Shown here piece by piece: positions 1 through 64,000 of a DNA stretch of 64,000 nucleotides. The stretch comes from a bacterium. GTDB taxonomy: Bacteria > Patescibacteriota > Minisyncoccia > Phycocordibacterales > UBA6899. Below the pieces are notes generated by a model. It did no database searches. It was not told the origin of the DNA and saw nothing but the letters and a program-made list of their open reading frames with translations. The position numbers and the translations under genes are program-made. Numbering within the stretch: the stretch's first letter is position 1; the number at the start of each line of letters is the position of its first letter. The stretch is from NCBI GenBank assembly GCA_043756865.1, contig JAYUQG010000005.1, positions 40,614 to 104,613 on the forward strand, read 5' to 3'.

Positions 1-306
1 GGAGCAACAGGCGGTGATGTCGCAGAGGCATATGTGATCGCAAATGAGGTCGGGCACCACGCACAACACTTGCTGGCAAAGTCAGAGGGAACCTCCGGAA
101 CACAAGCAACGACGAACCAAGACTCTATTTCCCAAGAACTACAAGCGGATTGCTATTCCGGACTTTGGGCACATTCCATAAGGGACAAGAATGTTTTTCT
201 TCCCGGAGAAATTAAGGAGGCAATGGATGCAGCGGCAGCCGCGGGGGATGATCGTATTCAAAAGAGAACAAGTGGATATGTGAACAAGGAGACATGGACG
301 CACTGA
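1..306 (+). CDS. C-terminal fragment of a putative neutral zinc metallopeptidase (YpfJ-like); the 5' end lies outside the window
   Basis: Open frame runs from the window edge; a QADCYSGLWAHS-like motif resembles the YpfJ/Zn_peptidase family; family call from memory only. Confidence 0.45.
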   Translation, partial: GATGGDVAEAYVIANEVGHHAQHLLAKSEGTSGTQATTNQDSISQELQADCYSGLWAHSIRDKNVFLPGEIKEAMDAAAAAGDDRIQKRTSGYVNKETWTH

Positions 307-434
307 TCCGGAGATGAAAGGAGGCGTTGGTTTGATATAGGTTTTACTTCTGGAACACTCGATTCATGCGATAACCCTCGCTCTCGATAGTTGGGTTTTT
401 GATACCGAAAATACTTAATTGAACATTTATTGAA

Positions 435-890
435 ATGTGTTACTGTATGCAGTACATGAGGAAAATTTCTGCCACATTCGTCTTGTTGGGCTATATTCTG
501 CTAGTGCCATTTTGTTTTTTTGGCAATGCGATGATAACCCACGCAGACTCAGATAATATGAGCAGTAACGCCGTCCATCATATTGATGACTGTGGGATGC
601 CGTTTGGCTGTGGACATGCGAATGAGGCGGGGTTGGTCGATGTGGCCGTGCACCACATCAGCATGTATCTGTCGCTTACCCAAACACCGCTCGCAGCTTT
701 TTCACTTTTTGTGACAATCTTAGTACTGCAACTCCTCGCCATACTCGGAGTATCTGGAAATTTACTTCGTACACTTTTTTTGCAGACTTCTTCACTTCTC
801 GTACGCAGAATGGAAGAGCCACACATAAGCACAAAACAAAAGATACTTGCATGGCTCTCGCTTTTTGAAGCAAGCCCAAATTTTGCATAA
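435..890 (+). CDS. small two-TM membrane protein with a His/Cys-rich loop (HHIDDCGMPFGCGH); start uncertain (ATG at 435, 447 or 456)
   Basis: Two hydrophobic helices; intrinsic terminator downstream at 1120-1145; antisense ORF 578..1051 looks non-protein-like. Confidence 0.35.
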   Translation: MCYCMQYMRKISATFVLLGYILLVPFCFFGNAMITHADSDNMSSNAVHHIDDCGMPFGCGHANEAGLVDVAVHHISMYLSLTQTPLAAFSLFVTILVLQLLAILGVSGNLLRTLFLQTSSLLVRRMEEPHISTKQKILAWLSLFEASPNFA

Positions 891-1119
891 CGCGACGCTC
901 TTAGGGCTCGTCCGTAAATAACTTCCACAGATGAGGTGGAATGCGCCCCGAATACGGACACTGCGACCGAACAAAATGTTAAAGCATACTGTAAGTATGG
1001 TGCGAAATTTTGTGACCGAGTAGTGACTGTAGTCGGGGATGCAGTGCGCATCAGATGGGGGAGTTATTTATGGAAGAGCACTTACAACACTTTTTTTAAA
1101 GTGTTGTCTTGCGTCGCAG

Positions 1120-1145
1120 AAAGACCCCACAGGGTCTTTTTCGTT
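1120..1145 (+). terminator. intrinsic terminator (aaagacccc-cac-ggggtcttttt)
   Basis: GC hairpin followed by a T-run. Confidence 0.55.
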
Positions 1146-1245
1146 ATTCCCCAAATGAGTGAGCGAGATAAAAATGTCTTCTTTTTTATCTCCGAGCGAA
1201 TGACGGGAAAAAAAGGTTTTACGATTATTTGCTATCAAGACATTT

Positions 1246-2961
1246 ATGCATGAAAAAATTCTGCAATACATCAAAACACCAATTGGCATGAGTGTGCTCG
1301 GTTTTGCCATCCTCACCATTTCGTGGGTTGTGTATGCGAACACTAAAACTGACGCACTGCCTGAACAAACGGTCTTCACAAGCAGTGACCGTGTCGAAAT
1401 TGCCACAGTTGACACAAGCGCTACGTCAAGCGGAGCGGTGGGAGGCTCTTGGCCTGGTGAGATTCTTTCACTCGGTAGCTACCCCCTTCAACCCGAAAGA
1501 GAGGGAATAATCGCAGAGTGGCGAATACATATTGGTGAGCGTGTTCGTGCGGGACAAGTACTCGGCACACTCTCTCGCCCCCCTGCAACTCCAGAGCTCA
1601 TAAGCATGCTCGCGGGTGAAGCTGAAGGACTCGCAAAGGCGCGAAGTAATGCCGAGGCGGAAGAAACGTATGTGACGGAGCGCATTGAACAACTACTCGC
1701 ACAGCGCGTGTCAATTGAGCGCTCTTCCGCAAAAACAGGCAACTTGCTCAACTCCGCTCTGCAAACAAACTCTGGCGTCATTGCAGTAAAAAGAAAAAAT
1801 CTGCGAGTCATACTCGATAACGCTATTGCGATAACTTATCCCTACCTCTCAGGTAATGGAGTAGTGCCGACAACCTATCAGTCCATTGTGCTCCGATCTT
1901 CCATTGGGGCTCAAAATTCACGATTGCGTGAGGAATTTCCCGGGATACTCCACAATGTGCTTTCAGACCTCCGTAGCGACGAAATAATTCCTGAAAAATC
2001 GGGACTCGCATATTTTGACCACACAATAAAACTCGCCAACGCGTCACTTTCAGATGGAAGCACGCTGACGCAGGGTGACCTAAGTGCACTCAAGGATTCA
2101 CTTACGAGCGGAAGAAGTAATTTTATCGAAGCGCTCGGCGAGCTACGAGAGGCGGAGCTCGTGAGTGTGAGTACCGCTCAGGAGTATTCGACAGACTTTA
2201 AGGAAATCGACGCACAAATCACCGAGCTACGAAAAACCCTTGCAATTGCGAAAGGGGAGGTTGTGGCAAAAGAAGCGGCCTACAAGACAGTGAACAATGC
2301 AGTGAACGGTGGCAATACGATCCTCGCTCCCCGTTCTGGTATTGTTTCAACAATACTGAAAAAGCAAGGAGAGTTTGTTTCCCCCGGTACGCCCTTAGCA
2401 GTAATTACCAGTGAAACAAAAAACGAGAAAAGCATACGTTTTGCGATTCCCGTAACTGCGCAAAAACCACTTATCAATTCGTCGCTTCGTATTGTTCGTT
2501 CCGGTTTTCCTACTGATATAAAAATAGCCAGACTAATCGGAATCGGTTCGGCGGTCGATGAAATGGGGACATATATGTCTGATGCTCTCTTTACGGAGGC
2601 GAATGATTGGCCTGTTGGTGGCTCAGTGCGCGTGCTTCAGGGTGAACGCAATGGAAATGTAGCCATTCCGCTCACTTCGGTCATGTGGGACGAACGGGGC
2701 GTACCTTATGTCTGGGGAGTTTCAAGTGCCGATCGCCTGTATGCGAAAAAATTAAAGTTGGGACGCACCCTCGGAACCTCTGTCGAGGTATACGAGGGAC
2801 TTAGTGGGGGAGATCGGTATGTTGTTTCACCAACCCCACTTATGCGTGAAGACATACTCCTGAGCGAACTTGCACCGAAAAGAGATACATCAGCATTGAA
2901 TCCTGCAGTAAGTGGGGACGGAATGCACATGGAGGGAATGGATATGGATAGTCACGAATAA
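1246..2961 (+). CDS. cusB: RND efflux membrane fusion (periplasmic adaptor) protein, CusB-like; C-terminus Met/His-rich (GMHMEGMDMDSHE)
   Basis: N-terminal TM, biotin-lipoyl-like and beta-barrel MFP architecture; a 12-nt gap to the RND pump gene. Confidence 0.75.
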   Translation: MHEKILQYIKTPIGMSVLGFAILTISWVVYANTKTDALPEQTVFTSSDRVEIATVDTSATSSGAVGGSWPGEILSLGSYPLQPEREGIIAEWRIHIGERVRAGQVLGTLSRPPATPELISMLAGEAEGLAKARSNAEAEETYVTERIEQLLAQRVSIERSSAKTGNLLNSALQTNSGVIAVKRKNLRVILDNAIAITYPYLSGNGVVPTTYQSIVLRSSIGAQNSRLREEFPGILHNVLSDLRSDEIIPEKSGLAYFDHTIKLANASLSDGSTLTQGDLSALKDSLTSGRSNFIEALGELREAELVSVSTAQEYSTDFKEIDAQITELRKTLAIAKGEVVAKEAAYKTVNNAVNGGNTILAPRSGIVSTILKKQGEFVSPGTPLAVITSETKNEKSIRFAIPVTAQKPLINSSLRIVRSGFPTDIKIARLIGIGSAVDEMGTYMSDALFTEANDWPVGGSVRVLQGERNGNVAIPLTSVMWDERGVPYVWGVSSADRLYAKKLKLGRTLGTSVEVYEGLSGGDRYVVSPTPLMREDILLSELAPKRDTSALNPAVSGDGMHMEGMDMDSHE

Positions 2962-2972
2962 TATTACCAACT

Positions 2973-5900
2973 ATGTTCAACAATATAATCTCGTGGTCAC
3001 TTAGAAATAAGCTTGTCGTGCTACTCACAACATTCCTGATTGTTGTTTTTGGTACATGGAGTTTACTCACCATGAAGGTGGATATTCTTCCTGATATCAA
3101 CAAACCTACCGTTACTATCTTTGCAGAAGGCGAAGGAATGGCGAGCGAAGAAGTAGAGAGACTAATCCTCACCCCTATTGAAGCAGCAGTCGCGGGCGCT
3201 CCGGGGGTCGAACGTATTCGCGGAAGTGCAGCACTCGGTCGCGCGATTGTTAACCTAGAGTTTGCATGGGGTTCTGACAATTATCGGAACAGACAAATCG
3301 TGCAGGAAAGGTTGACCCAAGTGGTACTCCCGAGCAACGTCACACCCGTACTTGGCCCCCAATCTTCACTCCTTGGAGAAGTGGTCTGGGTCGGACTGAC
3401 TTCAAGTAGCGCTGCGGTTTCTGCAATGGAAATGCGTACAATAGCAGATTTCACGGTCCGTCCCGCACTTCTCAAAATCCCCGGTGTTTCCACAGTGCTT
3501 GTGATGGGTGGCGACGTGCGCGAGTGGCAGATTAATCTCAATGCGGAACGCATGCGTCAGAGTGGTGTCATGTTCGAAGATGTGCGGAAAAACATTGCTT
3601 CAGCCATCACGAATAAGGGCGGCGGTATTCTTGCTGAGAACGGAAAAGAATATCCCATTCGCATTCTTGTTGCACCCAAGGACATTGCCGAACTTCGCGA
3701 GATCGCAGTCGGAAGAGGTATGTCAACAGGTGCAGTCATCCGCTTGGCTGACCTCGCAGAAGTTATCGAAGGACCAAGCCCAGTACGTGGCTCTGCTGCG
3801 ATCAATGGAAAACCGGGGGTCATTCTGCGGGTCATTCGCCAGTCTGACGCAGAGACCTTGAAAATAACCAAAGGGATCGATGAGACATTGGACGCGCTTC
3901 GGCCGGCAATCCCCGAAGGTGTTCTGATTGAAGGAGATCTTTTTCGACAAGAACAATTCATCCATGCAGGACTAGGAAATGTCACCGAAGCGCTTCGCGA
4001 TGGAACAATTCTTGTTGTGCTCATTCTGCTTATTTTTCTCATGAACGTACGCACGACTGCGATCACACTCACGGCTATTCCGCTTTCGATACTCGTCACG
4101 GCGATCATATTTAAGCAATTTGGGCTCTCGGTGAATGTGATGACGCTCGGTGGAATTGCCGTTGCTGTAGGCGAACTTGTGGATGATGCAATCGTAGGGG
4201 TCGAGAACGTGTTTCAGCGACTGCGACTCTGGAAGAAAACAGGCGCAAAAGAAGATCGGGAAGCAGTGGTGCTTTCCGCTTCCAGTGAAGTGCGCAACTC
4301 GATAGTGTATGCAACCATTCTCGTTGCGGTGGTCTTTCTTCCTATTTTCTTTGTGCCCGGTCTTGAAGGGAGATTAATTGCATCGATTGGCGCGGCATAC
4401 CTCGTTTCTCTGCTTGCCTCTATGCTCGTTTCACTTACTGTAACCCCCGTTCTCTCAGCGCTCTTGCTTCATGGTAAAACACTGGAGGGACACGAAGAAG
4501 AAACGCGATTAGTACGTGCGATCAAAGAGTGGATGTCTCCGCGCATATATTGGTGCATTGCCCGCGTGCGGTTTGTCGGTACGCTTACACTCATTGCACT
4601 TTCGCTTACTGCTGGGATGTACTTGTTTGCAGGCAAGGAAGGTATCCCAACGTTCAACGAAGGCTCCGCCACGGTTATGGCATTTACTCCTGTCGGAACT
4701 GATCTGGCGACAACCAATGCATATGTAGCAAAAGTCGCCAAGGAAATTGAAAAAGTTCCTGGCGTGGCAAAAGTATCGAACATGACCGGTAGGGCGGATG
4801 CAGACCCTCATGATGGAGGTTCGAATGCGAGTGAGATGCAAATTCTTATAAAACCAGAATACATTCCCCATCGCGTGCAGGTCTTCAAGAACATTCAAAA
4901 AGTACTTTCACGTCATGACGGAGCGGATTTTGGCCTTGGGCAACCGATCACTCATCGTATGCAGGAATTACTCTCTGGAGTACGTGCACCGATCGCGATC
5001 AAGGTATTTGGGGACGACCTCGAAGACATGAAAAATGCCGCCGATCGAGTTATTCTTGAGCTAAAAAAACAGCCCGGTGTAAAAAATGCGCAAATCGGGA
5101 AAGATACGATGACTCCAGAATTCCATATCTATCTCGATCGCAATCGACTCGCTGAATCAGGAATTTCATCTGGCGAGGTCGCTCTGGAACTTGAAATGGG
5201 GCTCATGGGCGATACGCTTGGACAAATGCGTCTTGGCGGAGCATCTGTGGATGTCGTTGCGAGGTTCGATCTGGAGTCTAAAGGCACCATGGCGTCGCTT
5301 CGTGACATCGCTTTGTCATTTGAGAACGTGACATCGCTCGGTCTTGCGGGGGATGTCACGGTCGCAGGTGGGCGCAATCGTTACACTCACGAAGCGGGCA
5401 AGCGAGTATTGGTTGTGTCGGCAAATTATGAGGGCAAAGATGTTGTCGGTGCAGTCGAGAATGTAAAATCAGCACTTGATAATGAAAAGTTACAGAGTGG
5501 AGTGACACTGTCCTATGAGGGAACATACAAAAGCCAGAAAGAAAGCTCACGCCGCCTTTCGCTTGTCTTTGTTTTGGGAATAGCAATGATCTTCGGCATT
5601 CTGTATCATGCATTTAAATCCGTACCCATCGTGCTGCTCATCATGGCAAACATTCCAACCGTGCTCATCGGCGGAATGATCGGAATATGGCTCACTGGCG
5701 GAGTAGTCAATCTTGCGCATCTCGTCGGATTCATATCGCTTGCGGGAATCGTATCGCGAAATGGGATCATGCTTATCGGACGAGTGCTCACGCTTGTTCG
5801 CGAAGGAAATGCATTCACTCCGGAAACAATCGTGCGTGCCACACTTGATCGCGTTACTCCGGTACTTATGACTTCTCTTGTCACAGCACTCGCGCTCATA

Positions 5901-6077
5901 CCGTTGCTCTTGTCGGGTAATGATCCGGGGAAAGAACTGCTCCACCCGCTCGCCGTAGTGATATTCGGAGGACTATTTTCATCCACTGCGATCTCGCTGT
6001 TTCTCACGCCAGCGCTTTTTTATCGATTTGGAAAGAAAGCCACGCTTGTAGCTAATTCAGACACTTCTGGGTTCTAA
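2973..6077 (+). CDS. cusA: heavy-metal efflux RND permease, CusA/CzcA (HME) family
   Basis: 1034 aa with 12-TM RND topology; N-terminus LTMKVDILPDINKPTV resembles the CusA/CzcA start INTPVDALPDLSD. Confidence 0.85.
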   Translation: MFNNIISWSLRNKLVVLLTTFLIVVFGTWSLLTMKVDILPDINKPTVTIFAEGEGMASEEVERLILTPIEAAVAGAPGVERIRGSAALGRAIVNLEFAWGSDNYRNRQIVQERLTQVVLPSNVTPVLGPQSSLLGEVVWVGLTSSSAAVSAMEMRTIADFTVRPALLKIPGVSTVLVMGGDVREWQINLNAERMRQSGVMFEDVRKNIASAITNKGGGILAENGKEYPIRILVAPKDIAELREIAVGRGMSTGAVIRLADLAEVIEGPSPVRGSAAINGKPGVILRVIRQSDAETLKITKGIDETLDALRPAIPEGVLIEGDLFRQEQFIHAGLGNVTEALRDGTILVVLILLIFLMNVRTTAITLTAIPLSILVTAIIFKQFGLSVNVMTLGGIAVAVGELVDDAIVGVENVFQRLRLWKKTGAKEDREAVVLSASSEVRNSIVYATILVAVVFLPIFFVPGLEGRLIASIGAAYLVSLLASMLVSLTVTPVLSALLLHGKTLEGHEEETRLVRAIKEWMSPRIYWCIARVRFVGTLTLIALSLTAGMYLFAGKEGIPTFNEGSATVMAFTPVGTDLATTNAYVAKVAKEIEKVPGVAKVSNMTGRADADPHDGGSNASEMQILIKPEYIPHRVQVFKNIQKVLSRHDGADFGLGQPITHRMQELLSGVRAPIAIKVFGDDLEDMKNAADRVILELKKQPGVKNAQIGKDTMTPEFHIYLDRNRLAESGISSGEVALELEMGLMGDTLGQMRLGGASVDVVARFDLESKGTMASLRDIALSFENVTSLGLAGDVTVAGGRNRYTHEAGKRVLVVSANYEGKDVVGAVENVKSALDNEKLQSGVTLSYEGTYKSQKESSRRLSLVFVLGIAMIFGILYHAFKSVPIVLLIMANIPTVLIGGMIGIWLTGGVVNLAHLVGFISLAGIVSRNGIMLIGRVLTLVREGNAFTPETIVRATLDRVTPVLMTSLVTALALIPLLLSGNDPGKELLHPLAVVIFGGLFSSTAISLFLTPALFYRFGKKATLVANSDTSGF

Positions 6078-6099
6078 ATTAAATAATAATCTCATTAAC

Positions 6100-6450
6100 A
6101 TGAACAACACAACAGCAATTATTCTTTCAGCGATCGTCGGCGTGACACTTGGCGGTTTTGGTGGATTCGCTACAGGAAAGCAAGCGAGCGATATCGGAAT
6201 GACCGACAAAGAGGTGCATGGCCTTATTGAAATGATGTCGTCGGAAGGTAAAAGCATGATGGAGATGGGCAAAATGATGCAAGAGGGTGGGGCCATGCTC
6301 GAAGAACGCGGCACTACATATAGTGATCAGCAGATGATTGTAAAAGGAAAGGATTTGAAAGCAGTCGGAGTAAAGTCAGTTAAAGACGGTGAAGCAATGA
6401 TGGGACACGAGAAAGGAATGATGGATTCAATGGAGGGAATGGCGCACTAA
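6100..6450 (+). CDS. membrane-anchored Met-rich protein (MxxM and MMxxM repeats), candidate Cu(I)/Ag(I)-binding accessory protein
   Basis: N-terminal TM helix then a sequence with about 20% Met (MMSSEGKSMMEMGKMMQEGGAM...MMGHEKGMMDSMEGMAH); 23 nt downstream of cusA. Confidence 0.6.
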   Translation: MNNTTAIILSAIVGVTLGGFGGFATGKQASDIGMTDKEVHGLIEMMSSEGKSMMEMGKMMQEGGAMLEERGTTYSDQQMIVKGKDLKAVGVKSVKDGEAMMGHEKGMMDSMEGMAH

Positions 6451-6460
6451 TCATAAAAAT

Positions 6461-6634
6461 ATGAATGAATTTCTTAATGCATTGCTCATCACACTCGCAC
6501 TTGTCCTCGGTGGGTATTTACTCTTCGGAAGTCTTAGTGAACCTCAGTCAGGCACAGGAACTATGGATATGAGCATAGGGGGCATGAGTATACCCGCGGA
6601 AAGCATGGAGTCGATGTCGGGTATGAAACATTGA
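6461..6634 (+). CDS. 57-aa TM helix plus Met-rich tail (MDMSIGGMSIPAESMESMSGMKH)
   Basis: Found by reading the sequence (below the ORF-track size cut-off); start 11 nt after the previous stop; same Met-rich theme. Confidence 0.45.
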   Translation: MNEFLNALLITLALVLGGYLLFGSLSEPQSGTGTMDMSIGGMSIPAESMESMSGMKH

Positions 6635-6777
6635 GTTAGAGTTACTTTCACATGTGAGTAAATGAAGCATCTAATTTTTAACCGACCGAATGGACTAAAA
6701 ATGGATGTACAACCGTGTTGTACTCTTAGCAAAAAGGGAACTGAAGTTGCAGTTTGATTTCCTGTGGAGACATAACA

Positions 6778-6799
6778 AAGCCCACCGAGGTGGGCTTTC
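6778..6799. terminator. bidirectional hairpin (aaagcccacc-gag-gtgggcttt)
   Basis: Perfect 10-bp GC-rich stem. Confidence 0.4.
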
Positions 6800-6819
6800 T
6801 GCTGTTGATGGTTGTTGCG

Positions 6820-6972
6820 TTAGGCGATAAACGCCACGTAGCTGCCGAGTGCAAAACCCTGAAAATAGCTGAGCATGAAAGCCCTCTTCCAGTCCTTGCG
6901 ATGGAAGATGGTTTCCCACAGGAAGTTGCCAACCGACAAGGCGAGCCAAAACAAAATAACTTTCGTATACAT
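6820..6972 (-). CDS. putative 50-aa small hydrophobic protein (MYTKVILFWLALSVGNFLW...)
   Basis: GGAGA Shine-Dalgarno 9 nt upstream of the ATG; one TM helix; weak call. Confidence 0.3.
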   Translation of the reverse strand: MYTKVILFWLALSVGNFLWETIFHRKDWKRAFMLSYFQGFALGSYVAFIA

Positions 6973-7130
6973 TTTGCTTATCTCCAGCAAGTTAGGTGGA
7001 AGTGCCACAACTAATAGTATTATACGCTATTTAGTAATTTTGTCAACTAATACGTAATATTCGGCTTTAATCGGTCACAAAAAAATACGTTGCATAAAAA
7101 AATGCGCAAGGTGTTACAGCAAGGTATAAT

Positions 7131-7850
7131 TTGGTTATGTCGGGCAATCTCTTTTTTAATGAACAGGAGTGGCGAAGGGAATTCTCCGAACACCACGACT
7201 GGTATCGAGTCATTTATCCTCAATTCGAGGCGATTTTGGCAAAATATGAAGGTGATACCCTAGAGATGAGAAAAGCCTCAAGAAACGCAATTTACGGCTT
7301 TGTAGAGGGACTACTACGTGAAGGTGCGGTCATTCTTGCCCAAAAAAGAGAGGGAAAAGACTGGGATGCCGCGCGTAAGCCAATCGACATGGCAGTTATC
7401 CATCACACAAACGTGGAAAGTGGTATTAGTTGGGAGCGTATTAGTGTTATACAGCTTATGCGATTATATGCGAAATCATATCTTTCACCGTCGACCGAAA
7501 AGGAAATAGCGGGAACGCCTGTATACTCTAATCATTTTAGAGCGAATACCCCCGTGTTCTATGGGTATCATTGGCTCGTGCGACTCGACGGTTCATGCGA
7601 GCGCCTCCTCGCAGACGACGAGATAGGCTGGCAAGCAGGGAACTGGGACATAAACTGTAGAAGTGTAGGTATTTGCCTCGATGGGGATTTCAGGACGAAT
7701 ACTCCGCCGCAGGAAATGCTCGATGGCGTACGCACACTCCTCGAGAGAGAGTATCCGGCACTACATGGCGACCAAATAATCCCACACCGCAAGTCTAATC
7801 CCACAACGACATGCCCCGGTGCGTGGTACGACGGGGTTACGTGGAATTGA
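7131..7850 (+). CDS. N-acetylmuramoyl-L-alanine amidase (Amidase_2/PGRP fold)
   Basis: HHT...GYHW...CPG motif pattern typical of zinc amidase_2 domains. Confidence 0.55.
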   Translation: MVMSGNLFFNEQEWRREFSEHHDWYRVIYPQFEAILAKYEGDTLEMRKASRNAIYGFVEGLLREGAVILAQKREGKDWDAARKPIDMAVIHHTNVESGISWERISVIQLMRLYAKSYLSPSTEKEIAGTPVYSNHFRANTPVFYGYHWLVRLDGSCERLLADDEIGWQAGNWDINCRSVGICLDGDFRTNTPPQEMLDGVRTLLEREYPALHGDQIIPHRKSNPTTTCPGAWYDGVTWN

Positions 7851-7886
7851 TTAAGGGGGCCAGACAATAAGTGAAGCTGGAGTAGA

Positions 7887-8690
7887 TTATGCGGTGCTTG
7901 TGTTTTCGAGGATCTGCTCTATGCGTTCCACGAGCTGTGCTGGCGTGAAATTTGCTTTCACAAGAAAATCTACAGCGCCGAGGCTTTGCCCCAGCGCGAT
8001 GTCAGTCTCTTGTGCCAAGTTGGAAAATATCGCCACTGGAGTAGCGCTTACTTCCGGTCTGGATTTAAGAGTTTTTAGGACATCAAATCCATTCATGCCC
8101 GGCATTAACACATCTAAGAGTATAAGGTCGGGATGAATTTCGTTTGCGAGACGCAACCCTTCCTCACCGTTATTCGCAGTAAACACATGATATCCCGCAT
8201 GCCGAAAGCGGTCTGAGGCAATATCGGAAAGTGTGGCGTCGTCTTCAATGAGTAAGATGTTTGTTTGCTCAGGAGGCTTACGCTTCATTGATTTTTGATC
8301 TGTGCTGCTACTTTCGGGTCCCCCAATGAGCGCCTGCACTTTTTCGACGACCTCCTGAGGTGAAAAATGTGCTTTGACTATGTAGTCTTTTACGCCGAGT
8401 CCAAGGATTCGAGATATTTCGACTGGCTCACCAGAGTTCGAAATGACCATCACGGGAATGAGTTGGAGCTGTGGGTCAACACTAATTGCCTCGAGTACTT
8501 CATATCCGTTCATTATGGGCATCATGATGTCCAGCAGCAGTAAATCTGGAGTTACGTTGCGCATGGTGGTCAGGCCTGCAGCCCCATCTTTCTCGCATAC
8601 ACAATAATACCCCGCTTCTTCGATGCGTTCCTTGAGTACCTGTGAAAGTGCGGGGTCGTCATCGACGAGAAGAATGATTTTTTTGCTCAT
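7887..8690 (-). CDS. response regulator with two tandem receiver (REC) domains and no output domain
   Basis: Two copies of the D-D...D...K receiver pattern (LLVDDDP...LLLDIMMP and LLIEDDA...ILLDVLMP). Confidence 0.8.
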   Translation of the reverse strand: MSKKIILLVDDDPALSQVLKERIEEAGYYCVCEKDGAAGLTTMRNVTPDLLLLDIMMPIMNGYEVLEAISVDPQLQLIPVMVISNSGEPVEISRILGLGVKDYIVKAHFSPQEVVEKVQALIGGPESSSTDQKSMKRKPPEQTNILLIEDDATLSDIASDRFRHAGYHVFTANNGEEGLRLANEIHPDLILLDVLMPGMNGFDVLKTLKSRPEVSATPVAIFSNLAQETDIALGQSLGAVDFLVKANFTPAQLVERIEQILENTSTA

Positions 8691-8738
8691 TGAATTAAGT
8701 ATACAAAAGTATAAGGATAATGTATGCCCAGTTGTGCA

Positions 8739-10370
8739 CTATTGTGTGAGCACAGGCAGTGCGGCACGGAATGTGGTTCCGACACCTACTTTACTTGTAA
8801 AAGTAAGGCTTCCTCCGTGATGCTCTGCGACACTTTTCGCCACGAACAAGCCAAGTCCGCTTCCGTCGGTGACAATCTTCACTGCGTTGGTGGCCCTGTA
8901 AAACTTAGAAAAAATATTTTTTTGCTCATGCTCGGGAATGCCTATGCCCGTATCGGTGATGCTAACCACCAGCGTATCTTCCTCCTGCGTAAGTCCAATA
9001 GTTACCTTTCCACCCTGTGGTGTGTAGCGCATTGCGTTTTCAAGAATATTCTCAAAAAGAAATCGTATTTTCTCAGGGTCTACAAGCACTTTGGGGTAAC
9101 CCCCCTCTCCTTGTGCTTCTGCTTGTGTGTAAATAAGTTCAATGCCTTTTCCCTTTGCGACGGGGGTAAAGTCGCCAAGCATACTCCTGAGAATATCTTC
9201 AAGCGCTAGTGCGTATAAAGTGAACTTCATTTTTCCACTCTCAATACGGGTAACGGTAAGCATGTCATCTACAAGTCTTATCATGCGATTATTACTCTCT
9301 TCGCCCTTGATGAGATATCCCTTTTGTTCAGGTGCAAGCTCACCTAGGTGTCCCTCAAGTAGTACACTAAAAATCCACCTGACTGCAGATAGGGGGGTGC
9401 GTAGCTGGTGAGCTGCTATCGAAAGGAATTCTGATTTAATTTTGTCGAGTTCTTGTAGCTTTTCATTCGCGACTGTCAGTTCCTTGCCTCGCTTAAGGAG
9501 TAGTGTTGCACGGTTATCCAGCTCTGCATTTGCCGCATTGAGTGTGATCACTTTTTCGTCTAATTCCTTGGTACGTTCATGTACCTGTGACTCCAGTCCT
9601 ATCGTATAGCTTTCTACGGTGCTCGCCATCTCATTGAATACTCGTGCGAGCTCTCCAATTTCGTCGCGAGAAGTGATGTTGGCACGCACCGTATGGTCTC
9701 CCTCCGAAAACCTTTTTGCAACCCCAATGAGTGCAAGTGTCGGCTTCGTGAGCATTCGAGCTATGAAGACTGAGACAATGATTGCGGTGACAAACAGCGT
9801 GAGCATAAAATACAGCACGCTCACGATGGTCTGTTCGATGATGAGCCCCACTCCTGCTATTTGCTCATCTACCTTTCTCCGTGACTCTAGTGCAAGCTCA
9901 TCAAGTGTTTGCGAAATGTCGCTTATGCGTGCATAGGTATTGAGGATTTGATTATTCAGTAATCCTGCCGCTTCACCTCGCAAGTTGAGTGACAACAGCA
10001 GATTAATTTCTCTGCCGAGCGATGCACCTTCCGTCATCACACTACGGTATTCAGGGCGGTCTTCTGAAATCGCGCCCTCCCCATTCACGAGTGCAGTTAA
10101 CTTCTGCTCAAGTAATTCATTGTCGCTAGCAATACGCTTGCGATATTCTTCTCCACTAATGGTGAGGTATTGGTCAAGATGGTTCTCCATATCCCTGACA
10201 ATTTGCTGCACCTCGATGATACGGTCTCGGAGTTCTTCACTCGGAGTGAGGCTGGCAACCACATTTTGTATTACGGTAAGTGAAAGAAATGCCCCAGCCA
10301 CCATAACAATCGCCAAGATCATGACAACAGCAAAGCCTGAAAGTATTTTTTCGCGTATGTTCCAATGCAT
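8739..10370 (-). CDS. sensor histidine kinase (TM, HAMP, coiled-coil, HisKA, HATPase_c)
   Basis: H-box SIAAHQLRTPLSAV; N, G1 and G2 boxes (DTGIGIP, GSGLGL). Confidence 0.8.
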   Translation of the reverse strand: MHWNIREKILSGFAVVMILAIVMVAGAFLSLTVIQNVVASLTPSEELRDRIIEVQQIVRDMENHLDQYLTISGEEYRKRIASDNELLEQKLTALVNGEGAISEDRPEYRSVMTEGASLGREINLLLSLNLRGEAAGLLNNQILNTYARISDISQTLDELALESRRKVDEQIAGVGLIIEQTIVSVLYFMLTLFVTAIIVSVFIARMLTKPTLALIGVAKRFSEGDHTVRANITSRDEIGELARVFNEMASTVESYTIGLESQVHERTKELDEKVITLNAANAELDNRATLLLKRGKELTVANEKLQELDKIKSEFLSIAAHQLRTPLSAVRWIFSVLLEGHLGELAPEQKGYLIKGEESNNRMIRLVDDMLTVTRIESGKMKFTLYALALEDILRSMLGDFTPVAKGKGIELIYTQAEAQGEGGYPKVLVDPEKIRFLFENILENAMRYTPQGGKVTIGLTQEEDTLVVSITDTGIGIPEHEQKNIFSKFYRATNAVKIVTDGSGLGLFVAKSVAEHHGGSLTFTSKVGVGTTFRAALPVLTQ

Positions 10371-10387
10371 GATGTTATTTCGAATGA

Positions 10388-11461
10388 CTACTTCGCAACT
10401 TGAGCGTTCTTGAGAATATTGGGTGGAAGCACAATGCCGAGCTTTTCTGCAAGTACGAGATTGACATACAGTGCTCCTTTTTCATTTTTCACAATAGGAA
10501 TACTTGCAGGGCTGGTGCCGTCGAGAATACGAAGGGTAGTAACCCCTGCCCACTCTCCCTGTTCGTTGGGAATTTTGGTTATTCCGAGTACCGACTCCTT
10601 CATCGTCCAAGGGTTGGTTGTTCCGACCGGTACGCGTATGTTTGCTTTGGCGAATTCCTCTGCTGCATTGTCGTTCCAGTCAAGAATTCCTGCGTTATTT
10701 TCAAAAATTATCAGGTCAGTCTCACTCTGGAGTGCGAGAAATGCCTTTTTCCATGACTCCATGTCTTTCACAAAGTAAGATTTTTCAAATTTCAAAGCAA
10801 AAAGTTTTTCGTAGTAGGTAAGGTTTTTTCTCTCCGTTTCGGTATCCGCAGAAAGGTATCCAAGGCGGTCACCCTTTGTGAATGGCTTGAGGTGGTCAAT
10901 AATTTGGGTGGTCAGACTTACCTCAACCATTCCTGTGGTGTTGGTATATGGGGCGCCGTACCCTGATGCGTCCCAATTTAACCCCACAAACACTACAGGG
11001 AGGGGAGCATCCTTGTAGGACTCCTGCACTATGTACTTAAATGCGTTGTCGTCAGAGACAATGAGTACATCGGGAAGAAATGTTTTGATTTCCGCCGCCG
11101 CTCTTGCCGCCGCCGCTTTTTTCCATTCTTCGGTGGGATTGCGCTTTGTGTCCATGCGTACGACACGCAACTCTACACCCGAACCTGCTAATTCCTTTTT
11201 GATTCCCGTGGTAATCCCATCACTCCACTCATAACCCTCGTGATAGGAGTCTATGAAGAGGATCTTTTTCCCCATATATTTTTCTGCCACGAGCGGAGTT
11301 TCCACGGTAGTGGGGGAGACAGTGGGAGTCTTAAAAGAAATAAACATATACGCACCAAACAAAAGTACGCAAAGTAAGCCAATGATTACATAAACCTTTG
11401 ATGAATTCATGCTTTGCTGTTCGACTGCTTGCGTTGGGGGAACCGTAGGCTCTGTTTCCAT
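10388..11461 (-). CDS. membrane-anchored periplasmic solute-binding-like protein (ABC_sub_bind/BMP-like) co-operonic with the two-component system
   Basis: TM anchor then an alpha/beta binding-protein-like fold; start moved to METEP because the longer ORF N-terminus looks non-coding. Confidence 0.5.
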   Translation of the reverse strand: METEPTVPPTQAVEQQSMNSSKVYVIIGLLCVLLFGAYMFISFKTPTVSPTTVETPLVAEKYMGKKILFIDSYHEGYEWSDGITTGIKKELAGSGVELRVVRMDTKRNPTEEWKKAAAARAAAEIKTFLPDVLIVSDDNAFKYIVQESYKDAPLPVVFVGLNWDASGYGAPYTNTTGMVEVSLTTQIIDHLKPFTKGDRLGYLSADTETERKNLTYYEKLFALKFEKSYFVKDMESWKKAFLALQSETDLIIFENNAGILDWNDNAAEEFAKANIRVPVGTTNPWTMKESVLGITKIPNEQGEWAGVTTLRILDGTSPASIPIVKNEKGALYVNLVLAEKLGIVLPPNILKNAQVAK

Positions 11462-11683
11462 ATAAAAAGAAAATTTATAATTACTTGCGCTCTGATCGGC
11501 CCTTATGAGGGGATCATACATAAAAATTATAGCATGGTAAGTACAATAATGGGGAAAGTGTTCCCCACTTAAGAGGGGACCTGCATACGAGGGGTACTTA
11601 GGCCCTCTTTGCATGTCTTTGAGAAGAAAAATACCAGCGGAGAAAAAAACTATACAGGTAATTATTAGCCAGTCAGCAGGACC

Positions 11684-12044
11684 TGTGGGCGATAGAGGAA
11701 TGTCGACCCTTACAGGGTCAGTACCCCTTTCACCACGGAGAGTGCTTTATTTTTCTAAGACGGAGTACCGTTAAGAAAAATTAGTCGCCCATTTTTACAG
11801 ATTAGGAAATCCTTAAAAATATGGGAGAAGGGCTTCGACTCCTCTGGCAAAAGCCAAGCAGTTTTGGGGGAGTCGGTCACGAGTCACTAAGTTTTTTAGC
11901 GCAAAGCCTAACTAAAAAACAAAGTGCTCTCGACCCCGGCTCGCCATCTCGCCAGGCCTCGATATTGGCTTGCGCCTTTCGACTCCTCTATCGCACGCAC
12001 AATGGAAAAGCAAAAGCACTCCTACGGAGTGCTTTTAGCCATTG
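11684..12044. repeat. composite tRNA-linked repeat: degenerate copy of the tRNA-Val 3' end, a tac-loop hairpin + CAGTACCCCTTTC, spacer, ATATGGGAGAAGGGCTTCGACTCC box, gcag-loop hairpin, long inverted repeat
   Basis: Blocks shared with copies at 45440-45756, 46190-46437, 50598-50690, 51601-52281 and 63170-63404. Confidence 0.6.
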
Positions 12045-12117
12045 TGGGCGATAGAGGAGTCGAACCTCTGACATCCACTACGTCAAAGTGGCGCTCTACC
12101 AACTGAGCTAACCGCCC
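12045..12117 (-). tRNA. tRNA-Val (anticodon GAC), no encoded CCA
   Basis: Manual fold: acceptor GGGCGGT/ATCGCCC, D-arm GCTCAGTTGGTAGAGC, anticodon loop TTGACGT, T-arm AGAGG-TTCGACT-CCTCT. Confidence 0.85.
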
Positions 12118-12125
12118 AACTTTTT

Positions 12126-12233
12126 AGAACGTACTTATGCTTCCACGCGTTACCTACCAAAACAGCATAACCGCCTATTTTCAGAACATGCCTATGCTTT
12201 CACGCGTTGCGTACTAAAACAGCATAACTGCCC
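12126..12233. repeat. two tandem ~51-bp direct repeats immediately upstream of tRNA-Val (possible duplicated promoter)
   Basis: agaacgtacttatgcttccacgcgttacctaccaaaacagcataaccgcc repeated with about 80% identity. Confidence 0.5.
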
Positions 12234-12382
12234 TTAATATTAGGATACTAGCACACCTGTTTTTGTTGAACAATATGCCTATAATTCTCGCTTTTCCCCG
12301 CTTTGTTAGCTATTTGACAACTTGCTTGCAATATTTCAAAAGGGGTATAACCTAAAAACAGGCTGTAGTCTTTCAATTTTCT

Positions 12383-14035
12383 TTGAAAAGGGGAATAGAC
12401 GTGAAGAACAATCTTCTCTGTGCCGTAAGGCTCTCCGCAGTCTTCATACTGCTTGCGGTTACCCAAGCGTGTGCGCAAACACCAGCAGAACGTGCAGGTA
12501 TTCTGTCACTCAAGGCGATTTCGCTAACCAGTGCCACGTGCAACATCTATCCGGCAATGAGCGATGTGCCGGCATGCGTGGATAAGGTTGTGCGCAAGAT
12601 TCTCATCGACCGCGATGTGAATCCTGAGCGCACTGAAGAGCTAATTCGTGAGCAAGCTGCGGCTGCTCCGACAAAGCATCCACCCAAGTTTAGAGACCTG
12701 TTGCGTAGCAAGGAGCAACTTGCGCAGCGTGTGCACGTGTACAAGCTTTTGGACATCATCGATGCTGCGTGTGCCGTCCCACCCGCCATTACAGATTTCG
12801 AGAAGTGCATGGATGCTGCGTATCACAGCATCCTCACGGCGCGCGACCCTCATTCTGCGTACTTTAATGAAGCTGAGCTGCTCGAGTTCCGAAGACAGAT
12901 GAGTGGAAACCTTCAAGGCATCGGTATTGAAATCGGACTAGCCGGCGACAAGTCCATCGGCGTCGTGCGCGTGATGGAAGGTTCGCCTGCGGAGAAGTCG
13001 GGAATACAAGACGGTGACCGCATTGTTACCATCATCAACGGCGATGTGCGTGAGCCCGTGTCTTCGTTTCCGCACATCGGTGAAGCCATTAAGAAAGTAA
13101 AGGGTGAGCCGAACACCAGCGTCACTCTGGAAATTCTTCGTGGTGAAGCAGATCAGAAGCTTACGCTTACTGTCGTACGCGCTGCTATTGCGGTTCCCCA
13201 TGTAAAGTCCGAAATTCTTTCGCTTCCAAATGACCCGAAAACGCAGTTTGCGTATATTCGACTCACTCAGTTCGGAAGCACACTTCGTCAGCAAATGGTG
13301 GATGCGGTCAAGGGAGTCCTCAAGACGAACCCAAACCTGAAGGGTTTCATATTCGACGTACGCGGTAACCCTGGGGGTGATCTCGGGCAGGCACACGAGG
13401 CCTCCGATGCCCTCGTGAACAGCCCTGAGCCACTTATCTCCATCCGAGATAATTTGGGTGTGCATGCGTATGGAACAGCATCAGACGAACGCATGCCTGA
13501 ACCGCAACCGGGTGACATCACGAACGGTCTTCCGATTGCAGTTCTGATCAATGGGCGTTCTGCTTCTGCATCAGAGATCTTTGCGGGAATCCTTCAGGAA
13601 CTTGAGCGTTCGGTGACGATGGGCGAACCCTCGTGGCAAAAAGGCTCCGTGCAACGCGTCACTCCACTAAGCGATCGGACTGCAACGAAGACGACGGAAG
13701 CTGAGTACTTGATCGGCTCACCAGCAAAGTGGGTTGCCGTGCAGTGCTTCGGGGTCACTCCCGATATCCCGTATGTGTCCGAAGGCACGATCAGTCCAGC
13801 CGTTACAAAGAATGATTGTGACTTTGATGGTTCAATCACCTCCGGCGGAGCTTCAAGCCACCCTGGTCGTGTGCGCGCACCACTTGCCGAGCGCAATCCT
13901 GCACTCTATGCAATGGGGCTGCAAATGCTCGAAGCGGTCAAAGTTCTTGACCACAAGACATTTGTTCGGTTTGAACGCATCAAAAAGATGCTAAAAATCA
14001 AAGATCCGGTAAAGTCTCAGACTCCGGAAGAATAA
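12383..14035 (+). CDS. ctpA: C-terminal processing (tail-specific) peptidase, S41 family with PDZ domain
   Basis: Signal peptide; PDZ segment GIGIEIGLAGDKSIGVVRVMEGSPAEKSGIQDGDRIV; S41 motif FDVRGNPGG; non-ATG start (TTG 12383 or GTG 12401). Confidence 0.7.
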   Translation: MKRGIDVKNNLLCAVRLSAVFILLAVTQACAQTPAERAGILSLKAISLTSATCNIYPAMSDVPACVDKVVRKILIDRDVNPERTEELIREQAAAAPTKHPPKFRDLLRSKEQLAQRVHVYKLLDIIDAACAVPPAITDFEKCMDAAYHSILTARDPHSAYFNEAELLEFRRQMSGNLQGIGIEIGLAGDKSIGVVRVMEGSPAEKSGIQDGDRIVTIINGDVREPVSSFPHIGEAIKKVKGEPNTSVTLEILRGEADQKLTLTVVRAAIAVPHVKSEILSLPNDPKTQFAYIRLTQFGSTLRQQMVDAVKGVLKTNPNLKGFIFDVRGNPGGDLGQAHEASDALVNSPEPLISIRDNLGVHAYGTASDERMPEPQPGDITNGLPIAVLINGRSASASEIFAGILQELERSVTMGEPSWQKGSVQRVTPLSDRTATKTTEAEYLIGSPAKWVAVQCFGVTPDIPYVSEGTISPAVTKNDCDFDGSITSGGASSHPGRVRAPLAERNPALYAMGLQMLEAVKVLDHKTFVRFERIKKMLKIKDPVKSQTPEE

Positions 14036-14042
14036 GACCAGC

Positions 14043-14075
14043 AAAAACCCCCGCTTAGGCGGGGATTTTCTTTTT
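14043..14075. terminator. bidirectional intrinsic terminator between ctpA and trxB (cccccgc-ttag-gcggggg flanked by A and T runs)
   Basis: GC hairpin with an A-tract upstream and a T-tract downstream. Confidence 0.6.
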
Positions 14076-14093
14076 AAATGCAATATTTCATTT

Positions 14094-15017
14094 TTATTTT
14101 GTGTGCAGGTGCATATAGATATCCTCAAGCGCAAGTACTGCGTCTCCTGCAGCAATATTGTTTTGGTGATAGAGGACGTCGGTGCAGTCTCCCGCAGCCC
14201 AAATGCCGGGAGTCTTGGTCGCTTGTGTGCGCGGGTCGGTGACCACTTGTCCGTATGCATTAAGTTCAACAAGGCCTTTTACATAGTCGGTGGCAGGCAC
14301 AAGTCCAACTTCCACGAAGATTCCTCCGCAAGGGATTTCCTTGACTTGGCCGTCATTCATATCCTTGTACACCATAGTGGTCACAAAGTTTTCACCCCTG
14401 ACTTCGACAAGCTCAGTGTTGGTGATGCCTTTCATTTTGGGATTCGAAAGTACTTTTTGTACGGTCACGGGGTCAGCGCGATACTCTGCGCCTCGTTGGA
14501 GCAGTGTGACTGATTTCGTGTATGCCAGTAGTTGGGCGGCAGTCTCAAACCCTGCATTGCCACCACCGATGACCACCACGTCCTTTCCGGCAAAAAGTGG
14601 TCCATCACATGAAGCACAATAGGTAATTCCTTTGTTTTCATATTCTGCAGCACCGGGGATTTCAAGCTTGCGACGCTTGCTTCCAGACGCAATCAATACG
14701 GTTTTTGTCTCGTGCGTCGCACCCGCATCAGTGGTGACTTTGAAGAATTCTCCAGACTTCTCGATTTTCGTGACGAGTTCATGCTCCTTGATCTCAACAA
14801 CATCTGATTTATACGCCTCGAGGTGTGCCTTCAGGTCCTCTGCGAGCTTCGTGCCGGGGATATTGATAGTCCCAATCCAGTTCTGAATACCGTCAGACAC
14901 AGTGGACTGTCCGCCCCACTCATACGTTACAAAAAGTGTTTTAAGTCGTTTGCGAGCCGCATAGACACCTGCTGCTACTCCCGCCGGACCCCCACCTATG
15001 ATAATTAAATCAAACAT
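14094..15017 (-). CDS. trxB: thioredoxin-disulfide reductase
   Basis: GGGPAG FAD motif; redox-active CASCDG; second GGGNAG NADPH motif. Confidence 0.85.
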   Translation of the reverse strand: MFDLIIIGGGPAGVAAGVYAARKRLKTLFVTYEWGGQSTVSDGIQNWIGTINIPGTKLAEDLKAHLEAYKSDVVEIKEHELVTKIEKSGEFFKVTTDAGATHETKTVLIASGSKRRKLEIPGAAEYENKGITYCASCDGPLFAGKDVVVIGGGNAGFETAAQLLAYTKSVTLLQRGAEYRADPVTVQKVLSNPKMKGITNTELVEVRGENFVTTMVYKDMNDGQVKEIPCGGIFVEVGLVPATDYVKGLVELNAYGQVVTDPRTQATKTPGIWAAGDCTDVLYHQNNIAAGDAVLALEDIYMHLHTK

Positions 15018-15177
15018 AATAGATAAATTTTACTAAATTATAACACTGTAATAGATCTCGCACTTCGATAAAAATTTAGATGAGTTGCGAGGCGACGAGA
15101 TGCAATGCGTGCATGCTGTACGAGTTGTACTGCTTGTGCGCATTGCATTGAAGTCAACAAAGCAAATCGCTGAATTT

Positions 15178-16440
15178 TTATCGAAGCTTTGAGCGACGGA
15201 GGAAGGAAGGTATAACTCCAAGATCATCATCATCCTCATCCTCTTCAATAAACTTTGGAGTTTCTTGCTCACGCTTTACCGAAATAGTACGTTGCTTCTC
15301 TTCGGGGACAGTGTTAAAGATGGCACGCTCAGCATCGTTTTTGTCCTTTCGCACTGCGTCAGAAAATTTTTCTTCATGTCGTGCAAACAATGTCTCGTCC
15401 TTTTCCTCAGCTTCGACTTCTTCACGCGCAGGTGGAGCCTCCTTTTCTCGTTCACGCTCTCTTGCCTGCGCAGCTTTGCGATTACGTCCGTCAGGGAAGC
15501 CCGACGCAATAACGGTAATTTTCAGCTCGCCTTTGCGGAGTTTTGGATCAATAATAGCTCCAAAGATGACACGCGCGTTTACGTCTGTCGACTCCGTGAT
15601 AACCTTAGCGGCTTCCTGAACCTCGTTCATGGTCATGTCTTCACCGCCTGCGATTGCAAAGAGTACTCCGCGGGCACCATTGATTGATACGTCGAGTAAT
15701 GGGGAGTTGATGGCGATACGCGCCGCATCCACAGCACGGTTCTCGCCCGAGGAAAGCCCGATACCCATGAGTGCGGTACCTGCATCCGCCATGATCGCTT
15801 TAATGTCAGCAAAGTCGACATTAATAAGTCCCGGAGTCGTGATGAGGTCAGATATGCCCTCGACTGCTTGTCGGAGGACTTCATCGCACTGGGCAAACGC
15901 GGTGAGCACGGTGGTGTCTTTTGAGGAATTCAACAGTTTGTCATTCGGAATAACAATTAGTGCATCCACCTCAGCCTCGAGTGCTTCAAGCCCTTTGTCG
16001 GCAAGAAACATGCGCTGTGTTCCTTCAAAAAAGAAAGGCTTTGTGACCACGCCTATCGTGAGCGCATTGAGCTCGCGCGCAGTACGTGCAAATACCGGTG
16101 ATGCGCCTGTACCCGTACCTCCACCCATCCCGCTTGCAATGAAGACCATGTCGGCACCCTTGAGCGCCTCTTGAATTTCCTCTTTGGTTTCCTCGGCAGC
16201 ACGCCTTCCGAGCTCAGGGTTCATGCCCGTACCTAAGCCTCTGGTTAGGTTTTTTCCGATGTGAATTTTCTTGCCGGCAAGCGAATTGTGCAAATCTTGC
16301 GCATCCGTGTTTGCGACAATGAACTCGACCCCTCCCACCTTCGAGCGCACCATGTGGTTGACTGCGTTGCGGCCGGAACCTCCGACACCAACAACTTTGA
16401 TGCGCGCAAATGCTTCTATCTCCGGATTGACTTTGGGCAT
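15178..16440 (-). CDS. ftsZ: cell division protein FtsZ
   Basis: GGGTGTG tubulin signature; conserved C-terminal peptide DDLGVIPSFLRR. Confidence 0.9.
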   Translation of the reverse strand: MPKVNPEIEAFARIKVVGVGGSGRNAVNHMVRSKVGGVEFIVANTDAQDLHNSLAGKKIHIGKNLTRGLGTGMNPELGRRAAEETKEEIQEALKGADMVFIASGMGGGTGTGASPVFARTARELNALTIGVVTKPFFFEGTQRMFLADKGLEALEAEVDALIVIPNDKLLNSSKDTTVLTAFAQCDEVLRQAVEGISDLITTPGLINVDFADIKAIMADAGTALMGIGLSSGENRAVDAARIAINSPLLDVSINGARGVLFAIAGGEDMTMNEVQEAAKVITESTDVNARVIFGAIIDPKLRKGELKITVIASGFPDGRNRKAAQAREREREKEAPPAREEVEAEEKDETLFARHEEKFSDAVRKDKNDAERAIFNTVPEEKQRTISVKREQETPKFIEEDEDDDDLGVIPSFLRRSKLR

Positions 16441-16554
16441 GATAATAATTAATTGGGGCGCCTCCTCATGGCACCAGATTACTCAGTAATACATAGGAGT
16501 ATATCAAATCAGGCTCTGAAAGAGAACAAATGGTGCATTGCCGACTGCACGCGT

Positions 16555-17766
16555 TTATGGCATGAGTTGCTTGAGCAGATTTCCCAAGGATTCTTTTATG
16601 TGTTGAAACATTCCCGCTCCTGCCTGGAGTGACGGTCGGTCGTTTGTCGCTCCCCAAATTGCGAGCCCGTAAGCCACAAACCATGATGTGTCTTTGACTT
16701 GTTTCTTCGATTTTGGGTTATTGGGAAAATCAATATTTGAAACGGGAATCTTGGAAGGTAATCGGGTTGCCGCACGAGCAAAGTCCTCGATGGTTTCAAT
16801 GCCTGAGCCGCCTCCCGTGAGGACAATACCCGCAGGAAGCAACTCGTGTTTCCCGATGCGCTTTAAGTGCGCAATCACAAGACTAAACATGTCTTCAAGG
16901 CGGGAGAGAATAATGTCGTTTAGTTTTTTCTTCGGGAACTCGTGGCTACCTCTTCCAAGTTTGATTAGCTCTGCTTCTTCGAGTGGAATTTTGAGTCCGA
17001 GTGCGATGTCGTTGGTGATGTTTGTAGATCCAATAGGGAAGACCTCGAGCGAAATGGGTATTCCGTCTTCGTATACCACAAGCGAGATCGTTTCCGCACC
17101 AATGTTGGCAAGCACTACTCCTGCCATGCGCTGTGCTTTGGTGAGTGCCACAAATGATGCAGCGATAGGGGAGGCGCAAGCGTCAATGGGTTCAATCCCT
17201 GCTTCCTCAACTGCGCGTATCAAATCAGTGAGGTGCTGGTCAAGACATGCAATAATGAGGCACTTTGCTTCGAGCTTGAGTCCCTTCATGCCGGCAGGTC
17301 TTCCATATATCTTCTTGCCGTCAATCATGTATTCGATTGGTATGGTGTGGAGTATTTTTTTGTTTACTGCATTCTGCAGGTTCTGCTCACATGCACGATG
17401 TGCGCGCTCGACATCTGCTTCACTGATTTGTGAGTCTGCGCGCGAAATAATCGCAGCTCCTATTGCCTGTGTGCCTTCCAGTCCCACACCTCCGACAGAG
17501 AGGTATGCCTCGCGTATGTGTACTCCAGCGATTTGTTCAGCCTCTTCGACGGCAGCGCGAACGCTTTTGATGGCGTCAGCAATACTAATGATATAGCCGT
17601 GGCGAAGTCCGCGTGATTCGGATTTTCCCACTCCGATGATATGAGGTAGGCCTGTCCCTTCGGCATGCTCTGTAATTACCACGCGCACTGTGTGTGAGCC
17701 TATGTCTATTCCAGTGATGATACGTTTTGACATATGGTAAGAAAAAGTGATATACGCCTCGTCCAC
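16555..17766 (-). CDS. ftsA: cell division protein FtsA
   Basis: Actin-like ATPase fold, immediately upstream of ftsZ. Confidence 0.85.
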   Translation of the reverse strand: MDEAYITFSYHMSKRIITGIDIGSHTVRVVITEHAEGTGLPHIIGVGKSESRGLRHGYIISIADAIKSVRAAVEEAEQIAGVHIREAYLSVGGVGLEGTQAIGAAIISRADSQISEADVERAHRACEQNLQNAVNKKILHTIPIEYMIDGKKIYGRPAGMKGLKLEAKCLIIACLDQHLTDLIRAVEEAGIEPIDACASPIAASFVALTKAQRMAGVVLANIGAETISLVVYEDGIPISLEVFPIGSTNITNDIALGLKIPLEEAELIKLGRGSHEFPKKKLNDIILSRLEDMFSLVIAHLKRIGKHELLPAGIVLTGGGSGIETIEDFARAATRLPSKIPVSNIDFPNNPKSKKQVKDTSWFVAYGLAIWGATNDRPSLQAGAGMFQHIKESLGNLLKQLMP

Positions 17767-17775
17767 AATCAGAAA

Positions 17776-18105
17776 TCAAAAAGTATTCTTGATGTTGAAT
17801 TTCGAGAGTAGCTCGTGCTCTTCACCTTCCATTGTAGCGCCATGCGCGAATCCTTTCAAATGGAGCATGGAGTGGATAAACAAAAGTCCTACGAAATAGC
17901 GATAGGATTCCTCACGTGCGGTGTGTTCACGCTCGGCTTGTTTGAGGTTGAGAAATATTTCGCCCGTCTTCGTGTCGATGGGAAATGACAGTACATTCGG
18001 TATATATGCCTTGTTGCGATGTGCAAGATTCAGCTTCTTGGATTGTGCGTCACCGACAATGACCAGCGACAGATCGTAGGCGCTACCCATAACGGTTCGC
18101 TTCAT
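17776..18105 (-). CDS. ybeY: rRNA maturation RNase YbeY
   Basis: HSMLHLKGFAHG zinc motif; start trimmed to MKRTV to avoid overlap with rpsU. Confidence 0.65.
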   Translation of the reverse strand: MKRTVMGSAYDLSLVIVGDAQSKKLNLAHRNKAYIPNVLSFPIDTKTGEIFLNLKQAEREHTAREESYRYFVGLLFIHSMLHLKGFAHGATMEGEEHELLSKFNIKNTF

Positions 18106-18163
18106 AAGCGAAAAAGGCAGGGTTGGTATCCTGTCTTTTGTCAGTTTGGTGAGACCAAAGCGA

Positions 18164-18418
18164 CTACTTTCGCCCCATGTGTCCCTCGACTTTTTCGGGG
18201 ATCTTGCCAAGTTTTTTGAGTCGGTCATAGCTCTTACGTTTGTCCATAGAAACCAAAGCACGGCGCTTTGTCTTCAACTTAGACATTTTACGCTCAAAAT
18301 ATCGCTCTTCGCGCACCTTCATAAGTGCTTTTGTGCCTTGCACGCGCTTTGTAAAGCGACGGATAATAGCAGCTCCTGACTCGCTCCCTTGTTTCTTAAC
18401 TTCAGCAATGATTTTCAT
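18164..18418 (-). CDS. rpsU: 30S ribosomal protein S21
   Basis: Basic 84-aa protein with an S21-like core (IIRRFTKRVQGTKALMKVREERYFERK). Confidence 0.6.
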   Translation of the reverse strand: MKIIAEVKKQGSESGAAIIRRFTKRVQGTKALMKVREERYFERKMSKLKTKRRALVSMDKRKSYDRLKKLGKIPEKVEGHMGRK

Positions 18419-18566
18419 ACGTGGGGAAATCCTATCATGGGGTTATTTTTAACGCAATATCAAACACTCTGGGCATGCAAACTCGGGAGAAATCCGAAGT
18501 CACCCGTCTCTGTGGTAGATAGTACGGGGTCTTGGGGTTTCTCTTTTTGTTCAAAGATTTCAATTG

Positions 18567-19958
18567 TTATTTCACGCTCTTGATGTACTCAGCCAGTTTC
18601 GCCACTTTAATGGTTTCCTGCGAACGAGTCACCATATCACGAACGATGACCGTTCCTTCGAGTGCTTCTTTTTGTCCAAAAATAATCGCGTAGGGAATCT
18701 GGAGCTTCTCAGCGATGCCAAGCTGTGTCGAAAGGGAATCCTTGTTGAGCGAATGCGTGACGGGGATGCGCGCATTCCTGAGTACTTCAATAATTTCAAG
18801 CGACTTGAGCTTTGCTTCAAAGCCAAGTTGAATGAAATAAATCTTCGGCTTCTTCACAACACGAGGAGCAGCACCTTTGTAGTTTGGAGAAAGGAGTACG
18901 CGGTCAACGCCAATTGATGCGCCAACTGCAGGTACGTCTTTTTTGCTCCCAAGTCGCTTTGCGAGATAGTCATAGCGTCCACCACCCGCGATAGAGAGCG
19001 GAGCATTTGCGGCCTCCTCCTTCTCTGTCTTTTTCCTTTTGTCCTCCTTCTCTGTTTCAGTGGGTTCGAGTTGTGTTGCGTTCTCTGCGTGCACTTCTGC
19101 GGGCTTGTCGCTTGGGATTTCGGTTATCTCAAAAACCGTATGCGTGTAGTAGTCGAGACCGCGAACAAGGTTGGTGTTGATGCGATAGGTAAGCTTCAGT
19201 GCATCGAGATACTCCAATACTTCCTTAAAGTGCTGTTTGGCAGTGGGAGAAAGGTGCGCGATAGTCTGGGGAGCCTTTTCTTTGTATGGCTGGCACTCCG
19301 ATTTTTTGCAGTCGAGGAGGCGAAGTGGGTTGGTCTTGATGCGCTGCTTGCAGTCTGCACAAAGGTGATTGATGTGCTTGCGATAGTATGTCGTTAACTC
19401 ACGCATGTATGGTACGCGCGAGTCTTTGTCGCCGATTGAGTTGACGTCAATCATGATGTTGGTGAGCCCAACCTCTTTCAGAATCATCGCTGTCAAATAG
19501 ATAATCATTGCGTCGCCGATGGATTTCGACGTACCAATCATCTCCATACCGAATTGCTTAAATTCGCGATAACGTCCGCGTTGTGGGTTGTCATGGCGGA
19601 AGAACGAGCCGTAGTAGTAGAGCTTCACGGGCTGCGGCATGGTCTGCATGCCGTGCTCAAGGTACGCACGCATGGCAGGTGCTGTGCCCTCAGGGCGGAG
19701 CGCAAGCTTGTCGCCACTTTTCGTTTTGAGTGCATACATTTCCTTGCCGACAAGGTCAGTGTCTTCGCCGTTGGTTGCGAGAAACACTTCTTCACGCTCA
19801 AGAATGGGAAGGTCAATCGGTTGGAAACCATAATAGAGTGCAACCTCAGCAGCCTTTTCAAAAAAGCCTTGATACTTGTGACTTTCGTCGCCTATAAAGT
19901 CACGCATGCCTTTCAGTGCGGTGGGGGCCTCTTTGCGCTCTGGTTCTTTTTTTGTCAT
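18567..19958 (-). CDS. hisS: histidine--tRNA ligase, with a Lys/Glu-rich insertion before the GGRYD motif
   Basis: Class II aaRS motifs; GGRYDYL; N-terminus ALKGMRDF. Confidence 0.85.
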   Translation of the reverse strand: MTKKEPERKEAPTALKGMRDFIGDESHKYQGFFEKAAEVALYYGFQPIDLPILEREEVFLATNGEDTDLVGKEMYALKTKSGDKLALRPEGTAPAMRAYLEHGMQTMPQPVKLYYYGSFFRHDNPQRGRYREFKQFGMEMIGTSKSIGDAMIIYLTAMILKEVGLTNIMIDVNSIGDKDSRVPYMRELTTYYRKHINHLCADCKQRIKTNPLRLLDCKKSECQPYKEKAPQTIAHLSPTAKQHFKEVLEYLDALKLTYRINTNLVRGLDYYTHTVFEITEIPSDKPAEVHAENATQLEPTETEKEDKRKKTEKEEAANAPLSIAGGGRYDYLAKRLGSKKDVPAVGASIGVDRVLLSPNYKGAAPRVVKKPKIYFIQLGFEAKLKSLEIIEVLRNARIPVTHSLNKDSLSTQLGIAEKLQIPYAIIFGQKEALEGTVIVRDMVTRSQETIKVAKLAEYIKSVK

Positions 19959-19986
19959 ACAGGAATCAAATTATTAATAGCTAATA

Positions 19987-20691
19987 TTATTCAAAACGGA
20001 CACCATAATGCTCTATTCCTCCGGGGCGAAACGATATCGCAGTAACTGGAAAGAGTCGAAGGAGTGCTTTGCCGTCCATGAGTCGTGCGGGTACGGGTCC
20101 CCAGACACGTGAGTCAGAGCTTTGCGCGCGATTGTCGCCCATCACGAAATATTCCTCACCCGAAAGTGCCCGAGAAGAGTTGTCGTATTTCATGTTCTTC
20201 ACATACTTCTCATCCAGAACAAACGGTGCTTTGTGCGTGGGACCGGAGATGGTGACCACACCGTTTGCAACGCTCACTGTTTCGCTGGGAAGTCCGATGA
20301 TGCGTTTGATGAAGTACTTGGAAGGGTCATTGGGATAGCGAATGATCACCACATCACCGCGATTATATTCACCGATGTATTTTGATATTTCATCTACGAT
20401 AAGATATTCGCCATTGTGAAATGTGGGGTACATCGAATTCCCTGACACAACAAAAGGTTGCGCCACAAAGGTGCGTATAGGGATGATGATAAGCGCCGCA
20501 ATCAGGGCGTAGCGCACAGTTTCCCAAATCAGCTGGAGAGTGGAAGGTGAATCCGGACTCTCTTTTTTGCCCGTTTCGGTTCTCGGAGTAGTATTGGCTG
20601 CTTCAAGCGTGATTACATTTTTGTTTTCGGGAGTGGCACGTCTGAAGAAGCTCATTTGCGTTTCATCATACGGGAAAACGACTATTGACAC
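19987..20691 (-). CDS. lepB: signal peptidase I
   Basis: S26 catalytic Ser motif SGNSMYPTF and Lys box. Confidence 0.8.
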   Translation of the reverse strand: MSIVVFPYDETQMSFFRRATPENKNVITLEAANTTPRTETGKKESPDSPSTLQLIWETVRYALIAALIIIPIRTFVAQPFVVSGNSMYPTFHNGEYLIVDEISKYIGEYNRGDVVIIRYPNDPSKYFIKRIIGLPSETVSVANGVVTISGPTHKAPFVLDEKYVKNMKYDNSSRALSGEEYFVMGDNRAQSSDSRVWGPVPARLMDGKALLRLFPVTAISFRPGGIEHYGVRFE

Positions 20692-20713
20692 AAGAGGTTT
20701 TTGTGTTGTCTCA

Positions 20714-22090
20714 TTAAAATCCGTACGTCAGCGGAGAAAGCAAAACATAATTAAGTACAATGAGAAAGAAAAACATTATGACGAGTACGCTTCCGATGTA
20801 GCGGTCGTGCGCAAGTGCATTCACGCAACGTATAATCCGTGGCACAACGAACGGTGTGAGCAAAAAAAGAAACAAGAGCGGAGTAAGATAATGATACAAA
20901 TACATCGGCCGCCCAATAAAGAAGAACGGAACATAACTCATGAAGTAGCCAAGCAATAGCAATGTTTCAGTTTTTTGAATAGGCCACTTCCTTGTTTTAC
21001 TATATTGAGCGAGACACCAACCCAACTCAAAGAGAAGCAGAAAGCACATACCAAACCATAAAAGTGTGTTGCCTGTGAGGGTGATGCGTTTTGTGCCGTC
21101 CTCATTCTGCCAAAATTTGTGCACTGCACGTGCGACTGACCATGCAAGTGGATGTGGTGCTTCAATCATTTGTGATGAAATATGATCATCACTATTTGAG
21201 CGCATCATAATGCGATGATGCTTAGGGAGTGCGGCGACGATATCCCACGTATGATCTCCGCGCACGTAGGTGACATTGTCTATCCACGGTGTACGGTACG
21301 CGGCAAGCATGGGGTCGATTTTCCCACCGGCACTGAACTGAGTAAAATAAGCACTAAATATAATCACGTAACATACAAATGCCACTACAAGTGCCGCACA
21401 TGCTACTCTCCATGCCTTATTTGCGATGAGCCAAATACTCACTATTGCAAGTATCGCCAGTGCGGTCCATTTTATCGCCAGTGCTGCACCGAGCACTATT
21501 CCGAGTAGTATTGCAAGCAGTTGTCGGCTACGCACCTGTTTCTGCATGAGGATAGCCTGCGTGAGGGAAAGTGCGATGACGCTCGTAATCAGGAGTAATG
21601 TGTCGGGGAGTATGGTTCGAGAGTAGATAATAAATGCGTTATCAAACACGACAAAAAGCGCAGGAAAGAGTGCTATTTCGGGTCGGAAATGCAGTTGACG
21701 AGAAAGTACATACACACACGCCGGAAGCAGTATGCCAAATATGACTATAAATACCCGCAGTGCCAAGTATGGGAAATCCCCGTAGTCCTGATTGGTTTCC
21801 ATCGCCACACCTGTTGTCGTAAACTCGCTCTGTTTTACAATGTTCGCAAATAACATGCGCGCCAACGGAGGATGAATATCAAAGTAGGGAATTTCACGTG
21901 CGCCGTGAATCGCATAATTTGTATATATCGCCTCATCAAACACTGTCTTGTTGGGGTACTCGAGAAAAGGTAGTCGTAGTAGTGCAGACAAGAGAAGTAT
22001 CAGCACAAGTGCATTTGTGTCATTGCCTACATATTGGCGAAAGAATTCCCAGCTCTTTTTTGCCCATCCTCGCGCAGAAACAACCCTCAT
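20714..22090 (-). CDS. polytopic membrane glycosyltransferase, GT39/PMT_2-like (lipid-linked sugar to acceptor)
   Basis: About 11 TM; N-terminal loop with FDIHPPLARM motif as in PMT/ArnT-type glycosyltransferases. Confidence 0.55.
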   Translation of the reverse strand: MRVVSARGWAKKSWEFFRQYVGNDTNALVLILLLSALLRLPFLEYPNKTVFDEAIYTNYAIHGAREIPYFDIHPPLARMLFANIVKQSEFTTTGVAMETNQDYGDFPYLALRVFIVIFGILLPACVYVLSRQLHFRPEIALFPALFVVFDNAFIIYSRTILPDTLLLITSVIALSLTQAILMQKQVRSRQLLAILLGIVLGAALAIKWTALAILAIVSIWLIANKAWRVACAALVVAFVCYVIIFSAYFTQFSAGGKIDPMLAAYRTPWIDNVTYVRGDHTWDIVAALPKHHRIMMRSNSDDHISSQMIEAPHPLAWSVARAVHKFWQNEDGTKRITLTGNTLLWFGMCFLLLFELGWCLAQYSKTRKWPIQKTETLLLLGYFMSYVPFFFIGRPMYLYHYLTPLLFLFLLTPFVVPRIIRCVNALAHDRYIGSVLVIMFFFLIVLNYVLLSPLTYGF

Positions 22091-22512
22091 AGTTTTTTGT
22101 CGTTGTTAAATAAGGAAAGTTTAAACACAAAAAAGTTAACAAAGGAAAGCAAAAGAATAGTTGACGCAATAATGATGAGGTAATGCTGTGTGCCGAAGTA
22201 TGCCGTCAGCTTGCTGACAATAGAGACCTGCGCAACCACATGTAGCAGACTATAGGCGACAAAGTAGATAAATCTACGCGTATGTTGTTTTTTGGTATTG
22301 AACGTCAGCCATGTGTGGAGTGCAAAGTTAAAACAAAAATTCACCACAGTACCTATGGCATAGCCAATCATGTAGCGCTCTACGCCGAACACGTATGTCG
22401 TGAGCAGCCATGCCAAGGATATATTCAGTGCAACACCAGTTACTCCCGTAACAAAAAATTTTGCATAGGGAAGTATAAATGCGTGCAGTTTATGCTTTCT
22501 TCCCTTAGTCAT
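22087..22512 (-). CDS. GtrA-family small membrane protein (putative lipid-linked sugar flippase)
   Basis: 141 aa, 4 TM, GtrA-like pattern; 4-nt overlap with the downstream glycosyltransferase. Confidence 0.6.
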   Translation of the reverse strand: MTKGRKHKLHAFILPYAKFFVTGVTGVALNISLAWLLTTYVFGVERYMIGYAIGTVVNFCFNFALHTWLTFNTKKQHTRRFIYFVAYSLLHVVAQVSIVSKLTAYFGTQHYLIIIASTILLLSFVNFFVFKLSLFNNDKKL

Positions 22513-23464
22513 GAGTGGTCGGAAGATTATTCGTGTGTCGTGCGATGATATTTACGTAGTCGTCGATTTTTTGCAGTCGCTTGAGGAGTTCGTGGTGTGT
22601 AGCAAGTGGCACCAGCTGATGTGCGCCCTCATCAATCTCCCACAACTCATACCCGAGACCCCACAGGTATTCAAGTAGCACAGCTCCGTCCTTGCCTGCT
22701 TCGCGTATCCGCATGGGAGCAAATTCAAACATAATCGTCGGGTGTGCACGCGCTAGGAGTGACTGCATGCCGATGAATGCATGCCCTTCCCACCCTTCAA
22801 TATCCATTTTAATTAGCCCTACGTCGGTGATACCTAGTGCCTCAAGTGTTGCATCAACGGTGGTAAGGGTGATATCGACGTGCACACCGCCATCTGCGGG
22901 AAGTAGCGAGTGCTTTCCTTTGTTGTCAGGGTCAATCGTGAGTGTGCCCGCCCCCTCGCTGTCGCTGACTCCTTTGTCGATAACGATAATATTTGTGCGA
23001 TTATTCACCGATTGCGTGCGCCCAAGTAGTGCGCGATTTTCATCTTCTGGTTCAAATGCAACAACGCGCGAGGCTGTTTTGCTCGCTATGAGGGAGTAGT
23101 ACCCAAGGTTGGCGCCAATATCAAGCACGGTCATCCCTTGGCGGAGTTCTGCGCGAAATACTTCGGCAAAGTATGCCTCATACGCACCAAGCAAGAGTGC
23201 CCCTGAAACCACGGGGTCATTTTGATTCAGATACAGTATTCCTTCCGGAATAGTGATGGTGGGCGGAATGATTTTGCGTAGGAGTGCGTTTGCAATTTGC
23301 CGTAGTGGCCAGGGACGAAGAATTTTCGTGTAGATAAATTGGGGAGCATTCGCAGGGAGGAGGTGGATACATGCACGGAGGAGTTTCGTAAGACTCCCCA
23401 CATGCGCACCTGGCGTGGTATCATTTGTGCTATCCTCGTTACGCTTCGCTTCGGTGTCCGACAT
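22505..23464 (-). CDS. FkbM-family SAM-dependent methyltransferase
   Basis: DIGANLGYYSL glycine-rich loop and FEPEDEN motif; start trimmed to MSDTEAK. Confidence 0.65.
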   Translation of the reverse strand: MSDTEAKRNEDSTNDTTPGAHVGSLTKLLRACIHLLPANAPQFIYTKILRPWPLRQIANALLRKIIPPTITIPEGILYLNQNDPVVSGALLLGAYEAYFAEVFRAELRQGMTVLDIGANLGYYSLIASKTASRVVAFEPEDENRALLGRTQSVNNRTNIIVIDKGVSDSEGAGTLTIDPDNKGKHSLLPADGGVHVDITLTTVDATLEALGITDVGLIKMDIEGWEGHAFIGMQSLLARAHPTIMFEFAPMRIREAGKDGAVLLEYLWGLGYELWEIDEGAHQLVPLATHHELLKRLQKIDDYVNIIARHTNNLPTTHD

Positions 23465-23515
23465 GCGCTCTATGATAGCAAAAAGCAACGACTCGGTCAC
23501 ACTATATTTTTTACC

Positions 23516-24253
23516 ATGAAACTTTGTATCGTCATTCCCGCATACAACGAAGCACCGGTGATTGCCGCAACTTTGCACGCCCTTTCGGTTGCACTTGAAA
23601 AAGAGTTTGCAGATACGTGGGAAATTATCGTTGCAGACAATGCTTCAATAGACGGCACGGGCGATGTCGTCCGCAAACTCACACACCCACGTATTCGCGT
23701 AGAGCGCATTGAAAAGAAGGGGAAGGGAAATGCACTACGCGCGGTATTCGCAAAGTCTGACGCAACGCTTTTTGGCTTTACCGATGCGGACTTGTCTGTG
23801 CCACCCGAAGAAGTAGCAGCGTTTGCAAAAGTGTTTATGGCACAAGGCAAAGGGGTGCTTATCGGTTCCCGTTTTCACAAGCAAAGCAAGATGCCCGGTC
23901 GTGAATGGTGGAGGGTCGGCTCGTCTCGAATATTCAACATTCTCGCACGCACCATACTGGGTGTGACGGTGAGCGACACGCAGTGTCCGCTTAAGCTTAT
24001 GGGGCCCGATGGCCTTCGCGTTATGCTTGCGACAAAAGAAGACACGTGGTTTTTTGATCTTGAATGGATAGCCCTACTCGACAGGCTTCATATCCCCATT
24101 ACCGAAGTCCCCGTGACGTGGGACGAGCACCGCTATCCTGACCGAAAATCAAAACTCTCTACCGTAAAAGACGGAGCACGTGCAGTGTTGGCTATGTTTC
24201 GTATTCGCTCGCGACTTCCCGCACAATTGGCAACACTTGCGAATATACAGTAG
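23516..24253 (+). CDS. GT2 glycosyltransferase, dolichyl/polyprenyl-phosphate sugar synthase (GtrB/DPM1-like)
   Basis: IVIPAYNEA...DNASIDGT...D-x-D pattern; divergent from the FkbM gene with about 50 nt between the two starts. Confidence 0.75.
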   Translation: MKLCIVIPAYNEAPVIAATLHALSVALEKEFADTWEIIVADNASIDGTGDVVRKLTHPRIRVERIEKKGKGNALRAVFAKSDATLFGFTDADLSVPPEEVAAFAKVFMAQGKGVLIGSRFHKQSKMPGREWWRVGSSRIFNILARTILGVTVSDTQCPLKLMGPDGLRVMLATKEDTWFFDLEWIALLDRLHIPITEVPVTWDEHRYPDRKSKLSTVKDGARAVLAMFRIRSRLPAQLATLANIQ

Positions 24254-24324
24254 AATCCATGAATATTTTAAATTTGAGTGAAATTCGAGACGCGGGGAAA
24301 GTAACGAGGAAGGCATATTCATAT

Positions 24325-24390
24325 ATGGTGACCGAGTTACTGGGGTCCCGCAACAAAGAAGTTCGCCAAATTCAGAATATTCATATATGA
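24325..24390 (+). CDS. 21-aa small ORF (MVTELLGSRNKEVRQIQNIHI) whose stop overlaps the pth ATG (ATGA)
   Basis: GAGGAAGG Shine-Dalgarno 8 nt upstream; conserved second copy at 26107-26160. Confidence 0.3.
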   Translation: MVTELLGSRNKEVRQIQNIHI

Positions 24391-24983
24391 AATGGATAAT
24401 CGTAGGACTCGGAAATCCAGGAGGAGAATACGCAAAGACTCGCCACAATGCAGGTCGCATTGTCATTGAACAACTCCGCAAAAAGTACACTTTTTCAGAA
24501 TGGGAACACAAGAATACCTATGATGCGCTTGTATCAAAGGGAGAGATTGGCGGCGCGGAAGTACTCCTGCTTGAACCGGAGACGTTTATGAATGATTCAG
24601 GAAAGAGCCTCGTGACACTCGTAAAGAGTCCTGAGCAAGCGACACAGCTTATCGTTATCCACGACGATGCAGATTTGCCTATTGGCGCATGGAGGTCCGC
24701 TCGCGACCGCGGGGCGGGGGGTCAAAAAGGGGTTGAGTCTATTATTGCCACAATCAAAACACGCGATTTTTATCGTTTCAGGATCGGGGTTGCTCCGGAT
24801 ATGCACCCCGGCGCATTGCGTAGAAAAGCGGGGGATTTCGTCCTCGAAAAATTCTCTCCTGAGGAACTCGTGACGGTGAAAAGCAGAAGTATCGCGGTTG
24901 GAGAGCGCATCGAATTTTTGCTCACTCAAGGACACAAAGCATTTAAAGACAGCATCAAAAAGGTGAAGCCGAACGACCCATAG
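24387..24983 (+). CDS. pth: peptidyl-tRNA hydrolase
   Basis: N-terminus MKWIIVGLGNPGGEYAKTRHNAGR (catalytic His region). Confidence 0.85.
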   Translation: MKWIIVGLGNPGGEYAKTRHNAGRIVIEQLRKKYTFSEWEHKNTYDALVSKGEIGGAEVLLLEPETFMNDSGKSLVTLVKSPEQATQLIVIHDDADLPIGAWRSARDRGAGGQKGVESIIATIKTRDFYRFRIGVAPDMHPGALRRKAGDFVLEKFSPEELVTVKSRSIAVGERIEFLLTQGHKAFKDSIKKVKPNDP

Positions 24984-25028
24984 GGCTCGTACACTGCAGC
25001 TTCACGGCATATTTGCTATAGTAAAACT

Positions 25029-26036
25029 ATGAGAACAGGACGAACGCACAGCCACTTATCAGTATTTCTGGCGCTTGCGGGGAATGCGTTTATTACCGTA
25101 ATCAAGTTCATCGGTTTTGCTGCTTCTGGCTCGGGTGCAATATTTTCTGAGGCTATACACAGCCTCGCGGATACTCTCAATCAGGCGCTCTTACTTTTTG
25201 GGTTGCGCCAGTCAAAAAAAGTTGCAGATGATGAATTCTCGTATGGATATGGACGCGAGCGCTTTTTTTGGGCACTGATATCAGCCTGTGGCATCTTTTT
25301 TCTTGGCGCAGGCATAACCATTTATCACGGTATTGATCTCGTGTTGCACCCTCGTACCCCCGATATCAACACCATACTCTTTGTGATTCTCGCTGTTGCA
25401 TTTGTTGTCGAGTCGGTAACGCTTTATGTCGCATGGAAGGAACTCCGCAATGCACATCCCAATCGCGACATTAAAACCATGCTTGAAGTTGGAGATCCCG
25501 CAACCATAGCAGTATTGTACGAAGACGGTGTTGCAGTTCTTGGCGTCTTTGTCGCATTTGTGAGTATTGTGCTCTCATATCTCACGGGGAATTCAATCTG
25601 GGATGCGCTGGGCTCAATCATCATTGGGGTTTTGCTTGGTATCGTTGCGATTATTCTCATACAAAAAAATCGCAAATACCTCATAGGTATGAATATTCCA
25701 GATGAAATGAAAGAGCGCATTATAGAGCTTTTGGTTGCCGACCCAACCATAGACCGTGTGATTGACTTCAAATCGAGCGTGCTCAATGTCGGTACATATC
25801 ACATCAAGTGCGAAGTGGAATTCAATGGTTCGGCACTCATGTCTGAGATTGCTGAGAATGCTGACTTGCGGGAAGAATATGAGAACATTCGTGATGACTA
25901 TTCAGAATTTTTAAAACATTTGGTCGGATATGTTGGACGTGTTCCCCGCATGATGGGTACGCGTATCGATGAAATTGAGCGCCGCGTGCAGAAGGAGATT
26001 CCCGAAATTCGCCACATTGATATTGAGATAAACTAA
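25029..26036 (+). CDS. cation diffusion facilitator (CDF) family divalent-metal efflux transporter
   Basis: 6 TM plus C-terminal cytoplasmic domain; HSLADT motif in TM2. Confidence 0.75.
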   Translation: MRTGRTHSHLSVFLALAGNAFITVIKFIGFAASGSGAIFSEAIHSLADTLNQALLLFGLRQSKKVADDEFSYGYGRERFFWALISACGIFFLGAGITIYHGIDLVLHPRTPDINTILFVILAVAFVVESVTLYVAWKELRNAHPNRDIKTMLEVGDPATIAVLYEDGVAVLGVFVAFVSIVLSYLTGNSIWDALGSIIIGVLLGIVAIILIQKNRKYLIGMNIPDEMKERIIELLVADPTIDRVIDFKSSVLNVGTYHIKCEVEFNGSALMSEIAENADLREEYENIRDDYSEFLKHLVGYVGRVPRMMGTRIDEIERRVQKEIPEIRHIDIEIN

Positions 26037-26106
26037 TTTATAGGATTTGCAAAAACAGACGAAATTCGAGGCATCGGGGAAGGGGGCGAGGAAGGCATAT
26101 TCATAT

Positions 26107-26160
26107 ATGGTGACCGAGCCACAGGGGCCCCGCAACGAAGAAGTTCGCCTGTTTTTGTGA
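26107..26160 (+). CDS. 17-aa small ORF (MVTEPQGPRNEEVRLFL), paralog of 24325-24390
   Basis: Identical RBS and upstream block; followed by a terminator hairpin. Confidence 0.3.
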   Translation: MVTEPQGPRNEEVRLFL

Positions 26161-26163
26161 ATC

Positions 26164-26191
26164 CAAAAAAACCCGCATTAGGGTGCGGGTC
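26164..26191. terminator. bidirectional terminator (aaaaaaacccgca-ttaggg-tgcgggt)
   Basis: A-tract/hairpin reading as hairpin/T7 on the minus strand. Confidence 0.6.
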
Positions 26192-26495
26192 TAGCTAGTG
26201 AACGCTCGAGAATTGTGACGTCATAGCAAATCGCACAACTATTACAGAATGCACGATACGCATAATGTGGGGGAATCGACGGGCCACCCATGCGCATATC
26301 GGGATTAGGATAGGTGACTTCTGTTTCTTTGATGATAACCCCTTCACATTCACCGTTTCTGCAATGGGTGACTTTTGCATACGATTTGCCCGCTTGTGGG
26401 TGCGCATCTTTTGCTGGCTGTTGTACTTGTGCGCCATGACCGAGTGCCGTGCGCAATAGTGCGTCTTGTTCAAGGTTTAATTTCTCTTGTCTCAT
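26178..26495 (-). CDS. hypothetical Cys-pair protein (CRNGEC...CNSCAIC), possible zinc ribbon
   Basis: GGAAGGA Shine-Dalgarno before the ATG; terminator at its 3' end; the alternative frame 26195..26473 looks less protein-like. Confidence 0.4.
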   Translation of the reverse strand: MRQEKLNLEQDALLRTALGHGAQVQQPAKDAHPQAGKSYAKVTHCRNGECEGVIIKETEVTYPNPDMRMGGPSIPPHYAYRAFCNSCAICYDVTILERSLARPAP

Positions 26496-26557
26496 ACTGT
26501 TCCTTCCGAATGTACTTTGGATACTTTATATGGAGTTCTACCAAAATGCAAAGTGCG

Positions 26558-27718
26558 TTACTGTGTTTTTGTATCTGCGAGTTGCTTGTATAAATCGACC
26601 AATATTCCATGTCCTGCATTCCACGGAATCATCTTGCGCGCAACGAGGTCGCCGTAGCTTTCATACGAGGACATCGCACGCTCGTGCGTCATCGCAAACT
26701 CGGTTCCTTGGTAGATAATAGCCGGATAGGGCAGAAAAAACTGGTACTCCGCCAATTCCTTCAGTTTCTCGATATCGCCTCCCGTGGTAAAAAGTATCCG
26801 GTCCATGTCATGGTTATCGAGAAATGTAAGCATTTGCGTTACGCGTGTTGATTCATGGTGCTTCTTCAATCTACTTTCCAAACTGGTTTTTGTAATCAGG
26901 CCTGATGCATATCGTCGTATTTCACCGTTAAAATCGAAGTCGAGTAAAGACGGGAATAATCCGAGATATTGTCGCATGAGATATGGTGTTCCAAACAACC
27001 ACGCGAGGTATTTATGATTGACGCGCAGTGTCTTTAACTGGGAGAATTTTATATTAAACATGCACGCTTCACCGAAAAATTCAGCATCAGGGAATTCAGT
27101 ACGCAATACCCTCAAAAATTCTTTCCAAAAGGCATTACTTGGCCCCGGAATGTGGTCGAGTCGAAGACCGTCAAACCCCAGCTCAAGCCACTTACGTGCC
27201 GCAGCGACGATATGCGCTCGAGCGGGAGGATAATCAAGGTTAATTTTAGGTAGCTCACCGACATCTAAAAAACAAAGATATTTGTTCGGCCATTTCGAAA
27301 AATAGAACCACTCGCGATACTGGCTATTGTGGTCCTGTTGTGCGTCGAGAAAATATGGGTGCTGCGAAGATGCGTGGTTGGGGGCAAAGTCCGCTACTAT
27401 TTTCATTCCAAGGGTGTGTGCAAGCGTAATCAGCTCTTTGAGGTCCTCTTCAGTGCCAAATCGTTCATCTACAGCAAAGAAATCAGTCGTGTGATACCCA
27501 TGAAATGCGACACCTTTATAGAAAGGTGAAATCCACAAGGCATTTACGCCAAGTTGCTCGAGGTGAGCCATGTGCTCGATGATTCCGCGGAGTGTTCCTC
27601 CGCAAAAGACCGGCTTGTCATCGGGGACTTCAGATGGAGTTCTCAGGTCAGTACTTGGGCGTGCAAAACGATCGATAAAGATTTGATACATTACCGTCTT
27701 TGCGTTTAACCAAGGCAT
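26558..27718 (-). CDS. GH13 alpha-amylase family glycoside hydrolase
   Basis: GH13 regions: DFAPNH, GFDGLRLDHI, EACMFN, FLDNHD. Confidence 0.75.
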   Translation of the reverse strand: MPWLNAKTVMYQIFIDRFARPSTDLRTPSEVPDDKPVFCGGTLRGIIEHMAHLEQLGVNALWISPFYKGVAFHGYHTTDFFAVDERFGTEEDLKELITLAHTLGMKIVADFAPNHASSQHPYFLDAQQDHNSQYREWFYFSKWPNKYLCFLDVGELPKINLDYPPARAHIVAAARKWLELGFDGLRLDHIPGPSNAFWKEFLRVLRTEFPDAEFFGEACMFNIKFSQLKTLRVNHKYLAWLFGTPYLMRQYLGLFPSLLDFDFNGEIRRYASGLITKTSLESRLKKHHESTRVTQMLTFLDNHDMDRILFTTGGDIEKLKELAEYQFFLPYPAIIYQGTEFAMTHERAMSSYESYGDLVARKMIPWNAGHGILVDLYKQLADTKTQ

Positions 27719-27817
27719 ACACAAATGTTATCAGCAGAGCGTACCAAATGAAAGTGTCATGCGTAATCACCGCTGTGCACGGGGAATAGAAAAGGGACCC
27801 TGTGGGGGTCCCCGTTG

Positions 27818-28381
27818 TCACGTCAAAGCAATGATGGTGTCGTCATCGTGGTTCGTTTCGGCCATGAGCGTCATACGCTGGATCTGTTCCAGCTGTGCCA
27901 GATGAACACTTGCAGAACGTTTTTTTGGCGTTTTGTAAACAGTCAATTCCGAAGTGTCTCTTTCGACGCAGTCGCCATCGACCACAAAACGGAGAAAATG
28001 AGCAACATAACCTACGTCGGTTCCGGCAGACTCAATGCGTCGTATCGCGTCACCAACGTTCTCGCGAAACTCCCCTTGCTGAAGGGACAGGATTCTTTCA
28101 ATAAACTTTCTTTCCCTTGGAAGGCCAGCGTGACCGACTGCGCCAAGAAGGACACCCTGTCGGCTAAAAAGCAAGAACTTCTCGAGATTGATATATCCAA
28201 AAATTCCTTTCTGCACCAACCCAAAAATCAGATCTGCGGTGCTCCATGGGGTAATTCCCTTTTGAGCGATCTCGAGGTCGAGCCTTTCGATGCCGATGTC
28301 TCGCGGCTTTTCAGCTGCAAAGTGTGCACCAAGCCACGGCAATTCTTTGAGAATCAGCGCTGAGTTGAGAGAGTTTGACAT
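27818..28381 (-). CDS. hypothetical protein (187 aa)
   Basis: AAGGAA Shine-Dalgarno; protein-like composition; no family recognised. Confidence 0.4.
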   Translation of the reverse strand: MSNSLNSALILKELPWLGAHFAAEKPRDIGIERLDLEIAQKGITPWSTADLIFGLVQKGIFGYINLEKFLLFSRQGVLLGAVGHAGLPRERKFIERILSLQQGEFRENVGDAIRRIESAGTDVGYVAHFLRFVVDGDCVERDTSELTVYKTPKKRSASVHLAQLEQIQRMTLMAETNHDDDTIIALT

Positions 28382-28535
28382 TTCGATTCCTTAGTAACAG
28401 TTCGACAAAAAGCATCCCGCTTTCTGCCTCAACCGACCTTGCATCCCGCTCAGTCGGACCTGATTGTGGCGAACACAACCAAATTTATAATACATAATAA
28501 ATACAATTTGTCAAGTACGGTATTCGTTTTGTAAC

Positions 28536-28563
28536 AAATAACCACCCAAGTGGGTGGTTATTT
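28536..28563. terminator. bidirectional terminator downstream of rpsA (aaataaccaccc-aagt-gggtggttattt)
   Basis: 12-bp stem with an A/T extension. Confidence 0.55.
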
Positions 28564-28585
28564 GTAGCAGAGTACACTTGTACTA

Positions 28586-29731
28586 TTACGCCTTTTTTTC
28601 AATTGGCGTACCAAATGAAAGTGTCATGCGCTGATCCTTTGGCTCAAAGAGCGTAATGGAGAACGGATAGACCTTGCCGAGCTCGAGCGCGGTGCGGAGC
28701 TTCTCCTCGGTGCCAAACTCTGACACGTGGACAAGACCTGCAACGCCCTCCTCGATAGATGCGAGTGCGCCGTACTTGTTGAACTTGATGATAACGCCTT
28801 TCACGGAGTCACCCTTCTTGTACTTCTTCTCAGCACCCTTCCATGGGTTCTCCTTTAGTACCTTCACCGAAAGCGACACCTTGTTATCCTTGATTTCAAT
28901 AATTTGTGCCTTCACGCGCTCACCAATCTTGAAGAGTTTACGTGGATCGTCAACGAGTCCCCAGTCCATTTCAGAGATATGAATGAGTCCCTCGAGACCT
29001 TCTTCAATCTTCATGAATGCGCCGAAGTCCACGATGCCTGTGATGTCGCCTTCGACAATCGAGCCCATGCGATACTTCGCGACAATTTCCTCCTTCTCTT
29101 TCTGGTTGTGCTCTTTCTCAGAGAAAATAAGTTTGCCCTCTTTTGGAACTGCAGTAATCATGACGACCTGAAGCTTTACTCCAACGAGGCGTTTTAGTTC
29201 TTCAAGAATCTTGTCTTTGTCACCGTCTTCAACGCGAGGATAGTGGTCGCCTGAAAGCTGTGATGCGGGAAGAAACCCCGAGATGCCCTGCCAATCAAGA
29301 ATGAGTCCACCCTTGTTTGCGTCTTTGACAGGAAGATCAAGAATTGTCTTCTTCTTTACATATTCTTCTGCTTCGCCCCAGATAAGGGACTGGCGAGCCT
29401 CCTTGAGTGAGAGTTCGACGTAACCGTCATCATTCTCGCTCTCGACTACCTTTGCGGTAATCACATCTCCCACATTCATGTGCTTGATGAGATCGCGCGC
29501 GTTCATGTACTCGCGTCCGTAAATGATGCCGACACCAAAAGGAGGCATGTTTACAAACACGGCCTTCTTGTCGACTTTGAGCACTGGTCCTTCGACGATT
29601 TCTCCGGGGTCAGGACGCTTTACTATTTCCGTCATGAACTTCGCCATCACGTGATCTGGAGAGGGGATATTCTCCGCTCCAACAATGATGACCTCTTCTT
29701 CTTCTGCTGTATCTACTGTTGCTGTAGCCAT
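28586..29731 (-). CDS. rpsA: 30S ribosomal protein S1 (four S1 domains)
   Basis: Repeated S1-domain cores (GDVITAKV..., GSIVEGDITGIVDFGAFMKI..., GDSVKGVIIKFNKYGALASI...). Confidence 0.85.
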   Translation of the reverse strand: MATATVDTAEEEEVIIVGAENIPSPDHVMAKFMTEIVKRPDPGEIVEGPVLKVDKKAVFVNMPPFGVGIIYGREYMNARDLIKHMNVGDVITAKVVESENDDGYVELSLKEARQSLIWGEAEEYVKKKTILDLPVKDANKGGLILDWQGISGFLPASQLSGDHYPRVEDGDKDKILEELKRLVGVKLQVVMITAVPKEGKLIFSEKEHNQKEKEEIVAKYRMGSIVEGDITGIVDFGAFMKIEEGLEGLIHISEMDWGLVDDPRKLFKIGERVKAQIIEIKDNKVSLSVKVLKENPWKGAEKKYKKGDSVKGVIIKFNKYGALASIEEGVAGLVHVSEFGTEEKLRTALELGKVYPFSITLFEPKDQRMTLSFGTPIEKKA

Positions 29732-29898
29732 ATAAAAAATCTGCACTAGGCAGACACTGAATGTTCTACCAGAGAGGGGCCGCATTGAACCTGTGTTCTC
29801 CTCGGGTTAACCCTGACGGTGCTATTAATATTCAGTTGTGTGTAGACACTAACAAATGAAGCATATATTAGCAAGAGAAATCTGAGCAAATACCGGCA

Positions 29899-29936
29899 GT
29901 GTAAAAGTGAACCCCCACGTCTTAGGTGGGGGGATC
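29899..29936 (-). terminator. intrinsic terminator on the minus strand (cccccac-ctaagac-gtggggg + TTCACTTTTAC)
   Basis: Hairpin plus T-rich tail; same tail as the terminator at 30350. Confidence 0.5.
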
Positions 29937-30349
29937 AGGCGATGCAGTCGAAACTAATGCGGGTCCGTGTGGTTAACGGGGATGCCACTCTTTTGACTAC
30001 ATCGGCCGCCGGCGGCCGATCAGGTGTAGAGTTTTTTGTTGGCCATCAGGCCGAAAGTGTTGGTCTGTTTCATCAGTGATTGTCTCCTTCAGGAACACGC
30101 AGTGAACGACTCACTGTGAATACATTATACACGTTTCTTTAATATTGTCAATAAATTTAATTATTTTAGCTCAACCCTTTTCTCTTTCCATAAACTGAAA
30201 TTAAAATTTCCAACTCGTAAAACTATGTCAAGGTTTAACCTTGACATAGTTTACTGTAATAAAATGGCTTAAAATATGCATGTCCTTTATGTGTTATCTC
30301 GTGTCCTTAACAAATGTCCTTTAAAATTAAAGATTATTTTAAAAATGTT

Positions 30350-30390
30350 TTAATAAAAGGTAAAAGTGAAGCCCCGCTTTTGGCGGGGCT
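30350..30390 (-). terminator. intrinsic terminator on the minus strand (agccccgc-caaaa-gcggggct + TTCACTTTTACC)
   Basis: GC hairpin plus T-tract, present on the minus strand only. Confidence 0.6.
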
Positions 30391-30705
30391 GGTAAAAAGT
30401 TATACGCGAGGTTCATTTCGTCGGACTACGAATGGAATGCATTCGACTCCTTTCATCCCCGTTGGCCGTGGGGTAGTTGTGCGGTTGGAGCAAGGCGACG
30501 CTCCGTACCGTGGTTCAGTCGCCGAGCTGGCGACGCGCGCAGGTGCAAGTGCCGATTCCCGTGTGCCGGGCCGCTAGCATGATATGCCTCGTGGCAGAAA
30601 CTCCGCAGGCAAGCCGAATCGCGATTTTGCTCGCGGGGGCATTTCAGGCGGGACCGGTCCCCGCCAAACCCCAGGGGACGCACTACGCACCTCCCGAATT
30701 CCTCT
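30391..30705 (-). ncRNA. GC-rich structured RNA of unassigned class (~315 nt)
   Basis: GC content clearly above the neighbours; only Arg-rich junk ORFs on both strands; near-consensus promoter upstream and terminator downstream on the minus strand; several stable hairpins. Confidence 0.45.
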
Positions 30706-30708
30706 AAG

Positions 30709-30737
30709 AGTGTAGCACTATTTGTGAAACGTGTCAA
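30709..30737 (-). promoter_or_regulatory. sigma70-like promoter TTGACA-N17-TACACT driving the ncRNA
   Basis: Read on the minus strand: ATTGACAcgtttcacaaatagtgcTACACTcttAG. Confidence 0.5.
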
Positions 30738-30835
30738 TAGTTTATCAGTGAGTGTAATTTGTTCAATAAAAAGTACTTATTTTTCAACACATTTTTAGCT
30801 TTTGTTTTTTGAGTGAAATTGCTATACTTTGCCCC

Positions 30836-31477
30836 ATGATTATCACGTACCACGGCGGACAGTTCATCAAAATTTCACAAGGTGATACGGTCATCGCCGC
30901 AAACCCTTTTGGAAAGCAGTCTGCATTTAAGCCTATTCGCTTCGGTGCGCGCATTGGACTTGTTTCGATGAATCATCCTGATATGAATGGTGTGGAGAAC
31001 CTTTCACATGGAGAGAAAGTCCCTTTTGTTATTTCAGGCCCAGGAGAATACGAGATTGGTGGTATCACGGTATCGGGTTTTCTTTCACCAAAGCCTGTTG
31101 GTAAAGATGGCATGTTGAATACGCTCTACACCATTGAACTTGAAGGCATCCGACTTTGCTTGCTAGGTGCGCTGCCCTCCGTTGAACTTTCGAGTGAACT
31201 GCTCGAAGGAATCGGTGAGGTCGACATTCTTATCGTTCCGGTCACCGGCGGTGATGTGCTTACTCCCGCTGATGCGGGGAAAATTGCAGTGACGCTTGAT
31301 GCAAAGTTAGTGATTCCTGTTGGTCACACCGGCACTTCTGACAATCAGCTTAAGGCATTCTTGAAAGAGGCGGGAGCAGAAGACGCGAAGGAGCTCGACA
31401 AATTTACTCTGAAGAAAAAAGATCTTGAAGGAAAAGAGGGTGATGTCGTATTGCTCGAAGCACTTTCACACGCTTAA
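30836..31477 (+). CDS. MBL-fold metal-dependent hydrolase (UPF0173-like)
   Basis: N-terminus MIITYHGGQFIKI...IAANPF typical of small MBL-fold hydrolases. Confidence 0.55.
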   Translation: MIITYHGGQFIKISQGDTVIAANPFGKQSAFKPIRFGARIGLVSMNHPDMNGVENLSHGEKVPFVISGPGEYEIGGITVSGFLSPKPVGKDGMLNTLYTIELEGIRLCLLGALPSVELSSELLEGIGEVDILIVPVTGGDVLTPADAGKIAVTLDAKLVIPVGHTGTSDNQLKAFLKEAGAEDAKELDKFTLKKKDLEGKEGDVVLLEALSHA

Positions 31478-31487
31478 TGCATTTATT

Positions 31488-31865
31488 ATGAAGTTGCTTG
31501 ATTCCATTCGCAAAAAACCGGAACACATTCGCAAGCGTATGTTATTTGCATCGACCGGTATAATTTCTTTTATAATATTTACATTGTGGTGGAATACGTC
31601 GAGTCTTGCTGGAACTGGCCAAAAAGATTCACATACTATTGATAGGTCGCCGGTTTCTGCAATAGGTGCCATGTGGGGTGGAACGAAAAATGACATTGCG
31701 GGATCGTGGAATGAAATGGTAAACGAACTCGAATACAGTGCAAGTCAGAATGGCACATCGTCAAACACCACTGACGCAGATCCGAATGCAGTGGTGTATC
31801 CTGAAGATGTTTTTAAAGATAGGGTATATGCAACGACGACTGACCAAGCGACTACTACACCATAA
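31488..31865 (+). CDS. hypothetical membrane-anchored protein
   Basis: N-terminal TM; Ser/Thr-rich tail. Confidence 0.35.
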   Translation: MKLLDSIRKKPEHIRKRMLFASTGIISFIIFTLWWNTSSLAGTGQKDSHTIDRSPVSAIGAMWGGTKNDIAGSWNEMVNELEYSASQNGTSSNTTDADPNAVVYPEDVFKDRVYATTTDQATTTP

Positions 31866-31876
31866 ACTGAACAACA

Positions 31877-34354
31877 ATGAGCAAAGACAAATCAAAAAAA
31901 GACGAAATGGCGGTGGTGGCAGTGCGCCATGATGGGGTCGTGCCTATCAACATCGTGACCGAAATGCGCGAGTCCTATCTCGATTACGCAATGTCCGTTA
32001 TTGTATCGCGCGCACTTCCTGATGTACGCGATGGATTAAAGCCTGTGCATCGACGCATTCTCTACGCGATGCAGGAAATGGGACTTACTTCCTCTGCGCG
32101 TTTCAAAAAATCAGCAACGGTAGTTGGTGCGGTACTGGGCTCGTATCATCCACACGGTGACTCTTCTGTTTATGATGCAATGGTGAAGATGACACAGCTG
32201 TTCTCAATGCGCTATCCGCTCGTCTTGGGTCAAGGAAACTTCGGTTCTATCGATGGAGACGCCGCTGCTGCATACCGTTACACCGAAGCGAAAATGTCGC
32301 GCATTGCGGGCGAGGTGTTGCGTGACCTCGACAAGAACACCGTTGATTTTAGGCCAAACTATGATGGTTCAAAAAAGGAACCTGTTGTCATGCCCTCGGT
32401 CGTTCCTAATCTGCTCTTAAACGGCACACTGGGTATCGCGGTCGGTATGGCGACAAACATTCCTCCGCACAACTTGGGCGAGGTTGTCGATGCTCTCGTA
32501 CACCTCATAGACACACCCGAGGCAACCGGCGAAGACTTGCTTGAATTTATCAAAGGACCGGATTTTCCGACAGGAGGAATTGCCTATAATAAGGCTGATA
32601 TTCGCCATGCCTATGCTACGGGGCGCGGGGGTGTCGTTTGTCGTGGTGAGGCCGAAATTGTTGAACAAAAAGCAGGACAGACAGAAATTATCATCACTAG
32701 TCTGCCTTATCGCGTGAACAAGGCGGACTTGCTCACCAAGATTGCTGACCTTGTGCGCGAAAAGAAGCTCGAAGGAATCAAAGATCTTAGAGATGAATCA
32801 GCCAAAGGCGATATACGTATTGCCGTGTATTTGAAACAAGGTGTGCCTCCTCAGAAGGTCTTGAATTATCTCTACAAGCACACAGAGATTGAGACTACAT
32901 TTCACTATAATATGGTCGGGTTGGTCGACGGCGTACCACAGACGCTTTCGGTCAAGACGATTCTTGAAGAATTTATTAAACACCGCAAAGTGGTAGTGCG
33001 CCGCCGCACTGAGTTTGAACTCGCAAAAGCAAAGGCGCGCGAGCATATATTGCTCGGACTTAAAAAGGCGCTCGATCACATTGACGCAATCATCAAGACC
33101 ATCAAAGCGTCAAAAGACACCCCGACTGCACACGCAAATTTGATGAAGGAGTTTAAGTTCTCTGACCTACAGGCCGCCGCTATCCTGGAAATGAAGCTCC
33201 AGAAGCTTGCAGGACTGGAGCGCAAAAAGATTGAAGATGAGTTGAAGGCGCTACAACTGACCATCACGGAACTTGAAGCTATTCTTGGGAGCGCTAAGAA
33301 AATATTGGCCGTAATAAAGTCAGAAATGGCAGAAGTGCGCGCCAAGTATGGCGACGAGCGTCGCACAAAAATCATGAAGGGCGGTGTACAGACTATTTCT
33401 ATAGAGGATACTATCCCCGAGAGAGAGACTATTTTGGTCTTCTCTGATGGAGGGTACATCAAACGTACTGACCCGTCAGAGTATCGTATTCAAAAGCGCG
33501 GCGGAGTCGGCGTGCTCGACCTCGACACGAAGGAAGAGGACTTTGTAAAAATGTTTCTCACTACTTCGACACACGCGGACATCCTTTTCTTTTCGGACAA
33601 GGGTAAGGCGTATCAAATAAAAGCATACGAGCTACCCGAGGGACGTCGTGCAACAAAGGGGAAATCCATCATGAATTACCTGACTCTGGGAGGCGACGAA
33701 TCGGTCACCTCAATGCTCGCCATGCCCAAGGAGATGAAGGCGGCTGAAAAGACTTCACTCATGATGGTCACCGAGCGAGGTGTAGTCAAAAAAGTTGCCT
33801 CTGACGGTTTTCGTGATGTTCGTAGAAGTGGGCTCATTGCAATCAAGCTCCAACCGAAAGACCAGCTTCTCTCTGCACGATTTGTAGAGGGTGGCGACGA
33901 CATCTCGCTTGTCTCGGCAAGCGGGCAGTCCATACGCTTTAAGCATACGGACGTACGTGAAATGGGAAGAAACGCAGGTGGTGTGCGTGGTATGACACTA
34001 AAGGGGGCAGACAAGCTCGTTACTGCTGATGTGGTTAAGCACGTATATCAGGACCCACACTTAATGGTGATGGGTGAGCAGGGCTACGGAAAAATGACCA
34101 AGCTGGAAGAGTTTAAAATCCAAAAGCGTGGAGGTAGCGGTATTCGTGCAATGAATGTGACACCCAAAACTGGAAAGGTAATGACCGGACTTATTGTCGA
34201 TGGACGTGAGGGAGAAATAGTAGCTATTTCAAAGCAAAGTCAGGTAATTCGTGTAAACTTGAACGAAGTTCCAGTTTCTGGCCGTGCGACACAGGGGGTG
34301 CGAATTATGAAGCTCCGAGACGGGGACTCCATCGCTTCGCTCATAACACTGTAA
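31877..34354 (+). CDS. gyrA: DNA gyrase subunit A
   Basis: Active-site region [14 protein letters not shown]; C-terminal beta-pinwheel repeats. Confidence 0.9.
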
Positions 34355-34577
34355 GCAGGCGTACAAAACCCACACATTCAGCGCATTGCTTTGTTAAAAT
34401 AAAAATATGCGCTTTACCTTACTCAGAGTAAGGCTCGCTTACATATTTTCATTTTGCCTCGCACTGCATCTGAATCTGCGAGTTGAGCAATTTAACGCGT
34501 TATAAATTCTTATTCATCGAACATCATCCCAACTAACACTCACGAGATGGTTTGGGAATTAAAGTCAGAATACAAAT

Positions 34578-34613
34578 GAAAAGACCCGCAGGAGGTCTTT
34601 TCTCCATGCGGGT
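34578..34613. terminator. bidirectional terminator between gyrA and the convergent gene
   Basis: aaaagacccgca-ggaggtcttttctcca-tgcgggtc. Confidence 0.5.
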
Positions 34614-34624
34614 CTGGTGCGACC

Positions 34625-35026
34625 TCAGTTTGTGCTGGGGTCGTAGGGTGTGATTGGCGAACCCAACCGGAAGTTGCAGGTCAGGCTTGAGTAGCTGAGC
34701 ACCTCGCGTCCCGTGATTTCCCGCAGAGCAGCCACAGGGTTGGGAAGGCCGCGGATGTGCCCCTTGTTTTCGCCGAAGAAAATCATCACGGCGGTACGCT
34801 TCGGGGGCATAAATCGCTGATCCCATTCGTCGTCATTGCCGTACAGGGAACGCTGGCCAAAGATGTCGTAGATGACAATCGCGGGATTGCCACCGTTTTT
34901 GACTGTCGCATGTTGCTCGCGGACATCCACCATGTGGTAGCCCTTTGCACGAAGGCGTTCGCACAGTCTCGCGTCCGTGTTGGAGGCGTTGTAAACAAAC
35001 ATTGGTCGGAACATTGAGTTCTCCAT
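34625..35026 (-). CDS. hypothetical protein (133 aa)
   Basis: ORF with a terminator at its 3' end; no family recognised. Confidence 0.35.
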   Translation of the reverse strand: MENSMFRPMFVYNASNTDARLCERLRAKGYHMVDVREQHATVKNGGNPAIVIYDIFGQRSLYGNDDEWDQRFMPPKRTAVMIFFGENKGHIRGLPNPVAALREITGREVLSYSSLTCNFRLGSPITPYDPSTN

Positions 35027-35266
35027 TCTGATATTGCTTCCCCAACATCAGAGTAATCAAATAAGCGGGAAGGCTCTAAGCCATACATAATATATCATAT
35101 ATTTTATAAAAAGTCAATACTTCTTAATATCTAGTGATTGCGTACATTTTCCTGCATCGAACTACTTAAAAGACCTCACAGGCAAGCAATTGTAAAGTGG
35201 CAGGCGTTTTATATTACGTAGATTTTACAAGGTGTATGAGACGTAGTTACGCTATATACTATAAAA

Positions 35267-35662
35267 GTGAAGGAAATGAAGATTACGCGAGCAGAGTGGA
35301 GATGGGTGGGTGTATTTAGCGCTATCCTAAGTGTTTTGCTACTAGCCCCCTACTTTCTCGGTCAGTTGCTTGTAGGAGGGGGAGAAGTGTTTCTCGGCTC
35401 GCCGCTTGTCGGACCTGCAGATTACTACAGCTACCTCGCATGGATAACCCAAGCTCGTGAGGGTGAAATTCTGTTTTACAATTATTCTGCCTCTCCTCAG
35501 CTTTCTTCGACAGGCGCACTTTTCCATCCCATTTTTCTCGTACTTGGAGTTATTGCGAAATACACCGCCCTTTCTCCAATGACCCTTTATCATGGTGCCA
35601 CTGGGGTATTTGGCTTTTTGTGGGTTTTTGTATGCTATCGTTTTTTTTGCAGAGCTCAGTGA
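35267..35662 (+). CDS. N-terminal part of a polytopic membrane protein (possible ArnT/PMT-like glycosyltransferase), apparently interrupted by a frameshift
   Basis: Overlaps the next ORF by 71 nt in another frame; T8 homopolymer at ~35636-35645. Confidence 0.4.
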   Translation: MKEMKITRAEWRWVGVFSAILSVLLLAPYFLGQLLVGGGEVFLGSPLVGPADYYSYLAWITQAREGEILFYNYSASPQLSSTGALFHPIFLVLGVIAKYTALSPMTLYHGATGVFGFLWVFVCYRFFCRAQ

Positions 35663-36890
35663 GTCGGTACTATTTAGACGTGTAGCAACATTTTTGACCG
35701 TGTTCGGCAGCGGTATTGGCGCCGTAATCTTAGCTGCACCGAGTAAATTTAATTACCCTGACTACTCGATGTTTGTACGTCTGCAAGATTGCCTGCTAGG
35801 CAGTATTGATACTATATTGGCACTCACTATTTTTCTACTTGTGCTCCATAGGTCACAGCGCTCACCTATTCGGGAGGGGGTTCTCATTGGGCTGATACTA
35901 GGCTTCCTGCTTATAGTTCACCCGTACGCGGTTATTGTTATCTATGGAACATTGCTGATATTTGCACTATGGGAGTTTGGTAAAGAAAATCGCATTGCCG
36001 TATTCGATTTTTATCTCATTGCCCTTGCCGTTTCACTACCCGCGGCCTTATTCCAATCCTACTCACTCGGCGCAGACCCGTCTTTTTCTTTGTGGTTTTT
36101 CCACGGAATGTTAACTGAACGTTATTTGTTGGGCGAGTATCTTTTGGGGTTTGGATTACTTGTTCCTCTTGCTTTTTTGGGCTTTTACTTGGTTATCAAG
36201 GATAAACATATATCTAAAAGCACCGCACTACTCATTATTTGGACATTCATGATGCTTGTTGGGGTATTTCAGGAAATATTTCCCTCAATCGCTCGCCGAC
36301 TTGGCGAGACATTGATTATTCCCATCGCGTACTTTGCATCTATTCCACTTATGCAGTTGATATCAGGAAGCAGGGCAAAGCAATTGCTTGCCGTGTCGAT
36401 GTTCATCATAACCATGTTGGGTAGTGTGTTGTATTACATTACATATACGAGAACCTATGCTGAAGCTGTCTTTCGCACTCAGGAAATGAGGGAAACCCCA
36501 AATGATAAGGTGCAGTATCAGGTTTTGTCAGTACCCCAAAAAGAAGCCCTGTCATGGCTAAATTTGCATGCGGGTCCAAGCGATGTGATTCTTTCTGGAG
36601 GCACTATGGGGGGTGTTATTCCTGCATATGTGAATACTCGCGTGATTTTTGGACACCCATCATTAATGCCCGAATTGACCTCAATGCCCCTAATTGTTCC
36701 CCGAATAATGAATAATATCGCCACTTCCTCAAGGGCATGGAATAGATTTCTGACTCAAGTGACCTACGTCGTGTATGACGATGAGTTGCGTGCACTAACG
36801 TATCCTGTAAATGAAGGTAGTTGCCTACGGTTAGTATTTACAAACTCGGATATTTCAATTTATGAAGTGAACCTGAACGCCTGCGAGTAG
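35592..36890 (+). CDS. C-terminal part of the same polytopic membrane protein (about 10 TM plus C-terminal soluble domain)
   Basis: Continuous hydrophobic protein; see the frameshift finding. Confidence 0.45.
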   Translation: MVPLGYLAFCGFLYAIVFFAELSESVLFRRVATFLTVFGSGIGAVILAAPSKFNYPDYSMFVRLQDCLLGSIDTILALTIFLLVLHRSQRSPIREGVLIGLILGFLLIVHPYAVIVIYGTLLIFALWEFGKENRIAVFDFYLIALAVSLPAALFQSYSLGADPSFSLWFFHGMLTERYLLGEYLLGFGLLVPLAFLGFYLVIKDKHISKSTALLIIWTFMMLVGVFQEIFPSIARRLGETLIIPIAYFASIPLMQLISGSRAKQLLAVSMFIITMLGSVLYYITYTRTYAEAVFRTQEMRETPNDKVQYQVLSVPQKEALSWLNLHAGPSDVILSGGTMGGVIPAYVNTRVIFGHPSLMPELTSMPLIVPRIMNNIATSSRAWNRFLTQVTYVVYDDELRALTYPVNEGSCLRLVFTNSDISIYEVNLNACE

Positions 36891-36967
36891 CAACTCATTG
36901 TGGGGAAGTAGGGAATATGGGGATTGCGTGCTTTCCGCTACACTCTACAAAATGCTATAATATCAGC

Positions 36968-37525
36968 ATGTTTTCTGCACCTGAGAAGAATGTAGAGCAA
37001 TTGGAGCTCGAAGCAAACCAAATCGTTGCTGATTTTGGTGCGGGTTCTGGTGCTTACACCATTGCCGCGGCAAAAATACTGAATGGTACTGGAAAGGTCT
37101 ACGCCATTGATGTGCAGCAAGATTTGCTCACCCGACTCGAGAATACCTGTACGGAACAACATCTTGGCAATGTGGCATATATATGGGGAAATCTCGAGAA
37201 GCTAGGGGGCACGAAAATGCGTGACCAATCCTGCGACGCAGTCATTGTTTCGAACATCCTGTTTCAGGCACCGGACAAAAAAACAATCATAGAGGAAGCA
37301 AGGCGCATACTCCGTCAAGGCGGTAAACTTATGATTATCGATTGGACAGCATCCTTTAACAGCATGGGTCCCACAAAGGAACAGGTATTCCCAGAGCATG
37401 ACGCACGCCTCCTCGTCGAAGAGTCTAATTTTTCTTTTGCGAAAGCAATTAATGCAGGAAACTTTCACTATGGACTACTTTTCAGAAAGGGGATTTACCA
37501 GCCGCCCGCTATTCCAAGAGCATAA
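36968..37525 (+). CDS. class I SAM-dependent methyltransferase
   Basis: Motif I VADFGAGSGAYT. Confidence 0.65.
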   Translation: MFSAPEKNVEQLELEANQIVADFGAGSGAYTIAAAKILNGTGKVYAIDVQQDLLTRLENTCTEQHLGNVAYIWGNLEKLGGTKMRDQSCDAVIVSNILFQAPDKKTIIEEARRILRQGGKLMIIDWTASFNSMGPTKEQVFPEHDARLLVEESNFSFAKAINAGNFHYGLLFRKGIYQPPAIPRA

Positions 37526-38844
37526 TGAAATTTCAAACCATACTTCTTACATTTTTTGGTGTCATGGCGGTTGTTGGGCTAATTGTATTTTCGAAGTCTG
37601 ATGCCGAAAAAGACAATTCACCCATAGCAGAAGCCCAAGGTACCGTGGTGATATGGGGAACCTACCCAGGCACGGGCATGGCAGCAGTTATGGAAAAGTT
37701 TAATCAAACGTATGCGCTTAGCTTCACTACGGTCTATCAGTATCATGATCCCAAAACATTTGATTCCGATATTGTAGAGGCACTTGCGAGCGGTCGCGGT
37801 CCAGATATTTTGCTCCTGCCTGATGATCTTATCCTTCGACATTCAGACAAGATTGACATTATTCCTTATGCGGCGATGCCACCGGGAGTATTTTCTCAGA
37901 TGTTTATACAAGCTGCCGAGATTTATCTTCGCGACACCGGAGTCGTGGCACTCCCGTTCGCACTAGACCCGATTGTTATGTATTGGAATAGAGATTTATT
38001 TAACAACGAGTCGATTACCCAACCACCACAGTATTGGGACGAGTTACTCGTCATGGTGCCCAAGTTTACAAAGCGTGATCCCAAGACATCAGAAATTAAA
38101 CAAAGCGGGGTAGCATTCGGTGAGTATGCGAATGTTGATCACGCCAAGGACATTATTGCCATGCTGTTAATTCAGGTGGGCAACCCCCTAGTGAAGTTTG
38201 TTGATGGACGCCCTAAATCCTTTATTGCTGGGACAAGTGATGGTTACACTTTTGTCCCCGATGAGGACACTATTTCCGCATTTCGTTTCTTTATGGATTT
38301 TTCCAATCCACTAAAGGGAATATATACCTGGACTCGTTCCAAGAGTGGTTCACTCAATGAATTCATCAATGGCAATCTGGCAATTCATTTTGACTACGCA
38401 AGTTCATACAAAAAAATTCAGGAAAAGAATCCCTACCTAAATTTTTCCGTTGCCCAAGTTCCACTACCTCGCGGTACGAAAGTGCAGGCCACATACGGGA
38501 AAATGCACGGTTTCGCCGTACTCAAAACATCGCAAAACAAAAAAACCGCGCTCATCGCAATTCAGCGTCTTCTTTTTGATAAGGACCCCTCAGCAGATTT
38601 TGCTGCAGCCTTCAGTCTGCCGCCCGTACGGCGCGACCAGCTTGCGGTAAAACCCAATGACGCAGCACTTGCAGTGTTTTATGATGCCGCCATCCGTTCT
38701 CGCTCATGGTTAGACCCAAAGCCCGAACTTACTGATAAGGCCTTTAAAGAGGCCGTAGAGGGAGTTTCCTCTGGAAAAATGCCGATTGCGTTTTCACTCA
38801 CCGACCTGAGTTCTAAAATAACTGTTCCATTAGCTGCTTACTAA
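37525..38844 (+). CDS. extracellular solute-binding protein (ABC transporter, family 1 type)
   Basis: Signal anchor plus ~420-aa binding-protein fold. Confidence 0.6.
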   Translation: MKFQTILLTFFGVMAVVGLIVFSKSDAEKDNSPIAEAQGTVVIWGTYPGTGMAAVMEKFNQTYALSFTTVYQYHDPKTFDSDIVEALASGRGPDILLLPDDLILRHSDKIDIIPYAAMPPGVFSQMFIQAAEIYLRDTGVVALPFALDPIVMYWNRDLFNNESITQPPQYWDELLVMVPKFTKRDPKTSEIKQSGVAFGEYANVDHAKDIIAMLLIQVGNPLVKFVDGRPKSFIAGTSDGYTFVPDEDTISAFRFFMDFSNPLKGIYTWTRSKSGSLNEFINGNLAIHFDYASSYKKIQEKNPYLNFSVAQVPLPRGTKVQATYGKMHGFAVLKTSQNKKTALIAIQRLLFDKDPSADFAAAFSLPPVRRDQLAVKPNDAALAVFYDAAIRSRSWLDPKPELTDKAFKEAVEGVSSGKMPIAFSLTDLSSKITVPLAAY

Positions 38845-38855
38845 AGTTTATTGTT

Positions 38856-39272
38856 ATGACACGCTCAATTATTTTCTTTTTCGCAACCCTGCTTTTGGTC
38901 ATTAGTCCATCTGTTGTTTTCGGTCAGTCAACGATAATTCCTTGCGGATTTGACTTGAACGGTGACACCGTTATCAAAAATACTGCCGGCTTTGATGAAG
39001 AATGTGATTTCAATGACCTTATCACGCTTGCGCAAAACGTCATCAACTTCCTAATCTTCGCTATAGCGGGACCACTTGCAGCACTGATGTTTGCCTATGC
39101 AGGATTTCTGTATGTCACCAACCGCGGAAATGAAGGTCAAGTCAAACAAGCGCACGAAATATTTCTTTATGTGTTCTGGGGTCTTGTTATTGCCTTAGGC
39201 GCATGGGTATTTGTAAACTTTATTCTCGAGTTCTTACTAGGAGCCGGCTCAGGATTTAATTTCCTTACATAA
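38856..39272 (+). CDS. paralog 1 of an 8-member small two-TM secreted/membrane protein family (TrbC/VirB2-pilin-like topology)
   Basis: Signal peptide, hydrophilic segment, TM1, charged loop (NRGNEGQVKQAHE), TM2. Confidence 0.55.
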   Translation: MTRSIIFFFATLLLVISPSVVFGQSTIIPCGFDLNGDTVIKNTAGFDEECDFNDLITLAQNVINFLIFAIAGPLAALMFAYAGFLYVTNRGNEGQVKQAHEIFLYVFWGLVIALGAWVFVNFILEFLLGAGSGFNFLT

Positions 39273-39278
39273 TTTTAT

Positions 39279-39656
39279 ATGAATAATAAACTTTTAACCC
39301 ATGTCGGCACCCTTGCAGTGCTCCTCACCCCGATGGTGCTTGTGCATGCGGCCACCACGTATAATAATCCCGTTACCTATGCAGGCGTTTCTTCGATTCC
39401 ATGCTTTCTTGTTGCACTTGTCGACTTGATATTTCTTGTTGGAGTTCCGATTATCGTGTTATTTATTATTTATTCTGGATTTCTCTTTGTCACCGGTGGA
39501 GACAATGAGGCGCAGGTCAAGAAGGCGCGGTTTGTCTTTACTTGGACAATGGTTGGCGCGCTGGTACTTTTGGGCGCAAAAGCCATCGCACTTGCGGTAA
39601 AAAATACCGTACTGAGCCTGGGTGGTATGGCTTCTGTTGTGGGGGTCTGCGCATAG
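39279..39656 (+). CDS. paralog 2 of the pilin-like family
   Basis: Same architecture; loop GGDNEAQVKKAR. Confidence 0.55.
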   Translation: MNNKLLTHVGTLAVLLTPMVLVHAATTYNNPVTYAGVSSIPCFLVALVDLIFLVGVPIIVLFIIYSGFLFVTGGDNEAQVKKARFVFTWTMVGALVLLGAKAIALAVKNTVLSLGGMASVVGVCA

Positions 39657-39676
39657 CATAGAATATAATTTCCTAT

Positions 39677-40021
39677 ATGATTAATAAATTTTCACAAGTT
39701 GTTATTTCCATAGTATTTGCCACTTATCCGTTAAGCGTGTTTGCGGGTCCATTCAATACACTCAATAACCCCACTCCTGCGGGCGCAAATACATTTCAGG
39801 ATTATATCTACTTATTGGTACAAATTGCGCAATTAGTAGGCATACCCATGCTCGTTATGTGTATTATTTATGCGGGTTTTCTTATGGTTACAGCCGGGGG
39901 CAACGAAGAGCAGATTTCTAAGTCTAAACTTTGGTTTCTTTGGACGCTCGTCGGCGCGGCAATTATACTCGGAGCAAAGGTGCTTGCAGATCTTATCAAA
40001 GGTACAGCAACCGCATTTTAA
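39677..40021 (+). CDS. paralog 3 of the pilin-like family
   Basis: Same architecture; loop AGGNEEQISKSK. Confidence 0.55.
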   Translation: MINKFSQVVISIVFATYPLSVFAGPFNTLNNPTPAGANTFQDYIYLLVQIAQLVGIPMLVMCIIYAGFLMVTAGGNEEQISKSKLWFLWTLVGAAIILGAKVLADLIKGTATAF

Positions 40022-40025
40022 AAAT

Positions 40026-40373
40026 ATGAAATACCGATACATATCAATTGCCGCGCTCTTCACTCTACCGAGTATTGCTTTTGCCGCAGCGGCAGCAAAC
40101 TTTAAGGAGCTTGCAGAATTTTTTCTTATCGTCATTCAAAACCTCATCAGCATTATGTTTGCGGCGATGACCGTGGGACTTCTTTATGGAGTGGTGTTGT
40201 ACTTCATTAATTCTGACAACGAGAAAAAACGCGAAGAGATTCGCGGCTATCTCGTGTACGGCGTGATGGCAGTCATTGCAGTTATGGGGCTCTGGGGATT
40301 TATCGCATTGCTGAACTCAAGTTTCTTTGGTACGGCTGTGGGCATCCCTTATATTAGCAAACCATCAGTATGA
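40026..40373 (+). CDS. paralog 4 of the pilin-like family
   Basis: Same architecture; loop NSDNEKKREEIRG. Confidence 0.55.
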   Translation: MKYRYISIAALFTLPSIAFAAAAANFKELAEFFLIVIQNLISIMFAAMTVGLLYGVVLYFINSDNEKKREEIRGYLVYGVMAVIAVMGLWGFIALLNSSFFGTAVGIPYISKPSV

Positions 40374-40735
40374 TTTATTTTACACTTGCCATCGCTTTGG
40401 GGTTCGGTCTGTTTATTCCAGCAGCTGCATTTGCCGCATTTTCGAACATTCTCGGACTAGAGAGCTACCTATACGAGATCCTTTCAGCACTTTCAATGTT
40501 GTTCTGGGTGATGGCAATCGCATTTTTTATGTGGGGAGTGATAAAGTTTATCGCCAATACTGACGACCCCGCAAAACGCGAAGAAGGAAAGAAGTTTCTC
40601 GTGTGGTCAGTAATTGCATTCCTTGTACTCGTTTCTATTTGGGGGATAGTGCGATTTCTTTTGGTGGATACTATTGGAATTATGCCCGGTTCTACTAACG
40701 TGGTGTTTATAGACAAAAACGGTGTTCCCGTTTAA
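40370..40735 (+). CDS. paralog 5 of the pilin-like family
   Basis: Same architecture; loop NTDDPAKREEGKK; 4-nt overlap with paralog 4. Confidence 0.55.
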   Translation: MIYFTLAIALGFGLFIPAAAFAAFSNILGLESYLYEILSALSMLFWVMAIAFFMWGVIKFIANTDDPAKREEGKKFLVWSVIAFLVLVSIWGIVRFLLVDTIGIMPGSTNVVFIDKNGVPV

Positions 40736-40846
40736 GAGTATATTTTCTTACGCCATCTCCAATTTACTCTTTCTTATTCAGTAAGTTTTAGAGGTGCACC
40801 ACAAGAGTACATCCATTTTTATACTCCTTACGGTCGGTAAAAATTA

Positions 40847-40971
40847 GGTGCACCACGGGAGTATTTCCAATCTCTAACTCGCGATGCTCGAAGGGATTTA
40901 GGTCACTCCTTGGCGACCAATTTTTCTTTACGGTCCTCCGTGTTAGAAAAATGAAGTACTCCCCGTGGTGC
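40847..40971. repeat. 125-bp segment flanked by ~19-bp inverted repeats (GGTGCACCACGGGAGTA / TACTCCCCGTGGTGC), with a third direct copy at 40794-40815
   Basis: Located in the 558-bp gap that splits the paralog array. Confidence 0.45.
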
Positions 40972-41122
40972 TTTGAAAAGTGTCTCCTCGGAAACTAATT
41001 CAGAAATAGTTAACGAGAGTTGGCATCAGAAAACTAGAGAACTACAGCTAGCCTGTTTTTTGGGTAGCATATAATTAACCGTAGGTGAGTTTACGCTCAC
41101 CATGATGAAATTACGAAAAGTA

Positions 41123-41151
41123 TTGACAATAAGCGCAATTTCTGATACAGT
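41123..41151 (+). promoter_or_regulatory. sigma70-like promoter TTGACA-N17-TACAGT upstream of paralogs 6-8
   Basis: tattgacaataagcgcaatttctgatacagttatatat. Confidence 0.45.
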
Positions 41152-41293
41152 TATATATTGACCTTTAGAAATGATAATCCACAGGTATCTCTTGCGGACG
41201 ATTGTGCAGTAAGGTCAAGTAGGATATCATTTAAGTATAGTTTCGTAGTAGGTCGTTTTGTTTCTTATTAACAGTTTATACACATTTTAGTTT

Positions 41294-41647
41294 ATGAAAA
41301 AATTAATCACCATCGCAATGCTTTTCGGTGTAACGAAGGTCGCATTTGCAGCTTCTACTCTGCAAAACACACTGACCGAGGTTAAGTCACTTGTTGACTT
41401 CCTCGTTCCACTGCTTCTTTCGCTCGCGGTCCTCATGTTCTTCTGGGGATTGGTCAAGTATATTGCCAATGCAAGCGACGAGGCTGCAAAGGAGTCAGGC
41501 AAGACCCTCATGATTTGGGGTATGGTCGCGATCTTCGTTATGGTTGCCTTCTGGGGAATCATCGGCTACGTACAGCAGACACTTGGTCTTTCAGGAACAA
41601 TCAATACTCCTGCAGCACCTGTCATCAACATCATTCCTACGACCTAA
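41294..41647 (+). CDS. paralog 6 of the pilin-like family
   Basis: Same architecture; loop NASDEAAKESGKT; intrinsic terminator follows. Confidence 0.55.
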   Translation: MKKLITIAMLFGVTKVAFAASTLQNTLTEVKSLVDFLVPLLLSLAVLMFFWGLVKYIANASDEAAKESGKTLMIWGMVAIFVMVAFWGIIGYVQQTLGLSGTINTPAAPVINIIPTT

Positions 41648-41731
41648 ATCGTCTAGGTTTGGTATTCGAAAACACCCGCTACTGCGGGTGTTTTCATTTT
41701 GACTCTTTGAATCCAATCCGCATCCTTTTCT

Positions 41732-42100
41732 GTGGTTAAAAGACTTCTATTCCTTCTTCTGGGTTGCTATACTTTGCCTATGTTACAAATATTTCTTCCG
41801 AGCGTGGCGCATGCAGCTCCACCCCCGATTCCTAATAGTGTGCTTAATTTCGTTGGACTCATTTCAAGTGAAATCCTCAATCCCGTCATTGCGCTTATGT
41901 TTGGGCTTGCAACTGCGTATTTTATATATGGTATTTTGGTTTATATCTGGAATCCAGACAATGAAGAGGCACGAGATAGTGGCCGCAGAACAATGCTTTG
42001 GGGCATTATCGGTATGTTTATTATGGTCGCCGTGTTCGGAATTATGAGGTTCCTTATTAGTAGTATTGGCGCTGATCCTGCGCTTATGAATTATGTCTAA
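41732..42100 (+). CDS. paralog 7 of the pilin-like family (GTG start)
   Basis: Signal peptide MVKRLLFLLLGC...VAHA; loop NPDNEEARDSGRR. Confidence 0.5.
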   Translation: MVKRLLFLLLGCYTLPMLQIFLPSVAHAAPPPIPNSVLNFVGLISSEILNPVIALMFGLATAYFIYGILVYIWNPDNEEARDSGRRTMLWGIIGMFIMVAVFGIMRFLISSIGADPALMNYV

Positions 42101-42440
42101 AAAATTCGTTTTCATTCTTCTTTTTGGTCTTCCAGCCGTCTCCAGCGCAGCATCTATGCTCACATTCATTAACGATGTAACTGGCTATTTTGCTGATTTA
42201 ATTCCCATTTTCCTCAGTTTAATGATTGTGGTGTTCTTTTGGGGAGTAGTAAAGTTTATTTATCACGCAGATGACGAAAAGGCAGTTGCAGAAGGAAAGT
42301 CCATTATGATTTGGGGAGTTGTGGGTATCGGTGTCGTCGCGCTCTTGTGGGGTATTGTCGGATATTTGCAGGTTTCATTAGGCCTTAATACGACGACAAC
42401 AGTTGGAAATGGTCCGCAGATTGTGACAAATATTCCCTAG
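42093..42440 (+). CDS. paralog 8 of the pilin-like family
   Basis: Loop HADDEKAVAEGKS; 8-nt overlap with paralog 7. Confidence 0.55.
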   Translation: MSKKFVFILLFGLPAVSSAASMLTFINDVTGYFADLIPIFLSLMIVVFFWGVVKFIYHADDEKAVAEGKSIMIWGVVGIGVVALLWGIVGYLQVSLGLNTTTTVGNGPQIVTNIP

Positions 42441-42802
42441 AACCCATCCACCATCTTTTGTGCCGTACCAGAAAAGCGACATTTTGCCTGATAAAACAGT
42501 CTTCGCGAGCCAATGATGCTTTGGCATCATTTCCTGCTCCAGACAATTTTCTCATGCAAAATCTCATCTTTTTGGCATCGACAAAAAGATAGTGGATAGG
42601 CTCTTTGGACTCGTCCACCAATAACTTCATAGTTATTGGTGATGACGGTCCTTTGTGCCAGGTCCATTTTTTATAGCAACCTATTAATGGATGAAGTCTT
42701 AGTTTCCCCCTTTGTTGTGAGCGGGTTTCGAGGATACATCTTTGAGCATAAAAAAACGCCGAGGACTAGCCTCGACGCGTGCGCATCTGCGCAAAAGAAC
42801 GC

Positions 42803-44428
42803 TTACTTTTTCAACCTGACCATCACCTTGGCATCGGCCCCCGTATCGTTGAGGACTCTTGCCATTACGGAGGCATCTGCGGGAAGCTTCCCGAGAAAGA
42901 TCTCAATGACAAAGTGACTGCCACCAGTGTCCCATCTCAGATAGAATTCACCCGACTGCGAGCCACCTTCGTTGGACCATATGCCCCAGCACGACTTCGG
43001 CGTTTTGGCTTTACTGTCGGTTGCAGAAGCGCACTGCCCATTGAAGAGTAGATTCCATTCAGGACGGGATTCATCCAAGAGCACACGAAGGCTGATTTTG
43101 TCTGCAACGTAGCTCTCGTCACCGAGCGGCTTTTTTGTGCCGTGGTAGTTGTATTGAGGAAGACCCTTGTGTGGGTTTGGCTGCTGATACAGTGCCTCGT
43201 ATTTCGGAGCATCTCCGAGCATGAGTGCGGGTTCACGGCGAACCGTGGAGCTCGGCGTAGACATAGCATTTCTGCCGGTCACGACGTCCTTCATAGTTTC
43301 CATACTCGGCACGTTCGGGTTATCCGAAAGGACGGTGTACCCACCCCAGCCCAGGCCACCAGCTGCACCGAGCCAAAGCAGCGCCGGCCCAAGCTTGAGA
43401 CTCTCCTTTGCTTTTCCGCCCGCAGTAGCTACAGCACCGTTTCTCCTGTTCCATGCCCATTTTATCCCCCAAAACACGGGAATATGTAGAATCAGCAGGA
43501 CGAGGGCGTAGCCTGGGTTTTCAGACACCCATTTTGACCACGTTGCTGGTTGTGACCATATGAAGGCAGCGTTGCCCGCTACCTCACCCGTTTTTGAGCC
43601 GCCCGCTTTGATGGGCTTCCTTCCTGCATACGAGTCTTCCCAGACTTTTTTTGCTGGAGGCCAGTACTTGCCCATTTCTTCGAGCGTAATGTTGCCATTT
43701 GCCTCGCAAAGCGATTTGTATGCAGTGGCTTGTTCCGGAGCCCACTTCTTGCGTGCGTCGTCGGAGTGTTTACACTCCATGAGTGCTTTTGTCCACCTGA
43801 GTTGCTTCTGCAGGCGATCGTCTTGGATTTTTACGTCCGCATCGCCCAGCTCGTTTGCCGCAATCTCCGACTGTGGCGTACCTGTGAGCGTGATTCCTAC
43901 CTTTTTGAGGAGGTGGGGATTCATCTGTGGGATCACACCTGCAATGGCCAGCACAACAATGGTACCCGTAATCCACGGCAGCCACTCGTCAAGATGGCTA
44001 TTTGGAAGCAGGAGTGCGGCTGCGATACACACGACAATCACAAGGATTATCTGCGGGAATGCAGTGGGCGCTCCAATCATGCGACAGACGATAGCGACAT
44101 AACCTGCCACAACGGCTGAGATGATCAAGAGGAGGTAGAGCCTCCACACAGACTTCTTTGCAGGGTCGTCTTTGTGGTAGAAGAACTCACCGAGTGCCGC
44201 TATTCCGCCGACGTTCGGCTGCCAGTAGATTTTCGTGAGTAGAATCACGAACAACCACATGGCAATGTTGATTACGCCGTACCCGCCCCAAGCCGTAAGG
44301 CCCCAGAGCGAGAGGAGGTAGACGAGCACGAAGCCGAATACCGCCATCATCTTTCCGTACGCCCAATTTGTGGCGTATACCACTTCGTCTTTCGCCAGCT
44401 TGGCGAGGTTCGATGCGTTGTTTGTCAT
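42803..44428 (-). CDS. large polytopic membrane protein (about 6-7 TM with two large hydrophilic domains), function unknown; VirB6/TrbL-like role is speculative
   Basis: Start set at MTNNASN, overlapping the upstream stop codon (translational coupling). Confidence 0.5.
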   Translation of the reverse strand: MTNNASNLAKLAKDEVVYATNWAYGKMMAVFGFVLVYLLSLWGLTAWGGYGVINIAMWLFVILLTKIYWQPNVGGIAALGEFFYHKDDPAKKSVWRLYLLLIISAVVAGYVAIVCRMIGAPTAFPQIILVIVVCIAAALLLPNSHLDEWLPWITGTIVVLAIAGVIPQMNPHLLKKVGITLTGTPQSEIAANELGDADVKIQDDRLQKQLRWTKALMECKHSDDARKKWAPEQATAYKSLCEANGNITLEEMGKYWPPAKKVWEDSYAGRKPIKAGGSKTGEVAGNAAFIWSQPATWSKWVSENPGYALVLLILHIPVFWGIKWAWNRRNGAVATAGGKAKESLKLGPALLWLGAAGGLGWGGYTVLSDNPNVPSMETMKDVVTGRNAMSTPSSTVRREPALMLGDAPKYEALYQQPNPHKGLPQYNYHGTKKPLGDESYVADKISLRVLLDESRPEWNLLFNGQCASATDSKAKTPKSCWGIWSNEGGSQSGEFYLRWDTGGSHFVIEIFLGKLPADASVMARVLNDTGADAKVMVRLKK

Positions 44429-45252
44429 CACTTTCTCCTTGAGCGGATGCCGAACATCCGTAGAGTTGTATTGATGGCGCCGTCTCCCTGCAACAGGGGT
44501 TCCGGCACCGGTTTTGCGCCGGTGAGACCCGTGTTTGCGAATCGTCCCCACAAACTCATGGAGACAGGTTTGGCGCGCTTGGCGTTCCTTTCTGCGATGA
44601 ATGCAGTGACTTTGGGGGAGTCGACGAGCTCTTTGAGGCTATTCACCTCCAGAGGATCGAGAACGGTTACCTTGAAGCCTTTTGAGTACATTGCCCATGT
44701 CTTCACGATTGGGCTTTGCTCAAGAATGCGTAGGTTGTACAGCGAATTCACGACTTCGCGCATGCGCCCGTCTGGTGTGTCGCCGATGCGAGCCACAATC
44801 ATTTGAAGCGTTTTTACGCGATCGTCAATCTCACTTACGGTGAGGGTCTGCTGCACGACATCTTCGGTCGGCTTGTCAGCCGGATTCTTTCCACCGTCTT
44901 GGCGCACTGTTTTTGTGGTGGACTTCGGCACCAACTGGATTGACGTTATTGTCATCCAGAAAAAGTACCGTTCGTAGTCGGTCATCGCCTTAAGCAGACG
45001 TTCGAGCTTTGCCGCTTCTTCGGTTGTAAGCTTGCCGAGCAAAAGGGCGGTAAGAGAGTTCTCACCGAACCCAATGCCAAACATTTTCGGCATCTGCTGC
45101 TTAATGACGTCTGCGCCACCTGCATCGAGAAATGACTGGATGCGACCACCCATACCACTGCCGTGCGCGGGGTTGCCCCTGAATGCGGCCATGAGCGATG
45201 CTGCGAGACTGGTCACCTCCAGCGCGGTTTCTGCCTTACCCATTCCGGTCAT
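44428..45252 (-). CDS. hypothetical soluble protein (274 aa) co-transcribed with the large membrane protein
   Basis: Protein-like composition; operon arrangement. Confidence 0.45.
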   Translation of the reverse strand: MTGMGKAETALEVTSLAASLMAAFRGNPAHGSGMGGRIQSFLDAGGADVIKQQMPKMFGIGFGENSLTALLLGKLTTEEAAKLERLLKAMTDYERYFFWMTITSIQLVPKSTTKTVRQDGGKNPADKPTEDVVQQTLTVSEIDDRVKTLQMIVARIGDTPDGRMREVVNSLYNLRILEQSPIVKTWAMYSKGFKVTVLDPLEVNSLKELVDSPKVTAFIAERNAKRAKPVSMSLWGRFANTGLTGAKPVPEPLLQGDGAINTTLRMFGIRSRRK

Positions 45253-45439
45253 GATGTATCCTTTCGTTTGTGATAGTCAAATTGTCAAAGTGTAAATTCC
45301 AAACGGAATTCTGTAAACATTATAGCAAATTATACAAGAAAAGTCAAGTATTTAGGTCTCAAATAATGGCTTAACCACAACAAATAATACCCTAGTATTT
45401 TAGTGTGTGTTGCGGTCTATGTGGATTGGTGACAAATCT

Positions 45440-45756
45440 CTAATTTTTTTTCTTGTACAGACAAAAAATGTAAGTGTTCGCAACCCCACAGCGCTGTTTC
45501 GCGTGCTCGCGAAACAGCGCTGTGGTTCACAATATCGAGGGAGGACTAGGTCACAAGTCACTAAGTCTTGTGACTCACTTCGTGAGCCAAAAGCAAAGTG
45601 CTCGCGACCCTTACAGGGTTTGTACACCTTGTTGGTTTTCTCAAAATGGGAATTTCTCGAAAACATCGTCAAGGTCTTCAAGTCCTCTCGCGAAAGTGCA
45701 GCCAAGCACCTTCTCTGGGCACAATGCAAAAATCCCTTCTGGGGATTTTTGCATTG
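45440..45756. repeat. composite tRNA-linked repeat/hairpin region downstream of tRNA-Leu(TAG)
   Basis: 18-bp hairpin ccacagcgctgtttcgcg/cgcgaaacagcgctgtgg; gtcacaagtcactaag block; cccttacagggt block; degenerate GGGCTTCGACTCC box; 22-bp hairpin ctgggcacaatgcaaaaatccc/ggggatttttgcattgtgcccag that includes the tRNA 3' end. Confidence 0.55.
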
Positions 45757-45838
45757 TGCCCAGGAGAGGACTTGAACCTCCACCTCTTGCGAGACCAGTT
45801 CCTAAGACTGGCGCGGCTACCAATTACGCCACCTGGGC
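45757..45838 (-). tRNA. tRNA-Leu (anticodon TAG), long variable arm, no encoded CCA
   Basis: Manual fold: acceptor GCCCAGG/CCTGGGC, anticodon stem-loop CCAGT-CTTAGGA-ACTGG, T-arm GGAGG-TTCAAGT-CCTCT. Confidence 0.8.
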
Positions 45839-45919
45839 AGGTGATAGGGGAATACTATACTGATTATTGGGAAAAAGAAATGGCACAAAAAAGCGGCACG
45901 AGGCCGCTCCTGTTCCTTC

Positions 45920-46090
45920 TTAATTGGGTGAGTTGTACTTCACCATTGCCTGCATGGGGAAGCCACCTTGACCTAAGGCAACTCCGCCTTGCGGGACCCA
46001 GCCATGTTTAATGCATTCGCTAACTGCCTTTGCCAGGCACCCAATGTCATGGTTTGAGACGATGCGATACTCAGCGATTTCAGTGTTCAT
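45920..46090 (-). CDS. small conserved-looking protein (56 aa, MNTEIAEYRIVSNHDIGCLAKAV...)
   Basis: Strong AGGAGG Shine-Dalgarno 7 nt upstream; below the ORF-track cut-off. Confidence 0.45.
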   Translation of the reverse strand: MNTEIAEYRIVSNHDIGCLAKAVSECIKHGWVPQGGVALGQGGFPMQAMVKYNSPN

Positions 46091-46189
46091 GGTTACTGCC
46101 TCCTGAAGCTACTAATATGTTACTATGAAAAAAAGTGTTAGTCAACTGTATGAGTAGTGCACAGTAATATTTTAGGAAACGCTCAAAGA

Positions 46190-46437
46190 TTTTTGCAACC
46201 TTCACCCAGCTGCATCCTCGGCTCCCGCAGTGGGCATTCGGGCTTTGGTCACAAGTCACTAGATTTCGGCAGGAATTTCGGTCATTACATGACCAGTACC
46301 CGTTTCCCATTTCTTCGTGATATGAATCACTCACAAATATGGGAGAACGGCTTCGAATCCTGCCAGAAGTGCCGCAGGGCACTTCTTCGGGGGCACACAT
46401 AACAAAAAAACTGCCAAAGCAGTTTTTTTGTTATGTG
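46190..46437. repeat. composite tRNA-linked repeat downstream of tRNA-Lys
   Basis: ggtcacaagtcactag block; ggtcattacatgacc hairpin + AGTACCCGTTTCCCAT; ATATGGGAGAACGGCTTCGAATCC box; gaagtgcc-gcag-ggcacttc hairpin; 27-bp hairpin including the tRNA 3' end. Confidence 0.6.
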
Positions 46438-46510
46438 TGCCCCCGGCAGGATTCGAACCTGCGACCGTCTCGTTAAGAGCGAGCTGCTCTACCAACTGAG
46501 CTACGAAGGC
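46438..46510 (-). tRNA. tRNA-Lys (anticodon CTT), no encoded CCA
   Basis: Manual fold: acceptor GCCTTCG/CGGGGGC (two G-U pairs), anticodon loop CTCTTAA, T-arm GCAGG-TTCGAAT-CCTGC. Confidence 0.8.
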
Positions 46511-46740
46511 ATATGACAAAAAATACATCAAATGTTGTGTTTTTAGCTAAAAAACAGTTTCATCTGAACTTTGCCATTTTAGCAAAATAGTTAAGAAAAG
46601 CAATGAAATTTGCATTAACAATACACCCGAGAAAAGCAGCAAGTATGGGGATTCCACATAAATTCAGGTACTCTGCTATTATTACTTCGTTATGAAGTGG
46701 CTAGTCTCCGCACACCCACTCGTGCCGATATGTTAACCCA

Positions 46741-47331
46741 ATGTTAAGCAACGATACAAACAAAGAGCGAGACGCTGACCTTGTGGCAAGGGCACTCAAC
46801 GATAAGGATGCTTTTGCGGAAATTATTTCGTCATATGAATTGCCACTACGGCGCTATCTTGTACGACTAGGTTGTAGAGATACACACGATGTTGAGGACT
46901 TACTGCAGGACATATTTCTTAAGGTGTATGTGAATCTCAATGAGTTTGAGCATGATCTCCAGTTTTCGTCATGGATATATCGAATTGCACACAATGAAAC
47001 CATAAGTTTTTTTAGAAAAAAAAACATACGCCCTACCACAGTTACAACCGAAGAAGATTTGCAGCTTTTTACCAATGTTGCTGATGAAGAAGATTTTATA
47101 CAATTACTCAATGACCGTATGAATCTGGAAATATTTCGTACCGCATTGGCGCAGCTTGAGGGTCAGTATCGCGATGTGCTCGTGCTCCGCTTTTTAGAAA
47201 ATAAAAATTATGCTGAAATATCAGATATTCTCAAAATACCAATTGGCACAGTTGGTACGGCCATCAACCGAGGAAAAAAACTATTGCGCGACAGGGTGGT
47301 ATCAAAAATATCCAACTCACGCTTAGTTTAA
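46741..47331 (+). CDS. ECF-type sigma-70 family RNA polymerase sigma factor
   Basis: Region 2 (DIFLKVYVNLNEF...WIYRIAHNE) and region 4 HTH (NYAEISDILKIPIGTVGTAINRG). Confidence 0.75.
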   Translation: MLSNDTNKERDADLVARALNDKDAFAEIISSYELPLRRYLVRLGCRDTHDVEDLLQDIFLKVYVNLNEFEHDLQFSSWIYRIAHNETISFFRKKNIRPTTVTTEEDLQLFTNVADEEDFIQLLNDRMNLEIFRTALAQLEGQYRDVLVLRFLENKNYAEISDILKIPIGTVGTAINRGKKLLRDRVVSKISNSRLV

Positions 47332-47340
47332 TAACATACT

Positions 47341-48045
47341 ATGGAAAATAAACTACAACAGAGAATTGTAAATGAAATCAAGAAGCGTGGCATAGTGCCA
47401 CGCCCGAAATGGCAGTTTTTACTTAAGCGCAGTTTTGGCTGGACGCTTGCAGCAGTGTCACTCATGTTGGGTAGCATTGTTATCGCAACAATGATGTTCA
47501 TTTTTAGCGGTTACGATGAAAGCCTTGCAAAATACTTTAGTGAAAGTATTTATATCGATATCCTTGAGCTGCTTCCGTTCTTTTGGTTCTGCACTCTTGT
47601 TCTTCTTGTTTGGATTAGCAAGTATGCTGTTCGCCAAACAACCTATGGATACCGTTACACAACAGGGCAGATACTGACTGGTATTCTCTCTTCGAGTATT
47701 GTACTAGGAGCATTGTTGTATTCTTTTGGGCTGGGAGAGCGTGTACAGAATTTTCTCGTCCACTCTTCGCCTTATTATGATGCTCTTACATTTACCTCTA
47801 AGGATGCTTGGTCACACCCTGAAAAGGGCTTGCTTGGCGGAGTAATCATTAGCGTCGGTGATTCAGGTGAGATTGAACTACGCGACTTTAGCAATCAAAT
47901 TTGGCAGGTTGATGTGCGGGAAATTGCAGATAAAAAAATTGATTTTCAACTGCAAAAGGGTGTAATGATAAAAATTATTGGCACTCAAGATGCCCCTTTC
48001 TCATTTTACGCAGAAGAGGTATTTTCTTGGAATAACAACATTTGA
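47341..48045 (+). CDS. membrane protein co-transcribed with the ECF sigma factor (candidate anti-sigma factor)
   Basis: 10-nt gap after the sigma gene; 3-4 TM helices plus a C-terminal domain. Confidence 0.4.
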   Translation: MENKLQQRIVNEIKKRGIVPRPKWQFLLKRSFGWTLAAVSLMLGSIVIATMMFIFSGYDESLAKYFSESIYIDILELLPFFWFCTLVLLVWISKYAVRQTTYGYRYTTGQILTGILSSSIVLGALLYSFGLGERVQNFLVHSSPYYDALTFTSKDAWSHPEKGLLGGVIISVGDSGEIELRDFSNQIWQVDVREIADKKIDFQLQKGVMIKIIGTQDAPFSFYAEEVFSWNNNI

Positions 48046-48117
48046 AAGAAAGATACAGAGTGGTGCGTAATAGTAAGTAAGGGGCAAATCCTAACTATTA
48101 ATCAATTTCCCTAACTT

Positions 48118-48447
48118 ATGAAAAAACTATACATTCTCACGCTTGCTGCTCTTGTCTTTTTGGGAGTAGTCGGAGTAGCACAAGCGGTTAACCTATCAAG
48201 TATCACAGAGACACGAGAGACTGAAGATACTATTGCTGGTGACGCACATACAGCGGCATTGCATGCCGCACTCCTCTACACACAAGGTGGGCGTGTCACT
48301 GATACTGAAGTTGATGATGAAGAAAGCTATTATGAAGTCGAGGTAACACTCGACAATGGCGATGAGGTAGACGTGCAACTCAACGAGGAATTTGAAGTAG
48401 TAGGAGACAAGCGAGAAAGTCAAGCAGAGGTAGGCCGACAAAACTAA
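48118..48447 (+). CDS. secreted PepSY-domain protein
   Basis: Signal peptide; PepSY-like beta-hairpin segment YYEVEVTLDNGDEVDVQLNEEFEVV. Confidence 0.5.
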   Translation: MKKLYILTLAALVFLGVVGVAQAVNLSSITETRETEDTIAGDAHTAALHAALLYTQGGRVTDTEVDDEESYYEVEVTLDNGDEVDVQLNEEFEVVGDKRESQAEVGRQN

Positions 48448-48527
48448 CATTCCCACAGTGACTCATTTTTGTGAGTCACTTTACGCTACAAGTGAATTCT
48501 GCTTTAGCAGTTTGGTAGAATTCCCCC

Positions 48528-50597
48528 TTGGAATATAAAATAATCAATATGAAACAACAACATATCATACTCGGTGCTTGTGTGGTGCTTATGGCGATCG
48601 TCGCATTTTATGCAGTAAGCATGGATCAGAACGGTGAAAAGCAAAATATGGACACAACCAAAGGTGGATATATTCCTCAGCCCGACCTTTCACAAACTGA
48701 ACTGAAGGGGCTTCCTGTTGCATCAGTCGAAAAACGCGTTGACCTCAAAGTGCCGATATTTTCTAATCCAACAATTATCACCCATCCGCTTTTCCCAGTG
48801 AATAACCTTTCTCATGCTATCCTACTGGGAAATGACGACGGGAGACCACTGCAAGTCGTTTACACACTGCTTCCTGAAAGTATGAATAAAACCATCGATT
48901 GGAATGGTCAGAAAATTGAGACGCGTACTGTCCAGTACCTTGCTTATTTTGACCGTCGACTTATTGAGTCAGCCTATGATTGGTATGCACAAGCTGATGA
49001 TGGCTCGGTGTGGTACTTCGGCGAAGTGGTGACAAATTATGCAGACGGAAAGGTGACGGATAATCATGGAACGTGGCTGGCCGAAAAGGATGGACCCATC
49101 GCGATGATTATGCCCGCTGATCCAAAGGTGGGTGATGTGTACCGCGTGGAGAATATCCCTGGCGTAGCTTTTGAGGAAGTTGAAGTGAAGTCTATGAACA
49201 CGACAGCCGTTGGACCCCTCGGGGAAGTTCGGGGTTGTATGGTTGGATCACAACTTCATGATAACGGGAGCTATTCGGACAAGACTTTCTGTCCAGGGTA
49301 TGGTGAATTTTTTACTCAAAAAGATCTTGATCTTGAAGCTGTGGCACTAGCACTTCCGGTAGATGCCCTTGCAAAGCAAGCACCTGCTGAGCTTGCGACA
49401 ATGATGTCGAGCGCACTTCTTATTCATGATTCGGCACTCAACAATGACTGGAATGTGGTAGCAAGGGAACTTTCATCTCTCAAGGTGGCATGGAATGCTC
49501 TCCAGAAAAACCCTGATGGAGTTTCAGTGAGACTGGGGGCGCAAATGGAACGCGCCATAGAATCCCTTGAAGGCGATGCGCTAGAGCCGGGGGCCTTAGC
49601 TCGTTATACGATCGGAACACAGAACGGAGCTCTCGATGTAGCTTTTGCCGCACTCGACCTTGAAAGACGTTATCGTGCCACTGCAGAGATTGAATTGGCA
49701 AGTATTACTCTATGGGCTCGGAAAACGATAATAGATGCTAATGCACTCGAGCAAGGTTTTGTTCTTAGTGATGCACGCGCCTTCGAATTCTTAATTGAGC
49801 GTGTTAAGGAGAAATTATCAAAGGGTGATGCTGACCAACTCGAAATACTTGTGAAACAATTAGCAACTGCTGCAGACAAAGAAGACTTCAAAAAAATAAA
49901 GTCCATTGCGAGTCAACTCGCCACACATCAATATCGCGTAATTTCCCAAGGCCAATTATCTGAACAATATGATCCAAAAATAATTCCTGCAGATTTTTCG
50001 ACCCAGATCACCAACAAGTATTTTTCGTTGCCGATCGGAAAGAAGATGGTTTATGAGGCAAGGACAGAAGAAGGGAAGTTGGAAAGAGTCGAGATCAGTA
50101 TACTCAATGAAACAAAAATAATTGAAGGAGTCGCGACGATCATTTATTTAGATAGGGTATATAACGATGGTCAGCTCGTTGAAGAAACCCGAGATTACTT
50201 GGCACAGCACAAGAATGGCGATGTGTGGTACTTCGGTGAAGAAGTGGACAACTATGAGAATGGAAAACTCAAGGATCACCACGGAAGTTTTATTCATGGC
50301 AAGAATGGGGCAAAAGCAGGCATATGGATGAAGGCTAGCCAGAAGGTAGGGGATACATATCGCCAAGAATACTTTAAGGGAGAAGCAGAGGATGTCCGTG
50401 ACACAGTGGTGACCGGTTTGACCGTTGTGACAAAAAAGGCGACGTACGTTGACTGCGTTAAGGTTTATGATTGGACTCCCCTCGACCTCAAATCGCGTGA
50501 ACATAAATACTATTGTAGTGAGGTGGGTGGACTCGTCCTTAATGAGCACCTTGAGACTGGTAAGCGGTCAGAGCTTGTGAGTGTAACGATGCCATAA
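48528..50597 (+). CDS. secreted/membrane-anchored protein with two internal ~150-aa repeats (DGSVWYFGEVVTNYADGKVTDNHG... / NGDVWYFGEEVDNYENGKLKDHHG...)
   Basis: Internal duplication visible in the translation; no family recognised. Confidence 0.5.
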   Translation: MEYKIINMKQQHIILGACVVLMAIVAFYAVSMDQNGEKQNMDTTKGGYIPQPDLSQTELKGLPVASVEKRVDLKVPIFSNPTIITHPLFPVNNLSHAILLGNDDGRPLQVVYTLLPESMNKTIDWNGQKIETRTVQYLAYFDRRLIESAYDWYAQADDGSVWYFGEVVTNYADGKVTDNHGTWLAEKDGPIAMIMPADPKVGDVYRVENIPGVAFEEVEVKSMNTTAVGPLGEVRGCMVGSQLHDNGSYSDKTFCPGYGEFFTQKDLDLEAVALALPVDALAKQAPAELATMMSSALLIHDSALNNDWNVVARELSSLKVAWNALQKNPDGVSVRLGAQMERAIESLEGDALEPGALARYTIGTQNGALDVAFAALDLERRYRATAEIELASITLWARKTIIDANALEQGFVLSDARAFEFLIERVKEKLSKGDADQLEILVKQLATAADKEDFKKIKSIASQLATHQYRVISQGQLSEQYDPKIIPADFSTQITNKYFSLPIGKKMVYEARTEEGKLERVEISILNETKIIEGVATIIYLDRVYNDGQLVEETRDYLAQHKNGDVWYFGEEVDNYENGKLKDHHGSFIHGKNGAKAGIWMKASQKVGDTYRQEYFKGEAEDVRDTVVTGLTVVTKKATYVDCVKVYDWTPLDLKSREHKYYCSEVGGLVLNEHLETGKRSELVSVTMP

Positions 50598-50690
50598 GGA
50601 GCTCGACTCCCGTAAGGAAGCAAAGCAATTTGCTGTTCTCGGAAACATTACACAAAAACTCCTAATGGAGTTTTTGTGCTATCTCCGTTT
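50598..50690. repeat. short copy of the tRNA-linked repeat (GAGCTCGACTCCC box, gcaa-loop hairpin, acacaaaaactcc/ggagtttttgtg hairpin) acting as a terminator for the upstream gene
   Basis: Same blocks as the tRNA-adjacent copies but no tRNA follows. Confidence 0.5.
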
Positions 50691-50835
50691 GGCGTGTTCG
50701 TATTCAGAGAGTAAACTCATTTTTCAACCATCCTTGGTGCGTTGTCTTTTATTTTCACGCTGGCTGTGCTGAATGTCACGGACATCGTTAAGCAACCTCC
50801 TTTCAAAACGTAGTGAGCTGAAAATGGAGGTGCTC

Positions 50836-51504
50836 TTATCCGCCTTCTTTCACGGTTTGTCTGCGTGACACAAGCATAAGTACGAAAGCGAGATTTGCGA
50901 GAACTAAGGAAGCCGGATAGAGCGCGGTTGTCCATGTAAAACTTTCAAGCGCAAACATGGCAACGACGAACTTCAAGCCGGAAAGTGTGTATGTCCAGCC
51001 GTTTTCCGTTTCGGGGCTGAAATATGCTTTACGAAAAGTCGGCGCGAACGCCGCGGCGTCAACAATCGTGATAATGATGACCGACCAGAGTGGATTGCCG
51101 CTGAAGTACCAAATCGGGATAGTGAGCAGTGACGCAATGAAAAATATCCAGTCGCTTTTGGCGATGAGTATTCGAGACGACGCGCCTAATCCGACTAGCG
51201 CGAAGCCGAAACTGCAGAGCGCCGTAACACCCGTCACCCACGCACCCGCGCCTCCGCCATCGGCGATCTGCGCTACGAACGCTATCGCGGTCAAAATACC
51301 CCACACGAACCAACTGAAAGCGTGTGGTTTGACTTTGCCCTGCAAAATCCCGCGTACATAAAATACATACCCAAACAGACCGAGCGCGACAGCGATACCG
51401 CCGAGGATTTCATGCGTTGTAAATACGTCCATGTCAGTAGTATATGCTACTTTTCTTTTCCCTGCGTATGCTATCAGCAACGCCTCCGACTCCAACTTTT
51501 CCAA
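50836..51504 (-). CDS. hypothetical polytopic membrane protein (about 6 TM)
   Basis: Hydrophobicity pattern; start uncertain (51504 or 51432). Confidence 0.4.
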   Translation of the reverse strand: MEKLESEALLIAYAGKRKVAYTTDMDVFTTHEILGGIAVALGLFGYVFYVRGILQGKVKPHAFSWFVWGILTAIAFVAQIADGGGAGAWVTGVTALCSFGFALVGLGASSRILIAKSDWIFFIASLLTIPIWYFSGNPLWSVIIITIVDAAAFAPTFRKAYFSPETENGWTYTLSGLKFVVAMFALESFTWTTALYPASLVLANLAFVLMLVSRRQTVKEGG

Positions 51505-51600
51505 ACTGTGGATTTCTATCGCGACCTGTAAAAACTGCTTATCATTTTTCGTATTAGTATTTTAGCAGTCATCTGTTGCACAAATCAAAACTTCCTTTCC

Positions 51601-52281
51601 ATACATAGCACAAAAACTCCTTCGGGAGTTTTTGTGCTATGTGTTGAGGGCAGGAGGTTCGACCCTTACGGGGTCAGTACCCCTTTCCCATCTTGTCGCA
51701 CTTTCTGAAAAGTACGACAAGATACGGGAGAAGGGCTTCGACTCCCACCACGAAAGCCAATCAGTATGTCGGGGTGGAGTCTCGGCTGCCGCCGCGGGTG
51801 GATTTCGATTTCGGGGTACCACAAGGGCATTTCCATTTTTCTAGAGGAATACCTCTAAGTAAAATTGGTCACTCAATAACGAAATCCCTTTCGACTTCCG
51901 TACGCAGGCAAGCATTTGCCTGCTCCCGGGCACGTCATTCCATGGTCACGAGTTTCTAAATCTTTTGTTGCTGAGACGCACAAAAGCTTAAGAACTCTCG
52001 ACCCCACCTCGCGGTTTCTGAAAAGTCTGGAAGACAACTTTTCAAAAACATTGCTGTGGTTCACAAACGCTAAAACTCTCCCGCAGGGGAGAGTTTCTCG
52101 ACGCGTTTGTGCCCGGGGCGGGAGATTCGACCCTTACAGGGTCAGTACCCCTTTCCCATTTATTCTGGATAAGAATCCTTCATAAATATGGGAGAAGGGC
52201 TTCGACTCCCACCTCGAAAGCCAAGCAGTTGGCTTTCTCCGGCACTTAACACAAAAACTCCCAAAGGAGTTTTTGTGTTAA
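51601..52281. repeat. array of degenerate tRNA-trailer repeat units downstream of tRNA-Leu(TAA): two complete units, each with a pseudo tRNA 3' end
   Basis: Unit order on plus: 18-23-bp A-tract/T-tract hairpin, revcomp tRNA 3' end or degenerate copy (gggcaggaggttcgaccc; gcccggggcgggagattcgaccc), tac-hairpin + CAGTACCCCTTTCCCAT, spacer, ATA(T/C)GGGAGAAGGGCTTCGACTCCC, gaaagccaa-gcag-ttggctttc hairpin. Confidence 0.6.
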
Positions 52282-52362
52282 GTGCCCGGGGCGGGAGTCG
52301 AACCCGCATGCCTTTCGACGGGAGATTTTAAGTCTCCTGTGTATACCATTTCACCACCCGGG
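52282..52362 (-). tRNA. tRNA-Leu (anticodon TAA), long variable arm, no encoded CCA
   Basis: Manual fold: acceptor GCCCGGG/CCCGGGC, anticodon stem-loop AGGAG-ACTTAAA-TCTCC region, T-arm GCGGG-TTCGACT-CCCGC. Confidence 0.8.
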
Positions 52363-52474
52363 CGTGGAATTACTATAATCTTTTTTTGAACGATGAGGAA
52401 GAAGCATGCTTGCACTTCACGGCATCACGCGCTAGCGTAAAGGAAGTAAACCTTGAGTACTGAAAGGAAGTGCT

Positions 52475-52846
52475 ATGTGTCGCCTTTTTATGCTCCCCGT
52501 TCTCTGCTTCGTTTTTTTAACGACTGCATCTGCAGACGGCCTACAATCCGCAGGGTATGTGGGGCATCTAAGCCATAAATCCGAAATTTTTGTACGCGAT
52601 ATTCCCTACACGCATGAGAGAAATCAACACAAGTATCCTGAAGTGACTGCATTTGCTCGACAGTTTGATGAGCAAGGCAGAAGCAAGAGTGTGGAATTCG
52701 CGTTCGCGCGGAGATTCGACCGACCACGTGTGCAGCAATTCGCCCCACTTCCAGTTGATACGGGGAAACTTTCACTCAAAATTGTTCGCGACGGCTACAC
52801 CATCAAGTTTCGACGAAACAGCGTGAGTGTCATTTACGTTTTTTGA
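52475..52846 (+). CDS. hypothetical small secreted protein (signal peptide)
   Basis: Followed by a plus-strand intrinsic terminator (gaacctcc-ttttca-gggggtt + TTTATATT). Confidence 0.4.
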   Translation: MCRLFMLPVLCFVFLTTASADGLQSAGYVGHLSHKSEIFVRDIPYTHERNQHKYPEVTAFARQFDEQGRSKSVEFAFARRFDRPRVQQFAPLPVDTGKLSLKIVRDGYTIKFRRNSVSVIYVF

Positions 52847-52873
52847 ACCTCCTTTTCAGGGGGTTTTATATTG

Positions 52874-52945
52874 AGGCGTAGACCGGAATCGAACCGGTGC
52901 ATGGCAGTTTTGCAGACTGCAGTGTTACCACTTCACCACTACGCC
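52874..52945 (-). tRNA. tRNA-Cys (anticodon GCA), discriminator U, no encoded CCA
   Basis: Manual fold: acceptor GGCGTAG/CTACGCC, anticodon stem-loop GCAGT-CTGCAAA-ACTGC, T-arm ACCGG-TTCGATT-CCGGT. Confidence 0.75.
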
Positions 52946-53109
52946 ATTTGAAAATATTAGCACAAACCTTGGCTCAACTTGAGCACTTAACCGCAAACAC
53001 AATGTGGGAACATGAAGTGTTACTCGAGATCGACCTCGAAGGTATTGCGGAGAGGGCGAGTTGTGCATTGCGTCCGCGGGGGCGGACACTACTTCGAGAA
53101 AGCCAACCA

Positions 53110-53155
53110 TGGCGTCTGGCTTTGCAGACTTGGCTTACCACTTCACCACTACGCC
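53110..53155 (-). pseudogene. partial duplicate of the tRNA-Cys 5' half (acceptor 5' strand, D-arm and CTGCAAA loop) lacking a T-arm
   Basis: GGCGTAGTGGTGAAGTGGTAA is identical to the functional copy 210 nt upstream; the remainder diverges. Confidence 0.5.
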
Positions 53156-53179
53156 ATGTGGGACAATATAACAGCTTTT

Positions 53180-53524
53180 CTACTCCACTTCCAGTTTTTT
53201 TGCCTCTTCGGTCAGCTCATCAATACGTTGACGGTTTTGCTCCCCGATATCTGGAATAAACTTAATAAGGGGGAGAATACGAATGCGACTGTTCTTTTTG
53301 ATGTATTCCTTGAACTCATGAGTCATGCGGTTCGCAAAAATTAGCGCCGCCTTTTGCTTTTCTTCAGGCAGTACCGAAAGCATAATATCGATCCGATGGA
53401 GATCATCCGAAAGCATTACCCGTGTGACGGTTATCAAGGATGTTCTATTGGATTGACGTGAGAGAAAGTCAGCAGCGAGGTCTTTGAGCATAAGCTCCTC
53501 GCGACCATGTTTGAGCTTATTCAT
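53180..53524 (-). CDS. rbfA: ribosome-binding factor A
   Basis: ~114-aa protein immediately downstream of infB with an RbfA-like core (SLITVTRVMLSDDLHRIDIMLSV). Confidence 0.6.
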   Translation of the reverse strand: MNKLKHGREELMLKDLAADFLSRQSNRTSLITVTRVMLSDDLHRIDIMLSVLPEEKQKAALIFANRMTHEFKEYIKKNSRIRILPLIKFIPDIGEQNRQRIDELTEEAKKLEVE

Positions 53525-53525
53525 G

Positions 53526-55031
53526 TTACTGCTTTCTTACGGTGATGTAGGGTATCAAGACATCCCTTTCTGCTAAAGTAAACTTCGATTCAACTTGGAG
53601 TCCGCATTCGTTACCCTCGATAACCTCGTCAACTTTTATCTTTTGTGACTGTAGCTCAGTTATTCTGCCTTCACCGATATACGCATCGCGACGCATGATT
53701 TTGAATCGCGCTCCTGCGGTTATCTTTCCTGCGAGGACTTTGCCACCGATGACCTGCTTTTCTTTTTGCTGACTGAAATAGCGGATGATACGAAATTGAC
53801 CTAATTCCTCTTCCATTTCAATGTGTGGCGCACGCGTAAGCATTTCTGCTTGGAGCCATTCGGTGAGTTTGTAGATGATGTCAAACGTGTGGATGGTTAT
53901 GTTTGAACGTGAGGCTAAATCTTGAGCTAGAGAATCTGCTTTGGTGTGAAATGCCAACACGATAGGGGACGAGGCACCAATTGCAACCTTTATGTCGTTT
54001 TCGGATATAGAACCTACACCCTTTTGAATAAGCTTGAACTTTATACGCTCGTGTTTGAGCTTTTCAAGCTCGTGCTCAATTGCTTCGAGGGTGCCCGCAA
54101 CGTCAGTGCGGAGAATGAGCGGGATAACTACGAAGCCTTCGTATGAGACCGGGGCGGGGGCGTTTTTTGCGCTGCTCTTGTTGTACTCAGCGACAGCGGC
54201 CTCGGCACTTTTCTTGTCGGTAAACGATGAAACCTTTGAACCAACCGCGGGGATTTTGTCCCAACCGGTAATGCGAATTGGGGAAGAAAACGTAGCACCA
54301 TCAACTGCTTTGCCGACAAAATTTTCCACCACGCGAACGGGAGCTAGTGCGCCATCGGCCACGACGAACATGCCTTTGGTGATGGTGCCATCTGTAATAA
54401 CCATAGATGCCGTAGTCCCTTTCTTGGGATCCATGCGTGATTCGATAACGACACCTTCAGCATTCTTTGCAGAGTCTCCAGTGAGTTCACCCATTTCCGC
54501 AAGCAAGAGCATCACGTCGAGCAAGTCTGGTATACCCTGACCGGTTTTAGCTGATATAGCCACCCAAGGCACATCGCCACCGTATCCCTCTACATATATC
54601 TCAGCCTCAGCCAGTGTTTGCTTTGTGCGTTCGATATTAGCGTTCGGCTTGTCGATTTTATTGATAGCTACAATGTATGGCACTGCAGCCTCTTTGATTG
54701 AGCGATGTGCTTCAATAGTCTGTGCCTTTACTCCATCTTCAGCAGAAACTACAAGTACGGCAATGTCGGCAACTTTCGCACCCCTTCCGCGCATGCCTCT
54801 AAACGCTTCATGGCCAGGGGTATCGAGAAAAGTAATGCGTCGCTCCTCTCCCTTGTCGTTCTTGTGAACTGCTTCATATGCGGAAATATGTTGTGTAATG
54901 CCACCAGCCTCAGTTGCAACGACGTTTGTTTTTCTAATATAGTCTAAAAGCGTCGACTTTCCGTGGTCGATGTGTCCCATAATAGCAACGATGGGGGGGC
55001 GCGGAGTGATTTTTTGCGGTTTCGTAGCCAT
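53526..55031 (-). CDS. infB: translation initiation factor IF-2, short form (G domain to C-terminus only)
   Basis: G1 GHIDHGKST; DTPGH; NKID; C-terminal beta-barrels. Confidence 0.9.
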   Translation of the reverse strand: MATKPQKITPRPPIVAIMGHIDHGKSTLLDYIRKTNVVATEAGGITQHISAYEAVHKNDKGEERRITFLDTPGHEAFRGMRGRGAKVADIAVLVVSAEDGVKAQTIEAHRSIKEAAVPYIVAINKIDKPNANIERTKQTLAEAEIYVEGYGGDVPWVAISAKTGQGIPDLLDVMLLLAEMGELTGDSAKNAEGVVIESRMDPKKGTTASMVITDGTITKGMFVVADGALAPVRVVENFVGKAVDGATFSSPIRITGWDKIPAVGSKVSSFTDKKSAEAAVAEYNKSSAKNAPAPVSYEGFVVIPLILRTDVAGTLEAIEHELEKLKHERIKFKLIQKGVGSISENDIKVAIGASSPIVLAFHTKADSLAQDLASRSNITIHTFDIIYKLTEWLQAEMLTRAPHIEMEEELGQFRIIRYFSQQKEKQVIGGKVLAGKITAGARFKIMRRDAYIGEGRITELQSQKIKVDEVIEGNECGLQVESKFTLAERDVLIPYITVRKQ

Positions 55032-55106
55032 ATCGAAAGATATGAGGATACTAACACGCAGTTAAGTCGCTGTCCATAAATTACGGCTTCGTTGAGCGCG
55101 CTTCGG

Positions 55107-55550
55107 TTATTTCAGTACTTCGCTTTCCTCTGCCGTTAGTTCAAATTCGGAGGTGCGATGCTTTATTGGTTTGGCAAAAATACTCACTTTTTCGCGTGAA
55201 TAAAGAGTCGAGATAACAACGCCGTCACCGTTCTCGTCTAAAAGTGCGCTCGCAAAGCTCTGGTTGCCGCCGCTTCCTGTGCCAGCAAATGGGTTAAAAC
55301 GAACTGTTTTCACCCCATGGAGCTTCTTCTTCATTCGCGCATCGATTGATGTAAGTGCTTGACTAATTTCACGATGCTCAGCAAATAGGGTTACAATAGA
55401 CTTTTGATTTTCGATAATGGTGTCTTCGAGAGAGGGGGTATCTTTTCCCGACATGAGTCTGTCCATGCGTTTTTCCAACAGCACTATCCAAACAATAAGG
55501 AAAAATATCGCAAAACCTAGTAATATGATAGTGATCACGGCGGAGTCCAT
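55107..55550 (-). CDS. hypothetical membrane-anchored protein (possibly DUF4446-like)
   Basis: N-terminal TM then a charged coiled region; family call from memory, uncertain. Confidence 0.4.
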   Translation of the reverse strand: MDSAVITIILLGFAIFFLIVWIVLLEKRMDRLMSGKDTPSLEDTIIENQKSIVTLFAEHREISQALTSIDARMKKKLHGVKTVRFNPFAGTGSGGNQSFASALLDENGDGVVISTLYSREKVSIFAKPIKHRTSEFELTAEESEVLK

Positions 55551-55651
55551 ATTTGTTATGATAGCTCACGGGGATTGAATTGCAAATGTAGATGCACCCA
55601 AAATCTTCCCAAGTGTCTGGTGTGCGTATAGTATGTTGGCACAAAAGCATC

Positions 55652-56890
55652 ATGAACTTCACAACACATACACCAGAAAAAAGTAAGCGAGTTTATCTCG
55701 ATTATGCAGCAGCAACCCCTGTTGACCCTGCGGTAATTGACGCCATGTTGCCCTTTTTTGCTCAGGATTTCGGCAACCCTTCGTCTATACACCGAGAAGG
55801 GGTTCACGCAAAACGGGCCTTGGATAATGCGCGCGCGAGTATTGCGGGCGCACTCGCTGCCCACCCTAGTGAAATTATTTTTACCGCGAGTGCGACAGAG
55901 TCCGCACATTTGGCAATCGTGGGCACAATTTCCGCATGGATGCGCACGCACCCAAATTTGCGCCCACATGTAATTGTTTCATCCATTGAGCACGATGCCG
56001 TGCTGAGTGCAGTGCGCACACTCCCGTTTCCTGTTACGGTTTCATATTTACCCACTAACGAGCATGGCATAGTTGACGCCGGAGCGCTGGGGACGCAACT
56101 CCGCGAGGAAACGGTGATCGTATCAGTGATGTACGCAAATAACGAAATTGGGACCATTCAACCGATCAAAGAAATAGCCTCGCAAATTCGACGTTGGAAG
56201 AAAGAGGTGAGAAAAAGCGCCCGTGACACAAAAAAACAGGGCGATGCATACTATCCACTACTGCATACTGATGCATGTCAGGCTACTAACTATTTACCGT
56301 TATCCACCCCGGAACTTGGTGTGGATTTGCTCACACTGAATGCAGCAAAAATTTATGGCCCTAAAGGCGTGGGCGCACTTTTCGTAGGCCGCGGAGTACC
56401 TCTCCTGTCAGTCATCGCGGGTGGCGGACAGGAAAGTGAGAGGCGTGGGGGTACAGAGAATATTCCACTTATTGTTGGTTTTGCACATGCACTACAATTG
56501 ACCCAAGCAAAGAGGGAAAGTGAGGTGTCTCGGCTCTTGCCAATACGCGACAAACTTATTGCACTGCTACAGCAGATTAGCGGTACGAGGATAAATGGTT
56601 CGTTGCAAGACCGATTGCCCAATAATGTGAATTTCTCAGTGCAAAACGTTGATCATGAGTTTTTGACCATTGCACTCGATGCGCGAGGCTTTGCGGTTTC
56701 AACAAAGAGTGCCTGCAACGAACGAGACGCAGAACATTCACACGTACTCGAAGCACTGTGCGCTGCGGGCGGGGGTGGTAGTACTTCCGGCATAAGAGTT
56801 TCACTTGGAAGAACAACTACACTGAGTGACGTGGAGCAATTTGTATGCGCACTCGAGGATATCCTCGCACACCAGATTGTCAGCAGGTAA
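55652..56890 (+). CDS. cysteine desulfurase (class V aminotransferase, IscS/NifS-like)
   Basis: N-terminus YLDYAATTPVDPAV; PLP-Lys region; C-terminal domain. Confidence 0.8.
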   Translation: MNFTTHTPEKSKRVYLDYAAATPVDPAVIDAMLPFFAQDFGNPSSIHREGVHAKRALDNARASIAGALAAHPSEIIFTASATESAHLAIVGTISAWMRTHPNLRPHVIVSSIEHDAVLSAVRTLPFPVTVSYLPTNEHGIVDAGALGTQLREETVIVSVMYANNEIGTIQPIKEIASQIRRWKKEVRKSARDTKKQGDAYYPLLHTDACQATNYLPLSTPELGVDLLTLNAAKIYGPKGVGALFVGRGVPLLSVIAGGGQESERRGGTENIPLIVGFAHALQLTQAKRESEVSRLLPIRDKLIALLQQISGTRINGSLQDRLPNNVNFSVQNVDHEFLTIALDARGFAVSTKSACNERDAEHSHVLEALCAAGGGGSTSGIRVSLGRTTTLSDVEQFVCALEDILAHQIVSR

Positions 56891-56904
56891 TTCTCACCGT
56901 ATGA

Positions 56905-57654
56905 TTGTGTCATATGGACCTCGCGTTAATTCTTGCGTGGGCGGTGGGAGTAACAAGTTTCACACTGCTCGGAAGTCTCTATGCGCGACGCTATGAGCGC
57001 TCGGACTTATTAATCGGACTCTACATTTCCTTTGTATTGACTGCGCAGATTCTCGCTACCAAAATAGCGGTCTTTGACTTGGGGGTCGGATCGTTCACGG
57101 GCCCTGCGGGTGTCCTTGTTTTCTCAGTGACATTTCTCCTGACCGATATTGTAAATGAGCGCTTTGGTCGCAAGGAAACGCAGCGCATGATTGGGATTGC
57201 CCTTGTCGCCCAAATTGCAATGGCATTCTTCTTGTGGGTTGGAGGTCAGTTTGACGCTGCCCCACTATGGAGTGAGCAGGGAAATCGCTGGGATATGGTA
57301 TTTTCGCTCGTCCCGCAAATCACCATTGCATCTTGGTTGGCATTTATGGTTTCTGAAAACATCGATGCCTATATTTATGCTTGGTTCAAGCGCGTGACGC
57401 AGGACCGCCATCTCTGGATGCGTAATATTTTTTCGACACTGCCCGCGCTTGCTATCGATAGTATTATATTTATTCCCATTGCATTCTATGGTGCTACGTG
57501 GGAGCTCATGCTGTTGGCCATACAAGGCCAAATCGTCCTCAAGTGGATTGTCGGCGTGATTAATATTCCGTTCATGTATCTCAACCACGCAATTTTAATC
57601 AAAGGAAAGGACACACCTGATAGAGTATTTTGGGAGGACGCAACTCCGGAATAG
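56905..57654 (+). CDS. yhhQ: queuosine-precursor (VUT family, YhhQ-like) transporter
   Basis: ~6 TM, 249 aa, conserved GxxxFxxTFLxTD-like segment (GVLVFSVTFLLTDIVNERFG). Confidence 0.6.
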   Translation: MCHMDLALILAWAVGVTSFTLLGSLYARRYERSDLLIGLYISFVLTAQILATKIAVFDLGVGSFTGPAGVLVFSVTFLLTDIVNERFGRKETQRMIGIALVAQIAMAFFLWVGGQFDAAPLWSEQGNRWDMVFSLVPQITIASWLAFMVSENIDAYIYAWFKRVTQDRHLWMRNIFSTLPALAIDSIIFIPIAFYGATWELMLLAIQGQIVLKWIVGVINIPFMYLNHAILIKGKDTPDRVFWEDATPE

Positions 57655-57706
57655 CGCCTATCGTGCTATAATGGACAAACTATATTACCGTTAATACACA
57701 AACACT

Positions 57707-58279
57707 ATGTACACCGCACAAAATTTCTCGTCACTTCATGGCACCCCAGGATTCAGTGAAACCTTACTCAACAACCATTTCACGTTGTATGAGGGATACG
57801 TCAAAAACACAAACACGCTTATCGAGACCCTGCGCAGCGGCAAGCGTGCAGCAGGTACCCCTGAATACAATGAACTCACCCGCCGTTTTGGCTGGGAATG
57901 GAATGGAATGCGATTGCACGAGCTGTATTTTGCAAACTTGAAAAACGGTGGACAGACCACGACTGCGGGTGGCCCACTTGAAGCGTTGTTGACCGCAACG
58001 TGGGGTTCATTCGAAAATTGGAAAAAGGACTTTATGGCAGTGGGTGGAATGCGCGGAATTGGCTGGGCAATTCTTTCATACGACGCAGAGCAAAAAGCCC
58101 TTTTCAATGTGTGGGTCAACGAACACGACGTTGGCAACCTTGCTGGCGCAAAACCACTTTTGATTATGGACGTTTTTGAACATGCTTTTATGATTGATTA
58201 CGGAATCAAGCGTGCGGACTACATCCAGTCATTTATGGGGGCGGTTGACTGGTCGGTAGTTGAGAAGAGACTCGTATAA
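57707..58279 (+). CDS. Fe/Mn superoxide dismutase family protein with a divergent N-terminal His motif
   Basis: C-terminal DVFEHAFMIDY matches the SOD D-x-W-E-H-A-Y-Y motif; the N-terminal HHxKHH is replaced by NNHFTLYEG. Confidence 0.5.
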   Translation: MYTAQNFSSLHGTPGFSETLLNNHFTLYEGYVKNTNTLIETLRSGKRAAGTPEYNELTRRFGWEWNGMRLHELYFANLKNGGQTTTAGGPLEALLTATWGSFENWKKDFMAVGGMRGIGWAILSYDAEQKALFNVWVNEHDVGNLAGAKPLLIMDVFEHAFMIDYGIKRADYIQSFMGAVDWSVVEKRLV

Positions 58280-58354
58280 TTGTCGAGTCATTTGCATTGA
58301 CACAACAAGCCTTCCTGATAGTCTCAGGGAGGCTTTTGCACACAACGGTTAGGA

Positions 58355-58891
58355 ATGTCAATGATTCGCACACTTTCAATGCTCGCACTGTCACTTTTTG
58401 CACTTACCGCCAACGCAAAGGACACGGTGGTGCTTTGTAAAAACTATGACGATTACGCTTCCAGAAGCGCGTTTGATGAATCTTTTCAAAGACTCATGGA
58501 GCAGGGTTACAGCCCGAAGCTACTAGCAAAAACAGTCAAAAAGTCCACGTTGACCTATGTTGGCACTGGCTTACGACTTGGTATGGGGCCCAAAGACAGA
58601 CGTATCATTGCAATGGGCGCAGTGGCTGGCTCACCTGCATCACGTATTGAGCTTTTCGAAGGCCGTGCTTGGACCGTCACGTCAATCGATGGGGTTTCGT
58701 CTCTCGAAATGGATATCGAAGATGCACGAAATCTGGTCAGAGGAAGCAAAACAGGCACTGGCGTTGTGCTCAAGTTGGTGCGCCACTCCACCCCATCCGA
58801 AGGCAGGGAATACACCCGCTATGTCGAGCGCGATCGCATCACGATTCCCGTTGAGACCACGTGCTATACATTCAGACTCACAAAAAAGTAA
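58355..58891 (+). CDS. hypothetical secreted protein (signal peptide)
   Basis: Intrinsic terminator follows at 58894-58920. Confidence 0.4.
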   Translation: MSMIRTLSMLALSLFALTANAKDTVVLCKNYDDYASRSAFDESFQRLMEQGYSPKLLAKTVKKSTLTYVGTGLRLGMGPKDRRIIAMGAVAGSPASRIELFEGRAWTVTSIDGVSSLEMDIEDARNLVRGSKTGTGVVLKLVRHSTPSEGREYTRYVERDRITIPVETTCYTFRLTKK

Positions 58892-58893
58892 AA

Positions 58894-58920
58894 CAAACGA
58901 CCAATGGGTCGTTTTTTGTT
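58894..58920 (+). terminator. intrinsic terminator (aacgacc-aatg-ggtcgtt + TTTTTGTTT)
   Basis: Hairpin plus T-run. Confidence 0.6.
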
Positions 58921-58950
58921 TCGCTAAGCTTGTGATAAACTAAAATTGCT

Positions 58951-59853
58951 ATGGAAGACCTCACTAATCGTCAAATTGTGCTGCTTACTATGCTCACTTC
59001 GTTTGTGGTTTCAACCGCAACAGGAATAATCACTGTCGCGATGCTGGAAGAAGCTCCACAGACATTAACCCAAACAGTGAATCGTGTTGTTGAGCGCACA
59101 ATTGAGCGTGTGGTCACAGGTACTACGACGCCCGAGAAGCCAGCACCTGCTCCTGTGACAACGGTGACCAAAGAAGTAACTATATTCGCAAAAGAAGATG
59201 ACCTCATAATTTCAGCCGTTGAAAAGAATCAACCCCGCATCGCGCTCATCTTCGAAGATACTTCTGCCACTGGGACTGAGCCCCTTTCTCGAGGTTTCGT
59301 TATCTCCCGAGATGGATTTATTGCAACCGACAGGCGCGCAATCGATGCTGAAGGCAAGCTCCGGGATACATACCGCGTATTAATTGGAAGCACCTATTAT
59401 CGAGCTACGTCGATTGCAATAGACAAGGACGATACAACCACTATTGCATTTCTTAAGTTATCAGAGTTGAAGGCGAGCGAGACACTCGATGCGGTTTCAT
59501 TTGGTACCCAAGCTAACCCACGTGTTGCGCAGACAGTTATCGTATTTGGCGGGGGCGACGGCTCTAGCATTTGGAAGACAAATCTTTCAAAATTAAGATA
59601 TACCAAAACCTCAAGCACTTCCACCGCTACAGCAATTGCAGGGATTGAAGCAAGCCCCAGAATACCTCCCGAGTATAGTGGCGCATTGGTGCTCAATCTC
59701 GATGGGCAAGCAGTCGGTATCGTCATCGAAGAGTCTGAAAACAGTAGAATAATCTACCCCTCATCGCACATATTAGACTGGGTCAAACGTATGCAGACTG
59801 CACCCCCGAGTGCCACAGAATCTAAGCCCAGTACACCCAAAGGAGCTACGTGA
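58951..59853 (+). CDS. membrane-anchored trypsin-like (S1 family) serine peptidase without PDZ domain
   Basis: N-terminal TM; trypsin_2-like core with the Ser region EYSGALVLNLDGQAVGI. Confidence 0.5.
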   Translation: MEDLTNRQIVLLTMLTSFVVSTATGIITVAMLEEAPQTLTQTVNRVVERTIERVVTGTTTPEKPAPAPVTTVTKEVTIFAKEDDLIISAVEKNQPRIALIFEDTSATGTEPLSRGFVISRDGFIATDRRAIDAEGKLRDTYRVLIGSTYYRATSIAIDKDDTTTIAFLKLSELKASETLDAVSFGTQANPRVAQTVIVFGGGDGSSIWKTNLSKLRYTKTSSTSTATAIAGIEASPRIPPEYSGALVLNLDGQAVGIVIEESENSRIIYPSSHILDWVKRMQTAPPSATESKPSTPKGAT

Positions 59854-59925
59854 CCAAGAAGCGGTGGGTATTGACATAGTCTGCAAATATTGTATTCTGT
59901 AGTTCACAAGCATAATTCAAATACC

Positions 59926-62610
59926 ATGCCACCATTCAACAACTTTACAACCAAAGCGCGCGACGCAATCCGAAAAGCCCACGAACTCGCCATAGAACGC
60001 GGGCAAACGCATGTTACACCATCACACCTTTTAGCTGGGCTCGTCTTGCAGGAAGAGAGTATGGTGCTTTCTATTCTTGAAAAACTAGATATCGACCCAA
60101 TGCTCATGACGGAGTCGATTATCGAGTCACTCGAAGATGGTACTCCTATTGGGACACAGACCGCCTCCTCGTACCAGCTTTACCTCACACCAGAGCTCGC
60201 TCAGGTGCTTGAATCTTCCCAGGGGGTCGCCAAGGAACTCTCTGACCAATTCATATCCACGGAGCATCTTTTTCTTTCACTCATGAATGTGCCCTCGGGT
60301 GCGCAAGAGCTTATTGCAAAGTTTCGCATCGACAAAGATGGCGTACTCCGTGTTCTTTATGAACTCCGCGACAGTGGGGCAGGTGAGACAGGTGGACCAC
60401 AGAAACTCCGTGCTATCGGAAAGTATACACGCTCACTTACGAAACTCGCTCGGGAAGACAAGCTCGACCCCGTCATAGGCCGCGATGAAGAAATCAGCCG
60501 CCTTATACAAATCCTTTCACGCAGAACGAAGAACAACCCTATCTTAATAGGTGAAGCAGGAACGGGTAAAACCGCAGTCGTGGAAGGCTTGGCACAGCGT
60601 ATATCAAAAGGGGATATTCCTGAATTTCTTCGTGACAAGGATTTGGTCTCACTCGATCTCGGACTCCTTATCGCAGGTACAAAGTATCGTGGAGAGTTTG
60701 AAGAGCGCTTGAAGTCCATCATGAAAGAAGTGGAGCGTTCAGAAGGGAAAATTATTCTCTTTATCGACGAGATACACACAATAGTGGGTGCAGGCGCCGC
60801 AGAAGGTGCCATGGATGCCTCAAACATGCTTAAGCCCGCGCTCGCGCGGGGTGAACTTCGCGCTATTGGTGCAACCACAATCAAGGAATATCAAAAGCAT
60901 ATTGAAAAAGACCCTGCCCTCACCCGACGCTTCCAGCCGGTGTATGTAAACGAGCCGAATATTCCTGATGCAGTTGCTATTTTACGTGGACTCAAGGAGA
61001 AGTATGAAATATTTCATGGTGTCAAAATTACCGATGATGCCATACTTGCTGCGGTGAATCTTTCGAGTCGCTATATTGCGGACCGATTTCTTCCTGATAA
61101 GGCGGTTGACCTTATCGACGAGGCAGCTTCATCACTCCGCATTGAGCTTGAAAACAAGCCAACTATACTTGAGACTACACATCGCAAAATCATGCGACTG
61201 GAGATAGAGAATGAGGCATTGAAGCAAGAGAGCGAAGGCGATGAAGGAAAGAAAGCGAAGTCGCGCATGAAAATCATCGAAAGAGAAATTGCCGACTTGA
61301 AAGAGGCGACACGAGAGTTCGAACTAAAATGGAAAAACGAAAAGGAACTCGTGCTTGCGCTACGAAATATTAAAAAAGAGCTCGAGACAATGCGTCTTGA
61401 GGCCGAGAACGCAGAATTGCGCTCTGATTTGGCCAAAGCAGCTGAAATTCGTTACGGTAAAATTCCCTCGCTTGAAAAATCACTCACCGACAAAACTGCA
61501 AAGCTCAAAAAGCTACAAAGTTCACGCCGCATTCTCCATGAGGAGGTTACCGAGCAAGATATTGCAAAAGTAGTTGCAAAGTGGACGGGTATCCCGCTCT
61601 CGCGCATGCTCGAAGAAGAAGCATCAAAGCTCGGCCGTATTGAAGATGAACTCAAGCGACGTGTTGTTGGGCAGGACGCCGCAATTCAGAAAATAGCTGA
61701 TGCTATCAAACGCTCGCGTGTGGGTATTGCAGATCCGGGACGTCCAATCGGTTCCTTCCTCTTCCTTGGGCCCACTGGTGTGGGAAAGACAGAGCTAACA
61801 AAAGCCCTCAGTAACTTCCTCTTTGATGACGAAAAGGCGATGATTCGGGTAGACATGTCCGAATACATGGAGAAGTTTGCTGTTTCGAAGCTCATTGGGG
61901 CGCCACCAGGCTATGTGGGCTATGAGGAGTCAGGTAACCTCACCGAGCAAGTACGTCATCGACCATACTCCGTTATTCTTTTTGATGAAATAGAGAAGGC
62001 ACATCCCGAAGTATTTAATATCCTCCTTCAGGTACTTGATGATGGCCGGCTCACTGACTCGAAAGGCAGAGTGGTGAATTTCAAAAACACGGTTATTGTG
62101 ATGACCTCAAATATTGGAAGTGAGTTTATCGACAAAATGCAGACTATTGGTTTCGGGAATACCTCTGACGGTGATGAATATGCGAACACCAAAGACAAGG
62201 TAATGAACAAACTCAAAGACTTCTTCAGACCCGAGTTCTTGAATCGTCTCGACGACATCATTATGTTCGATATTCTTTCACCCCTCGCGCTCAAAGATAT
62301 TGTCGCCATACAGGTGGAGAAACTGCGTGAGCGTCTCGCAACTAAGGATATCAAGCTCACTATCTCACCTGATGCCATGGAGTATCTTGCAAAAGAGGGC
62401 TATAACCCTAATTACGGTGCTCGACCACTCCGCAGGCTGATACAGGACAAAATCCTCACCCCCGTAGCTTCTACCATCATCAAGGAGCGCATGATGACCG
62501 GAGGACTTGTAACGGTAAACATGAAGGATAACGAGATTCTCATTAAGGTAGAAAAAAGGAAGCAATCCATTCGCTCAAGGATTCAACCAAAGGAGAAGGT
62601 GCGTGCTTAA
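59926..62610 (+). CDS. clpB: ATP-dependent chaperone ClpB
   Basis: Clp N domain; two AAA+ modules (GEAGTGKT; GPTGVGKTE); long middle coiled-coil. Confidence 0.9.
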
Positions 62611-62898
62611 CTACTCACACAATTAATTACCCACTGTATATGGCAGTGGGTGATTTGCATTAGAATTCCAAAAGAGTATTATTTGCACAGTGTACAGGAG
62701 AAAAGTTCGTGCCAACGGTTACTTTCGTGTTGTATAAAAATTTCCCTATTTCATGTGAAGGAAATGACGTACCAGGTGAAGCAAAGGCCTTAAAGATATG
62801 GATGCGGGACTCTCCTCATCTCCGCGACGAAGCAGAAAAGCTCGCAATGGAGCTTAGTCTGGAACACAAAAAGCACACACAGCTGTGGGAAATCGGAT

Positions 62899-62930
62899 AA
62901 AAAAACCGGCGCATGCGCCGGTGTTGTTCT
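62899..62930. terminator. bidirectional intrinsic terminator (aaaaaaaccggcgc-atgc-gccggtgttgtt)
   Basis: Palindromic GC stem flanked by A7 and a T-rich tail. Confidence 0.6.
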
Positions 62931-62941
62931 GTGCTCAGGAA

Positions 62942-63118
62942 TCAATCCGCGAGCGAAATCAGGAGTTGCCCTGCAATCCCTCCGAGCATGCCGCCGAGGA
63001 ATATGCGCTCGATTGGGCCGCCGCCCATACTGCCCAGAAAAAAATTGAGACTTGCGCCAATCAGTGCGACGAGCAGGATGACCACGAGACGCAAATTGGA
63101 TGAAACTTTTCGCGACAT
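62942..63118 (-). CDS. 58-aa small membrane protein, GlsB/YeaQ/YmgE (transglycosylase-associated) family-like
   Basis: Two TM helices with GxxxG-type motifs (LGGMLGGIAGQ); terminator at its 3' end; below the ORF-track cut-off. Confidence 0.45.
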   Translation of the reverse strand: MSRKVSSNLRLVVILLVALIGASLNFFLGSMGGGPIERIFLGGMLGGIAGQLLISLAD

Positions 63119-63169
63119 AAAATCCCTTTTGTGCTAAGCCTGCTTGTAAACTACAAACAATCTGGGGGT

Positions 63170-63404
63170 GTGTCAATTACTCGTAAATAGGGAAGAAGGG
63201 CTTCGAATCCAGTCGGGACTAAAGCAGGGCAGGAGTTTCTTCCATTACATGGACGGTACACCCTTCGTATCTCACTTCACTTGCGGACAAGCTTGTTGCG
63301 ATATACTCAGGGTCTTCGAATCCTGCACGAAAGTGCTTCAGAGCACTTTCTCCTACGCACCGACAAAAACGGCACCCCTTGCAGGGTGCTCGTTTTTGTT
63401 TCGG
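63170..63404. repeat. composite tRNA-linked repeat downstream of tRNA-Tyr
   Basis: ATAGGGAAGAAGGGCTTCGAATCC box; second GGGTCTTCGAATCCTGC box; gcacgaaagtgc hairpin; 25-bp hairpin ctacgcaccgacaaaaacggcaccc/agggtgctcgtttttgtttcggtgcgtagg including the tRNA 3' end. Confidence 0.6.
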
Positions 63405-63488
63405 TGCGTAGGGCAGGATTCGAACCTGCGAAGCCCATAGGACGACAGATTTACAGTCTGTTGCGATTGACCACTCCGCCACCTACGC
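63405..63488 (-). tRNA. tRNA-Tyr (anticodon GTA), long variable arm, no encoded CCA
   Basis: Manual fold: acceptor GCGTAGG/CCTACGC, anticodon stem-loop ACAGA-CTGTAAA-TCTGT, T-arm GCAGG-TTCGAAT-CCTGC. Confidence 0.8.
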
Positions 63489-63605
63489 ATTTGCGTGGTG
63501 ACAATATAACAGCTAGGGAGTACTTTGTAAATTGCCGTCTATACAGAAAAATACCGTGGTGGTATCGTCGTTGTAGATGTAACAACTTAAATAAAGGTAG
63601 GCAGA

Positions 63606-64000
63606 ATGAATAAAGCCGACTATTTTGTAGACGCCTGCATTCTTATTGCGGAAACTCTCCCTGCCGCTGCGTTCCATTCTGAAGAGTTTCTGGCACAAGA
63701 GCTCGATACTGTATTTCGTACCTCGTGGCAGCTTGTCCCGCTATATGGTGACAGCACTCAGGCGAACGGGGTGCCCATTAGCGAGTCAGTCGCGAAGCCG
63801 CTCACCGTGGCACCATTTCAAATGGGAGATACCCCATTGTTTCTCTCGAGAGACAAAGAGGAAACACTGCATGTACTTCCAAATACGTGCACCCACGCGT
63901 GGTATCGTTTGGTGCATGAGCCGAAGCAGCTTACTAGTGAGCGCATTATGTGCGGACAACACGGCAGACAGTTTGCAGGAGACGGGAGGTTTCTCAAGCA
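63606..64000 (+). CDS. Rieske [2Fe-2S] domain protein, N-terminal part (continues beyond the window)
   Basis: CTH...(20 aa)...CGQH Rieske ligand spacing; open to the window edge. Confidence 0.5.
   Translation, partial: MNKADYFVDACILIAETLPAAAFHSEEFLAQELDTVFRTSWQLVPLYGDSTQANGVPISESVAKPLTVAPFQMGDTPLFLSRDKEETLHVLPNTCTHAWYRLVHEPKQLTSERIMCGQHGRQFAGDGRFLK

Follow-up and report, generated by a model that had tools for sequence, protein, structure and literature searches.

In the E. coli efflux system CusCFBA, the methionine (Met) triads of CusB and CusF feed the pump CusA (PMC7558416). SilE binds Ag(I) through Met/His motifs on one face of a helix (PMC5008109), while CopM goes with an HME5 copper pump (PMC4335983). 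For the NieA-type pumps, which are predicted to export nickel, a signature table is available (PMC7060636).

The locus described here belongs to a Patescibacterium and lies in a 64-kb stretch of contig JAYUQG010000005.1, which is referred to as the window (Table 1). Patescibacteria (CPR) are treated as a monoderm lineage, and the absence of an outer-membrane channel is therefore expected. We read the module, with a probability of roughly 0.55, as a monoderm Cu(I)/Ag(I) efflux system in which tethered Met-rich carriers would take the role of CusF and the CusB tail. The exported metal is most likely Cu(I) and probably also Ag(I); we infer the metal, its binding and transfer and the assembly of the adaptor from the arrangement and conservation of the genes, from residue patterns, from the predicted fold and topology and from genomic association.

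Table 1. Features of the efflux module and other genes of the window
Feature	Position	Strand	Description
Two-TM Cys/His-loop protein	435..890	+	ORF, 151 aa
Periplasmic-adaptor (membrane-fusion) protein	1246..2961	+	ORF, 571 aa, ending GMHMEGMDMDSHE
Adaptor C-terminal Met/His tail	2920..2958	+	GMHMEGMDMDSHE, low-complexity linker before it
RND permease	2973..6077	+	ORF, 1034 aa
Met-rich membrane-anchored protein (p116)	6100..6450	+	ORF, 116 aa
Clade-specific small protein (p57)	6461..6634	+	ORF, 57 aa, tail MDMSIGGMSIPAESMESMSGMKH
Hairpin	6777..6798	.	Perfect 9-bp stem, AAAGCCCACC-GAGG-TGGGCTTT
Thioredoxin-reductase-like gene	14094-15017		In window
CDF transporter	25029		PF01545

An earlier note on this DNA had placed all five reading frames and their Met/His motifs correctly and had rightly reported no CusC or CusF homologue, whereas its spacings, its Met content for p116 and its label of a CusBA-type pair needed revision. 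The spacings of 23 and 11 nt after the pump and p116 genes are intergenic gaps of 22 and 10 nt. Using phmmer with E. coli CusC, E. coli CusF and one Bdellovibrio OMF as queries, no match was obtained, even at E <= 10, for the window or for any of the Patescibacteria loci, and the envelope without an outer-membrane channel that had been suggested agrees with the monoderm host. The CDF transporter listed by the note is real, but it lies 19 kb from the module behind housekeeping genes. Neither a Cu ATPase nor CsoR is present anywhere in the window's 64 kb, a point against copper. The hairpin, situated 143 nt 3' of p57, the last gene of the module, is possibly a two-way terminator closing the operon. 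At the other end, the His/Cys-loop membrane protein noted just upstream is likewise present and, judging by its homologues, stands beside the adaptor family-wide (5' of the adaptor gene in 29 of 39 loci). Its true start is likely the ATG at 456 (MRKIS...), and charge bias indicates that the acidic loop, which contains the motifs C-x(3-8)-C and HHIS-x-Y, faces outward and that the basic tail, with WLSLFE-x-SP at its end, is cytoplasmic. The protein has no match in Pfam or NCBIfam, and its family is unannotated.

The pump scores 718 bits against ACR_tran and 618 bits against TIGR00914, the latter under its cutoff of 701 (Pfam and NCBIfam profiles), and its best matches in the PDB are CusA (362 bits) and ZneA (338 bits). 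With 41.3% identity to the NieA-type pump of Cupriavidus, against 26.9% for CusA, and with a fourth transmembrane (TM) helix, AVGELVDDAIVGVEN, of the signature AVG-x3-DDA-x3-VEN, it is an HME-like RND pump closest to the NieA/HME5-like subgroup. Residue mapping yields an AcrB-like proton relay (D404, D405, R929) and a candidate metal site comprised of E136, M569, H613, E621, M622, H661, M663, and E665. This site is predicted to be a His/Glu/Met hybrid in which the position of CusA M573 is kept, as position 569 is Met in 39 of 40 sequences. Position 665, corresponding to CusA M672, is Met in 34 of the 40 and Glu in the window's clade, while the equivalent of CusA M623 is Ala, Ser or Thr in the family; the window's pump has Met at only one of the three triad positions. 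A CusA/HME4 identity was considered and rejected, the pump being 27% identical to CusA, lacking both the DAA-IEN signature and a transmembrane Met relay, and having another proton relay than E939/K984. In the HME-versus-HAE check proposed earlier, the pump did not class as HAE-1, although the CusA Met triad is incomplete, and neither outcome that the note had named as refuting its reading was observed. The CusBA-type label is imprecise, since the pump groups with NieA-type pumps, not CusA/HME4, and the adaptor is without detectable likeness to CusB. Three properties of the pump also speak against copper: its conserved His2/Glu2 ligand set would fit divalent ions of borderline character, the nearest relatives, NieA, themselves characterised by prediction, are proposed Ni(II) exporters, and Glu, not Met, occupies the CusA M672 position in the window.

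The adaptor is anchored by an N-terminal TM helix; its split lipoyl, beta-barrel and membrane-proximal domains are accompanied by a helical insert of ~240 residues where CusB has a short hairpin. It is matched by HlyD_3 at 36 bits, over the cutoff, and by TIGR01730 at 79 bits, under the cutoff of 94.9, and is 24% identical to NieB across residues 329-535. A CusB-like label was rejected, as no CusB match was found and the N-terminal Met triad of CusB is missing. In a single-sequence AF2 model of poor quality (pLDDT 43), long helices span residues 116-201 and 276-354, their bases reaching 80-90. The C-terminal Met motif is a family-wide feature, usually in the form ...MGGMEM: at least two Met occur among the last 12 residues in 32 of 34 family adaptors, with a mean of 2.71 against 0.36 expected (~7.5-fold).

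The p116 protein contains 14.7% Met (17/116), reaching ~19% only downstream of its TM helix, rather than the ~20% given earlier; the background is 2.47% in 22 long ORFs of the window, and the binomial probability of such an excess is 5e-9. Its dN/dS is 0.05-0.15 and, judged by substitution patterns, both small ORFs evolve as coding genes. A negative profile search had been taken as support for novelty. While Pfam and NCBIfam indeed hold no family matching p116, it is no orphan; it belongs to a previously undescribed, unannotated, phylum-wide family that comprises at least 124 clusters when grouped at 90% identity and 82 when grouped at 50%. The predicted build is a TM anchor, a linker and a hairpin of two antiparallel helices (residues 36-73 and 77-114) that faces outward, modelled by AF2 from 100 sequences with a moderate pLDDT of 64.7, rising to 80-89 across residues 50-100. 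This all-helical prediction fits the earlier statement that p116 lacks the CusF OB fold. Charge bias, being N-in/C-out in 79 of 100 homologues and opposite in 3, places the Met domain outside the cell, as had been proposed. A p116 homologue directly follows the pump gene in 33 of 39 Patescibacteria loci in a search started from the pump, and the linkage held in all 7 independent look-ups from the small-protein side. The Met-rich ORFs are also present and in frame in relatives, co-occurrence in related genomes being one of the checks that the note had proposed. Of its wider interpretation, the envelope without an outer-membrane channel, tight pump linkage, outward Met domain and non-OB fold stand, while the CusA and CusB labels and the novelty drawn from a negative search do not.

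The conserved Mets of p116 helix 1 follow a/d heptad spacing (46, 53, 56, 60, 67, 70), and they could therefore simply form a coiled-coil core. In that case p116 would be a structural or regulatory pump subunit that binds no metal, either an AcrZ- or YajC-like TM partner or a hairpin bracing or capping the adaptor funnel. Such a role is improbable in our view, although the strict gene order with the pump is compatible with it, the fold search gave no significant match and returned only generic helical hairpins, and the conserved GG-x-G[YF] motif of the TM helix (G22, Y23, and G26 at 90% or more) suggests specific helix packing and not a passive anchor. However, M45, M46, M56, M60, M107, and M111 are Met in 93-100% of 100 homologues, in which His makes up 0.4% on average and Cys is limited to 2 sequences. 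This near-invariance is unexpected for a purely hydrophobic core, where positions would normally swap L, I, V and M, and points to specific selection on Met itself. Furthermore, the tails of the adaptors show this Met enrichment too, as does p57, in segments that plainly do not form coiled coils. Loss of the partner also co-varies with the pump: three of the four loci without p116 have lost one pump Met (569/665), against 0 of 36 with it when M663 is counted for the window's clade (Fisher p = 4e-4; counting that clade as altered gives p = 0.013; four partner-less loci, phylogeny ignored). Metal-linked proteins replace the absent partner in two loci: L028 has DUF411, and L032 a DUF7282 protein with a Met tail.

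It could also be speculated that the exported ion is divalent (Ni, Co, Zn or Cu(II)), in keeping with the proposal for NieA, and that the Met-rich proteins serve another purpose or metal. The identity to NieA-type pumps and the common TM4 signature fit this idea, as do E136, H613, E621, and H661, which match the E-H-E-H ligands of NieA, the Glu at 665 in the window's clade, and the motif HRMQE, which is close to HRMDE of Synechocystis HME5. Yet, we consider it unlikely, as the H-x4-H and H-x3-H motifs of NieA are each cut to one His in the pump (HDGGSN and HRMQE), and as Mets at the CusA positions are confined, among the compared pumps, to the Patescibacteria family; at positions 569 and 665, NieA and the Bdellovibrio pump carry Ser and His. 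The partners are His-poor and Met-only, and an HME5 member, Synechocystis CopA, is a copper pump. In addition, the genes next to the module in related loci are those for copper and not those for nickel or cobalt. They comprise 17 P-type ATPases, spread over 16 loci (CPC + MxxSS + HMA, or CPH), repressors of the CsoR family in 13 loci, several of these repressors having a C-H-C fingerprint, as well as HMA-DsbD_2, DUF411, DUF305, and a multicopper oxidase.

The p57 protein consists of a TM helix with an LGGY motif followed by an outward Met-rich tail ending MESMSGMKH. Its Met content is 12.3% (binomial probability 5e-4), but composition alone is weak evidence because the window has five further ORFs of at least 50 aa, all spurious, with more than 10% Met. 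A degenerating or chance reading frame, or a late acquisition of the clade that matters little, would likewise agree with its absence from the wider family, with the lack of Pfam or NCBIfam families and of homologues beyond the window's clade, with the weak constraint (pN/pS 0.2-0.5) and with a tail variable in length and sequence. That p57 is no functional component is nevertheless doubtful. An in-frame gene of 53-61 aa follows the 116-aa gene in L002, L005, and L006-L010, indels are in frame across four relatives, and position, frame and a spacing of ~10 nt are kept in four lineages that are almost saturated at synonymous sites (pS 0.5-0.86). Of the aligned columns, 16 do not vary, among them those of the TM GY..FG and MDMS motifs. 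No homology to p116 was demonstrable (hhalign probability 11%); p57 has only GG[YF] in the TM helix and the terminal M-[DE]-S-M-x-G-M-x-H in common with it, and the terminal motif recurs in the adaptor. Finally, that the exposed Met-rich proteins are sacrificial antioxidant sinks guarding the envelope by reversible Met sulfoxide formation, rather than metal carriers, is very improbable: the high surface Met on extracytoplasmic segments, the thioredoxin-reductase-like gene and DsbD/AhpC-type genes in some related loci would suit it, yet no Msr genes were seen beside the module, the coupling to an RND metal pump and copper genes is strict, and Met conservation is position-specific, not bulk enrichment.

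In the Cu(I)/Ag(I) efflux system that we favour, a proton-driven RND trimer of the NieA/HME5-like kind would take metal on the external side of the membrane. Its cleft site would join the NieA-type ligands E136, H613, E621, and H661 with Mets at positions used by CusA, namely M569, plus M665 in most relatives or M663 and M622 in the window's clade. The unusually long helical hairpin of the TM-anchored adaptor probably forms an exit funnel through the wall, replacing an outer-membrane channel. Three tethered thioether-rich elements may catch Cu(I) at the membrane surface, for example from the Cu P1B-ATPases whose genes adjoin the module in relatives, and hand it to the pump cleft: the C-terminal MxGMxM tail of the adaptor, the Met-lined helix face of the p116 hairpin and, in the window's clade, p57. 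Together, these carriers would fill the role of CusF and the N-terminal Met triad of CusB, and they would be membrane-anchored because a soluble chaperone would not be retained in a monoderm, which lacks a closed periplasm. The upstream two-TM protein is a fourth conserved component, possibly acting in sensing or metal handling.

Among known systems, CusCFBA (HME4) resembles the module in that an RND permease and adaptor are encoded with a small Met-using accessory protein, in a flexible Met-bearing adaptor tail near the membrane-proximal domain, and in the equivalents of M573 and, in most relatives, M672 in the cleft. However, the pumps are only 27% identical, TM4 is DDA-VEN here and DAA-IEN in CusA, and the module has no TM Met pairs, E939/K984 relay or CusC, with Ala, Ser or Thr for M623. 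The accessory protein here is a predicted TM-anchored helical hairpin while CusF is a soluble OB fold, and the adaptor Met motif is C-terminal rather than N-terminal as in CusB. The closest relatives outside Patescibacteria, at 41%, are the NieA-type pumps (nieIC-cep-nieBA of Cupriavidus neocaledonicus; 'HME5?' or proposed class 6, PMC7060636), which share the TM4 type A(I/V)GELVDDA-V-VEN, the proximal E-H-E-H ligands and a small accessory gene 3' of the pump. They differ in having a TolC-family channel and cep and nieI genes, in Ser/His against M569/M665, in a beta-rich periplasmic downstream accessory protein, weakly CusF-like in Bdellovibrio, and in Ni as predicted substrate. Synechocystis CopBAC with CopM likewise combines an HME5-type pump for copper with a separate extracytoplasmic Met/His-rich Cu(I)-binding protein, HRMQE resembles cyanobacterial HRMDE, and several of the related loci in Patescibacteria contain DUF305 genes. 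Yet that host is a diderm with an OMF, and CopM is a soluble DUF305 protein encoded in another operon; p116 gives no DUF305 match. The SilE/PcoE sponges are also small helical proteins with Met at i, i+3 or i+4 on one helix face, encoded with a metal RND system. SilE, however, is soluble, disordered when apo and uses His as much as Met (MxxH, HxxM), whereas the p116 family is nearly His-free, TM-anchored and predicted to form a stable hairpin, with no sequence similarity. Finally, Gram-positive adaptors such as YknX, encoded with YknYZ, are similarly anchored by a TM segment in cells lacking an outer membrane, and they too have a membrane-proximal domain and a helical hairpin that stands out; while they pair with ABC/MacB-type transporters, the adaptor here has an RND metal pump as its partner and a Met motif at its terminus.

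The window, a chromosome segment that also encodes FtsZ, FtsA, GyrA, IF-2, HisRS and ClpB, carries what is probably a copper-exporting RND module of HME kind, adapted to a monoderm cell, together with two new protein families. No description of the system in Patescibacteria was found in the literature, and RND metal pumps are known almost wholly as three-part, two-membrane machines. The earlier note had placed five ORFs here, all of which lie where it put them, and the tails it quoted, GMHMEGMDMDSHE and MDMSIGGMSIPAESMESMSGMKH, were found. Gaps of 22 and 10 nt separate the pump from p116, the Met-rich 116-aa protein, and p116 from p57, the 57-aa protein. Upstream regions are AT-rich at all five gene starts, and no recognisable Shine-Dalgarno sequence lies within 25 nt upstream of any of them. 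A Zn-peptidase fragment and an amidase gene flank the module, amid housekeeping genes. Methionine makes up 14.7% of p116 (~19% C-terminal of its TM helix) and 12.3% of p57, against a background of 2.47% derived from 22 long window ORFs (binomial probability 5e-9 and 5e-4, respectively). As five spurious window ORFs of at least 50 aa likewise exceed 10% Met, the Met composition of p57 alone carries little weight. Both ORFs evolve as genes, with a dN/dS of 0.05-0.15 for p116 (four lineages, synonymous sites near-saturated) and, for p57, a pN/pS of 0.2-0.5 and indels exclusively in multiples of three.

Positions of the module genes and of associated features in the window and in related loci (handles beginning with L)
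Feature	Locus	Position	Orientation	Length
Upstream membrane protein	window	435-890	co-directional with the other four	151 aa
Spacer, upstream gene to adaptor	window	891-1245		355 nt
Palindrome in spacer	window	~1086-1109		
Terminator-like hairpin in spacer	window	~1124-1145		
Adaptor	window	1246-2961	co-directional with the other four	571 aa
RND pump	window	2973-6077	co-directional with the other four	1034 aa
p116	window	6100-6450	co-directional with the other four	116 aa
p57	window	6461-6634	co-directional with the other four	57 aa
Perfect hairpin	window	6798-6777		
Hydrophobic ORF	window	7008-6820	minus strand	62 aa
Sigma-70 consensus	window	7046-7019	minus strand	
Response regulator and HAMP histidine kinase	window	7887-10370	minus strand	
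73-aa GTIHHM protein	L014	10836-11054		
73-aa GTIHHM protein	L017	10223-10444		
73-aa GTIHHM protein	L020	10201-10422		
73-aa GTIHHM protein	L034	10214-10432		
Second upstream-family copy	L018	13150-13569		
Second upstream-family copy	L052	13582-14001		
Met-rich gene, YknX-like adaptor, MacB-type ABC transporter	L066	6348-9986		
Transposase/serine-recombinase genes	L002	590-1540		
Transposase/serine-recombinase genes	L062	1-510		
Transposase/serine-recombinase genes	L064	6633-7952		
Beta-rich post-pump protein	L044 (Bdellovibrio)	10141-10545		
Beta-rich post-pump protein	L060 (Cupriavidus)	8179-8556		

The relatives of the pump at 65-91% identity are exclusively Patescibacteria/Parcubacteria MAGs, from Paceibacterota and from Kaiser-, Lloyd-, Lipton-, Vogel-, Magasanik-, Moran- and Uhrbacteria. 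These belong to the CPR, regarded as a monoderm clade (bioRxiv 10.1101/2021.05.31.446380). Phmmer searches (E <= 10) with E. coli CusC and CusF and with the Bdellovibrio outer-membrane factor returned no homologue in the window or in ~50 related loci, bearing out the reported absence of CusC and CusF, and neither an outer-membrane factor nor a cep homologue was found in the window or the Patescibacteria loci. Because the lineage is monoderm and the searches for an outer-membrane factor were empty, a missing channel gene is expected here and does not reflect an assembly gap.

A single-sequence search with p116 returned 7 near-identical proteins only, and its resulting status as an orphan was overturned by loci gathered through the pump and by profile search. 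A homologue of 104-130 aa lies directly 3' of the pump in 33 of 39 Patescibacteria loci, themselves retrieved through the pump (alignment A2, of p116 homologues), so that the expected Met-rich ORF beside the pump is indeed present in related genomes. Starting instead from p116-family members alone, the order adaptor, pump, small protein was recovered on every contig reached. The profile search gave at least 124 clusters at 90% identity, each annotated 'hypothetical' and each from Patescibacteria, and the negative profile result once proposed as support for novelty was thus not obtained for p116. When HMMER was run exhaustively over 1.84 billion representatives, no more than 82 clusters at 50% identity emerged, nearly all of 100-120 aa and of the same layout. 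Searches of Pfam and NCBIfam with p116, p57, the upstream protein and all members of A2 and of A4, the alignment of upstream-protein homologues, yielded scattered sub-threshold noise only; p116 is thus a member of an unannotated, Patescibacteria-wide family. In 8 loci the neighbour of the Met-rich gene encodes a protein of 73 aa with two TM helices, in which a GTIHHM motif is conserved; it has no Pfam family and is a further unannotated member of these copper islands.

In the AlphaFold2 model of p116 (100 sequences), the TM helix leads through a linker of low confidence into a hairpin of two antiparallel helices (residues 36-73 and 77-114), with a mean pLDDT of 64.7 and values of 80-89 over residues 50-100. 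Foldseek found no PDB match at E <= 0.001 and listed generic hairpins only, Rop, AhlB and WXG100 among them. By charge bias, 79 of 100 members are predicted to have an inward N-terminus and an outward hairpin, and 3 the reverse. Six columns (45, 46, 56, 60, 107 and 111) are near-invariant at 93-100% Met, and columns 59, 67, 70, 72 and 110 hold 50-70% Met; Cys occurs in two sequences only. The Mets of helix 1 recur at a spacing of 3-4 along one helix face, and the TM helix conserves G22, Y23 and G26, a pattern that hints at specific helix packing. On the main rival explanation, p116 would be a subunit with a structural role, its Mets packing as the core of a coiled coil. A further, separate reading would have p116 oligomerise into a Met-cored bundle, held together by glycine zippers in the TM helices and by the Met-lined a/d faces of the hairpin helices. 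Docked on the RND-adaptor pair as a new type of subunit, it would serve as a 'wire' or gated conduit for Cu(I) directly from the neighbouring P1B-ATPase to the pump, or as a funnel cap replacing the outer-membrane factor. Such a bundle appears improbable; if real, it would be a structurally new RND efflux architecture for monoderm bacteria.

The pump matches Pfam ACR_tran (PF00873) over its full length (718 bits, cutoff 28, residues 5-1018). Its top-scoring NCBIfam model is CusA/CzcA TIGR00914 at 618 bits, under the curated cutoff of 701, with multidrug models at no more than 473 bits, and scores against solved structures are 362 bits for CusA, 338 for ZneA and 221 for MdtB. The multidrug HAE-1 class, considered for the DD motif in TM IV, was rejected since these whole-protein scores favour the HME models and CusA/ZneA. 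Identity is 26.9% to E. coli CusA, 39.7% to a Bdellovibrio pump and 41.3% to a Cupriavidus plasmid pump. The Cupriavidus locus holds nieI-like, TolC, cep-like, HlyD and RND genes, adjoins a chromate transporter and agrees in order with the published nieIC-cep-nieBA.

Diagnostic TM IV signatures have been tabulated in Additional file 12 (headed Figure S7, cited in text as Table S7) of PMC7060636: DFG-x3-DGA-x3-VEN for CzcA, AVG-x3-DAA-x3-IEN for CusA and AIG-x3-DDA-x3-VEN for NieA ('HME5?', or proposed class 6). The window pump reads AVG-ELV-DDA-IVG-VEN, with the DD pair present in 40 of 40 Patescibacteria pumps, and agrees with the NieA type (window AVGELVDDAIVGVEN, NieA-type AIGELVDDAVVDVEN). 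It carries neither the HME4 signature of CusA/SilA, A-V/I-G-x3-D-A-A-x3-I-E-N, having DD instead, nor the D-F-G-x3-D-G-A-x3-V/M-E-N of HME1/2/3a (CzcA, CnrA, ZneA). The CusA triad M573/M623/M672 is incomplete, its equivalents being M569, A619 and E665. Position 569 is Met in 39 of 40 family pumps and Ser in NieA and the Bdellovibrio pump; position 665 is Met in 34 of 40 and His in those two, which makes M569 and M665 specific to the Patescibacteria family by this comparison; the equivalent of M623 is Ala, Ser or Thr across family pumps. E665 occurs in 4 of 40 pumps, those of the window's clade, which also carry M663 and M622. Mapping of the ZneA/CusA site positions gives E136-H613-E621-H661-M665 for the family, E-H-E-H-H for NieA and W-D-E-N-M for CusA. 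The three-His proximal site of NieA (HAEGVH, HRLDH) is likewise incomplete in the family, where each motif retains its first His only and the third His of the site gives way to Met or Glu (HDGGSN; HRMQE in the window, HRVEM in the wider family). CusA has three TM Met pairs (M410-M501, M403-M486, M391-M1009) and a D405/E939/K984 relay; of these residues, the pump retains equivalents of M391 and D405 alone, the others being L, L, G/D, S, L, R929 and V964. D404, D405 and R929 resemble D407, D408 and K940 of AcrB. From the residue mapping, therefore, the scaffold of the pump is of NieA type, its cleft site mixes His, Glu and Met, and the cytoplasmic Met pathway is absent. The earlier assignment as CusA-type holds as far as HME over HAE, yet only one of three triad Mets is present in the window pump, and the HME4 TM IV signature, full triad and Met pairs/relay are missing.

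Only general models recognise the adaptor as a membrane-fusion protein, with its lipoyl, beta-barrel and membrane-proximal domains (HlyD_3, 36.3 bits, cutoff 22.2; TIGR01730 over residues 324-536, 79 bits, under the cutoff of 94.9), and it shares 24% identity with NieB over the C-terminal 210 residues. It has an N-terminal TM anchor and a ~240-residue helical insert. Although the structure predicted from the single sequence is poor overall (pLDDT 43), it shows long helices at 116-201 and 276-354 whose bases are confident. Its description as CusB-type does not stand, as phmmer with CusB found no similarity, the N-terminal Met triad of CusB (M21/M36/M38) has no counterpart, residues 31-110 between TM anchor and lipoyl domain being free of Met, and the Met motif is C-terminal. 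That C-terminal Met/His cluster is itself as described and its Met motif is common across the family: 32 of 34 family adaptors have at least two Met among the last 12 residues (mean 2.71, expected 0.36), typically ending ...MGGMEM. In one related locus (L066), genes for an adaptor resembling YknX and for an ABC transporter of MacB type come directly after the Met-rich gene; this locus thus holds a second outer-membrane-less adaptor system.

A homologue of the upstream protein lies 5' of the adaptor in 29 of the 39 loci. The protein spans the membrane twice; its outward loop is acidic and bears CP...C and HHIS-x-Y motifs, and its tail is basic, with WLSLFE-x-SP at the end. In two loci, L018 and L052, a second family copy lies directly 3' of a Cu P-type ATPase, from which it follows that the family may partner copper exporters generally and not the RND pump alone. 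The p57 protein is confined to the window's clade; its TM helix (LGGY..FG) is conserved, whereas the Met tail varies. The final nine residues of p57, MESMSGMKH, are similar to those of p116, MDSMEGMAH (compare HMEGMDM in the adaptor), and profile comparison with the p116 family (hhalign) gave a probability of 11%.

The metal can be approached through neighbours and co-variation. The related loci contain 17 P-type ATPases in 16 loci, many with CPC, MxxSS and an HMA domain, others with CPH or His/Met-rich N-termini with HMBD, as well as CsoR-family repressors in 13 loci (C-H-C pattern in several) and recurrent HMA-DsbD_2 fusions, DUF411, DUF305 and multicopper oxidase. Where the partner is lacking, the p116 slot is held by DUF411 (L028), a Met-tailed DUF7282 (L032) or the ATPase itself (L039). 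A family-specific Met is lost in 3 of 4 partner-less pumps (L031 M665Q, L032 M569I, L039 M665V) and in none of 36 with a partner, M663 being counted for the window's clade (Fisher p = 4e-4, or 0.013 with that clade as altered, in a test that ignores phylogeny). Thioether-only ligand sets favour Cu(I)/Ag(I) rather than Ni, Zn or Cu(II). The putative thioether-only ligands of the Met-rich partners would point the same way, with precedents in CusF, CusB, SilE and CueO (PMC7558416, PMC5008109). Against copper stand the NieA-like His/Glu ligands of the pump, nickel being predicted for NieA (PMC7060636), the Glu at 665 in the window pump itself, and the lack of any copper gene elsewhere in the 64-kb window, where CsoR, Cu-ATPase and HMA-DsbD searches found none.

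The spacer before the adaptor is unusually long, at 355 nt against ~100-180 nt in two related loci (L005 and L002), and contains a palindrome with 10-bp arms, ACAACACTTT-TTTT-AAAGTGTTGT, and a terminator-like hairpin, GACCC-CACA-GGGTC followed by a T-run, which could be an operator or attenuator. Rfam found nothing in the spacer and tRNAs only across the window, and promoter-like sites were no more frequent than in shuffled sequence. Downstream of the operon, a perfect sigma-70 consensus (TTGACA, 16 nt, TATAAT; 12/12) precedes the hydrophobic 62-aa ORF and then a perfect hairpin; this may be a small convergent membrane-protein gene whose two-way terminator would also serve the pump operon, and the public gene call has a 68-aa plus-strand ORF there instead. 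Two genes downstream lies a response regulator with two receiver domains and no output domain, adjoining a HAMP histidine kinase, a pair with no established link to metal sensing. Transposase/serine-recombinase genes flank the module in several relatives, such that it may spread horizontally among Patescibacteria.

In the preferred reading, with p116 as a tethered gatherer of Cu(I), and on the architecture, conservation, predicted fold and topology, and genomic associations shown by this analysis, the RND trimer would pick up Cu(I) at the outer face of the membrane in the Met/His/Glu cleft site, and the TM-anchored, long-hairpin adaptor would form an exit funnel across the wall, substituting for an outer-membrane factor. 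The adaptor tail, the p116 hairpin and p57 would be three tethered Met elements that gather surface Cu(I) and pass it to the cleft, the job that falls in E. coli to CusF and to the N-terminal Met triad of CusB, with membrane anchoring in place of periplasmic confinement. The module, conserved in Patescibacteria, has kept pump and adaptor, is without the channel, and has added two unannotated families and a Met-tipped adaptor, providing a concrete case for RND-adaptor function without an outer membrane. The chaperone role of CusF might be met through membrane tethering, and a His site of NieA type may have moved closer to the Met site of CusA. A probable role is gained for over 100 clusters of 'hypothetical' proteins, and a probable copper-defence system for small-genome symbionts otherwise poor in annotated stress functions.

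Among known copper proteins, CopM/DUF305 (PF03713) was matched by 0 of 27 p116-family members scanned, and separate DUF305 genes lie near the module in L052 and L062. SilE/PcoE are soluble periplasmic proteins with repeated MxxH and HxxM, whereas the p116 family averages 0.4% His, carries a TM anchor instead of a cleaved signal, and has no SilE/PcoE match in NCBIfam or Pfam. CusF is an OB-fold beta barrel with an H/M/M/W site; p116 is predicted to be all-helical and has no Pfam, NCBIfam or phmmer match, in keeping with the earlier note's view that the small proteins do not resemble it. In diderm NieA-type loci, the slot 3' of the pump that the Met-rich protein occupies in Patescibacteria goes to a small, beta-rich secreted protein whose N-terminus is rich in His. 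That of Bdellovibrio bears a weak resemblance to CusF (identity of 24% across 99 aa, with a pairwise E of 7e-4) and has no Pfam match. The Cupriavidus nieI-like, cep and downstream 125-aa proteins were considered as kin of the Patescibacteria small proteins, and BLAST found no relation. With NieA-type systems the module has the TM4 signature in common, but it has neither the NieA His triad nor their three-part operon, in which nieC encodes a TolC-family channel and cep is also present. It falls outside HME4 on every count of membership, yet it is CusCFBA that the module would resemble in its proposed working.

Follow-up and report, generated by a model that had tools for sequence, protein, structure and literature searches.

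The 64-kb stretch of DNA analyzed here (the window) carries a GC-rich segment, hereafter RNA-A, in the spacer between two divergent genes encoding an MBL-fold hydrolase and the ribosomal protein S1 (rpsA), and it raises the question of what this segment encodes. The genome is that of an uncultivated, ultra-small Lloydbacteria-like member of the CPR (Patescibacteria). CPR bacteria account for a large share of bacterial diversity, and to our knowledge their regulatory RNAs are almost unexplored. In agreement with the sequence-only reading of this locus, the segment is clearly richer in GC than its AT-rich surroundings, with a content of 0.59-0.65 over positions 30400-30700 and ~0.30 in the flanks. 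Only three places in the window reach 60% GC over 200 nt; two of them are protein-coding, and the RNA-A segment is the GC-richest non-coding 200 nt of the window.

The minus-strand promoter previously noticed upstream of the segment is present, matching the consensus at 10 of 12 positions, and a TG at 30717-30716, upstream of TACACT, extends its -10 element (Table 1). The predicted hairpin and T-tract terminator is present as well, and both signals are found on the minus strand only. The terminator stem (30390..30370) consists of 8 pairs, 7 of which are G-C, is followed by TTCACTTTTAC, and lies 22 nt past the stop codon of a mini-ORF. The 5′ end of the transcript was placed 6-8 nt past the -10 element and the 3′ end within the U-tract. 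Neither signal is rare alone, as 4 promoter-like matches were observed versus 2.4 expected by chance and 3 terminator-like matches versus 1.9. As judged from the related loci, it is the combination of promoter and terminator, recurring at the same place, that exceeds chance; an equivalent TTGACA-N17 promoter occupies this place in L161, L081, L083, L192 and L195. The fold energy of RNA-A is unremarkable for its composition (z = -1.72, MFE), and support for its structure thus comes from the comparison with relatives rather than from fold energy. The earlier proposal of an independently transcribed structured RNA gene is supported by the promoter, the terminator and compensatory changes in relatives: RNA-A is a separately transcribed and folded RNA gene of ~340 nt, whose promoter, terminator and ends are predicted from the sequence.

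Table 1. Predicted features of RNA-A and its covariance model match, in window coordinates.
Feature	Position	Strand	Basis or remark
Promoter TTGACA-N17-TACACT	30709..30737	minus	Consensus scan, 10/12 matches
RNA-A transcript (predicted), ~340 nt	30360..30703	minus	Promoter and terminator positions and GC-rich body; ends predicted
Intrinsic terminator AGCCCCGCC-AAA-AGCGGGGCU, then UCACUUUUACC	30358..30390	minus	Sequence scan
5′ SD-like GGGAGGUG	30688..30695	minus	GAGGU pairs with ACCUC 30412-30408 as the closing helix P1 (MFE folds)
P2 5′ strand GGUGC-GU-AGUGC, long-range helix	30680..30691	minus	Pairs with 30552-30542
P2 3′ strand GCACU-U-GCACC	30542..30552	minus	Partner of the P2 5′ strand
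P3 hairpin GUCGCC-AGCUC-GGCGAC	30518..30534	minus	Stem identical in L081, L083 and L192
P4 two-tier stem-loop (CGGU/ACCG outer, GGAGC/GCUCC inner), conserved loop GUCGCCUU	30482..30510	minus	
Single-stranded linker CACAAC, conserved	30476..30481	minus	Precedes the SD in the window, L081, L164, L194, L171 and others
Small hairpin CCCC-ACGGCCAAC-GGGG	30457..30473	minus	Just 5′ of the SD
P6 hairpin locking SD (GGA/UCC) and start codon (GAAUG/CAUUC)	30423..30450	minus	
SD AAAGGAG of the mini-ORF	30447..30453	minus	4 nt before AUG; motif kept in all homologous modules
Mini-ORF ATG CAT TCC ATT CGT AGT CCG ACG AAA TGA	30413..30442	minus	9 codons, MHSIRSPTK*
Covariance model R1 match, full model length	30414..30541	minus	19.1 bits, E=0.0081; sole match in the 64-kb window

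The class of this RNA had not been recognised from the sequence, and Rfam 15 and ARAGORN likewise assign RNA-A to no known family. At gathering thresholds, the Rfam 15 covariance models identified only 6 tRNAs in the whole window and gave no hits in 12 related loci. With E-values up to 10, a 701-nt query (30200-30900) gave no relevant match, and neither did the region of RNA-B, a second unit just downstream of RNA-A, nor the spacer of L081 in E-value mode; the noise in this mode consisted of STnc490 on the terminator and miRNA models on a palindrome. ARAGORN detected no tmRNA in the window, and RNA-A has no tRNA-like domain. RNA-A might nevertheless be a very divergent RNase P RNA, tmRNA, SRP RNA or 6S RNA, as it is GC-rich, structured and ~340 nt in length, with its own promoter and terminator; in these respects it is similar to type A RNase P RNA including the diverged CPR forms, which are known to fall under Rfam thresholds (PMC8172020). 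The RNase P models RF00010, RF00011 and RF00373 were unmatched in the window, in 30200-30900 (E up to 10) and in the L081 homologue, in a search that lists matches from ~10 bits upward; diverged CPR RNase P RNAs have been found at low scores. The P4 helix of RNase P RNA, formed by CR-I GGAAAGUCCGG and CR-V ACAGAANCCGGCUUA after P1-P3, is absent from RNA-A. The weak RNase P resemblance that had been seen at the 5′ end is not supported, as the GAGGAAUUCGGGAGG in question lies at the extreme 5′ end, right behind the promoter with no P1-P3 before it, and forms the RNA-A helices P1 and P2 instead of a P4-type pseudoknot. As for tmRNA, a tRNA-like acceptor/T-arm (ARAGORN) and an Rfam match were both lacking, and the mini-ORF has a strong SD, unlike the SD-less tag frame. 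The models of SRP RNA (domain IV motif) and 6S RNA (long hairpin with a central bubble) gave no Rfam match, and the MFE folds are multi-branched rather than one extended hairpin.

Beyond these searches, the family members vary from ~340 to ~900 nt with a modular architecture and embedded translation signals, unlike RNase P RNA, and most syntenic spacers, 170-300 nt long in many Paceibacteria, do not contain the unit. A housekeeping RNA is accordingly extremely unlikely here, and of the two alternatives left by the sequence-only reading, the lineage-specific structured RNA is retained: it occurs in Lloydbacteria-like relatives only, at the same locus, and with compensatory changes. GC-rich islands in CPR spacers thus need not be "missing" housekeeping RNAs. 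A CsrB-like GGA sponge was also considered and rejected, with 8 GGA per 315 nt counted by eye versus a rough estimate of ~6 expected.

Long ORFs of 94, 87 and 76 aa cover the segment on both strands. The 94-aa ORF (30453..30737, minus) starts with TTG, and its 76-aa version starts with an in-frame GTG that is preceded by GGGAGGTG and located 6 nt past a perfect SD; the stop codon lies directly next to the mini-ORF SD. RNA-A could on these grounds be read as the mRNA of a small basic protein, but the GTG is GCG in L161, the substitutions between the window and L161 show no synonymous bias and are accompanied by rearrangements of ~30 nt, and L081, L083 and L192 have no equivalent ORF. Moreover, the predicted protein is rich in Arg, Pro and Gly, as expected of a GC-rich non-coding frame, and covarying helices run through the ORF, all of which leaves this reading next to no credence. 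For the 76-aa ORF on the plus strand, a search of 5.8 billion proteins returned no homologue, and the long ORFs, being unconserved, were rejected as genes.

In relatives, the same spacer contains one or two units of this kind, each running from a promoter to a terminator. RNA-B starts from a perfect promoter of its own, and its terminator is followed by the tail UUCACUUUUAC, the same as that of RNA-A. When 160 related loci were searched by nhmmer and blastn with RNA-A or RNA-B as the query, there were no matches; the homology emerged only from inspection by eye and from a covariance model. The model R1, trained on L081 and L083 only, matches part of RNA-A along the full length of the model (Table 1). 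Against 172 related loci (1.43 Mb), R1 found nothing beyond its own training copies, and with the filters off it scored 13.6 bits in L195 and 12.4 bits in L192 at the mini-ORF module. The closest relative is L161, whose hydrolase is 92% identical and in which the promoter and the 5′ part are retained; its P2 5′ strand reads GGUGCGUUGCGC and differs from the window copy. Samples ERR6862846 and SRR22387887 also contain close relatives.

Each helix was compared across these loci. P1 has an equivalent in the consensus fold of L081 and L083 (AGGUG/CACCU, positions 8-12 paired with 270-274), and its partner strand ACCUC in the window sits just past the mini-ORF stop codon. The conserved sequences GCGUCCC and UGCGCGCGUCGCC flank and anchor the strands of P2, which encloses a fast-evolving multi-hairpin domain; between the window and L192, 20/20 cells are canonical and both bases are changed in 7 of the 10 pairs. 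In L195 and L007, the place of P3 is taken by a hairpin of another sequence, as placed by eye. The P4 architecture and the loop consensus RUYGCCUY are common to L081, L083 and L192, with stems changed on both sides, and a short CCCN/NGGG hairpin is found at the position of the small hairpin in L164, L101 and L090. P6 has 31/32 canonical cells when the window is compared with L081, L083 and L192. Among the 74 pairs predicted for L081 versus L083, none is broken, 3 carry compensatory changes and 10 one-sided changes; adding the window gives 71/71 canonical cells, and both bases differ in 7 of 24 pairs. These counts derive from about five informative homologues (L161 in part, L192, L195, L081 and L083), several of which were aligned by eye or guided by structure, a procedure that favours structure. 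When folded independently (MFE), the RNAs of the window and L192 adopt the same architecture. The R1 match (E=0.008) together with the compensatory changes in P2 relative to L192 indicates that RNA-A is a conserved structured RNA, as far as comparative sequence analysis can tell.

As to the covariation that had been proposed as a check on homologous loci, changes on both sides are seen in P2 and in the stems of P4. All of the stems named from the sequence do occur, except that CCCCTGGGG cannot form a hairpin by itself, as just 1 nt would be left for the loop; the predicted fold instead joins its G-run to a C-run downstream. A kissing interaction or pseudoknot linking GCCUU of the P4 loop to AAGG of the SD was set aside, as only 4 nt are complementary and their extension is inconsistent in relatives.

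RNA-A had been described as containing only nonsense ORFs. This holds for the long Arg-rich ORFs but not for the 3′ part, in which we found a conserved, SD-preceded mini-ORF of 9 codons. Homologous mini-ORFs with a conserved SD at the proper spacing are present in at least 8 loci, encoding MHHIRDPT* (L081, L083), MVHIHPP* (L192), MYIRDSP* (L195), MANRIRDSPE... (L084) and V..HN[HR]DPTG.. (L169, L171, L172). The amino acid identity is 0.64-1.0 in frame 0 versus 0.30-0.40 in the other two frames, and pN/pS is about 0.26-0.35 for the RNA-A mini-ORF and 0.07-0.35 among the modules; the peptides were picked by eye, which introduces an ascertainment bias, and the coding signal is confounded by P6, in which the AUG is paired to CAU(U) of codons 3-4 and the SD to (U)CC of codons 6-7.

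Since the conserved "codons" are paired bases (CAUUC/GAAUG and UCC/GGA), RNA-A may instead be purely non-coding, the SD and AUG serving as the 5′ strand of P6 and the 5′ GGGAGGU as that of P1, with the mini-ORF never translated. In line with this, the SD and AUG are both sequestered in the MFE fold, and the Pro-Pro codons CCUCC of the MIRAPP units in relatives pair with the SD. On the other hand, AGGAG followed after 4-8 nt by AUG or GUG recurs in >20 modules with differing pairing partners, arginine is kept at unpaired positions through switches among CGU, CGC, CGA and AGA codons, and the identity is higher in frame 0 than in the other two frames. We consider a purely non-coding RNA rather unlikely. 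The mini-ORF, locked in a hairpin of RNA-A, is probably translated, and on account of its conserved SD and 9 codons, RNA-A is probably a dual-function or leader-like RNA rather than a purely non-coding one. A conserved protein frame had been expected to speak against an RNA gene; such a frame of 9 codons does exist, yet it lies within the covarying fold, and the RNA call stands.

RNA-A shares with its relatives the promoter-to-terminator unit beside the hydrolase gene, the orientation of rpsA, the helices P2, P3 and P4, and the SD-gated mini-ORF. The invariant core hairpin of the longer family members and their most conserved element, GCGAA-CCCAUUCAAUUGG-UAACGC or its CCCGUAAUACGGG variant with a 3′ domain, is in contrast missing from the window copy. 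No copy of the core CCAUUCAAUUGGUAACGC, which 13 related loci carry, occurs anywhere in the window even at 3 mismatches, and the window has GAACC-UCGCGUAUAAC where relatives have GCGAACCC, the core and CGCAUAUGAGC. RNA-A terminates where the core starts in L081, L083, L192 and L195. The missing core and the termination at the point where it would begin indicate that RNA-A is, by its sequence, a short variant rather than a full member of the family. The same facts, with the unit ending right after GAACC-UCGCGUAUAAC, would fit a truncated remnant that is decaying after losing its function with the core hairpin. This is improbable, however: the near-consensus promoter with its extended -10, the strong terminator, P1-P6 and the mini-ORF are intact, both the promoter and the 5′ part persist in L161, the closest relative, and the GC-rich body has not drifted towards the surrounding 30% GC.

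We therefore favour, with a probability of about 0.6, the reading of RNA-A as a short member of a lineage-specific RNA family of the hydrolase-rpsA spacer that would act as a translation-coupled riboregulator. The regulatory mechanism is proposed by analogy. P6 would gate the access of ribosomes to the mini-ORF, and a ribosome at its stop codon would melt P1 and thereby remodel RNA-A. The terminated RNA-A may then act as a stand-alone regulatory RNA like attenuator-derived leader-peptide sRNAs; the adjacent rpsA gene is its obvious candidate target. Neither a target nor an antiterminator alternative was found for RNA-A, and the unit contains no gene downstream.

RNA-A could also be a cis-acting leader or attenuator of rpsA, in which regulated terminators allow read-through via RNA-B into rpsA. 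Every unit examined in relatives is co-oriented with and upstream of rpsA, the U-tracts are interrupted (UCACUUUU), and the rpsA leader carries the same CACAACU motif at its 5′ end. But rpsA is served by a conserved promoter of its own, TTGCTA-N17-TAGTGT (29874-29846), and its leader is conserved, RNA-B is likewise preceded by a perfect promoter, and a protein gene separates the unit from rpsA in L084, L169, L171 and L172. With these features and the lack of an antiterminator alternative, an rpsA leader is very improbable.

The riboregulator reading can be compared with known systems. The sRNA rnTrpL/peTrpL is attenuator-derived and has a leader peptide (PMC7968998), and rnTrpL/peTrpL of Sinorhizobium, SgrS/SgrT and SR1/SR1P are, like RNA-A, short RNAs released at an intrinsic terminator that combine a folded RNA with an SD-preceded tiny ORF, translation (probable in RNA-A) and RNA structure overlapping physically (PMC7968998, PMC12612679, PMC12310071). 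RNA-A also has the predicted promoter and terminator of its own and the conserved SD and short ORF of dual-function sRNAs, the latter confounded by P6. Unlike rnTrpL-type attenuator sRNAs, it is not followed by a biosynthetic or any other gene in the unit, and it is much larger and richer in GC than a classical attenuator. Like raiA, OLE, ROOL and GOLLD, RNA-A is GC-rich relative to its genome, consists of multiple covarying helices, carries a promoter and a terminator of its own, and is confined to one lineage; unlike these RNAs, it is not matched by any Rfam model. We know of no chain of a hairpin, an SD and a mini-ORF, and of no fixed place upstream of rpsA, in raiA, OLE, ROOL or GOLLD.

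Some tiny peptides of the relatives resemble arrest peptides of the RAPP/SecM type (ApdA, ApdP, SecM). They follow the patterns I-R-x-P-P/T, including an exact RAPP, and M-x-W-x, always ending in UAG, and several end in Pro-stop; the exact MIRAPP* is found in L006, L008 and L085 only. Small ORFs use RAPP-like motifs close to their C-terminus for stalling (PMC12992588; PMC10951233), and RAPP alone is reported to be insufficient for arrest without an adjacent N-terminal region (PMC12992588). The RNA-A peptide carries IRSPT and not the R-(A/G)-P-(P/G) core, the RNA-A-type ORFs have just 6-9 codons, and they are followed by a terminator and no Sec/YidC gene, unlike the RAPP type. RAPP-type arrest by the window peptide was accordingly downgraded, given its RSPT motif and the reported insufficiency of RAPP alone. 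A bolder reading is that RNA-A and its relatives constitute a new CPR RNA class of chained "hairpin, SD, mini-ORF" modules, whose peptides pause ribosomes so that the RNA senses or parks ribosomes beside the S1 gene. We regard this as speculative and on balance quite unlikely; if true, translational status would be fed back to gene expression in minimal regulatory repertoires.

The RNA-A family is absent from Rfam 15 and was not found in the literature searched; it is apparently an undescribed, lineage-specific family of Lloydbacteria-like CPR (Patescibacteria), as judged from the loci compared. It joins an elaborate fold with SD-gated mini-ORFs, some of which have known stalling motifs, beside the S1 gene. 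If translated, the mini-ORFs would offer directly testable translation-coupled RNA regulation in ultra-small symbionts, besides supplying unusually short candidates for arrest peptides. Should they be untranslated, RNA-A still represents a new family of covarying structured RNAs.

Viral contigs were also scanned. A 19-mer of RNA-A gave one match, which is unrelated, and the core 18-mer gave 18 matches, about the chance expectation, all of them in a family of phage protein genes in which they show third-position variation. Finally, two candidates for a sister RNA in the window were rejected. The segment 43188-43439 lies within a 582-aa ORF, and 34576-34811 is part of a 133-aa ORF (34625-35026, minus) that reads as a real gene. 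This 133-aa ORF has promoter-like and terminator-like sites of its own.

RNA-A, a ~340-nt predicted transcript of the minus strand (~30703 to ~30360), lies between rpsA and a divergent hydrolase gene, and 1.2 kb from a gene whose product is 82-88% identical to GyrA of Candidatus Lloydbacteria / Patescibacteria MAGs. The gene order rpsA-spacer-hydrolase-small ORF-gyrA is kept in >100 Paceibacteria loci, in which the rpsA-hydrolase spacer spans 170 to 2,900 nt. In four of the related loci (L169, L171, L172 and L084), the RNA unit is separated from rpsA by an inserted gene that has its own promoter and codes for a hypothetical protein of 164-174 aa, and thus the RNA unit is not always directly beside rpsA; the protein starts with a hydrophobic stretch in L169, L171 and L172. 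The hydrolase gene of the window appears to be leaderless, as an extended -10 element, TGCTATACT (30820-30828, plus), ends 7 nt before its ATG at 30836. The motif AGTATAGCA is conserved among the relatives examined.

The promoter, GC-rich segment and terminator described in the sequence-only reading were all borne out at the locus. The GC-rich body starts ~7 nt past the promoter, and its GC content is 0.59-0.65, compared with ~0.30 in the flanks and 0.47 in the whole window. Three places in the window reach at least 60% GC over 200 nt, among which RNA-A is the sole non-protein-coding one. Taken singly, the promoter-like and terminator-like matches occur at about chance frequency in the window, and the fold energy is unexceptional (-138.7 kcal/mol, z = -1.72). 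The case for a gene therefore lies in the combination of features and in the comparison with relatives.

Features of the rpsA-hydrolase spacer and of related loci
Feature	Position or locus	Strand	Description
RNA-A promoter	30737..30709	minus	TTGACA-N17-TACACT; 10/12 consensus score; TG before -10
RNA-A terminator	30390..30370 (hairpin)	minus	8-pair hairpin, then UCACUUUUACC; ends the GC-rich body
P2 long-range helix	30691-30680 with 30552-30542	minus	
Mini-ORF	30442-30413	minus	AAAGGAG, 4 nt, ATG CAT TCC ATT CGT AGT CCG ACG AAA TGA (MHSIRSPTK)
MHHIRDPT*	L081, L083		related mini-ORF, same module
MVHIHPP*	L192		related mini-ORF, same module
MYIRDSP*	L195		related mini-ORF, same module
MANRIRDSPE...	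L084		related mini-ORF, same module
V..HN[HR]DPTG...	L169, L171, L172		related mini-ORF, same module
Very short SD-preceded ORFs	L006, L008 (spacer ~348-545), L085, L171, L172, L090, L010, L005, L165		
RNA-A relative	L161		hydrolase 92% identical; contig spans only first ~110 nt of RNA
RNA-A-related units	L192, L195		hydrolase 80% identical
RNA-A-related units	L081/L082, L083/L166-168		hydrolase 77% identical
RNA-B (second tandem unit)	29903-30151	minus	perfect TTGACA-16-TATAAT promoter (30151-30124), then 5′ hairpin
RNA-B ORF	30073-30020	minus	MKQTNTFGLMANKKLYT*; SD-preceded
rpsA promoter	29874-29846	minus	TTGCTA-N17-TAGTGT; conserved
rpsA promoter and leader	29729-29874	minus	leader begins ACAACUGAAUAUUA; holds conserved GGGUUAACCC-type hairpin
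rpsA	likely true start ATG 29731	minus	protein with S1 domains; neighbour of RNA-A
Hydrolase gene		plus	Lactamase_B_3 (MBL-fold); divergent neighbour of RNA-A

Rfam 15 at gathering thresholds returned six tRNAs and nothing else from the whole window, ARAGORN recovered these six tRNAs but no tmRNA in the window, and all that an Rfam search of 30200-30900 in E-value mode gave was noise, for example matches to the terminator hairpin and to a palindrome. As diverged RNase P RNAs of CPR bacteria (Patescibacteria) are known to slip under Rfam thresholds (PMC8172020), this negative result was not relied on alone. The class therefore stays unrecognised, as first stated, with no family assigned by Rfam 15 or ARAGORN. 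Two options had been offered: a very divergent housekeeping RNA, which found no support, and a lineage-specific structured RNA, which is favored by a family of relatives. RNA-A belongs, as a short member, to a lineage-specific family of structured RNAs that has no Rfam 15 entry and for which our literature search found no published description.

Searches of 160 related loci by nhmmer and blastn with RNA-A as the query gave no match. We read the spacers of the closest relatives directly and found one or two units in each. Every unit has a TTGACA-N17 promoter beside the hydrolase gene, then a body rich in GC, and ends in a terminator whose tail is similar. Recognisable RNA-A-related units belong to four lineages: L161; L192 and L195; and L081/L082 and L083/L166-168. 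A covariance model (R1) built solely from the L081 and L083 module, in the order of hairpins P3 and P4, CACAAC and a hairpin holding the Shine-Dalgarno (SD) sequence and AUG, served as an objective homology test. R1 matched the 64-kb window exactly once, at 30414-30541 on the minus strand, where the whole model aligned (19.1 bits, E=0.008), and from 172 related loci (1.43 Mb) it retrieved only its training copies. With filters off, L195 and L192 scored 13.6 and 12.4 bits, respectively, at the corresponding place.

The fold is maintained among these relatives. Between L081 and L083, which are 91% identical, none of the 74 predicted pairs is broken, while 3 changes are compensatory and 10 are one-sided. 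When the window was aligned with both loci by a structure-guided procedure, which is biased towards structure by construction, 71/71 cells of P3, P4 and hairpin P6 were canonical and 7/24 pairs had changed on both sides. The comparison of P2 between the window and L192 is the strongest single test of the RNA-A structure. Conserved sequence following each P2 strand fixes its position, GCGUCCC for the 5′ strand and UGCGCGCGUCGCC for the 3′ strand. Every one of the 20 cells is canonical and two-sided differences affect 7 of the 10 pairs; we roughly estimate a probability of 1 in 1000 that seven changed pairs would all stay canonical by chance (~0.375 per random pair). Independent MFE folds of the window RNA and L192 gave an identical order of elements. 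The 5′ domain inside P2 evolves fast, with ~30-nt rearrangements even between the window and L161, and retains its local hairpins. The paired changes in P2, the R1 match and the combination of features support the initial call of a structured-RNA gene.

Only nonsense ORFs had been reported in the segment, which is correct for the long ORFs but not for the 3′ module. The long ORFs (94, 87 and 76 aa) were rejected as genes since they are not conserved: substitutions between the window and L161 show no synonymous bias across them, indels are present, and the GTG downstream of a perfect SD, GGGAGGTG, reads GCG in L161. A search of 5.8 billion proteins gave no relative of the 76-aa ORF on the plus strand. 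In the 3′ module, a 9-codon frame with an SD, MHSIRSPTK, is conserved. Third codon positions account for most differences between loci, arginine is retained via CGU, CGC, CGA and AGA codons, and amino-acid identity peaks in frame 0, with pN/pS of 0.26-0.35 for mini-ORFs picked by eye. This conservation is in part due to RNA pairing in P6, where codons 3-4 supply the CAUUC that pairs with GAAUG containing the AUG, and codons 6-7 supply the UCC that pairs with the GGA in the SD. On balance, we lean towards translation of the mini-ORF.

Longer units of 450-900 nt are found in L164, L101, L090, L091/093, L100, L007, L081, L083 and L192. Beyond the mini-ORF, their 3′ domain contains a nearly invariant core hairpin, CCAUUCAAUUGGUAACGC, whose variation preserves pairing (CCA..UGG to CCG..CGG) and whose outer stem covaries (GUCCU/AGGAC, CACCCU/AGGGUG, GCUC/GAGC); L195, L084 and L169-172 have the variant CCCGUAAUACGGG. 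The core is absent from the window even with ≤3 mismatches allowed. Relatives read GCGAACCC, core and CGCAUAUGAGC, whereas in the window GAACC-UCGCGUAUAAC is followed by termination. RNA-A is therefore a short form that consists of the 5′ half of the family's architecture and a terminator of its own. The GC-rich structured RNAs of relatives contain other mini-ORFs that are preceded by an SD. Nine loci together hold 11 copies of M-[H/N/T]-W-x, two each in L171 and L172, always with a UAG stop and usually with C next. MIRAPP(N)* in L006, L008 and L085 keeps an exact RAPP core with pN/pS of 0.07 and an Arg codon switch (CGT/AGA). RAPP is a known ribosome-arrest core. As arrest by RAPP is reported to depend on the N-terminal adjacent region (PMC12992588), arrest by the 6-residue MIRAPP peptide is unproven.

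Our best guess is that RNA-A may act as a translation-coupled regulatory RNA. The multi-helix fold is conserved, and both the SD and AUG of the mini-ORF are sequestered in P6, which would compete with ribosome loading. In the closing helix P1, a 5′ SD-like GGGAGGU pairs with ACCUC, which starts 1 nt past the mini-ORF stop codon; a ribosome at this codon would melt P1, and translation would therefore remodel RNA-A. The terminator lies 22 nt beyond the stop codon, and the terminated transcript could be a stand-alone regulator, a role comparable to that of rnTrpL/peTrpL, an attenuator-derived sRNA with a leader peptide (PMC7968998). No target, antiterminator or downstream gene within the unit was found for RNA-A. 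Regulation of the adjacent rpsA is a guess, and the conserved promoter and leader of rpsA itself argue against a simple attenuator role.

The rpsA leader is the sole part of the spacer alignable by BLAST (74% identity over 198 nt to L007, E=8e-25). A terminator-like hairpin and U-run (29755-29739) immediately precede the rpsA ATG, which has no SD; the listed ORF start, 29785, probably lies too far upstream. This region resembles an autoregulatory or attenuating leader of the S1 type.

Just downstream of RNA-A lies a second unit, RNA-B, which had no match in Rfam. After its ORF come a 20-nt perfect palindrome, ATCGGCCGCCGGCGGCCGAT, and, at 29932-29912, a terminator that shares its tail, UUCACUUUUAC, with that of RNA-A. 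RNA-B-like units, with an SD, a 9-45-aa ORF starting M/V-K-T/Q and the GCCGGCGGCC motif, are present in L081, L084, L090 and L101, and are fused 5′ of the other unit in L006, L007, L008 and L010. The interval between RNA-A and RNA-B (30220-30252 and 30281-30321, minus) contains a 16+1+16 perfect palindrome, AAACTATGTCAAGGTT A AACCTTGACATAGTTT, and three direct copies of AAGGACA (30321-30315, 30308-30302 and 30287-30281). The spacers of L006, L008, L084, L090, L094 and L081 contain similar palindromes, AAGGACA/TGTCCTT and ACATAGG...CCTATGT, and these elements may serve either as operators bound by a protein or as bidirectional terminators. Downstream of gyrA, a 133-aa ORF (34625-35026, minus) has a higher GC content than the remaining genome and its own promoter-like (35117-35089) and terminator-like (34602-34578) sites; its composition suggests recent acquisition.

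What the first reader, a model, noticed from the sequence alone, without database searches (positions are those of the whole stretch)
38856..45252. Tandem array of eight diverged paralogous small two-TM secreted proteins (VirB2/TrbC-pilin-like topology) converging on a large polytopic membrane protein and a coupled soluble protein
Seen in sequence: eight consecutive plus-strand genes of 114-138 aa, at 38856, 39279, 39677, 40026, 40370, 41294, 41732 and 42093. Each encodes a cleavable-looking signal peptide, a ~25-aa hydrophilic stretch, TM1 ending in an aromatic-Gly motif (YSGFLFV, FWGLVKYI, MWGVIKFI, IYGILVYI...), a short acidic/basic loop (DNEAQVKKAR, SDEAAKESGK, DDEKAVAEGK, NPDNEEARDSGRR...), then TM2 starting with a conserved Trp or Tyr (LMIWGMV, IMIWGVV, FLVWSVI, MLWGII). 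Pairwise identity is low outside this skeleton, indicating old duplications under diversifying pressure. Spacing is 4-20 nt, some overlapping, so they are operonic. A 558-bp gap with a TTGACA-N17-TACAGT promoter and an inverted-repeat-flanked element splits the array 5+3. Convergent on the minus strand are a 541-aa multi-TM protein with two large extracytoplasmic domains (42803-44428) and a 274-aa soluble protein (44428-45252), translationally coupled. Established knowledge: a signal peptide plus two TM helices separated by a short charged loop in a ~100-aa protein is the hallmark of TrbC/VirB2 conjugative and T4SS pilins. Inference: a multi-pilin surface filament, T4SS-like or host-attachment system with antigenic or functional diversification, or an entirely novel two-TM family. 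Nothing else in the window (no VirB4/VirD4 ATPase) confirms a T4SS.
Basis: partly seen in the sequence, partly recalled or inferred. Interest (0 to 1): 0.8.

Follow-up and report, generated by a model that had tools for sequence, protein, structure and literature searches.

The report
Patescibacterial VirB2-like pilin gene array
The eight small genes are a real tandem array of VirB2-like "T4SS pilin" paralogs in a Candidatus Lloydbacteria-like ultra-small (CPR) bacterium, a kind of array already described for this phylum, so it is a well-formed new example and not a new system.

Summary
Eight same-strand genes (38856-42440) encode 106-138 aa proteins with a leader, two hydrophobic helices and a short charged loop. 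Seven of eight pass the Pfam gathering score for PF18895 (T4SS_pilin).

GyrA is 82-88% identical to Ca. Lloydbacteria MAGs, so the host is a Patescibacteria (CPR) bacterium. Arrays of 2-11 divergent VirB2-like pilins are published for this phylum, and one such array is essential in Southlakia epibionticum.

What I add:
- **Conserved cassette.** The array is the expanded (8 versus the usual 5) form of gyrA – methyltransferase – solute-binding-like protein – pilins, seen in 60 of 80 related species loci. Gene positions are orthologous, so the paralogs are old and individually retained.
- **5+3 split.** It is the ancestral 3|2 split. The gap carries a conserved promoter region with a DnaA-box-like motif.
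- **Transcription units.** pil6 has its own promoter and a conserved terminator. pil7 probably starts at 41780 on a leaderless transcript.
- **Convergent pair.** The 274/541-aa pair belongs to no known family and is hypervariable (23-24% identity where neighbours are 47-79%). Its link to the pilins is unproven.
- **No T4SS ATPase** lies in the window.

The parts
36917..37525 (+). Class I SAM-dependent methyltransferase, first gene of the conserved cassette (the true start is probably near 36968, because orthologs are about 177-183 aa)
   Evidence: Pfam Methyltransf_31/25/11 and Ubie_methyltran. Orthologs sit immediately upstream of the SBP-pilin genes in 66 ORF hits across the fetched loci.
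37525..38844 (+). Membrane-anchored family-1 solute-binding-protein-like gene. It overlaps the methyltransferase stop by 1 nt and ends 11 nt before pil1.
   Evidence: Pfam SBP_bac_1/SBP_bac_8. Orthologs lie directly upstream of the pilin array in about 62-65 loci. No permease gene is adjacent.
38856..39272 (+). pil1, T4SS_pilin paralog (group A; ortholog of array position 1)
   Evidence: PF18895 38.2 bits (GA 26.6) and TrbC 23.4 bits. Leader ending VFG|Q plus two hydrophobic helices. Best hits are position 1 in other arrays.
39279..39656 (+). pil2, T4SS_pilin paralog (group A; position-2 ortholog)
   Evidence: PF18895 28.4 bits. Positional best hits.
39677..40021 (+). pil3, T4SS_pilin paralog (group A; lineage-specific duplicate of position 2)
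   Evidence: PF18895 29.8 bits and TrbC 22.4 bits. 48% identical to pil2. Best hits are position 2.
40026..40373 (+). pil4, divergent pilin paralog (group B; position-3 type)
   Evidence: PF18895 only 19.4 bits, below GA. It has the same architecture and 46-55% identical orthologs at the same position in L008, L009, L011 and L092.
40370..40735 (+). pil5, T4SS_pilin paralog (group B; position-3 type); last gene of the first block
   Evidence: PF18895 46.8 bits. NF045849 40.8 bits, above its cutoff of 40.
40736..41293 (.). Internal gap, the ancestral 3|2 split of the array. About 190 nt is a conserved promoter/leader. The rest is a roughly 370-nt lineage-specific insertion containing a long hairpin (about 40846-40971).
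   Evidence: The gap between positions 3 and 4 has a median of 114 nt, against 10-28 nt for the other gaps, in 29 five-gene arrays. The same gap is 189 nt in L008 and 186 nt in L092. Hairpin z-score -3.4. No Rfam hit. The hairpin motif is absent from all 94 loci.
41123..41151 (+).
   Evidence: 10/12 match with TG. The TTGACA aligns only with L092, not with L008 or L011.
41175..41183 (+). DnaA-box-like motif TAATCCACA(G) upstream of pil6
   Evidence: Invariant block in alignment A6. Exact ATCCACA/TGTGGAT occurs in 21 of 54 array-internal gaps against 1.1 expected.
41202..41230 (+). Conserved TTGTGC-17-TATCAT promoter-like element. The TATCAT block is invariant among four relatives. AGGTCG (41250-41255) and TTATTAA leader blocks follow.
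   Evidence: Alignment A6. TATAAT-like boxes and (A)GGTCG blocks recur in gaps of many species. Read from the sequence.
41294..41647 (+). pil6, T4SS_pilin paralog (position-4 ortholog); proposed major subunit
   Evidence: PF18895 35.3 bits. It has its own promoter region and a terminator. Orthologs are 62-83% identical in relatives. 193 homologs with E<=1e-5, nearly all PF18895, including named Lloydbacteria MAG proteins. Highest GC3 of the pilins, 0.55.
41668..41695 (+). Intrinsic-terminator-like hairpin after pil6 (12-bp stem followed by a T-run)
   Evidence: An equivalent hairpin with different sequence sits at the same place in L008 and is visible in L092 and L085.
41765..41773 (+). Extended -10 (TGCTATACT) 6 nt upstream of ATG 41780, implying a leaderless pil7-pil8 transcript
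   Evidence: TGATATAAT-N6-ATG is conserved at the same place in L008, L092 and L085.
41780..42100 (+). pil7, T4SS_pilin paralog (position-5 ortholog), probably 106 aa with a 12-aa leader MLQIFLPSVAHA.
   Evidence: PF18895 30.4 bits. The gene caller gives 106 aa. Orthologs have in-frame stops upstream. Position-5 genes in other species lack a signal peptide. Orthologs are 63-78% identical.
42093..42440 (+). pil8, T4SS_pilin paralog (closest to pil6, 47%); overlaps pil7 by 8 nt; the fastest-evolving pilin of the second block
   Evidence: PF18895 45.9 bits. 39-52% identity to its orthologs.
42756..42778 (-). Terminator-like hairpin after the 541-aa gene
42803..44428 (-). 541-aa polytopic membrane protein. 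It has five N-terminal TM helices, an extracytoplasmic helical domain (about 186-267, conserved Cys219/Cys241), two more TM helices around a K/R-rich loop, and a C-terminal 8-stranded beta-barrel domain (about 400-541, conserved Cys466/Cys480). Family unknown. Belonging to the pilin system is unproven.
44428..45252 (-). 274-aa soluble protein with no TM or signal peptide, translationally coupled to the 541-aa gene (TGATG); family unknown
   Evidence: No family hit. Five homologs. It is always paired with a 541-like gene. AF2 is low confidence and all-helical. Junction sequence.
45319..45347 (-). Promoter-like TTGACT-17-TATAAT for the 274/541 operon
   Evidence: 11/12 match with TG.

Best explanation
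The locus is a chromosomal array of eight VirB2-like 'T4SS_pilin' (PF18895) paralogs in a Ca. Lloydbacteria-like member of the Paceibacteria (Patescibacteria/CPR). It is the expanded form of a five-gene array, split 3|2, that lies downstream of gyrA behind a methyltransferase and a solute-binding-like protein in most related species. Three lineage-specific duplications made 5+3.

Shown: family membership, taxonomy, conserved synteny, positional orthology, and predicted promoter, terminator and leader elements.

Inferred from homology with VirB2/TrbC/TraA pilins and from the essential pilin array of Southlakia epibionticum: each protein is inserted into the membrane as a helical hairpin. pil1-6 and pil8 would use a Sec leader cut at an AxA-type site by signal peptidase I, which is encoded at 19987-20691. 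pil7 has only a 12-aa leader. The membrane pool is then extracted and polymerised by a VirB4-driven, monoderm-type T4SS encoded elsewhere in the genome. The result would be a surface filament or conduit used in contact with a host cell.

Because each array position is retained across the class, I take the paralogs to be specialised subunits and not interchangeable antigenic variants. pil6 is the likely major subunit: it has its own promoter region, a conserved terminator and the most conserved sequence of the second block. pil7-pil8 form a separate leaderless unit.
For: - PF18895 above the gathering score for 7 of 8 proteins, with sub-threshold TrbC hits. NF045849 pilin-like family.
- Leader plus 2-TM architecture.
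- GyrA 82-88% identical to Lloydbacteria MAGs.
- Same-strand pilin arrays downstream of gyrA in 60 of 80 species loci. Sizes among the 52 complete arrays: 4 (5 arrays), 5 (31), 6 (12), 7 (3), 8 (1).
- Methyltransferase-SBP-pilin cassette.
- Best hits fall at the same array position in 90/93/48/61/87% of comparisons. Mapping of window genes to positions.
- Conserved internal gap. Promoter and terminator elements.
- Signal peptidase I in the window.
- Literature: 441 arrays of 2-11 VirB2-like pilins with mean 25% identity in Patescibacteria (PMC12102498). The pilin array is essential within the T4SS cluster of S. epibionticum (PMC10633639, PMC12857230).
Against: - No VirB4, VirD4, VirB6 or other T4SS gene lies in the 64-kb window.
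- No conserved large ATPase family lies within about 10 kb of the gyrA-linked arrays in 80 related loci.
- No T4SS pilus has been seen in any patescibacterium (per PMC12857230, which calls it a possibility).
- pil4 is below the Pfam threshold.
- TrbC/VirB2 proper is not matched above threshold, and the PDB VirB2 hit is not significant (E 0.11).
- The major/minor assignment rests only on predicted regulatory elements and conservation.
Confidence: 0.78

Rival explanations
1. The proteins are PF18895 members but do not form a T4SS pilus here. In Paceibacteria the gyrA-linked cassette would work as a membrane or surface complex together with the co-transcribed solute-binding-like protein, for example in uptake or adhesion, independently of VirB4.
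For: The array is linked to a methyltransferase and an orphan SBP-like gene, not to virB4, in about 60 species. The spacing is tight and operon-like. The family name rests on similarity alone, and no pilus has been observed (PMC12857230).
Against: In Saccharimonadia the homologous array lies inside the T4SS cluster and is essential along with it (PMC10633639). According to PMC12102498, pilin genes lie near virB4 in 1135 of the 1948 assemblies that have both. The weak affinities are all to conjugative pilins.
Confidence: 0.15
2. The multiplicity mainly serves antigenic or host-range variation, with interchangeable pilins under diversifying selection, as proposed for Bartonella and Anaplasma VirB2 paralogs.
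For: Pairwise identity is low. Copy number varies from 4 to 8 between species. pil8, pil4 and pil5 evolve faster than pil1, pil6 and pil7. PMC12102498 suggests this reading.
Against: Array positions 1, 2 and 5 are orthologous in 87-93% of comparisons across species whose GyrA is only about 65% identical. Positions differ systematically in length and leader type: position 5 is about 90 aa with no signal peptide. The blocks have separate conserved promoters. All this points to fixed, distinct roles.
Confidence: 0.1
3. The convergent 274/541-aa pair is an integral accessory of the pilin system. It could be an 'extended VirB6'-like membrane platform, or a surface adhesin or specificity factor.
For: In all 8 distinct homolog contexts where neighbouring genes could be seen, the pair converges on the last pilin gene. 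The one contig with no neighbours, L094, is uninformative. The architecture of five or more TM helices plus large hydrophilic domains resembles extended VirB6 proteins as described in PMC12857230. Conserved Cys pairs and a beta-barrel ligand-binding-type fold suggest surface exposure. Extreme divergence fits a host-interaction role.
Confidence: 0.2

Closest known systems
Patescibacterial VirB2-like pilin arrays (Pfam PF18895 T4SS_pilin), e.g. the essential six-pilin array of Southlakia epibionticum ML1 and the 441 arrays catalogued by Quinonero-Coronel et al. 2025
   Same: Same Pfam family. Same phylum. Tandem arrays of 2-11 genes at about 25% identity. Leader plus two helices. Chromosomal location with no relaxase.
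   Different: This array is not beside virB4. It follows gyrA, a methyltransferase and an SBP-like gene, an arrangement the paper does not mention (gyrA is not in its text). It sits at the upper end of copy number for its class (8, against a mode of 5).
TrbC/VirB2/TraA conjugative pilins of diderm T4SS (Pfam PF04956; pKM101 TraM, PDB 8cw4)
   Same: Small size. Cleaved leader. Two hydrophobic helices joined by a short charged loop. Weak profile similarity (23.4 and 22.4 bits; best PDB hit).
   Different: Scores are below the family threshold. No cyclase or acetylase and no T4SS genes are nearby. The host is a monoderm. There are eight paralogs where diderm systems have one.
Mbov_0395 family pilin-like conjugal transfer protein of Mycoplasma ICEs (NCBIfam NF045849)
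   Same: pil5 reaches the family cutoff (40.8 against 40) and the other paralogs hit below it. This is a monoderm, MPF-FATA-type context, consistent with the proposed origin of the patescibacterial T4SS.
   Different: Only one of eight proteins passes. This locus is not on an ICE, and no conjugation genes are present.
VirB2 paralog clusters of Bartonella and Anaplasma
   Same: Several divergent VirB2 paralogs in tandem.
   Different: Those are read as antigenic or host-range variants next to a complete virB operon. Here the positions are anciently orthologous and differ in type.
Extended VirB6 proteins (for the 541-aa protein only)
   Same: Five or more TM helices plus central and C-terminal hydrophilic domains.
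   Different: There is no sequence-profile or structural match. This is a resemblance of architecture only.

Membership tests
PF18895 T4SS_pilin (VirB2-like pilins of Patescibacteria and monoderms) | Profile HMM match at or above the curated gathering score (26.6 bits) | tested here: met
   pil1 38.2, pil2 28.4, pil3 29.8, pil5 46.8, pil6 35.3, pil7 30.4, pil8 45.9 bits. pil4 is below at 19.4. Precomputed PF18895 on the same genes in an independent assembly.
PF18895 T4SS_pilin | Small protein with an N-terminal leader and two hydrophobic helices separated by a short charged loop | tested here: met
   Alignment and hydropathy. AxA-type sites (VFG, VHA, VFA, AFA, AFA, AFA, AHA, SSA) were read from the sequence. 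No SignalP run. pil7 has only a 12-aa leader.
PF18895 T4SS_pilin | Occurs in tandem arrays of divergent paralogs in Patescibacteria | tested here: met
   Patescibacterial host. Arrays in 60 of 80 related loci. Identities of 25-48%. Matches PMC12102498.
PF18895 T4SS_pilin | Genetic linkage to a T4SS (VirB4, VirB6, VirB3/8) | tested here: not met
   No such gene among all ORFs of 400 aa or more, or most mid-size ORFs, of the 64-kb window. None conserved within about 10 kb in relatives. The rest of the genome could not be read. The literature reports that many pilin genes are not near virB4.
PF18895 T4SS_pilin | Polymerises into an extracellular filament | not testable with these tools
   Needs microscopy or biochemistry. 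Not yet shown for any patescibacterium (PMC12857230).
PF04956 TrbC/VirB2 | Profile match above the gathering score (27.9 bits) | tested here: not met
   Best scores are 23.4 (pil1), 22.4 (pil3) and 16.5 (pil2) bits. None for pil4-8.
PF04956 TrbC/VirB2 | Similarity to a solved VirB2-type pilin | tested here: inconclusive
   The paralog profile's best PDB hit is pKM101 TraM (8cw4), but at E = 0.11.
   No holin or immunity family appears in the Pfam or NCBIfam lists up to E = 1. No PHROG hit for pil1 or pil6.
VirB6/TrbL (considered for the 541-aa protein) | Profile match to TrbL/VirB6, or structural match to a solved VirB6 | tested here: not met
SPFH/Band_7 with membrane partner (considered for the 274/541 pair, since that pair type fills the same slot in other Paceibacteria) | Band_7 domain in the upstream gene | tested here: not met
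   No Band_7 hit. No similarity to the L008 Band_7 neighbour. The model is all-helical but of low confidence.

The most novel reading that the evidence does not exclude
The gyrA-linked methyltransferase – SBP-like – pilin cassette is a class-wide surface organelle of Paceibacteria with its own internal logic. That logic would be a major pilin (position 4) under a DnaA-box-containing promoter, a signal-peptide-less position-5 pilin made from a leaderless transcript, and, in the Lloydbacteria lineage, a hypervariable membrane-anchored beta-barrel protein with a cytoplasmic partner that sets host specificity.
Probability: 0.15. Interest if true: 0.6.

Novelty: new member of a known kind. Interest (0 to 1): 0.35.

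Why it matters
Patescibacteria are a large share of uncultured bacterial diversity, and most are thought to live attached to host cells. In the one genetically tractable species, the VirB2-like pilin array is essential. This would be the first hint of a pilus on a monoderm-type T4SS.

This window adds no new kind of system. It does give a clean, expanded example in a different class, and the comparison suggests testable structure:
- fixed, orthologous pilin positions, which argues for specialised subunits over antigenic variants;
- a candidate major pilin;
- a conserved DnaA-box-like site in its promoter;
- a fast-evolving neighbouring surface-protein pair that could be checked as a specificity factor.

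Tried and rejected
- **Two-module idea.** I considered that '3 pilins + convergent pair' is a separate mobile module, because in L002 and L086 a fatty-acid hydroxylase gene, not more pilins, precedes the short pilin block. I rejected it. L008 and L092 have contiguous 5+3 arrays, window genes map onto the ancestral five positions, and the 558-nt gap holds no hydroxylase remnant.
- **274-aa protein as a diverged SPFH/Band_7 protein.** No similarity was found and the model is all-helical. The model is too weak (pLDDT 50) for fold search, so none was run.
- **Searches for more 541-aa loci.** The genome-contig scan with alignment A2 and the metagenome-contig scan with A5 found nothing. Alignment A3 was too divergent to seed a scan.
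- **Reading beyond the window for a VirB4 gene.** Only short Logan contigs were returned.
- **Structured RNA in the gap.** No Rfam match at E <= 1. The hairpin motif is unique to this genome.
- **pil5 against plasmids by tblastn.** No match.
- **Foreign origin of the pair.** GC3 is 0.62-0.63 against 0.38-0.55 for neighbours. Homologs in other genomes track their neighbours' GC3. This is left as a hint only.

Full report
**Observation.** The eight plus-strand ORFs are present at the coordinates given. Their translations align into one family with a leader, a first hydrophobic helix ending in an aromatic-Gly motif, a short charged loop and a second helix starting with W/Y. Seven of eight independently exceed the Pfam gathering score of PF18895, T4SS_pilin (28.4-46.8 bits against 26.6). 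pil4 scores 19.4 bits. pil1-3 also give sub-threshold TrbC/VirB2 (PF04956) hits. NCBIfam returns the Mycoplasma ICE 'Mbov_0395 pilin-like conjugal transfer protein' family for seven of the eight paralogs (not pil2), with pil5 above its cutoff. No holin or immunity family appears. The paralogs form two groups: pil1-3 are 41-48% identical and pil4-8 are 25-47%. The 541-aa and 274-aa minus-strand genes are real. An independent assembly calls them identically. They are joined by a TGATG overlap with an AAGGAG upstream.

The pil6-pil7 spacer is long and holds a 12-bp-stem terminator at 41668-41695. The GTG start of pil7 at 41732 is not conserved. Orthologs in L008, L092 and L085 have in-frame stops there and start at the equivalent of ATG 41780, preceded by TGnTATAAT-N6 (in the window TGCTATACT-N6). 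This implies a leaderless transcript and a 12-aa leader. Position-5 orthologs in more distant species have no signal peptide at all.

**Host and context.** The window is ordinary chromosome: RND efflux, a two-component system, ftsZ/ftsA, hisS, signal peptidase I, gyrA, a sigma factor, infB, clpB and six tRNAs. GyrA is 82-88% identical to Ca. Lloydbacteria MAGs and 64-69% to other Parcubacteria/Paceibacteria, so the organism is a patescibacterium. No VirB4, VirD4 or VirB6 is in the window. I could not read beyond it.

**What is known.** Quinonero-Coronel et al. 2025 (PMC12102498) searched 3,035 Patescibacteria genomes with PF18895 and PF04956, among other profiles. They report 441 arrays of 2-11 VirB2-like pilin genes in 383 assemblies, with mean identity 25%. 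Wang et al. 2023 (PMC10633639) showed that the pilin series in the T4SS cluster of Southlakia epibionticum is essential for epibiotic growth. A 2025 T4SS review (PMC12857230) treats a pilus on this monoderm-type T4SS as an intriguing possibility. The finding is therefore a member of a described kind.

**Comparative anatomy (new here).** I built an HMM of the eight paralogs and searched ORFs of 80 gyrA loci from different species.
- It finds a same-strand pilin array downstream of gyrA in 60 loci. Of these, 52 are complete, with sizes 4 (5 arrays), 5 (31), 6 (12), 7 (3) and 8 (1).
- The arrays follow a SAM methyltransferase and a membrane-anchored SBP_bac_1-like protein, with operon-like spacing.
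- Among five-gene arrays, the best hit of a gene in another species lies at the same array position in 90, 93, 48, 61 and 87% of comparisons for positions 1-5.
- The window genes map as pil1 = position 1, pil2 and pil3 = position 2, pil4 and pil5 = position 3, pil6 = position 4, pil7 = position 5, and pil8 = a further copy closest to pil6.
- The 5+3 split is the ancestral 3|2 split. That gap has a median of 114 nt, against 10-28 nt for the other gaps.
- Close relatives L008 and L092 share the 5+3 layout.

Retention of distinct positions across a class argues for specialised subunits and against interchangeable variants.

**Regulatory anatomy (predicted).**
- The part of the gap next to pil6 is conserved among four relatives (alignment A6). 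It has invariant blocks TAATCCACAG, TATCAT (a -10-like box 17 nt after TTGTGC), AGGTCG and TTATTAA.
- The first block resembles a DnaA box. Exact ATCCACA/TGTGGAT occurs in 21 of 54 array-internal gaps, against 1.1 expected from 1.3 Mb of background. Shuffled gaps give a mean of 0.94 and a maximum of 5.
- pil6 is followed by a terminator whose structure, but not sequence, is kept in L008.
- pil6 and pil7 orthologs are 62-83% identical among relatives, while pil8 orthologs are 39-52%.

From this I infer three units: methyltransferase-SBP-pil1-5, then pil6 alone (candidate major pilin), then leaderless pil7-pil8.

**The convergent pair.**
- The 541-aa protein has one other hit in 5.8 billion proteins and 32 in 1.84 billion representatives. 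The 274-aa protein has five homologs. Neither matches Pfam, NCBIfam or PHROGs.
- The AF2 model of the 541-aa protein (pLDDT 74) shows an N-terminal helical membrane bundle, a confident helical domain, two further TM helices around a K/R-rich loop, and a C-terminal 8-stranded beta-barrel.
- Hydropathy, the positive-inside rule and two conserved Cys pairs place both hydrophilic domains outside the cell. This is inference.
- In all 8 distinct homolog contexts where neighbours could be seen, a 274-like plus 541-like pair converges on the last pilin gene. One contig, L094, held only the gene itself.
- These contexts are one syntenic lineage. In the fully syntenic L092, flanking proteins are 47-79% identical to the window's, but the pair is only 23-24%.
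- In L008 the slot holds a Band_7 gene plus a 359-aa protein that shares only the barrel domain. In other Paceibacteria it holds Band_7 plus unrelated proteins.
- In the window the pair also has a deviant GC3 of 0.62-0.63.

I conclude that it is a hypervariable surface-protein slot beside the array. A functional tie to the pilins is possible but not shown.

**Mechanism and confidence.** Family membership is secure. The working model is membrane-inserted hairpins extracted and polymerised by a VirB4-type T4SS encoded elsewhere, forming a filament or conduit for host contact. That model is inference from homology and from the Southlakia genetics. The main weakness is the lack of any T4SS gene near this array or near its counterparts in relatives. 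This keeps alive the rival that the cassette works with its SBP-like partner independently of a T4SS.

**Verdict.** This is a genuine, nicely organised, but already-known kind of locus. Interest is moderate to low for the finding as stated. Several testable side observations came out of the comparison.

Noticed in passing
window 41175-41183 (also 41276-41284 and 41731-41739); internal gaps of arrays in L008, L011, L016, L022, L027-L031, L040, L046, L048, L057, L062, L067, L068, L070, L075, L079, L092: A DnaA-box-like motif, [T/A][T/A]ATCCACA(G), sits 70-140 nt upstream of the position-4 pilin gene in 20 of the 21 motif-bearing gaps (278 nt in L031). It occurs in 21 of 54 array-internal gaps from different species, against 1.1 expected. 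-10-like, AGGTCG and ATTATTAA blocks follow it. This may tie pilin expression to DnaA.
   Followed up: partly
window 41765-41782; L008 about 17050-17069; L092 and L085 equivalents: A conserved extended -10 (TGnTATAaT) lies exactly 6 nt before the pil7 ATG in four genomes, implying a leaderless mRNA. Position-5 pilins across Paceibacteria lack a normal signal peptide.
   Followed up: partly
window 42803-45252 compared with L092 8996-11587: The convergent 274/541-aa pair sits in a hypervariable slot. It is 23-24% identical between syntenic genomes whose flanking proteins are 47-79% identical. In the window its GC3 is 0.62-0.63 against 0.38-0.55 for neighbours, which could reflect allele replacement by recombination.
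   Followed up: partly
window 40846-40971: A long imperfect hairpin (arms GGTGCACCACGGGAGTA... and ...TACTCCCCGTGGTGC; RNA fold z = -3.4) lies inside a roughly 370-nt insertion in the pilin gap. A third half-copy is at 40792-40809. It has no Rfam match and is absent from all fetched relatives. It may be a small mobile or structured element.
   Followed up: partly
window 34625-36890: A 432-aa polytopic membrane protein and a 133-aa minus-strand ORF lie between gyrA and the methyltransferase. Neither has a Pfam hit or a homolog in any of the 80 related gyrA loci, where gyrA is followed directly by the methyltransferase. This looks like a lineage-specific insertion.
   Followed up: partly
L021 16679-18262, L015 16475-18147, L041 17199-19489, L008 17812-20091: In other Paceibacteria the slot convergent on the pilin array usually holds an SPFH/Band_7 gene plus a small or mid-size protein of no known family.
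   Followed up: partly
window 45484-45526, 45717-45766, 46397-46441: Three long, near-perfect hairpins. Two abut the 3' ends of tRNA-Leu(tag) and tRNA-Lys(ctt) on the minus strand and are probably tRNA terminators. They generate the mirror-image spurious ORFs listed around 45400-45860.
   Followed up: no
window 48528-50597: A 689-aa secreted-looking protein with no Pfam or PHROG hit. Its N- and C-terminal regions repeat a similar motif (…DGSVWYFGE…NYADGKVTDNHGTW… and …NGDVWYFGEEVDNYENGKLKDHHGSF…), which suggests an internal duplication.
   Followed up: no
window 1246-6077: A membrane-fusion (HlyD-like) gene and a full-length AcrB-type RND transporter (718 bits) in a patescibacterial genome.
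   Followed up: no
L010, L053, L064, L074: Some related genomes with long flanks downstream of gyrA have no pilin array there (in L010 uvrA-like and other genes follow). The cassette is therefore widespread but not universal at this position.
   Followed up: no
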